Shown here: positions 1-55,398 of the stretch, one piece after another | How positions within the stretch are numbered: the stretch's first letter is position 1 | Layout of the letters: every line of letters starts with the position of its first letter | Assembly (NCBI GenBank): GCA_002269645.1 | Contig: NIVC01004205.1 | Span: 1 to 55,398 of the forward strand | Direction of reading: 5' to 3' | Origin: Macrostomum lignano | Lineage: Eukaryota | DNA length: 55,398 nucleotides | The notes under the pieces: model-generated | Database searches by the model: none | What the model was told of the DNA's origin: nothing | Seen by the model: only the letters and a program-made list of their open reading frames with translations | Program-made: the position numbers and the translations under genes

Positions 1-783
1 ATTTAAAATGTTCAAATTGGGGGTGTAAAAGTAGACTACTGGCAGTAGGATGCAGCCTAAATGCTACTAAATTCTCAGTATTATTGTTCGTCTTTTGTGG
101 TGTGTTTGCTTGTGCTTTTGGTTGTCAGCTGCACTTCGAATTAAATCTGTGGCTCTGTTTGGAGTCCCAATCAAAAATGAAGTTTTGATGTCCAATTCTA
201 GATTTGCTTGTTTCTTAGAAATTTGCATATTGTCTATGGCACAACCTGTCCTAAATCCCTAGGCTAATCTATAAACTTTGGATATCCGTTATCTAACTAG
301 TTCCAGTTAGTTCCAAAACTATACTGAATTCAAGAACGACGTACATGTTAGACATTGGCTGAACCATTTGATTTCTGAACTCAACAAATGTAAATGTAAT
401 GTACAATTTAAACAACACATTGTAAATATATAGCTGATATACTCTAGTTAGCGCCAGAAAGATTGCCTTCCAACTTTGGAACTTAACGAAAAACTCTTCT
501 TGATTAGTTACATGTAAAAGGAAATGGGGGTCAATAGCCAATACAAACTATATCCACAGTCATCATGAATACAACAGCTTCTATAGCCCCCTAACGATTT
601 TGTCGTAACCTTTTATAAATCAGATAGGGCAGTTGGGCCGAACCGTCACTTTCGGAAGGAATATTGTTTATGGGGAAGATCTCAGATTATTTAGAACAGC
701 TTTTTTTACAAATTTATTGCCTCTTATTTAAGTGTATTTGCAATGCGCTAGTCGCATATACAAAAGTTAACTCGTCTAAAACC

Positions 784-3109
784 ATGCCTGAGGCTGACGT
801 CGAGGATCCAGAGCCAGTGCAACAGCAGCAAACGAAGCTGTTTAACCAGTCTATTCCAGAAGAGTTGGAAGCTCGCATTCTCAATCTGCTGGACCTAAAA
901 AGTGTCATTCGATGTCGCCTGTTGAGCCAGAAATGGAAGAGCTCTGTCGACAGGCTCTACGGTCGTTGGGGCGCCGTGGCGAGAGTAATGGGCTTTGCGA
1001 ATCCGGAAAGCGACAGTGAGAGCGGAGAGAGACTCGGACTGCCTATGCTGCTCAAGATGCTTCACGGAGACTGGTGGTTTCAGTGCAGTCTCTGTCCAGT
1101 TGAAGCTGAAGCAGATATGAATCCAGTTAGTTCTGATGCACCTGCAGACAGTGAACAAAAGTTAGCATGGGTGGTAAGCTGCTTTCGAACTTTTTGTAAT
1201 CATACACTTATACAGCGTTGAAATTTACAGCGTTATAATTCCGTATAACTGTGCTTTACAAGCGCCAATCCTTATTTAGCGAACACATTTTAGTATATGG
1301 ATTACAAAGCACTCGTGTAGCCTGGAACACTTCCGTACAGCAATCGGACTCCGGCGAAGTCTGACCGACGTTCCCGACGTCTATCGACGTCGATGACCAA
1401 TATATGCCTTTACATTACATCGACGGATAACGACGCTATACGTCGACTGAACGTCGATAAAAATAAAAAGTACATTTCTGCCATCGAAGTTCGATTGTTG
1501 TATGGGACTGTCGCAAATGACCTAAACGATTTTTTTGCTTTGCTAAGTTTCCTGTGGTTTTTCAGAAATTGAGAATGTGGGCTTAGTTATGGCTGGGTTT
1601 ACGTAAAATTCTCACAGAAAGTTATAATGCTATAGCTATGCTTCTCTCCGTCATCCATTCTATGTCCAGTGCTTCTGCTCAACGACGAGCAGTAAAAAAT
1701 TATGCCTGCAGTTTCTGCTTGTGACAGCCTTCGACCGACGCAATTCGTATTTGCACAAGTGGCGACTCCGTCTGCCTGAGTATCCTGTGACCTGGACTCA
1801 AGTAGGGAAGGCCAGTGAGACGCAAATCGGCTGGCTTGTCTGCGTTTCTGTATCGGACCGGGTGTCAGCGACCGAAGATTCTTCAAGTTCTAGTTCTACT
1901 CGTGAAAGTACCCATCATTCTCCCAATGAAAACGAAGCCAAAAATAAAAAACCCGATCGCACCTGGCTGCCACAGGGAAATTGGGTCGCCATTGTACCGC
2001 TGGAGAAGCGCAGATCTGGGCCCGCAGTGCCCCTTTGTTTGCTGCCATTGCCATCCAAAGAAGCAATTGTTGGCCTGGAAGCTTACAAATGTGACACTAG
2101 CAGTTGTGACTTGGTGCACTTGCTTATATTGACCGAAACCTTCGTACTGCTCTACTCATTGCCCATTGAAGCCATGAAAGCTGATCAGTTTGAAAATCCG
2201 GTATTTCTGAATGGACCAGACTCAACTGTTGGAATTAACAATGGAAGTCAACTTAGTCGGCAAAATCGAAGCGCGCAATCGATTATCGGCGCATTCGGCA
2301 TGTATGAGGTAACAAAAACTTCGAACTTTGTGCCAGCTGTCGATCGGTACTTTGCTGTCCTGGGTGGCAGCAAAGAATCTTGGCAGAGCGATGATACAGT
2401 ACCTCGCTGCTTTACGTTCATATCACTGATGCGTTCAAGGTGTCAGACTTTGGAGCAGATGAGTCAGGTTCAACTCGGCAACGGTCAGATCGGAGAGTTT
2501 CTGTTAACAAGTACAACAGAAAGTGAATATTATTTGGGCATTTTAGAAAACGGAAATATCCGAGTCGCCAAGGTCGTTCTCACTCCACCAAGAAGACTTG
2601 AGCTAGCATTCGACGAATGTTGTTACAAATGCTCGGAAGTGATTTTCCGGTCAACACAAGGAACGAAACTGTTTGAAAGGGGTAGCAAGTTTTTTTATGT
2701 AATTTACTGCAAACATTTCCCATCCGATCCGAAAACCTTGCTATTTATTTACCGGATTGGTCAGTCAAGACCAGTATTAACTGTCAATCTCGAAGCGACA
2801 ATGCCAGAAGCGGTAATTACCGACTTTAGAAGAAACGGCATCATTGCTAACTACGGCGGTCAATGGCTAGATAAAGGCTTAACCGTGACGGACAAGAGCG
2901 AGTTGCAGCCACTGCTGGCCATCATCTGGAAATATGGCTTCGATTTGATGATCAGCTGGACTACAAGCCCTCAGCAACAGACAAGCCTCTGCTCCGTTGC
3001 GCGTGTTGTTTCAGATTTGCGTGACAACTGCCGAGGATTCAAAAAAATCTCACCAAGTCACGATTTTATCAGCAGATCATTATTAGCGACACTTTTGAAC
3101 GACGTTTGA
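784..3109 (+). CDS. F-box protein, two exons join(784..1173,1712..3109), ~595 aa; C-terminal region unassigned
   Basis: F-box motif SIPEELEARILNLLDLKSVIRCRLLSQKWKSSVD near the N-terminus. Phase-0 donor GTG|GTAAGC at 1174 and acceptor CCTGCAG|TTT at 1711 join the two track ORFs in frame (..KLAWV|FLLVTAFDRR..). Confidence 0.8.
1328..1510. mobile_element. Short foldback/MITE-like element in the F-box intron
   Basis: Imperfect 23-26 bp terminal inverted repeats: TTCCGTACAGCAATCGGACTCCG (1331-1353) versus the reverse complement of 1485-1507. Interior is rich in CGACG/CGTCGA. No clear TSD. Confidence 0.5.
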
Positions 3110-3689
3110 CCTACCTGATGTGTGCAAAAAGGATCAAAGTTGTCCTTTTTAAGTTTTGGAAAGTAACACTTTTTTCATTCAGAAGAATTCACAAGAATTC
3201 TGCTACGAGCTCGTAGAATAGTCAGCTTGCATGACATCAATACGATGATAACTAACATATTTTTATCTCATAATTCCTATCAAACTAGTTATTGGCTGCT
3301 TAATAATAATGTAATCCACTCTGCCTGTGCGCCTCGTCTATTCCCCCAGTGTTAAATGAGCGGAGATAATCAGTAACGTAACTCCGCTACCATAGACAAA
3401 GACATCCGTGCCATACATGGCTAGCGGAGATAACTCATTATCTCCGGCGGAGATAAGGCGTTATATTCGGGTCGCACATGCCGTGGATTACATACAAAGA
3501 ATCGCCTGATACGAGGAGATGAGCCATACAGAATCTTCTCGCGATTCTTGTTTATAGTCTCGTAACTGTTTTTAAATGCATCTGCCTTAATTGGGCCAGC
3601 CGACAATCGACAGCTCAGCAGCAGCTATTGCGCGGCGCATCTACGAGTGAAGGCTGCGTACGGCTGTTCAGTCCAAGGATTGGGGGGGG

Positions 3690-3860
3690 GGGTTGCCACA
3701 CACACTCTCAATTACCCCAGCTAATGCTAGTACCCATTTCACAGCTGGGTGAACTGAAGCAATGTAGAGTTAAGTGTCTTGCTCAAGGACACAAATTGTT
3801 CCAGTGGGATTGGGAATCGAACTTCCAACCTAGTCGTGAGTCCGACGCTCTAACTCCTTC
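3690..3860 (-). mobile_element. tRNA-derived CORE-type (MIR-like) SINE
   Basis: The minus strand reads GAGTTAGAGCGTCGG (A-box-like)..GTTCGATTCC (B box), then TTGTGTCCTTGAGCAAGACACTTAAC..CAGCTGTGAAATGGG, which resembles the CORE-SINE core. Confidence 0.75.
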
Positions 3861-5091
3861 TATAATTGACCGCGTAAATAGTACAAATAATAGCGCATTA
3901 ATAAGTGCGATATATAGGAATGTTTGGCGAATGAGAGAGTAAGGGAGGGGGAGAGAGGGATTCTCGACCTTAGTTTTGTCTTTCTTAGCACCTCAAAAGG
4001 GGCGAGCCTAGCATGCAAAAGATTAAACAGGTTCAAAACGCCAGCTAGAGATAGAGTTGAATTTTCTGCTTCCGTCGGGGCGGACTGCAGACGAGGTGAT
4101 CGGGGGTTCGGGTACTGGACTGCCCAGAGCTTGCCGGGTGTGATAGGCGAGAGAGTACTATAGTGACCCCCGAGGCGTACGGACACTTTGAGGTGGAAGT
4201 GGAGAGGCTGGGAGCGTACAGACACTCGTCCAGCCGAGTTTTGAGGGAGGTGCGGATGAGGAGGCTGTACAAGCAGGTAGCCACTCAGCAGCAGCAGAGG
4301 TGAGCACGGGTCTGGAGGCGAACAGACACTTCGCAGACCCGAAGGAAGACGGTGGCGAGGGAAGTGGTAATGAGGATAGGACAAATGAATGAAAGCTATC
4401 ACTGTCTTACCGGGCGGGGTCACTTGACACGCTCATACCAGCGTGGCCTCTATATTTTACTCTGCTCAACCGTCGCTGACTCGCGCAAGCACAAAGGTAC
4501 GTAGCAGTATAGAGAGCAGGGCGGGACAGACCCGGGCGAGGGCCGCGCGGGCACACAAATACTGGTTGAGAGCAGGGGGCTGGGTGGGGCTAAGCCACAC
4601 AGGGCTGGGGGGGGGTGGTGGGCAAAACTCACAGAGTTGAAGGACGAGAGAGAGAGAGAAGGGGGAAGGCTAGCCAATCAGGTGCCTCCGCGGCGAGACA
4701 TATGATTGGACTAGCCCAAATGAGAGAGAGAGATGAAAAGACGCCAGCCAATGAAAATGTGTGCAAGGGCAAGGGCATTGCGAGGCGCAGCTCACTACAC
4801 GAGTGACAGTTGACGAAGCCTCTTGGCGTTTAGTACGAGTAGATAGATACGCAAGTTAAATACAATACAAACAAAGATTGTTACATAACTGGGTATAAAA
4901 GATAGAGACAAGTGGAAAGCACGCACGTACATGCTGTACAATAGCAATCCCCCAACCCCGCTCTACCGACTAGCGCATACAAGTACACTTGCAACTCAAC
5001 TACACTATTCCGATAAAAAGTCATCTATTAAATACTCGTAAATATTATTAGTCTGAAAACTATGAAAATAGTATGTAGGCCTTCAGCAGCA

Positions 5092-5362
5092 ATGCATCTA
5101 ATAATTCAGCAGCACTTATCCGACACTACACTGCACGGGCTAATTGTGTACTTTACTGGGGACCGCCGGCTCTGCATCAAGTTGTTCTGGCTTCTGGCAG
5201 GGCTGACTTCGTTCTCCTATTATTCCTTTTATATCCTTGTGACGCCTATACGAAAGATTTATTAGCAAAGGGATTGCCTACGAACTACACCTGTTCAGGC
5301 CACACCTAGAATTTGAGTTCCCGGATGTGTACATTTACAACGGGAAACCCTTTCTCTGGTAG
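5092..5362 (+). pseudogene. Truncated, frameshifted DEG/ENaC N-terminal fragment, paralog of the gene at 5907
   Basis: MHLIIQQHLSDTTLHG..KLFWLLAG and, in another frame, HLEFEFPDVYIYNGKP match SSVHG..KTIWLVAL and HLDFEFPDVYVCNEKP of the downstream channel. Stops follow and I see no further channel homology. Confidence 0.75.
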
Positions 5363-5906
5363 CTATACACGACTCTTGGATTAAAAGACCTTGCTTGGAA
5401 ATTGTCAATAATACAAGCGTAGACGTACAGCAGCCTAGACAACTGAATTTACTGTACACCACAAATGCCACTTGTCAAAACCAAATAGAATGCTTGATTG
5501 GACTCTGTCTGAGCACATCTTAACAGAACTATACTAGAAGCAAGAAATTGTAAATTCTATTGACATAGTCGTTGCAATAGAGTACTGGCCTTTTGTGTTT
5601 CAGTTGAGAGGCTAATTCTGCCAGTACTTGCGGATTTTTATAGTCTCAAACAGCATACAGTTTCTTTATACATTGTTCTCCTCTTCAAAAGGTGTCTCTA
5701 TTACAAATAGACTTGAGATATGTAGCTTTCAACTAGCACTTGTTTGGAGGTTTAATGCAAACTTAATTTTCCCAAGGCCTTGGCAACTGAAACTCATGGA
5801 GCCGCAAAATAATAAATGAACGGCCCGACTGTGAAACAAGAAATATTTCATTCCTAGCCGCCTGCAGCAGCCGACTTTTTCTGCAACAGTTGAGAGCCTT
5901 GCAATC

Positions 5907-7544
5907 ATGCGTGCATCATTGATAAACTGCATCAGCGAGAGCTCTGTTCACGGCATAGTCCGACTGTCAAGCAATCGAAAGGCTTACGTGAAGACAATCT
6001 GGTTGGTGGCTCTCTTTCTTTCTTTCGGCTACTGCATTCAACGAATCTACGACGCCTGTAGTAGGTATTCGAGAGGAGACGTTGCTACTACTATTAAGGA
6101 GAATCATTTGGATTTTGAGTTCCCAGATGTGTATGTCTGCAACGAGAAGCCGATTTCTGCCAGCCAACCTGCTTATCTAAGTGATGAAGACTCCAGGATA
6201 CTGAATCGGTATAGAAGTATGGTTCGAACCGCGTGGCAGAATTCGCACCAGAAGACTCACAGAGTGCGCTTAATACATACACCGTTAGGCTAGTAAACAG
6301 CCTACCGTTTAGATTCTTGTCGGACAAGTTGGGCCACCAACTGTCGTCCGTGCTTTATGTCTACGTAGCAGGTAAGGAAGAATGGAATCTATCTGTCGTG
6401 CGCAGCTCATATTTCATAAACTGTTTTGGATTGAATATCACAAGCAAAGAACGTTCAGCTCTACAAAATCCGAACAATGTGGTTCAGCTGGTTCTGTTTC
6501 TGGATTCAAATCCTCCACCCCAGTTAAGAGAAGTGGGGATGAAGATATACACGACTTTTACGGCCACAATTTAAATCTGAGACCTTTTGATTGGAATGTT
6601 ATATATGGCACTGATTTCGCTGTGCCAATCGGCTGCAGAATCTTTCTAACTCCGAAAGGCAAGCATCCGAGCGAGATGGACACGCAAGTGCTCGTGGGGC
6701 CAGCCCACAAGCATTCGATTCAGATCGAGATGCAAGACAAAGTGTACACGTCGGAAGATTTTCCCGACAAATGTAAGACAAAAACTGAAGAAAGTACAGC
6801 TCAGTTTGTTGATCAGTACACGGGAAATATGGTCACGATAGAGTACAGTCAAGCAGTGTGCTGGTACCGCGAAGTTGCTCGGTTGTCCTTGGAGAGATTC
6901 AATTGTAGCGTTTATCCCATTATGACTCCGTGGGAGTACCGGTCTCTATCATCGTGCTTTAACCTATCGAGAGTACAGACTGACATTATCATCGATTCAG
7001 TAATGATTTTATCAATTGCGAATTTGCTGGACGCTGCCACAAAGAATTGCGAACGAGATGTCCCGTGTAGAAACCGTGTTTACAGTTACAGGCACTCAGC
7101 TAGCAGCTGGCCCTCCGTGCGCAATTGGCAAGAATTTATCATTCCGGCTTTGCTGACTTCTTACGACATGTCGAATAGTGGTCCTGGGCTTTCACAGCTT
7201 ATCTTCAACAGCACAATGGAGGAAGTCAAACAGTCCATTTGCAGATTGAGTTGGAAGCTTCTTCTCGTAGAAGCCAAGAAGTTCAACTGTCTCTGGCGTA
7301 CAGCTTCAACTCTTTGATTGCCGACATTGGCGGTCTGCTTGGGCTGTTCATGGGCATGTCGCTGTTGTCTATTTTAGAGCTGCTGGAGTTGGCGCATAGC
7401 TTTGCTATCAATGCTTTCGATGCTATCAGACTGCCGCTAGCGAAGTGGTCAAGAAAGAATACCCAGCCAGACTTGGAAATAGTTGAAAATTTTAACGATG
7501 AGCGAAGTGGTCCAGAGTCGTTTATTGAATGCACGGATGCATAG
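5907..7544 (+). CDS. DEG/ENaC (amiloride-sensitive sodium channel family) subunit, intronless, ~546 aa after correcting three frameshifts
   Basis: Pre-TM1 HG motif (SSVHG), TM1, FPDVYVCN, Cys-rich extracellular region, and TM2 LIADIGGLLGLFMGMSLLSILE with a G-M-S filter. Four overlapping ORFs are joined by single-base deletions at ~6270, ~6538 and ~7240, each in a short homopolymer. Confidence 0.88.
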
Positions 7545-9206
7545 ATTCTTAAGTACTTTGTGACACCGATTCACCGCTTGCAGTGACAGAACCACATCTG
7601 CAGTTATACGAGCTAATATTCAATACTTTTTATTTATTTCGAATGAAACTTAAACTCCGGACCTGAGCGAGGAGCAAATTATTTTAACAAGCATACACAC
7701 AAAGACGCATACAGACCACACACAAGGAGATCTTCTTTTCTTGCCTCCTTTTATCAATAGTTCTCTGACACAGTTAAATTTATTTAACAAATATATAAAT
7801 TTAACAAATAAGTCTGCAATCTAAATCTTCTAAATACAACCCATAGCGACTTTATGTGAATAACAACTATAATATTATAATATGCTACTGTACATGCAAG
7901 TAGTAACGTAAGCGTAATGACTTTTGGTTGCAGTGAATTTTTCAGTGAACCATTTTTAAGGCAACACTGGTTTCAGGTAGGTGATGGAAGCTCAAATTTT
8001 ATTTTGAATAAAACAAAAAGTCAAAAGATCAAGCGAGTTATTGATGATGCTGATAAGGGTTCGTTTAAAGTGGCCTTTTTCGTAACAGTATATTTTATCA
8101 TTATATTTGTAAGTACCTGTAGCGAAATTGCATTACACACTGATCACGAAAGCTGACCAGAAGGTACGAGCGTGTATTGAGAGAAAGCTACATGTCAAAA
8201 ACTTTAAAAGTACATTTTGCAGACTGATGATTTTTTCATCTCTATGTTGAGCCTGTAATGATGTATTGCTTTAATAGACAAGTAGATGAGGTTGCAAGTG
8301 AGACGATAAAGTCGGTTGCCAACTAACCCTGATGAATTTTGAAAGGAATGTTGGAATCAACTGGTGAAAAAATATTACTTGATCAGTTAAACAAAGCTTG
8401 ACGAAGGAATTTCGTTAAATTGTGATTATTTAGTCAATGCCTGACAACAGGAAAAGTTTCTAGAAATTGGAAATAACAAGTTTGGTGGTCAATTTGCAGA
8501 ATGAAATGAGATGGTTTTTATTAACTGACGCAAAAAATCATATCGAAAAAATGATACAGGCCTTAATAAATTTACGTAAACACACGGCATCGAAAACGTG
8601 AGTTTCATTGCAACAAAACGCCAGCAAATTGAGCTGGGAACGGTCAAATGTTAGCACAGATATAAGCGGTGCAAAAGTAAAACAAAGTGGGTAGCCGCTA
8701 GTAAGTAAAATATGTAAATACGGCTGAGCAAATGTAAGGGGTAAGAAAAATATTTAGAGTCCAATCACCAAAGAGACGCGTTGCGCGGGGCAGGGAAGCG
8801 AATTAAATCAACAAAATTTTTCAGCGGAAATAAATCGTGCAATCAAAAGTTAAATCATGCCAGCTTATACGATAAATAATTAATCCCGTTATTTCTTTAA
8901 AGACCCAACAAGGCAGAGAAACAGACAGACAAAAATTAATCAAGAGCTCCCGACACTCCAAGGTGATAAAGTAAGCAAAATGAGCAAAATAATAAGTGCA
9001 CAAGTTTTTCTATAGACAACTCGTTGTGAGCCAAGCATGGGAATGGAACCGAGAGGCGGCGACATTAGGAATCAAAAGTCTTGTTTACATGGGAGAGCTT
9101 ATGAAATAGTCCGAATTGCGATAAATATATGAAAATAATACAATGATTTTCAAAGATAGAACTTGTTTACGCGCATAAAGTTTTAAAAGGACTCCGCGGT
9201 ACTCAT

Positions 9207-11999
9207 TCAAAGCTTTTCCACACTCGTATCCTTGACCTTGCCCTCCGTCTTATCTTTGTCCTCCCTAGCTTCGGATTTCGTCTCGACGCTTTCGGCACGC
9301 CGCAGTCGCAGAAGGCGCATCTTTTCGGCGTATTCGCTGTAGCCGTGATGAGCGTAGCACAGGTTTTTGTGCTGGAAAAACACCAGACTCATGCTAGTCG
9401 GATGGTCCCGGTCTGGCTTTGGCAGCGCCGTGGTCGCATGGCTGTCGTGCTTGGCGGCTTCAATTAGAACAGAGCCGTGGGTAAGCGCTATGGCCAGGCC
9501 GCCCATCCGGCTGTCTCGAAATAGTTCAGCACTGTCGGAGAGGAACTCTCGATTGCCTTCCGATCCTTTGCTGGATTCAGAGCCAACAGACTCGCTGCTG
9601 CGTCTCTTTGCCGACGGAGGCTGCAGAGGTTGCTCGGTGGACGCTTGTCGCTGGCACAGCTCTGGTTGGGATTGCCTAGTGAGACTCTGTTGCGGTTTCT
9701 GATTCTGTTTTTGCTGCTGCTGTTGAGGCTGCTGCTGCTGCGACGGATAGTGTGGATACTGCAGCTGATGCTGCTGAGCAGGATATTGTTGATGCATGTG
9801 AGGGTATTGCTTGTTCGGATTCTGAGGATACCGATGCGGCTGCTGATGCGGATAATCCATATCGAAAGCCGAGTGCTGCATAGAGTTGTGCTGATACGTG
9901 GGATACGGATATTGTCTATATTGAGATGGCGGAATCCCTCTAGTTTGCTGGTGTTGGTTGTAATATCCGTGCTGAGGATACTGAGGTCGCCACTGACCTG
10001 GGTAACCGCCGGGGTACTGGTGAGCCGGGTGCTCAACTGGATATCTTGGCGCGTAACCTTGGCGAGGTTGCTGCTGTAGTTGATAGTGCGGGGGAATCGA
10101 TTGGTGCCACGAGCCCATTTGTTGATAGCTGTGTTGCTGCGGCTGAGGCTGCGGCTGCAGTTGCGCCTGCTGAGGTTGTTGTATTGGCGGATACGAAGGT
10201 TGCGGAAAAGCTGGTGGATGCGGTTGCGTGAATTCTGGGCGTGGGCCGCGTGGGTGAAATTGCATGTGTGGACTAGCATTAGTGTGTTGTTGTTTCTGAG
10301 ATTGCGGATGCTGTGCGTACTGTTCCTGTAACTGTAACTGGCTTCCGCTTGAGGCACATCTAGTATCCCGAAGATTCGGTGTTTGCGGCATCGGGGGCGG
10401 TGGTGGAGGCAGCACATGCGTCGGAGGTTGAGGCTGTGGTGCCGGCGGAATCATTTGCTGAAGCTGCTGCTGCGGCTGCTGATGCCTTTGAAGCTGCTGT
10501 TGCGGTGGTGTCCATTGCACAGGCGATTTGCGAAACCAAGAGGCGATAGGCGGCAAAATCCCAACAGGAGCCACAGCGGCCATCATCGGTGGGCTAAAAT
10601 GCTGTTGCTCGTCCTTGTCTGGACTGCGGTTACTCTTAATCGACTCAAATCCACTGTCGATGCTTGCTGGCGAATGCTCTTCCTTAGACGTGACAGCTTT
10701 TCCAGCCTTCTGGTTGTGAAGTTGCTTCTGTGCACCCTGCTGTGGCTTCTGCTGTACTTGCTGCTGTGCCGACTTCTTTATCTTCTTTCTAACAGCGCAG
10801 GGGGCCATCGGAGATCCGCGAACCCGTGTCACCAAGTTGACATGTCGTAGTTCTTGGATGGCACCATTAGTTATTCTCTCGCGCTGGCCGACCTCTGAGC
10901 CGAATTCGTCCACTTCGCCGGGCATGTATCCCGGCAGCACGTGCAGCTGCTCGTCAGTCGATCGACTGGAGGTGAGAGTCACCACCACGTTGCAGCCTCC
11001 GTCTAGTGCGAACGTGTCCTTATGCGCGTGCATGCAAAAGTCAATGCAGGTTGTAACTCCGCTAAACGGTCGCTTATCTGGCGGCGCATTGCAGCCGAGA
11101 CGGCAGTCGGCGGCCAGCTGCGAGTCCTGCACTTGCGCTTGAAAAGCCTCGGGCGCTGCGGCTTCGAGCACTCGGCCAGCTACGTCAGCGAGACAGTTAA
11201 GTCTGCAGGCCAATTCAGTTTCGGCGTCCAGCGAGCGTAGGCGAAACTTTCTGGCCTGCTCTCGGGTGCGAGCGAACTTACAGGCGTTATGAAACATACT
11301 CCATGAGCAGCCGAAGCTATAAGAAGCGCCGCAGGTGGCATCATCGAATCCTTGGCAACCGCAGGTGCGGCTCTCGTTTGCAGCGCACCGACGTTCGATT
11401 GGGATGCCCTGGTGTGGGAGCTCGCCGGATAAATAATCGAATGCGCGATCAGCTAATTCTCTGGGGAGGCCCTCCCAGCTAACCAAAGCAACAACGATTA
11501 CGGCTGTGAGGCATGCGTGACCCTGGCGAACTCTGACCAGGGCTAGAAACTTCTCTTGTTCACCGGTTCGACGTAGCACCCATTTAGCTGCAGGGCAGCC
11601 TCTCTCCGTGGCCCCCTCGCGCTCACTTGGCATCACAGTTTCAATACGCAGCGATGCAGGCTGCAGGCAGAGACTGGTTTCTAGGCGGCAACGCAGCTCT
11701 TGGACAGTAGACGCAGCGCCAAGATGGCGATAGGCTGGCGGAGAGTCGGTCGAGACCATGGCCTCGGGTAGACAATTGCATACCTGTGGCGAAAGATCGC
11801 GTTTTCGGTCTTGTACAGGCGGCATTTGCTTTTTCTGTTTCCGATCAACTGCAGGCAAATACGATGTTGGCACAGCAGCAGAAGTCGTAGAGTCTGAATC
11901 TAGCTTTGGTAGATCGGACTGTTCGAGCGGAGAAGACGAAGTTATTTGATTTGTGCTCGTCGAAAAAATCGGATCACGCTTGATAACGTCTGTTTCCAT
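9207..11999 (-). CDS. TET: TET-family methylcytosine dioxygenase, single uninterrupted ORF (~930 aa from first ATG), no CXXC domain seen
   Basis: Cys-rich domain (VCNC, GCPAAKW, GHAC, RRCAANESRTCGCQG, GCSWSMFHNACKF) and a split DSBH (RPFSGVT..DFCMHAHKD, DEQLHVLP, GGLAIALTHGSVLIE..HATT..SLVFFQHK) with a long Q/P/Y/H-rich insert. Confidence 0.95.
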   Translation of the reverse strand: METDVIKRDPIFSTSTNQITSSSPLEQSDLPKLDSDSTTSAAVPTSYLPAVDRKQKKQMPPVQDRKRDLSPQVCNCLPEAMVSTDSPPAYRHLGAASTVQELRCRLETSLCLQPASLRIETVMPSEREGATERGCPAAKWVLRRTGEQEKFLALVRVRQGHACLTAVIVVALVSWEGLPRELADRAFDYLSGELPHQGIPIERRCAANESRTCGCQGFDDATCGASYSFGCSWSMFHNACKFARTREQARKFRLRSLDAETELACRLNCLADVAGRVLEAAAPEAFQAQVQDSQLAADCRLGCNAPPDKRPFSGVTTCIDFCMHAHKDTFALDGGCNVVVTLTSSRSTDEQLHVLPGYMPGEVDEFGSEVGQRERITNGAIQELRHVNLVTRVRGSPMAPCAVRKKIKKSAQQQVQQKPQQGAQKQLHNQKAGKAVTSKEEHSPASIDSGFESIKSNRSPDKDEQQHFSPPMMAAVAPVGILPPIASWFRKSPVQWTPPQQQLQRHQQPQQQLQQMIPPAPQPQPPTHVLPPPPPPMPQTPNLRDTRCASSGSQLQLQEQYAQHPQSQKQQHTNASPHMQFHPRGPRPEFTQPHPPAFPQPSYPPIQQPQQAQLQPQPQPQQHSYQQMGSWHQSIPPHYQLQQQPRQGYAPRYPVEHPAHQYPGGYPGQWRPQYPQHGYYNQHQQTRGIPPSQYRQYPYPTYQHNSMQHSAFDMDYPHQQPHRYPQNPNKQYPHMHQQYPAQQHQLQYPHYPSQQQQPQQQQQKQNQKPQQSLTRQSQPELCQRQASTEQPLQPPSAKRRSSESVGSESSKGSEGNREFLSDSAELFRDSRMGGLAIALTHGSVLIEAAKHDSHATTALPKPDRDHPTSMSLVFFQHKNLCYAHHGYSEYAEKMRLLRLRRAESVETKSEAREDKDKTEGKVKDTSVEKL

Positions 12000-13806
12000 T
12001 ACTATTCCACGATGGAACTGAGACGGGGTCAATTCAGTCTAGAAGTGATAAGCCTTAGCAGAACTGAGGCATACGCTGCTGATGCGTACAAAATCAAATT
12101 CAGTTCTTTTGACTCCAAACGTATAGCTAAATCCAAAAATTTCACAGAATCGTCGAGTTCATGACAGTGTCAGCCTCCAGTTTCTCTCCTTATGCTTCAT
12201 GCGGTAGCTCTGCGCTGCACGGAGCCTTTTTGTGAGGGATATAGTTGGTAGAGTGGAACTCGACTTTAGAAACGGGGACGGTGAAGAGACAGGCCTTGAG
12301 GGCGGGGACCAGCCAGGAGGAGTAGGTGCGTGCGCGCGTGTGCGATCGGGGGAGGCGGAGGAGGGAGAGGCCAGGACACGGCGGAGCTGCTGCAAAGCTT
12401 GGGGGAGAAGGTAGAGAGGAGGGGGGGTCTGGCCAGTTTGTTGGTACGCGAGAAGGCTAGAGGGGAGGGGGCAAGTGGAGAGAAAGAATGGGAAGGGACG
12501 GAGAGTGAGGCACCCTTTAAGCCAAGGGCACACTCGCTAAGACATACACACACACACCACACACACAAGCTGTTGTCGCGTGCATGTGCAGACGGGGGTG
12601 AGTGAGCGATGCCGTTTTTGGCTGGACAGTAGAAGAGGCAGAGTGCGCGCGTGCGCCCAATGTGGCTGCAAATTTTTGGCTAGGGAAGGCCATTTTTCAA
12701 GGGAAATGGGGCGGGCGCCTGCATGTGGGGGCCGGCGAGAGAAAGAGAAAGAGAGAGGGGGAGACAGAGAGGGCGTTCTGCTATCGTGTTGGTTGGCCCC
12801 TGGGTGAGGTTGGCACGGATTTTGTGCGCAAGCGCGCCGTGTGTGTGTATTAAACTTGGAACATGACTGTTCGCTGTTGGTTGGCACTGCGCGGCCCAAG
12901 TTCCCGTCCTCCTAGGAGACGGAGGTGGTTTTCTATGGGTCTCTCTATCCTGTGCCGATGCTAAGCTTTTGTGAACTGGACGCGCAGTCCGAATGAATGT
13001 ACTCACCGAGGAGGAAGAGTGACCCAATAACGGTTTGTATGGCGTTCAATCCGGGTGAGGCAAGGTGGAAACAGAATATAGTGAGAGGCAGAAAGAGTGC
13101 GGAAAGGGTCAGAACACTGGTCCCTCCTTTGGAGAAGTACACCCCTCGGCAGTACGCTTAACTTCCTGGGCGGGGGGGGGACCCTTGCGCTTCAGTTGGG
13201 GCGTTTCTCGGAATATGAGGGCGGCAGTTGTTCAGGAATGGAAGAAGGGTGGTGCGACGGAGGAAAAGAGAGGTGGAAAGAAAGGTGAGAGAGAGTATCG
13301 AGAGCGAGACAGAGCGGGGAGCATCTTTTCGCACCATTTCAGCTGGAATAAGAAAGGTTTATTTGGGAGTGCTCATAATACATGTAGTGACGCATTCTCT
13401 TTCTTTCCTTATTGTTTTGACCTAGCTCACTGGAAACTGGAAACTCCCTGGAAAGTGTTAGACCCTACTTCTCGCATTCTATAAGTACTATGAAGAATGG
13501 CTAGATGGTCTCATTAAGTGTCTGTTTGCACTTGAACTGTCACTAAAGCCACACCGCCAAACCTTTAACCAATTGGAGTAGTTTATACCAGATTTCACTT
13601 TTAGGCATTGAAGGAGCCTGAAATTTGTTAGAAGACTTTCCGCCAGCAGAATTGGGCTCGGAATAGGAGAGACGGAAAGAAGCGAATAGGTGAAGGAGAA
13701 CATGTTGGTTAGTAATGGATAGATAGTCTGTGCGCATGTTTTGAGCGTACACAGTCGGGTTGAGAGTAGTATGACAGAAAAAGAGAGAAAAGATCGACAG
13801 TGGCAC

Positions 13807-13818
13807 GAGAGAGAGAGA

Positions 13819-13861
<43 letters not shown>
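13807..13861. repeat. (GA)n microsatellite
   Basis: Near-perfect GA run. Confidence 0.95.
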
Positions 13862-13866
<5 letters not shown>

Positions 13867-14820
13867 AGACTAGACAGCAGACGCAGAGGAAGGCTTGAAT
13901 ATGTTGTTATCGTACGCGCAGGACATGCGATCGAGTGCTGCGTACAGCCACAATAGCTGCGTAGCTAGCAAAGGGTGAGAGGGTACGGCTCACCCCACGG
14001 CCGCGGCGTGGAGAGATGGCGGGACGAAGCCCAGAGCCCAGCCAAGATGTGAGAAAGAAGTTCTGTATCGCGCACCCACCAATATTCTACATAAATATCA
14101 CGCCTGTGCTTATCGCTGACAGTGCACGTGTACACAACGGTGGAAAGAAAAGAAGAGAGAGGAGAGAGAGAGAGAGAGCAAAAGAGAACGACAGAGGGAA
14201 AGGCTTCCGCGCAAACTCTGATTGTACATTCTTCTTGTACTGCATGTGCATTTTCAATGCAAAAAAGCTGTTGTGCTAGAGCAGCAAAGCAGAAATGGAG
14301 GTGCTGGAATCAATCACTGTGACAATTTTAGTGAGAAAAAATGTCTGCACACTGCCTGGCATTCTTACCAATAGCTCCATTTCCAATGATGATAGCTCAA
14401 CGCATCAAAATAAGCACAACTTTCTAATAGCTACTTTATAGAAATTCGTGCAATTGAAAAACTGATGTCCGTAACTGACTTTTCCTAAGAAATCGAAGGT
14501 TTTCATGAGTACTAAAGCTTATTAATAAATCGCCTAAAGTGCCCAGCTCAAAAGCCTTCCAACGAACTACTACTTACATGTCACCGATAGCTACGAGAGT
14601 AAGGAGCAAAGTACGGTTGCAAAGAAAAGTGATTATATACACGTACGCTTACTACTGCTAGTAGACAGTAGAGATCCTGATTCATAAAGAAAGGAAGTTA
14701 GTTAGGTATTCTATTAGAATGAAATAAAATTCAGTTCTTCCCTGTGTCAGCGTGTGTATGAGTGCGTGCCTGAGCTGTTTACAATATCCTGGCGCTACGC
14801 TACGCGCCAGTATATTACTA

Positions 14821-15174
14821 CGCTGCGTGCCGCCTTCAAGATCGGCCACAAGCGAGTGACCAACGCGGCTTTGTATCACCGCGCCGGCCTGGTCCATCCA
14901 AGCGACCTGTTGCGCCGTCGGTGACTCCATCTGGCAGGCCACATCATCCGCGCCGAGTCGTACTGCCCAGAGCCGGTGCAGGAGGTGCTGCTGCTAACCC
15001 TGCAGGCACCCTACCGGCGGAGGTAGGCGCGCACTCGGCGTTTCGTCGACTGCGTGCTGGCTGACGCCGGCGCCCCGGATTCGGCCGGCGGCGTGGCGTT
15101 CATTTGCGACCTGGCCTTGAAGCGCGCCCTGTGACGCAAACTGCGTATTCTGTTGTTGTTGTTGTTGTTGTTTT
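14821..15174 (+). mobile_element. 5'-truncated RTE-clade non-LTR retrotransposon 3' end
   Basis: Translates to LRAAFKIGHKRVTNAALYHRAG..DLLRRR*LHLAGHIIRAE..RRR*ARTRRFVDCV, like an RTE RT C-terminus, with two in-frame stops. Ends in a (TTG)n tail (15150-15174). TGGCGCT occurs at 14790 and 15175 (possible TSD). Confidence 0.75.
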
Positions 15175-16991
15175 TGGCGCTGGTACATGCTCAGGAGTCA
15201 GTGCAATAGGTAGACATTCCTCACCTCTGGTTGTGGGGGACGATGTCGCTGAAGGCGGGTCATCAGATGTCGAACGCTTTCCTATTTATTATTTTTATAC
15301 AGTTTTCTAGATGTACTAAATGTACTTAATGTTGCAGAAGCAGGTTAAGAAATGGAACAGACTCTTGGCTTAATTTAGTACCTCTGGGATCTGTTTCAAC
15401 TCACGAAGACAAAACGATTTCGCAACTACTAAAAGGAGTCATGTTTCTTTTAAAATGTATTAATCTTTTATTTAGCAGAAAACTAATCTTTTTTGGAATA
15501 TGCATTATTTTTTAGAAGGTTGACTAATTTCATGATAGGCGATTATTTTAACTCTTTTTAGAAGGGGTGCCTTTTACTGCTAAATAGCGAAGGCCAGTGC
15601 AGTTGCAATTAATAAATGCATAGTGACTTTTTCAACCTTGAACCCTCAGCTCGGAGAGGCGGCCTAACATGCAGCCATTTTCTACCTCATTAGAGAACTT
15701 TGGGGCATGGCAATACCTTCGCTAAGTGCATTCTCCATTCGGTTGTAAAACAAAGTAGAGCCAAACTGCAATGGTGCCGGGTTTCTGCGGGTCAGAGAAC
15801 TGATTTTGCGGCTTCATGATCCTGACAGTTGGCAAGGATCTGAAAGGGAGCCACGTACAGAGTTTCATACTGCCTCTGGGGCGGAACTAATTAGCATTTA
15901 GGCAGCTCCCTCCTTGTTGCCTTGAATGAACTTTTTCTAGTGCCGGTGGGAAGGGGAAGTGGAAACGGTGACTATGGGATCACATAATGAGGAGACAATG
16001 TCTTGTCAGTGACGGGATAATGGCAACCAAACAGTGAGTGGCAGAAACTTTCTGTGTGAGTGAATTGAAACTGGCAGTGAATGAAAGGGACAAGGAGTGA
16101 CTCGAGAGTGACTGAACAGTGAAAAGGGGTAACTGGACTGGCGGACTACTAACCAAAGGGTGGCTGAAAGACAAGGTGTGACTAGGAGAGTGGCTGAGCT
16201 ACTGAGGTTTAAGATACGTGTCGGTCCTAGCAAGAATCGACGCAATACTCCATCAGACAAGATAAGTGTGAAACGTTCGCTTAACATTCGGGCTATTCTG
16301 CAGCCCTGCATACCCTGATCCACACAGCTTGTCAACAAGTACAGCATCCTGCGTTTCCCAATCTGTCTTGACTTACCGACGCGATAGACAAAGCACCCAT
16401 GCGTCTTACAGCGGCCTACAGGTGATTTACGCTCCAAAAAATTGCGCCTTTCTATCACCGAGTTCAGGAAGCTCTAGACAATGAATTCGGAGAGGTAACT
16501 TTAAGCCATTGAAACCACTTTTCTGATTCAAGCAGTAAAAACTTTTCACAAAAATTTCAAAAATCATTTTAAGAAACTTTTTTTTGAAAATAGATCACTA
16601 AAACTTTACGAGTTATGAATTTTTTTAAAGGTCTAATGAATTTATAGAACATTCTTTGTTAGTTTCGATGTTAATTCGATTCCATTGATGATGGACACGG
16701 TATCATGGCCGATGACATCACAGAAAACTTCACAATCATGCGCCGCGAAATTTGACGCAAAAAAGTTATCAATAGGACATCCCTAAGGCTGTAGTGCAAA
16801 ACAATTTTTATTTATACGGGAAAATCGAAAAACGAATGTTTGTTTCATGTTTGTGGTGCGACGGACACAGTACAATGAGTAGCACCATTTAAAATAATTG
16901 AATATCATTTATAGAAACAAAAATTTAGCTAATTCGTCACCATGATTACAACATACGAAATGTTCGGATCACGTCATCTCAGGTGAGTTAA

Positions 16992-17656
16992 TCCAATATA
17001 CTAAAAATCAAAACTATGTACCTACCTATCTATCTATCTATAGGAACCTTCGTTTAACTTGACTTTGCGTGGTCGGAATTTCGTGGGGTTTGCTGCATTC
17101 GATGCGTATTGATGGTGCGCTGGTACACAAAATTTTGCTAAGAAATTACTTTAATTTTTAGGGATTAAATATTCGAAAAACTCGATTTTTGCCCCGTTTT
17201 TTTAAGTTTAAACAGTTTTTTTCGATTGAGAAGCATTCTGACTGCCGATGGAATTGTATTGCATCAAAACTAAGTGCCAACTATAGCATTGGTTCTCTAC
17301 ACTCGCGTGGAGAGCTACAAGCGTTGAAAGGTTGCGCAACAAATTTTAGCTATTGAAATTGAGGGGCGGGTGTTGCTATTCAATTAGTCCTGGGCATTGG
17401 CTTGGTTGTTAATTTTAATGCATCAACTTGCAGGCCTCTCACTGTAGCTGGCGCTGAATGTACACCTTTATGAATTTGACTGCTTTAAAGCAGGAATATC
17501 AAACCGTTGTTTGTGCTTCGAGTTTTTCACTTTCAGAAGAGAGCCTTGTATTGCTGGAAAGAGCTTGAAACGCTGAGTTCGGGAATATAATTTCTTTGCT
17601 TAGATTCAAAAAATTAAAAGCACAGCATTAAAAAGAAGATTCCTATGAATTTTACT
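16992..17656 (+). mobile_element. Helitron unit H0 (5' end only, diverged)
   Basis: A|TCCAATATACTAAAAAT followed by (TATC)n and a GCTAAGAAATT..ATTAAATATTCGAAAAAC segment shared with the other units. No 3' hairpin-CTAG before the next 5' end. Confidence 0.6.
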
Positions 17657-18246
17657 TCCAATATACTAAAAATGGTCTGTCTGTGTCTATCTATCTATCT
17701 ATCTATCTATCTATGTGATCGATTAGAGAAAAAATGGCTGGACCGATTTTGTTCGAACTTGCACTGTTCGATCAGAAATTTTCCCGTGACGGTACATGCA
17801 TCGTGGCTAAGAAATTGCTCAATGCTAGAGGCATTAAATATTCGAAAAACATGCTTTTTTGCAAAGGTCAAGCAAACTTTTTGACTTGAAATGCATTGTA
17901 AGAATGCTAGAGAAAAAACTGACTGGTTGAATTCTGACTCTGAAATAGATTGCATCATAACTGAATTGTAACTCTGACTTGAATTGAAAATGCAGTGTGG
18001 AAGCCTAGCACCAGACTTGATTTAAATTGCGTAACCATATTGTTAACTGATACTGACTGACTGAGAAACTGATTATGTCATAACTGCTTCGTGTGATTTA
18101 CTCTATGCTTGGATTTTAAACTGTTGAATTATATATATATATGTGCAAAATTTGATAAATGCAGCGACGATGGTTCGAATTTTCATAGAATATAATTTTT
18201 TCAATTAAAGCTTTTCAACGTCAGGAAAACTAAAAGACTTTTTAAA

Positions 18247-21200
18247 AAGAAGCGTCATGTAAAAATCATAGAAGCGTCATATAAAAATCATAGATGCGTC
18301 ATTTAAAAAATCATAGAAGCATCGTATAAAAATCATAGAAGCGTCATGTAAACAATCATAGAAGCGTCATGTAAACAATCATAGAAGCGCCATGTAAAAA
18401 TCATAGAAGCGTCATGTAAACAATCATAGAAGCGTCATGTAAACAATCATAGAAGCGTCATGTCAAAATCATAGAAGCGTCATGTAAACAATCATAGAAG
18501 CGTCATGAAACAATCATAGAAGCGTCATGAAACAATCATAGAAGCGTCATGTAAACAATCATAGAAGCGTCATATAAACAATCATAGAAGCGTCATGTAA
18601 AAATCATAGAAGCGTCATGTAACCAATCATAGAAGCGTCATGAAACAATCATAGAAGCGTCATGTAAAAATCATAGAAGCGTCATGTAAACAATCATAGA
18701 AGCGTCATGTAAACAATCATAGAAGCGCCATGTAAAAATCATAAAAGCGACATGTAAAAATCATAGAAGCGTCATGTAAAATCATAGAATCGTCCTGCCA
18801 AAATCGTAGAAGCGTCATGTAAAAAATCCTTGAAGCGTCATGTAAACAATCATAGAAGCGTCATGAAACAATCATAGAAGCGTCATGTAAACAATCATAG
18901 AAGCGTCATGTAAACAATCCTAGAAGCGTCATGTAAAAAATCATAGAAGCGTCATGTAAACAATCATAGAAGCGCCAAGTAAAAATCATAAAAGCGTCAT
19001 GTAAACAATCATAGAAGCGTCATGTAAACAATCATAGAAGCGTCATGTAAACAATCATAGAAGCGTCATGTAAACAATCATAGAAGCGCCAAGTAAAAAT
19101 CATAAAAGCGTCATGTAAACAATCATAGAAGCGTCATGTAAACAATCATAGAAGCGTCATGTAAACAATCCTAGAAGCGTCATGTAAACAATCATAGAAG
19201 CGTCATGTAAACAATCCTAGAAGCGTCATGTAAACAATCATAGAAGCGTCATGTAAACAATCATAGAAGCGCCAAGTAAAAATCATAAAAGCGTCATGTA
19301 AACAATCATTCAAGCGTCATTTAAACAATCATAGAAGCGTCATGTAAACAATCATTCAAGCGTCATTTAAACAATCATAGAAGCGTCATGTAAACAAGCA
19401 TAGAAGAATGTAAACAATCATAGAAGCGTCATGTAAACAATCATTCAAGCGTCATTTAAACAATCATAGAAGCGTCATGTAAACAAGCATAGAAGCGTCA
19501 TGTAAAAATCATAGAAGCGTCATGTAAACAATCATAGAAGCGTCATGTAAACAATCATAGAAGCGTCATGTAAAAATCATAGAAGCGTCATGTAAACAAT
19601 CATAGAAGCGTCATGAAACAATCATAGAAGCGTCATGAAACAATCATAGAAGCGTCATGTAAACAATCATAGAAGCGTCATATAAACAATCATAGAAGCG
19701 TCATGTAAAAATCATAGAAGCGTCATGTAAAGAATCATAGAAGCGTCATGAAACAATCATAGAAGCGTCATGTAAAAATCATAGAAGCGTCATGTAAACA
19801 ATCATAGAAGCGTCATGTAAACAATCATAGAAGCGCCATGTAAAAATCATAAAAGCGACATGTAAAAATCATAGAAGCGTCATGTAAAATCATAGAATCG
19901 TCCTGCCAAAATCGTAGAAGCGTCATGTAAAAAATCCTTGAAGCGTCATGTAAACAATCATAGAAGCGTCATGAAACAATCATAGAAGCGTCATGTAAAC
20001 AATCATAGAAGCGTCATGTAAACAATCCTAGAAGCGTCATGTAAACAATCCTAGAAGCGTCATGTAAACAATCATAGAAGCGTCATGTAAACAATCCTAG
20101 AAGCGTCATGTAAACAATCATTCAAGCGTCATTTAAACAATCATAGAAGCGTCATGTAAACAATCATTCAAGCGTCATTTAAACAATCATAGAAGCGTCA
20201 TGTAAACAAGCATAGAAGAATGTAAACAATCATAGAAGCGTCATGTAAACAATCATTCAAGCGTCATTTAAACAATCATAGAAGCGTCATGTAAAAATCA
20301 TAGAAGCGTCATGTAAACAATCATAGAAGCGTCATGTCAAAATCATAGAAGCGTCATGTAAACAATCATAGAAGCGTCATGAAACAATCATAGAAGCGTC
20401 ATGTAAACAATCATAGAAGCGCCATGTAAACAATCATAGAAGCGTCATGTAAAAATCATAGAAGCGTCATGTAAACAATCATAGAAGCGTCATAAAACAA
20501 TCATAGAAACGTCATGTAAAAATCATAGAAGCGTCATGTAAACAATCATAGACGCGTCATGTAAACAATCATAGAAGCGTCATGTAAACAATCATAGAAG
20601 CGTCATGTAAACAATCATAGAAGCGCCATGTAAAAATCATAAAAGCGTCATGTAAACAATCATTCAAGCGTCATTTAAACAATCATAGAAGCGTCATGTA
20701 AACAAGCATAGAAGAATGTAAACAATCATAGAAGCGTCATGTAAAAATCATAGAAGCGTCATGAAACAATCATAGAAGCGTCATGTAAAAAATCATAAAA
20801 GCGTCATGTAAAAATCGTAGAAGCGTCATGTAAAAATCATAGAAGCGTCATGTAAAATCATAGAAGCGTCATGTAAAAATCATAGAAGCGTCATGTAAAA
20901 TCGTAGAATCGTCCAGCCAAAATCGTAGAAGCGTCATGTAAAAAATCATAGAAGCGTCATGTAAAAATCATAGAAGCGTCATGTAAAATCATAGAATCAT
21001 CCTGCCAAAATCGTAGAAGCGTCATGTAAAAAATCCTTGAAGCGTCATGTAAACAATCATAGAAGCGTCATGAAACAATCATAGAAGCGTCATGTAAACA
21101 ATCATAGAAGCGTCATGTAAACAATCCTAGAAGCGTTATGTAAACAATCCTAGAAGCGTCATGTAAACAATCATAGAAGCGTCATGTAAACAATCCTAGA

Positions 21201-22260
21201 AGCGTCATGAAACAATCATAGAAGCGTCATGTAAACAATCATAGAAGCGTCATGTAAACAATCCTAGAAGCGTTATGTAAACAATCCTAGAAGCGTCATG
21301 TAAACAATCATAGAAGCGTCATGTAAACAATCCTAGAAGCGTCATGTAAACAATCATAGAAGCGTCATGTAAACAATCATAGAAGCGCCATGTAAAAATC
21401 ATAGAAGCATCATGTAAACAATCATAGAAGCGTCATATAAAAATCATAGAAGCGTTATGTAAAAATGATAGAAGCGTCATATAAAAAATCATAGAAGGTC
21501 ATGTAAACAATCATAGAAGCGTCATATAAAAATCATAGAAGCGTCATGTAAACAATCATAGAAGCGTCATGAAACAATCATAGAAGCGTCATGTAAACAA
21601 TCATAGAAGCGTCATGAAACAATCATAGAAGCGTCATGTAAACAATCATAGAAGCGCCATGTAAAAAATCATAGAAGCGTCATGTAAACAATCATAGAAG
21701 CGTCATGTAAAAATCATAGAAGCGTCATATAAAAATCATAGATGCGTCATATAAAAATCATAGATGCGTCATGTAAACAATCATAGAAGCGTCATGTAAA
21801 CAATCATAGAAGCGTCATGTAAACAATCATAGAAGCGTCATGTAAAAAATCATAGAAGCGTCATGTAATGAATCATAGAAGCGTCATGTAAACAATCATA
21901 GAAGCGTCATGTAAACAATCATAGAAGCGTCATGTAAAAATCATAGAAGCGTCATGTAAAAATCATAGAAGCGTCATGTAAACAATCATAGAAGCGTCAT
22001 GTAAAAAATCGTAGAAGCGTCATTTAAAAATCATAGAAAGCGTTATTTAAAATAATCATAGAAGCGTCATGTAAACAATCAGAGAAGCGTCATGTAAACA
22101 ATCATAGAAGCGTCATGTAAAAAATCATAGAAGCGTCATGTAAACAATCATAGAAGCGTCAAGAAAAAATCATAGAAGCGTCATGTAAAAAAAGTCATAG
22201 AAGCGTCATGTTAAAATCATAAAAGCGTCATGAAAAAATCATAGAAGCCTCATTTAAAAA
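18247..22260. repeat. Satellite S1, 22-23 bp unit AATCATAGAAGCGTCATGTAAAC, roughly 175 copies
   Basis: Direct tandem repeats. A rare variant (TCCTGCCAAAATCG) recurs near 18791, 19899 and 20998. Confidence 0.97.
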
Positions 22261-23168
22261 CTAAGGAAAGTGTCATTTAAAAAATTAAGAAGCATCATGG
22301 TAGAATAAAAGAAGCGTCATGTCAGACATGAAGGGTGTCATGTAAAAATAAATGCAGCTATAATGCTGTGCTGGGGAGAAAAACTGAGACGTTAAGGCTC
22401 TCAGAGAATAACTGAGATTACGGGGGGGGTTGCTGAGATGTCAAAGCAAAAGTCAGAAGCTACTTCAAAGTTCATGTACTTTACTCAATTTTTTTATTAC
22501 ATTCTTTGTTGGCTCGCCACGGGGGGGGGTCGCTGATAGAAGAAGAGTCATGTAAAAAATAAAAGTAGCACTATGTATACATAAAAGAAAAGTCATGTCG
22601 AAGTTAAAAGATTCATTTGGGAATTGCTATGATGTCAAAGCTTGGAGGGAATCGTTACAGTGCTGTGATTCTTAAAGAAGGAATCACTAAAATGTCAAGG
22701 CTTAGGGGAGAAGAATTGCTGAGATTCAAGGCTTTAGGTTGGGTTAAAGTTAGGTTTAGGTCAGGTGTGGGTTGAGGGTTATATTTTATCGGGTTTCAAG
22801 GTTAACGGGGGATTTTTCAGATTTCAAGGTTTATGGAGGCCATCGCTGACATGTCAAGGCTTACGGGGGGAATAGCTGAGATGTCAAGGCTCACGGGGGT
22901 ATAAATGAGATTTCAAAGCTAAAGTCAGAAGCTACATGTAAACAATCATGTAAAGTTTATTGAAAACTTTTTATTACATTATTTGATGCCTCCTCAGGGG
23001 AGGGATCGCTGATAAAAAAAGCGTAATGTAAAAAATAAAAGAAGCTTCATGTCGAAGTTAAGAGATTCATTTGGGAATCCCTACGATGTCGAGGCTTGCA
23101 GGAAATCGCTATAATGCTGTAGCAGTGCTATAATGACTCTTAGAGAGAATTACTGAAATGTCAATGCT

Positions 23169-23230
23169 TTAGGGTTAGGTTAGGGTTAGGGTTAGGGTTA
23201 GGGTTAGGGTTAGGGTTAGGCTAGGGTTAG
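23169..23230 (+). repeat. Interstitial telomeric repeat, ~10 TTAGGG units
   Basis: TTAGGG TTAGG (TTAGGG)6 TTAGG CTAGGG TTAG, about 230 bp before the H1 3' end. Confidence 0.95.
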
Positions 23231-24752
23231 AAGGTTGACAGATATTTTTAGATTTCCAAGGCTTATTGGGGGCATTGCTGAGATGTCAAGGGGGGGAGTT
23301 GATATGTTAAAGCTTGTGGTGGGGAATTACTGACATGTCAAGGCTTACAAGGTTTGACAGGAGATTTTTTAAGATTTCAAGGATACATGTAGCTTATTAA
23401 AAAAACGTGTAGCGATTGCATTTCTTTGGCTCCCCAACGGGGGGCGTAGATTGCTAGTCCTATATACTAAAAATGAAATGTCTGTAACTAACTAGCTATG
23501 CGATAGATTTCAGAAAAAATGGCTCAACCGATTTTCTTCAAACTTGCACCATTTGATCAGAAATTTTCCTGGCACGGTACATGCATCTTGGCTAAGAAAT
23601 TGCTCAATGTTAAAGGGATTAAATATTCGAAAAACATGCTTTTTTGCAAAGGTCAAGCAAAATTTTCGACTTGAAATGCATTGTAAGAATGCTAGAGAAA
23701 AAACTGACTGGCTGAATTCCGATTGTGATAAAGATTGCATCACAACAAGTTGAAAACAGTGTCAAAGAAATGCACACACGACTTGAATGAAATTGCGTAA
23801 CCATATTGCCAACTTAAATTGAGACTGATTCTGGCTGACTGAGAAATTGATTATGTCATAACTTTTTACTCTAACTAACTTGCTGTAAGAATTGAATTAT
23901 AAGGGCCACAATTCATAGCCAAGATGCGAACAGACTGGAATGCTAATGTAGCGACCTGGGCTCGAATCTTAGTAGTGTAAAAAGATTTTTTTATCAAAAC
24001 ACCTTAAAAATACAAAACTGCTAAACATAATTGTTGTGTATGGACTTTTGGTTTAGCAAATGCACTAATGCTTCCCTTCTTTTGTATTCGGCATTGACTA
24101 TTAATTTTTTACCTTTATGTTAAGACAAAAATAATTAAATGTCCAACTGCGGCACTCTACTACAATATTGTTCCCTGTATTATTATATGCTACTATACGA
24201 GCGTACATGTAGTTGCGTCTCAAAATCATAAATTTTTGGTTGCTTTTGGACAAATATCTTCTTTTGCTTGAACTTTAACTTTAACTTTCCCTTTAACTTT
24301 ATAGTTCAAAATTAATTCAACAATAAACTGCATCTTTCTTCTGTGCCATTGTTAGTACATGAAAGTTGCTCTAGTGGTCGCTACAGAGTGCTACAGACTG
24401 AGTGAGTGCGCTATTTATTCCATGGTCAGCTCAGCTGACCATGTTCGGCAGGAAAGGAGCTGCAATTCTGCGCCTCACTGGCCATAGACTACCAATTTTT
24501 TTTCTTGTCACCTTCTATTCTATGGCTATGGTCAGCTCTGCTAGCCACCCGGCATCTAAGGGTTAAGAGCCGAAGGCTAACAGTATTACAAAGGGCAAAC
24601 AAGACGTGCGCCGGCTAGAGGCAAATAAAGCTTGTGAACAGCTCGTATTTTAAATAATGCTTCTTTGACTTGACTTTGATGTCAGATGGTAGCCTGGAGG
24701 CAATAGTCGGTATAGAAGCAGAAGAAGAGGACATAACAATAATAGAAGCGCA

Positions 24753-26100
24753 ATGTCAAACATAGAAGAGCCACCATGTCGAACATTAAAGAGCCAACAT
24801 TTCGAATATAAAAGAGTTACCATGTCAAACATAAAAGAGCCACCATGCCAAACATAAAATAAGCACTATGTCTGACATATACGTGACTCCATGTCAAAGA
24901 TTAAAAAGCCACCATGTCAAACATAGAAGAGCCACCATATCAAACCTAAACGAGCCACCACGTCTAATATTTAAGAGCCACCACGTCTAATATTTAAGAG
25001 CAACCATGTCAAACATCAAAAAGCCACTGGATAAAACATAAAAGAGTTACCATGTAGAACAAAAAACAGTCACGATGTCGAACATAAAAGAGCCACCATG
25101 TAGAATATTAAAGAGCCACCATGAAGAACATTTAAGAGCCACCATGTCAAACATTTAAGAGCCACCATGTCGAACATTAAAGAGCCACCATGTCAAACGT
25201 TAAAGAGCCACCATTTCGAACATTAAGGAGCCACCATGTCAAACATATATGTGACTTTATGTCAAACATTAAAGAGCCACCATTTCGAACATTAAAGAGC
25301 CACCGTGTCAGACATTAAAAAGCCACCATATCAAACATAAAAGAGCTACCATGTAGAACAAAAAACAGCCACGATGTTGAACATAGAAGAGCCACCATGT
25401 CAAACATTAAAGAGCCACCGTGTCAAACATAAAACAGCCACCATTTCGAAAATTAAAGAGCCACCATGTCAAACATTAAAGAGCCACCATGTCGAAAATT
25501 AAAGAGCCACCATGTCAAACATTAAAGAGCCACCATGTCAAACACAAAAGAGCCACCATGTCAAACATAGAAGAGACACCATGTAAAACATACACGTGAC
25601 TCCATGTAAAAAATTAAAAAGCCACCATGTCAAACATCAAAGAGCCACCATGTCAAAAATTAAAGAGTCACCATGTCAAACATTAAAGAGCCACCATGTC
25701 GAACATTAAAGAGCCACCATGTCAAAAATTAAAGAGCCACCATGTCTCGATCAAACATTAAAGAGCCACCATGTCAAACATAAAAGAGCCACCATGTCAA
25801 ACATAAAAGAGCCACCATGTCAAACATAAAAGAGCCACCATGTAAAGTATAAAAGAGCCACCTTGTCAAACATTAAAGAGCCATCATGTGAAACATATAC
25901 GTGACTCATTGACTCAATGTCAAACATTAAAGAGCCACCATGTCAAACATTAAAGAGCTATCATGTCAAACACAAAAGAGCTACCATGTCAAACATAGAA
26001 GAGCCACCATGTCAAACATTAAAGAGCTATCATGTCAAACACAAAAGAGCTACCATGTCAAACATAGAAGAGCTACCATGTCAAACATTAAAGAGCCACC
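24753..26100. repeat. Satellite S2, 23-bp unit ATGTCAAACATTAAAGAGCCACC
   Basis: Direct tandem repeats, roughly 55-60 copies. Confidence 0.95.
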
Positions 26101-26214
26101 TTTTTAAACAAAAAAGAGATCCCATTTCAAACATAAAAGAAGTGTCATGCCAAACAGAATGGAACCATTATAAAGCTAAGGAAATTGTTGCACTAGCTAC
26201 TTGTTCTCTGGTGG

Positions 26215-26945
26215 ATGCTTGCTATTTAAGGATTGATACTTGCTTACAGGGGGATGCTTGCTCTTGTGGGTGGAGGGTACTTGCTATCTGAGAGGGGGTT
26301 GCTAGATATCTATAAAGTATCTTTGTATCCAGGTTATGCTTGCTATCAGGGGTTGCTTGCTGTCTGGGGGATGCTTGCGATTTGGGGGATGCTTGCTATC
26401 TGTGGGATGCTTGCTATCTGGGGTCTGGGGGAATGCTTGCTATCTGGGGATGCTTGCTATCTGGGGTTGCGTGCTATCTGCGGGATGCTTGCTGTCTGGG
26501 GGATGCTTGCTATCTGGGGGATGCTTACTATCTGGGGTCTGGGGGAATGCTTGCTATCTAGGGATGCTTGCTATCTGGGGTTGCTTGCTATCGGGGGGAT
26601 GCTTGCTATCTGGGGGATGCTTGCTATCTGGGGTCTGTGGGAATGCTTGCTATCTGGGGTCTGGGGGAATGCTTGCTATCTGGGGATGCTTGCTATCTGG
26701 GGTTGCTTGCTATCGGGGGGATGCTTGCTATCTGGGGGATGCTTGCTATCTGCGGGATGCTTGCTGTCTGGGGGATGCTTATTATCTGGGGTCTGGGGGA
26801 ATGCTTGCTATCTGGAGATGCTTGCTATCTGGGGTTGCTTGCTATCGGGGGGATGCCTGCTACCTGGGGGATGCTTGCAGTCTGGGGGATGCTTGCTATT
26901 TGGGGATCGATGCTTGAATGCTGTCTGAGGATGCTTGCTGTCTTG
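26215..26945. repeat. G-rich satellite S3, 17-18 bp unit GGGGGATGCTTGCTATCT
   Basis: Direct tandem repeats with an interspersed GGGGTCT variant. Confidence 0.93.
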
Positions 26946-27610
26946 GGATGTTTTGTTTTTAGAGGGAATGTCTGTTGTTGTTTTTTGAAGGCTTTATTTC
27001 GCTGTCTATTTGTTATTTGTAAAGAACAAGGATTCTATCCAGATGTCCCCCATCGGGGGGCAAAGATTGCTAGTTATATACTCATTGTACGCTCTCCAAT
27101 ATCGCAAACCCCTATTTTATCGCAACTCCACAATTCAAGCCAGCGCCATTGAATTTAGATTTAGATTGCGTAATCATATTGGTGATTTTATTTGAAACTG
27201 ATACAGACTGGCTGTGAAATTTTGTCATAACTGCTTCGTGTGATTTACTCTGTGCGTGGAGTTTTGAAAGTGTTGAATTATGTAAGTGCTACAATTTATG
27301 TTATTAAAACAATGAGAGATAGCCTAAAGCTCGAAAGTTAAACAGACTGACCTGTTAATGCAGCGACGTGGGTTCGAATTTTTAAATTGTAGAAGTTTTT
27401 TATTAAAAAAATTAATAATTTAAATTTAATAAAGTTTAATTTTAAACTTTTTAGCTAAAGAAAACTAAAAAAACGTCAGGTAAATCAGGCAGAAGAGAAG
27501 CTACGAGTATTCATGTAGTATATTCAAATTTTTTTATTAAACTGAGATGCCAAGGCTAAGGGGAATTGCTGAGATATCAAGACGTGAGGGGAATTGCTGA
27601 GATGTCAACG

Positions 27611-28196
27611 CAGTGTTTTTTTTTTCGCTATTGATTAGTACCCGAATTGGGGTATCAAGCCTCTGAGTAGTACCCCATTTTGGAGGAGTAATACCCCATG
27701 AAATTTCTAATTTTGCCTCTGTAGTTTACTTGAATTCTTATAAAAATTGATTCTGGCGCAGTCAAATAACTTAATCAAGACTATATTTAGAGTTAAAACA
27801 CAGCTGCTAATGTTTGACTGCATTCTTGTGTCTTTCGTTGAAGGCTGAACAAGCTAGATTTCGAAATTTCAAGTAAATTAGATGGCGTTGCAGTATCGCA
27901 ATCTAATCTAAATCTAATTCCAATTAGATCAGTTTCCAATTCCAACCCTCTCTCACTTTTAGAGTTTTAGCCTGACAGTCTGACTCACCACACGAGTGGA
28001 TATACCTTAGTACAAAGACCCATACCAGCCCAGTCAGAATTTTAATTGAACAGCAAATTTTAGAAAAAAGCTTAACTTGTTTGAATTAAAGTCGAAAAAA
28101 TAGTACCCCATTCTGGGGTATTAATGGGCAAAATAGTACCCCAAATCAGTTGACTAATACCCCATGGGGTACTAATTGGGGTAAAAAAAAACCCTG
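27611..28196. mobile_element. hAT-like MITE nested in Helitron H3
   Basis: TIRs CAGTGTTTTTTTT / AAAAAAAAACCCTG, subterminal TAGTACCCC/TAATACCCC motifs in both orientations at both ends, flanks ATGTCAACG and ATGTCAAGA (imperfect ~8-bp TSD). Confidence 0.75.
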
Positions 28197-28249
28197 ATGT
28201 CAAGACTTACTGGGGGAATTACTGAGATATAAGGGCTTACTGAGAGAAT

Positions 28250-28920
28250 TACTGAGATGCCAAGGCTTAAGAGTGAATTGCTGAGATGTCAAGGCTTGGA
28301 GGGAATTGCTGAGATGTCAAGGCTTAAGAGTGAATTGCTGAGATGTCAAGGCTTGGAGGGAATTGCTGAGATGTCAAGGCTTAAGAGTGAATTGCTGAGA
28401 TGCCAAGGCTTAAGAGTGAATTGCTGAGATGTCAAGGCTTAAGAGTGAATTGCTGAGATGTCAAGGCTTAAGAGTGAATTGCTGAGATGCCAAGGCTTAA
28501 GAGTGAATTGCTGAGATGTCAAGGCTTTGAGGGAATTGCTGAGATGTCAAGGCTTAAGAGTGAATTGCTGAGATGTCAAGGCTTAAGAGTGAATTGCTGA
28601 GATGCCAAGGCTTGGAGGGAATTGCTGAGATGTCAAGGCTTAAGAGTGAATAGCTGAGATGCCAAGGCTTAAGAGTGAATTGCTGAGATGTCAAGGCTTA
28701 AGAGTGAATTGCTGAGATGCCAAGGCTTAAGAGTGAATTGCTGAGATGCCAAGGCTTAAGAGTGAATTGCTGAGATGTCAAGGCTTGGAGGGAATTGTTG
28801 AGATGTCAAGGCTTAAGAGTGAATTGCTGAGATGTCAAGGCTTGGAGGGAATTGCTGAGATGTCAAGGCTTAAGAGTGAATTGCTGAGATGTCAAATCTT
28901 GGAGGGAATTGCTGAGATGT
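28250..28920. repeat. Satellite S4, 28-29 bp unit GCTGAGATGTCAAGGCTTAAGAGTGAATT
   Basis: Direct tandem repeats. The GCTGAGATGTCAAGG core is also dispersed in the 3' blocks of H1, H4 and H5. Confidence 0.93.
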
Positions 28921-28949
28921 TAAGTCTTGGGGAGGAATTCTATGGATTT

Positions 28950-29930
28950 GGGAATCTTTGAACGAGAGATGCTTCTAATGGATATCTCGAGGAGATGAGG
29001 GGATTCTTTGGCCAAGAATTCTATTCATGGGCGGATTATTTGGATGAGAGATTCTTTGGATTCCTTGAATGGGGGATTCTGTTGATGGGGATTATTTGGA
29101 AGTGGATTTTTTGAACGGGGGTTTTTTAGATGAGGGTATTCTTTGGCCAATTATTCTTTTGATGGGAGAATCAATGGATAATGTGGATGGAGATTCTGTG
29201 GATGGGGATTCTTTGGACGTGGATTATTTGCATGAGGATTCTTTGGAGGGAGATTCTTTAGATAGGAATGGATGGGGATGGATAGGAGGATTCTTTGGAT
29301 ACGGATAAATAGGGGCATTTTTTCGCTAGGGATGGATGGGGGATTCTTTGGATATGGATGGGTGGGGGATTCTTGGGATATGGATGGATGGGGGGTTTCT
29401 TTGGATATGGATGGGTGGGGGATTCTTTCGATGGGAATTCTGTGAATGAGAGATTCTTTAAATAGGGATTCTTTTGAAGGGGATTCTTTGCATGTGAGAT
29501 GTTATGGATGGGCAATGGATTGGGTGGGAAATTCTTCAGATAGGAAAATTCCTTGAATGGGGAATTCTTTGGATCCTGGATTCTATTGATAGGGGTTCTT
29601 TGGATGGGGGATTTTTTGATATGGATGGAGGTCGGGGATTTTTTGGATAGGGATGGATAGGGGGATTCTTCGGATCGGGGATTCTATCGATGGGGGTTCT
29701 TTGGATGGGGATTCTCTGCATGTAAGATTCTATGGATGGGCAATTCTTCAGATAGGAGAATTCCTTGAATGGGGAATTCTTCGGATCGGTGATTCTATCG
29801 ATGGGAGGTTTTTTGTTTTTTTGGATGGCGGATTCTTTGCATGTGAGATTCTTTGTATCGTGGATTCTATGGGTGGTGTATTCTTTGGATGAGGGATTCT
29901 TTGTATGGGAAATTCAGTTGGGTGAAATTT
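28950..29930. repeat. Degenerate G/T-rich repeat S5 (GGGGATTCTTTGGAT-like)
   Basis: Imperfect ~15-bp periodicity. A related copy lies at 30600-31400. Confidence 0.8.
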
Positions 29931-30599
29931 TATTGCGTGGGAAAACTGTGGCTGGAGTTTGGACGGAAAGCCCCAACGGGAGTTGGAATTGGCTAGCTGA
30001 GGAAATTGCTTCATTAATCTTGCTGGGGGTACTTTCTATCAGGGGTTGCTTGCTATCGGAAGGACGCTTGCTCTTGGGGATGCTTGCTCGGAAGAGAATT
30101 TTAAGATGTCAAGATTTACGAGGGGAATTATTGAGATACATGTATAAAATCTTACCTTGGGGAATTAATGACATGTGAAGGCTTAAGAGGGACTTGCTGA
30201 GGTGTCAAGTCTTGTTGGGGAATTGCTGAGATGCCAAGGCTTAAGAGGGAGTTCCTGAGATTTCAAGACTTGGGAAGGAGAATTACTCAGATGTCAAGGC
30301 TTAGGGGAATTTCTGAGACGTCAAGGCTTGTGGGGGGAATCGCTGAGATGTCAAGGCTTGTGGGGGGAATTTGTTGAGGTGTGAAGGCTTAAAAAGGAAT
30401 TGCTGAGATATGAAGGCTTACTGGGAGAATTACTAAGATATCAAGGCTTGGGGAGGGGAATTACTGAGATGTCAAGGCTTTGGACGGGGAGAAATTGGTA
30501 ACATGTCAAGGTTTGCGCCGGAATTGCTTAGATGTCAATGCTTGGGGAAAATTTCTGAGGTGTCGAGGCTTGGGGGAATTGCTGAGATGTTAAGTCTTG

Positions 30600-31400
30600 G
30601 TGGAATTCTATGGATTGATGATTCTTTGGATGAGGGATGCTTCTAATGGATAAATTTGGATAGGTGATTCATTGGGCAATTTCTTCGGAGGGGCATTGTT
30701 TCGATGGAGGGTTTTTTGAATGGGGGATTTTTTAGATGTATGATTCTTTAGATGGGGGTTATTTGAACGGGGGTTCTTTAGATGAGGGGATTCTGGGATT
30801 CTTTGGCCAATTATTCTTTTGATGTGGGATTATTTTAGGATGTGAATTCTTTGGAGGGGGGATTTTTCGGAGGAGCAATTTTTTGGATATGGATGGTTGA
30901 GGGGATTATTTAGATAGGAATGGATGGGGAAATTCTTTGGATAGGGATGAATTGGAGGATTCTTGGGATAGGGATGGATGGGCGATTCTTTAGATAGGGA
31001 TGGGTGGGGGATTCTTTGGATAGAGGGTTTCTGTGGATGAGGGATTTCTTGAATAAGGGATTCATTGGACGGGAAATTCTTCAGATGGGAGGATTCCTTC
31101 AATGGGGAATTCTTCGGATCGGGGATTCTATCAATGGGATGGGATGGGGATGGGACGGGAAGGATTGGTATTCTTTGCATGTGAGATTCTATGGATGGGC
31201 GACTCATTAAATAGGGAATTCTACAGATAGAGGATTCCTTGAATGGGGAATTCTTCGGATCGGGGATTCTGTCGATGGGGGGTTCTTTGTATGGGGATTC
31301 TTTGGATGAGGGTTTTTTGCATGTGGGATTATTTGCATCAGGGATTTTATGGATGAGAGATTCTTCGGATGAGGGGTTCAGTTGGGTGAATTTCTTTTGC
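30600..31400. repeat. Second S5 block (duplicate of 28950-29930)
   Basis: Both blocks start with GAGATGTTAAGTCTTGG..GGAATTCTATGGATT and end in the same hairpin-CTAG. Confidence 0.8.
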
Positions 31401-32082
31401 GTGGGAAAACTTTGGTAGGAGTTCTGACGGAAAGCCCCAACGGGGGTTGGAATTGGCTAGTCCTATATACTAAAAATGAAAATCTTGCTTGTTTGTTTGT
31501 TTGTACGCAATCGATTAGAGAAAAAATGGCTGGACCGATTTTCTTCGAACTTGCACTGTTCGATCAGAAATTTTCCTGGGACGGTACATGCATCTTGGCT
31601 AAGAAATTGCTCCATGTTAAAGCGATTAAATATTCGAAAAACATGCTTTTTTGCAAAGGTCAAGCAAACTTTTCGACTTGAAATGCATTGTAAGAATGCT
31701 AGAGAAAAAACTGACTGGTTGAATTCTGATTCTGAAATGGATTACATCATAACTGAATTGTAACTCCGACTTGAATTGCGTCACAGTATTGAAAATGCAG
31801 TGTGGAAGCGTAGCACCAGACGTGATTTAGATTGCGCAACCATATTGTTAACTGATACTAACTGACTGAGAAATTGATTATGTAATAACTGCCTCGTGTG
31901 ATTTACTCTATGCTTGGAGTTTTGAAACTTATAATTATAAGTGCTAAAATTCATATTATCAAAACGATGAGAGCTAGCCTAGAGGTAAACAGACTGAACT
32001 GCTAAATGCAGAAACGATGGTTCGAATTTTTAGAGAGTAGAGTTTTTTAATTAAAGCTTTTTAACACCAAGAAAACTAAAAA

Positions 32083-33275
32083 AATCATAGAAGCGTCATG
32101 TAAAAAATCATAGAAGCGTCATGTAAAAAATCGTGGAAGTGTCATGTAAAAAATCGTGGAAGCATCATGTAAAAAGCATAGAAGTGTCATGTAAAAAATC
32201 ATAGAAGCGTCATGTAAACAATCATAGAAGCGTCATGTAAAAAATCGTAGAAGCGTCATGTAAAAAATCATAGAAGCGTCATGCAAACAATCATAGAAGC
32301 GTCATGTAAAAAATCATAGAAGCATCGTGTAAACAATCATAGAAGCGTCATGTAAAAAATCGTAAGAGCGTAGTATAAAAATCATAAAAGCGTCATTTAA
32401 AAAATCATAGAGGCGTCATATAAAAACCAAAAAAACGTCATTTAAAAAATCATAGAAGCGTCATGTAAACAATCATAGAAGCGTCATGTAAACAATCATA
32501 GAAGCGTCATGTAAACAATCATAGAAGCGTCCTGCAGATATCGTAGAAGCGTCATGAAATAATCATAGAAGCGTCATGTAAAAAGCATAGAAGCGTCATG
32601 TAAAAAATCATGGAAGCGTCATGTAAAAATAATAGTAGCGTCATGTAAAAATCATAGAAGCGTCATGAAAAAATCATAGAAGCGTCATGAAAAAAACATA
32701 GGAGCGTCATGAAAAAATCATAGAAACGTCATGTAAAAATCATAGAATCGTCATATAAAAAGCATAGAAGCGTCATGTAAACAATCATAGAAGCGTCATA
32801 TAAAAAGCATAGAAGCGTCATATAAACAATCACAGAAGCGTCATGAAAAAATCATGGAAGCTTCATGTAAAAATCATAGAAGTGTCATGTAAAAAATTAT
32901 AAAAGTGTCATGTAAAAAATCATGGAAGCGTCATGTAAAAATCATAGAAGCGTCATGAAAAAATCATAGAAGTGTCATGTAAAAAATCATGGAAGCGTCA
33001 TGTAAAAAATCATAGAAGCGTCATGTAAAAATCATAGGAGCGTCATGAAAAAATCATAGAAGCATCATGTAAAAATCATAGAAGCGTCCTGCAGAAATCG
33101 TAGAAGCATCATGTAAACAATCATAGAAGCTTCATGTAAACAATCATCGAAGCGTCATGAAATAATCATAGAAGCGTCATGTAAAAAGCACAGAAGCGTC
33201 ATGTAAAAAGCATAGAAGCGTCATGTAAACAATCATAGAAGCGTCATGAAAAAATCATAGAAGCCTCATTTAAAA
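32083..33275. repeat. Satellite S1, second array (roughly 50 copies, more diverged)
   Basis: Same 22-23 bp consensus as 18247-22260. Confidence 0.95.
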
Positions 33276-34147
33276 ACTAATGAAAGCGTCATTTAAAAAA
33301 TTAAGAAGCATCATGGAAGAATAAAAGAAGTGTAATGTAAAAATCAAAAGAAGCGTCATGTCAGACATGAAGGATGTCATGTAAAAATGAAATGCAGCTA
33401 TAATGCTGTGCTGGGAAGAAAAACTGAGACATAAAGGCTCTCAGAGAATAACTGAGATTACGAGGGGGGGGGGTTGTTTCTGGGATCTCAAAGCAAAAGT
33501 CACAAGCTACTTCAAAGTTCATGTACTTTACTCAATTTTTTATTGCATTCTTTGTTGGCTCGCCATTGGGGGGGGTGCTGATAGAAGAAGAGTCATGTAA
33601 AAAATAAAAGTAGCACTATGTATACATAAAAGACAAGTCATGTCGAAGTTAAAAGATTCATTTGGGAATTGCTACGATGTCAAAGCTTGGTGGAAATCGT
33701 TATAGTGCTGTGATTCTTAAAGAAGGAATCACTAAAATGTCAAGGCTTAGGGGAGAAGAATTGCTGAGATTTCAAGGCTTTAGGTTGGGTTAAAGTTAGG
33801 TTTAGGTCAGGTGTGGGTTGAGGGTTATATTTTATCGGGTTTCAAGGTTAACAGTGGATTTTTTAGATTTCAAGGTTTATGGGGCCATCGCTGACATGTC
33901 AAGGCTTACGGACGGGGGGGAATAGCTGAGATGTCAAGGCTCACGGGGGTATAAATGAGATTTCAAGGCTAAAGTCAGAAGCTACATGTAGTTTATTGAA
34001 AACTTTTTATTACATTATTTGATGCCTCCTCAGGCGAGGGATCGCTGATAAAAAAAGCGTTATGTAAAAAATAAAAGAAGCTTATCGCTATAATGCTGTA
34101 GTAGTGCTATAATGACTCTTAGAGAGAATTACTGAAATTTCAATGCT

Positions 34148-34192
34148 TTAGGGTTAGGTTAGGGTTAGGGTTAGGGTTAGGGTTAGGGTTAG
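34148..34192 (+). repeat. Interstitial telomeric repeat, ~7 TTAGGG units
   Basis: TTAGGG TTAGG (TTAGGG)5 TTAG at the position homologous to 23169-23230. Confidence 0.95.
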
Positions 34193-34451
34193 AAGGTTGA
34201 CAGATATTTTTAGATTTCCAAGGCTTATTGGGGGCATTGCTGAGATGTCAAGGGGGGAAGTTGATATGTTAAAGCTGGGGGGGGGGAATTACTGACATGT
34301 CAAGGCTTACAAGGTTTGACAGGAGATTTTTTAAGATTTCAAGGATGCATGTAGCTTATTAAAAAAACGTGTATAGCATTTCTTTGGCTCCCCAACGGGG
34401 GGGCGTAGATTGCTAGTAATGAACTATAGTTGGAAGTTTGAAATTTATGTG

Positions 34452-34719
34452 CCAGCGATCCAGGCTCGATTTCAAGTGCATTCGCATTCATTTTGGGTTA
34501 AACTGGAATCTCGGCTTGGCTCTGCTCGTGCAATTACGAGCTAAGGGTCTTTAGGGCCAACTCCCAAAGAGACAGTGAAGTGTACATGCCCAACGATAAA
34601 TAAAGCTAGGGCCGTGCTGTACACTCCTGTGTGAGTGTGTGCCTGTGCGTATGACTGCTTACGTATCCGCGCGCTTGTGTGCCTGCTCAGGGGAGTCGGA
34701 GGAATGGGCAGTAATGCCT
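34452..34719 (+). mobile_element. Dispersed repeat, copy 1 of a putative tRNA-derived SINE
   Basis: CCAGCG..CAGGCTCGATT.CAAGTGCA..GGAATCTCG.CTTGGCTCTGCTC.TGCAATTA and GCTTGTGTGCCTGCTCAGGGGAGTCGG.GGAATGGGCAGTAA are shared with 42577-42766. Confidence 0.65.
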
Positions 34720-36763
34720 CTCTGTAGTTGTGCGACAATGTCGCTTAAAGTGCGCCATGGTGCACACATGCTAGCAAGCGGTTTGCAAGAATACGAGCGC
34801 CTATCAGGCAGGCAAGGGAGAAAGATAGAAAAGTGAGGTAGCTAAGGCAAAATATCGGACGCAGGGGATATCCGATTGCAACGAACACTCCCCATGCATT
34901 CCGTTTCAAAGAGGTGCAAAATCGCCAACCTCAGTTTCGTACCATTTCTAATTATCGAGCGAGGATAAAAAAGTCTGGCAATTTTCCTCTGATCCTAATT
35001 CCTAATTCCCCTATCTAAAACGGGCATTTCTCCAAATCATCCCTCTCGTGCCAACTTCCCGCGGGTTCCTGCTTAATACGCGTCAACGGGCCGCCAATGG
35101 CCACTCGGCTGTTTGGAATCCAATCCACCCCTTCACCGCCCTACCTGGGCCCGCTGTTAGCGGAACTCCCTGCGACCAAATGCTACCTGAGCCCCAGGCT
35201 CCCGGCCCTCTTATCTAGACCGCGCCGATGCTGACAGGGCCAGGGGAAGGACAGCAATTTTCAGAAATTTCGCTCACCAAATTCTTCTTCTAGAAGGCAA
35301 ACTTTGCGGTGGTTTTTCGATTTCTCTGATCGGCCTCTCTTCTGCTCTCCCCAGAGACTGAGAGCTCGAGAAGGGAGGGACGGAGAATAATCAGAAGCAT
35401 AGCAACCTTTTCATTCTAGCAGTTCCTTGCTAATAGTTGCCGCTATAAGAAGCGTTGAATTTCTTTTCATCGGAGAGAAATTGAAGATTCTTGGAAAGCA
35501 GAAATTTTTCTGGCTCGATTTCATCTGCTTTTTAGGTAAGGTTCGTTAAGATTATTGAAAATTGTGCTCCGATTCCATTAGTGTCCAGGTGGAAATTGAC
35601 ACCTAAACACTTTTTTTGCTCTTGTTAAGTTTTTTAAACTTAGCCATAGTCTAGCTCGCAGTAAAGCATAGCAATGTCTGATGCCAAATCAGATCAAATC
35701 AGGACAAAAAATTAGTCGCTGCAACAATAAGGGACCTACGGTATTTTGGATGAGCCCCCCTTTGATTCCGACATAGCTATTGTCACTTTTGTCAGAATCA
35801 GGCTAATCCCGAACCGATTTCGCACCGAGCCGCTATGAACTTTATCCAACCCGGAGGAATGTGACATTTTCTCACTGGCAGCGACCTCGCCGATTGTGGC
35901 ATCCTTATTGCAGAACAGCATTGCAACTAACCAAAGAATTAAGCACTTCCCGCTCTTTCGCTGCAGTGTCCAACCTCTTTATCAGGCAGGCCTGTCGCTT
36001 TAGGCAGCAGGCCAAATCCAAGTCGTAAAATGGGCCTCGCCGTTTCACCTCTCGCAGGCTTTTGTCGTAGAACTAGCCCCAGTGCAATGTCGAAATGTCG
36101 CTGTAAACTGCAACTGAAGCTGCAGGGGGCACTCACTGGCTCCCATCTCCCTATTACTTTTCCTGTCCGTTTTATTCACTGATGAGCCGGCGGCTTTAAA
36201 CTGCAGCAGAAGACGGCGGTACCTTTATTTTTGTTGCGTTAAATTGTTGCTATAGCGGTATCACCCTGTATGCACTAACAAAATGCTACGCCTTGGCACC
36301 CGATCGCTTGTGGCATTCCACTTCGGACAGGATAGAGAGGGTGTCAGAGCGAGAGGCTGGGCACCCCTCATCCCTGGGCTAGCTTCATTTTTTATCTTCG
36401 CGCGAGGTATGCGATGTTGGTTAAAGACATGCGTTCTCCACCACTCAGCCTATTCTATGTTGCTATGGGCTAGGGATCGTCTGATTGGGGCCAGTGCGCA
36501 GGTGAATAAATGGAATACCTGGAAGTTCCAGTTCTGATGCATCTTCATTTATACTCTAGCTGGCTAGTTAGACCCTGGTCATCGAACCTCACCGTCACAC
36601 ACCCCCAAAAAACACAGATACTTGCTTTTTATTACACTCAGGAAGTCGGCTACAACAGAATTCCTTGGATTTGAAGGAAGAACTACACTAAAACAACAAT
36701 ACGCCTGTTCTAGCATAGCGCCTCAGTATAAATCCGCTTTTGTTTACGCTTCTTGCCTTGCAG

Positions 36764-55398
<18,635 letters not shown>

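Follow-up and report, generated by a model that had tools for sequence, protein, structure and literature searches.

A 17-kb stack of probable canonical-type Helitrons in one of three homeologous loci of Macrostomum lignano

In contig NIVC01004205.1 of the flatworm Macrostomum lignano (assembly GCA_002269645.1), which at its full length of 55,398 nt is the window of this study, a block of 17,425 bp (16992-34416) is composed of six pieces (U0, U1, U2, U3a, U3b, and U4) that lie head to tail on the + strand throughout. This locus raises two questions: what kind of element the pieces represent, and whether the stack grew at this site unit by unit or was built elsewhere and arrived as a whole. Helitrons of M. 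lignano did not turn up in literature searches. The original prediction described a 17-kb train of different non-autonomous Helitrons in head-to-tail order, and the ends, their abutment, and the shared orientation bear it out. It is very probable that the block is a stack of canonical-type non-autonomous Helitrons, as a clean example of a stack type with precedents in maize and bats instead of an element of a novel sort.

Termini, junctions, and units of the block

Five Helitron 5' ends are present in the block, at 16992, 17657, 23458, 27074 (degenerate), and 31461, together with five hairpin-CTAG 3' ends, at 23457, 27073, 29996, 31460, and 34416. Two junctions, 23457/23458 and 31460/31461, read exactly CTAG/TCCTATATACT (the slash marks the joint), which is the direct fusion of a hairpin-CTAG to a 5' end that had been predicted for both. 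The joined motif CTAGTCCTATATACT occurs exactly twice in the window (23454-23468 and 31457-31471), with 0.10 occurrences expected from shuffles and none of 100 shuffles reaching two. The hairpin-CTAG pattern has four matches, ending at 23457, 27073, 31460, and 34416 (0.00 expected), and the 5' motif TCC(A or T)ATATACTAAAAAT also has four (0.13 expected). The junction 27073/27074, earlier regarded as degenerate, reads CTAG/TTATATACT, that is, the 5' motif without its CC. The outer flanks, predicted to be A and T, are GAGTTAA/TCC at the left and CTAG/TAATG at the right. When the copies within the window are compared, the units are homologous from TCC onwards and no longer so beyond CTAG.

The organisation is more complex than originally described, with an extra 5' end at 17657 and an extra 3' end at 29996, both overlooked earlier. 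The former is preceded by TTTTACT without hairpin or CTAG, and therefore 16992-17656 is a 5'-only piece (U0), set against the next 5' end in an ACT/TCC joint. The latter (29961-29996) is followed by CTGAGG without a 5' end; therefore, what had been taken as the third unit consists of two pieces.

The six pieces appear to belong to a single modular family of HLE1 Helitrons (canonical type, non-autonomous), in which a short microsatellite follows the 5' TC end, and a left region, satellite-like arrays, a right region, a GC hairpin, and CTAG come after it in this order. Internal satellite arrays of 16-29-bp repeats make up 57% of the block. U0 (16992-17656), recognised by the LTS profile (E 9.5e-55), begins with TCCAATATACTAAAAATC, followed by a (CTAY)n microsatellite (~17021-17043), and its left block is conserved to ~17190, with unrelated sequence beyond; it has neither hairpin nor CTAG, and the folding energy of its end is only -1.1 kcal/mol (z +0.33). 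U1, U2, U3a, and U4 were delimited by their termini, homology, and repeat arrays. U1 (17657-23457), a complete non-autonomous unit, begins with TCCAATATACTAAAAATG, with (CTAT)n at 17686-17715, a 23-bp array of 180 copies at 18248-22322, and a right part of degenerate 29/30-bp repeats with (TTAGGG)10 at 23169-23230; its 3' end has a hairpin at 23429-23445 and CTAG at 23454-23457. U2 (23458-27073) is also complete and begins with TCCTATATACTAAAAATG. It contains 50-60 copies of a different 23-mer (24753-26140), an 18-bp array (26336-26905), the hairpin CCCCCATCGGGGG at 27047-27059, and CTAG at 27070-27073. U3a (27074-29996) has a defective 5' end, which begins with TT and lacks TC, and its left part shows homology to U1 and U4 only from 27158 on; a 29-bp array (28196-28928) and 16/26-bp repeats of GGATGGGG (29184-29909) precede GCCCCAACGGGAGTTGGAATTGGCTAG, a 3' end of the third class that closes at 29996.

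U3b (29997-31460), defined by its repeat arrays and by the homology of its 3' end to that of U3a, lacks a 5' end and begins at the junction CTAG/CTGAGG (29996/29997). It carries 18-bp-like repeats (30023-30088), a 29-bp array (30159-30607), and 16-33-bp arrays (30878-31379), and its 3' end, with CTAG at 31457-31460, is identical to that of U3a at 85 of 100 positions. U4 (31461-34416), a complete unit related to U1 (84.5-86.6% identity), shares its 5' end sequence with U2 and has (TTTG)n at 31489-31504, a 23-bp array of 57 copies at 32079-33361, (TTAGGG)7.7 at 34148-34192, a hairpin at 34387-34404, and CTAG at 34413-34416.

The distance from the end of the hairpin to the 3' terminus is 12-14 nt, and the folding energies range from -6.2 to -6.9 kcal/mol, with z of only -1.5 to -2.2. 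Three distinct hairpin variants had been predicted; the 3' ends do form three classes, but two of these have a common C4-5/G4-6 stem and only one favours a CCAAC/GTTGG stem. Similarly perfect head-to-tail junctions are described in PMC7492417, PMC4067079, and PMC5876387, which cite Pritham and Feschotte 2007 and Xiong et al. 2016, for tandem Helitron arrays in plant centromeres and in the bat Myotis lucifugus; there, the arrays are attributed to rolling-circle replication with a bypassed terminator. According to these citing papers such arrays repeat one element, whereas the interiors and terminator classes differ here. Divergence among the units of the block is 13-34%. Comparison between units confirmed that neighbours have different interiors, and since they also differ in terminator class, simple concatemer formation on a single template fails to account for it, as the original prediction had held.

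Class of the elements

Canonical Helitrons (Helitron1/HLE1) have a 5' TC and a 3' CTRR that follows a short GC-rich hairpin located ~10-12 nt upstream; they insert between A and T without target-site duplication and have no terminal inverted repeats. In the block, the 5' TC is found as TCC at 16992, 17657, 23458, and 31461, the exceptions being 27074 (TT) and 29997 (no 5' end), and CTRR with a hairpin is found at the five CTAG ends, U0 being without one. The borders A/TCC and CTAG/T, obtained from two homeologous empty sites, apply to the outer borders of the stack and not to each unit. No terminal inverted repeats were found in U1-U4, where the longest reverse-complement match between 5' and 3' ends is 7 nt, a length reached by 48-67 of 100 shuffles. 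None of the units has protein-coding capacity; a Pfam scan of ten ORFs inside the block gave zero domains, and a RepHel domain was not found among the window ORFs scanned. Rfam on the whole window and a tRNA scan also gave zero matches. The TC and hairpin-CTAG ends, the lack of inverted repeats and of coding capacity, and, for the outer borders and with an ambiguity of 1-3 nt, the A/T empty sites agree with the predicted non-autonomous, Helitron-type nature.

The block also has a layout likeness to the Helentrons (HINE, DINE-1, and Cg_HINE; HLE2), which disperse short satellite arrays genome-wide and have a 5' microsatellite, a variable spacer, a central array of fixed orientation, and a 3' palindrome (PMC4067079, PMC7492417). 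The 5' microsatellite, central tandem repeats, and 3' palindrome are present here, but the likeness is one of layout only. A Helentron/HINE assignment was rejected: the flanks are A and T instead of the T/T of Helentrons, and none of U1-U4 has subterminal inverted repeats of 11-15 bp. U0 alone has a 12-nt inverted pair with one mismatch (1 of 100 shuffles), located away from the subTIR positions. The TC and CTAG ends, with the hairpin 12-14 nt from the terminus, are instead those of canonical Helitrons.

In metagenome, viral, and prokaryote collections, the 17-nt 5' end gave 140 loci, with BLAST matches of only 19-34 nt, as occur by chance; the 3' end pattern gave zero loci in prokaryote genomes. 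The ORF across the 31460/31461 junction had no candidates in the protein database. For a neighbouring reverse-transcriptase ORF, the best protein-database match was 45% identical, and none came from M. lignano. A ubiquitin-like ORF trimmed to its ATG had no exact match.

The insertion is specific to one of three homeologous copies

Two homeologous contigs, L001 and L002, lack the entire block, with borders exactly at 16990/16991 and 34417. The alignment gives a host flank common to both empty sites at the left (16930-16990) and at the right (34417-37053). On the left, L001 9810-14960 corresponds to window 16990-11833 (99.0%) and L002 18069-22796 to window 17000-12337; on the right, L001 7175-9809 (98.5%) and L002 15410-18080 (96.7%) both correspond to window 37053-34417. 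Substitutions in the flanks amount to 1.0% between the window and L001 and 1.65% between the window and L002, and only 35 changes in ~7,200 sites (~0.49%) of the three-homeolog alignment are private to the window. Of the three homeologous copies, only that of the window thus carries the 17,425-bp insertion, and since both homeologs lack the block, it arrived within ~0.5% of lineage divergence. Three subgenomes have been reported in M. lignano (PMC10733133), which the three homeologs match.

With the flanks joined, the window reads GAGTTAA/TAATGAAC at the insertion site, L001 reads GAGTT-ATAATGAAC, and L002 reads GAGTT---AATGAAC. The site is therefore A/T with an ambiguity of 1-3 nt: one extra A at the 5' junction (16991) relative to L001, the closest empty site, and TAA relative to L002. 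The insertion point is thus less than perfectly clean, which weighs against an arrival in one step. Relative to these two empty sites, no conventional target-site duplication is present at the outer borders of the stack; neither this nor inverted repeats, named beforehand as observations against a Helitron, were found there. The TAA on both sides of the block relative to L002 (GAGT-TAA-TGAAC) could suggest a cut-and-paste, PIF/Harbinger-like element that duplicates 3 bp. This is very improbable, since terminal and subterminal inverted repeats are absent, the TC...hairpin...CTAG ends recur fivefold within the block, TAATAA at the site is a tract prone to slippage, and L001, the closest homeolog, already reads TATAA, so that only one A is unexplained. 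A piggyBac TTAA target was likewise rejected because of the absent inverted repeats, the right flank G/TAA, and the TATAA of L001.

It is also improbable that the block was ancestral to the window and L001 and was lost from L001 by excision or deletion, with TA as the footprint. At exactly the insertion site, L001 differs from L002 by an added TA, and Helitron excision in maize reportedly leaves variable TA repeats (Li and Dooner, cited in PMC10095026). However, the more distant L002 also lacks the block, and parsimony therefore favours one insertion event in the lineage of the window. No precedent was found for the excision of 17 kb in one piece. In addition, A/T plus (TA)n does not fit the positions, as GAGTTAATATGAAC is expected from L002 and GAGTTATAATGAAC is observed; because of this misfit the footprint is kept only as a low-probability rival.

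The comparison covers three M. lignano loci, and the internal order of the units rests on a PacBio/Canu contig. Long arrays, shared ends, error-prone PacBio reads, and three near-identical subgenomes could together have produced the order or number of units as an assembly artefact: tandem arrays are 57% of the block, including 4.1 kb of 23-bp repeats, the assembly was made with Canu on PacBio reads and Pilon polishing (PMC5730564), and subgenome-chimeric scaffolds account for 36% of assembly length (PMC10733133). Little probability is nevertheless given to such an artefact, since syntenic flanks anchor both outer borders, base-precise junctions between dissimilar interiors are not made by repeat mis-joins, and the shared ends, at only ~30-230 bp, are short compared with PacBio reads.

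Growth in place or arrival of a composite

In maize, two different adjacent Helitrons are joined as CTAG/TC, with a G/T joint replacing A/T, and their presence or absence varies between genomes (Du et al. 2008, PMC2267711). The idea of the original prediction, that the 5' junction of a resident element recreates a target for the next, is therefore not new. The heterochromatin-like island that such stacking was predicted to build is putative. Such junctions were explained by insertion at the dinucleotide of host A and element T or by a preference for sites beside other Helitrons (PMC2267711, PMC3288121). Maize multi-terminus Helitrons have extra internal 5' or 3' ends (PMC3288121), as the flatworm block does. 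On the other hand, the block has six pieces instead of two and lies in a flatworm host, its cargo is satellite arrays and not gene fragments, and the whole stack is present or absent, whereas maize lines showed a one-element intermediate.

Serial insertion at this site, beginning with a Helitron between host A and T and growing leftwards so that the left-most unit is the youngest, is possible but rather unlikely. Two exact CTAG/TCC junctions and a third CTAG/T, the common orientation, the host A kept only at the far left, neighbours that are different family members, the maize precedent with presence/absence data (PMC2267711), and a reported preference of maize Helitrons for insertion near or in other Helitrons (PMC3288121) are consistent with it. 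It would, however, require one nucleotide to be hit independently 4-5 times within ~0.5% of lineage divergence, with ~38 kb around receiving none. Neither terminus has a further copy in the window outside the block (~38 kb) or in the 38 kb covered by L001 and L002; therefore, such hits would need strong targeting. Moreover, the CTAG/CT junction and the 5'-less piece cannot result from serial insertion, U0 would have inserted without a recognisable terminator, and U3a with TT instead of TC. Retargeting of A/TC would give the two exact CTAG/TC joints, but as the only mechanism it is at odds with CTAG/CT, ACT/TCC, and the TT start.

The block most likely arrived by one rolling-circle transposition event. 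The fuller statement, that a composite of one canonical-type Helitron family was built earlier and arrived here in one step, is favoured by a modest degree. Modules duplicated between U3a and U3b share only 66-72% identity, and therefore some of the train, if not all, had been put together before its arrival; parts of it appear older than the arrival, as also indicated by the identity between U1 and U4. U0 (no 3' end), U3b (no 5' end), and U3a (TT) would be unable to move alone or to arise by A/TC insertion. The composite may have been assembled at another genomic place by two processes known from earlier work on Helitrons. Canonical insertion between the A of the host and the 5' T of a resident element would give the CTAG/TC joints, and terminator bypass or truncation would give the 5'-only piece, the 5'-less piece, and the CTAG/CT joint. 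A RepHel transposase supplied in trans would then have nicked the left-most 5' end (16992), peeled off the + strand, run past four internal terminators, and stopped at the last hairpin-CTAG (34416).

For Helraiser, experiments have established terminator bypass (Grabundzija et al. 2016, PMC4778049): the 3' hairpin terminator can be skipped, a downstream stop is used, and the intervening DNA is carried along. One-step movement of the flatworm stack would depend on such bypass. Those experiments were confined to single elements with deleted or weakened terminators. Multi-terminus elements make up 28.7% of maize helA elements (PMC3288121). Skipping four apparently intact hairpin-CTAG terminators at once would be unlikely if one transposase recognises all of them, and the two exact CTAG/TC joints, as products of A/TC retargeting, could equally have formed at this site.

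A more tentative proposal, of fairly low probability, is that heterogeneous stacks act as mobile super-elements, in which, after relatives have become joined as CTAG/TC, a transposase starting from the first 5' end would skip the terminators of other subfamilies and copy a whole multi-satellite train to a new site in one step. If so, movement of the stack would seed a 17-kb repeat island between genes. As a variant, the transposase may prefer the 5' junction of a resident relative as its integration site (homing).

The locus documents canonical-type satellite-carrying Helitrons in a flatworm model. One Helitron-mediated event, or a very fast series, can add 17 kb, over half of it tandem repeats, to one subgenome of a recent polyploid. 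Since the heterogeneous stack is all-or-nothing, serial insertion and en-bloc movement become testable against each other in one genome. The three M. lignano subgenomes reportedly differ mainly by large indels (PMC10733133), and the block is one concrete source of these.

Structure of the stack and identity of the family

The block at window 16992-34416 (+ strand) is a real and well-delimited stack of non-autonomous Helitrons of canonical type that was acquired recently; its pieces are given in the order of the assembly. The family ends are 5' TCC(A/T)ATATACT and a 3' hairpin followed by GATTGCTAG. In the window, exact copies of the joint 15-mer CTAGTCCTATATACT stand at 23454 and 31457 (0.10 expected), the hairpin-CTAG pattern occurs four times on the + strand (0.00 expected), and the 5' motif four times (0.13 expected). 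The original prediction of different Helitrons joined CTAG|TC was therefore borne out at the sequence level, since the bases at the junctions are as it described and the termini counts lie far over expectation. Two ends had been overlooked: a 5' end at 17657 that no terminator precedes, the 40 nt upstream folding at only -1.1 kcal/mol, not better than shuffles; and a fifth terminator at 29956-29996, detected by a profile search built from the ends, which reads GCCCCAACGGGAGTTGGAATTGGCTAG and is followed by CTGAGG. The 3' ends at 29996 and 31460 are identical at 85/100 positions, and their likeness ends exactly at CTAG.

With these two ends the block consists of six head-to-tail pieces, all on the + strand. 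U0 (16992-17656) has a 5' end and no terminator; U1 (17657-23457), U2 (23458-27073), and U4 (31461-34416) have both ends; U3a (27074-29996) has a 3' end and the 5' end TTATATACT, without TC; and U3b (29997-31460) has a 3' end and no 5' end. Most of U0 is enclosed by a 12-nt inverted pair, ATAGGAACCTTC (17040-17051) and GAAGATTCCTAT (17635-17646), whose arms mismatch at one position; it was equalled in 1/100 shuffles and may have arisen by chance or mark a small nested element.

The hairpins stop 12-14 nt ahead of the 3' terminus. Folded singly as 40-mers, they beat shuffles only modestly (z -1.5 to -2.2), so that the case for them lies in position and recurrence, not in energy. No subterminal inverted repeats beyond chance were found in U1-U4, and the block borders (A|TC left, CTAG|T right) carry no conventional target-site duplication. 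Canonical Helitrons are defined by 5' TC, 3' CTRR with a hairpin ~11 nt upstream, insertion at an A/T target, and a lack of inverted repeats (PMC4067079, PMC11417382); judged from the sequence of its ends, the family agrees with this structural definition, although the A/T target is seen at the two outer borders of the stack only, where extra bases relative to the empty sites blur it. Inside, its plan of microsatellite, central tandem repeats, and 3' palindrome is like that of HINE, DINE-1, and Cg_HINE; however, Helentrons/HINEs are defined by subterminal inverted repeats and by a T/T target, and the family has neither.

The left ~220 nt of U0, U1, U2, and U4 can be aligned from the first T of TCC, and 25-45 nt in from the 5' end each of these pieces carries a short microsatellite; the right ends have only the last ~30 nt in common, save the pairs U1/U4 and U3a/U3b. 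Identity between U1 and U4 is 84.5-86.6% across left part, array, and right part, and in the left parts only it is 80.5% for U1 and U2 and 77% for U2 and U4. In U3a, family homology starts only at 27158 (75% identity), and the arrays and right part of U3a and U3b are 66-72% identical. Tandem arrays occupy 57% of the block: a 23-bp unit in U1 (180 copies) and U4 (57 copies), another 23-bp unit and an 18-bp unit in U2, and 29-bp and 16/26-bp units in both U3a and U3b. Since a degenerate 29-bp unit is present again in the right parts of U1 and U4, the family is modular. TTAGGG runs of 10.7 copies in U1 (23169-23230) and 7.7 copies in U4 (34148-34192) lie in these right parts, ~230-290 bp ahead of the 3' end; therefore, the subfamily appears to transport interstitial TTAGGG arrays. 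Ten ORFs inside the block gave no Pfam match, and Rfam and tRNA searches of the window no match.

Empty sites and age of the insertion

Two homeologous contigs lack the block. L001 (NIVC01005213.1) carries the same genes as the window; its positions 7175-9809 correspond to window 37053-34417 at 98.5%, and 9810-14960 to window 16990-11833 at 99.0%. In a third copy, L002 (the 641-kb contig NIVC01000382.1), the block is likewise missing. Divergence was taken from a 7.2-kb three-way flank alignment, with substitutions of 1.0% (window-L001), 1.65% (window-L002), and 1.64% (L001-L002); private changes number 35 in the window and 36 in L001, and 82 set L002 apart from both. The M. lignano subgenomes S, L1, and L2 show 1.4-2.4% SNP divergence, and their differences are mostly large indels (PMC10733133); the three copies fit these subgenomes. 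Since both other copies lack the block and window-private changes are few, it entered the window lineage within about the last 0.5% of divergence.

With its flanks joined, the window reads GAGTTAA|TAATGAAC at the insertion point, L001 reads GAGTTATAATGAAC, and L002 reads GAGTTAATGAAC. The surplus A of the window relative to L001, and TAA relative to L002, may come from TAATAA-tract slippage, a filler base, homopolymer error, or a transposition-linked change. A TA/TAA-type indel separates all three homeologs exactly at this point (window 16985-16995/34417-34422; L001 ~9805-9815; L002 ~18075-18085). Here L001 equals L002 plus TA, which is reminiscent of reported Helitron excision footprints, although the positions do not fit. 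A splice-donor-like consensus, CAG|GTGAGT, lies 3 nt upstream of the insertion point (window 16980-16988); it is kept in L002 and reads CAGATGAGT in L001, and the gene calls of the homeologous contigs place no gene here.

Formation of the stack

Stacked Helitrons are already known, as is the mechanism originally predicted here, in which an element's own A|TC 5' junction renews the target. Du et al. (2008) proposed such retargeting to explain a CTAG|TC joint between two different Helitrons of maize. Tandem Helitron arrays with 3'-truncated inner copies are known from bats and plants, multi-terminus Helitrons and preferred insertion beside other Helitrons from maize, and terminator bypass has been demonstrated experimentally with Helraiser. 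The novelty of this case lies in its host, in how many pieces are stacked and how much they differ, in the satellites carried as cargo, and in the all-or-nothing difference between subgenomes.

Retargeting fits the joints 23457/23458 and 31460/31461, and perhaps 27073/27074, but it cannot give the CTAG|CT joint at 29996/29997 or the 5'-endless U3b. Serial stacking in place by this route is therefore doubtful as an account of the whole block. It would also need four or five separate insertions at one nucleotide in a short time, and since the profile search found no other family ends in the rest of the window (~38 kb) or in 38 kb from the homeologs, very strong homing would be required. The U3a/U3b duplication, at 66-72% identity, is much older than the arrival of the block. 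Together with the missing terminator of U0 and the missing TC of U3a, this points to ready-made composites at arrival: at least U3a+U3b, and probably also U0+U1, came to the site in this form. We lean towards one-step arrival of a pre-built train, which accounts for everything in fewer steps; a single event would have copied a pre-existing train from the first 5' end through to the last terminator. The small probability that remains is shared by three alternatives: L001 lost the block, the interior is mis-assembled, or the insertion is not a Helitron.

Neighbouring genes and repeats

By the gene calls of both homeologous contigs, the block lies between a TET gene and a ubiquitin-like gene. The flanking metazoan ORFs include a TET/JBP oxygenase (9207-12032, minus strand), an ASC channel fragment, an F-box protein, and titin/twitchin-like Ig/FN3 exons. 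In a homology search, the 648-aa ubiquitin-like ORF (40443-42392, minus strand) was 100% identical to M. lignano BOX15_Mlig026511g2.

Immediately to the right of the train, the short segments 34445-34536 and 34634-34719 are repeated near 42570-42766 at 84-88% identity; this is a dispersed repeat unrelated to the train that adjoins the insertion site. A 15-bp satellite, GAGTTGGTAGCTTCT, has ~120 copies at window 37059-38881 and only ~500 bp in L001 (6503-6996), so that its array length is strongly unequal between subgenomes. The (GA)n-rich stretch at 13762-13877 matches in reverse complement the (TC)n arrays at 44.4 kb and 48.1-48.5 kb; thus one simple repeat recurs across the locus. Within window 44400-48460, ~3.8 kb is window-only (roughly 44500-48360 is missing from L001 and L002). 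It includes a ~3.4-kb element inside a (TC)n array, with ~320 bp of (TC)n on each side (44413-44721, 48134-48457) and a reverse-transcriptase ORF at 46284-47015 with a weak RVT_1 match. In database searches its nearest relatives reach only 45% identity, and it may be a retroelement targeting (TC)n microsatellites.
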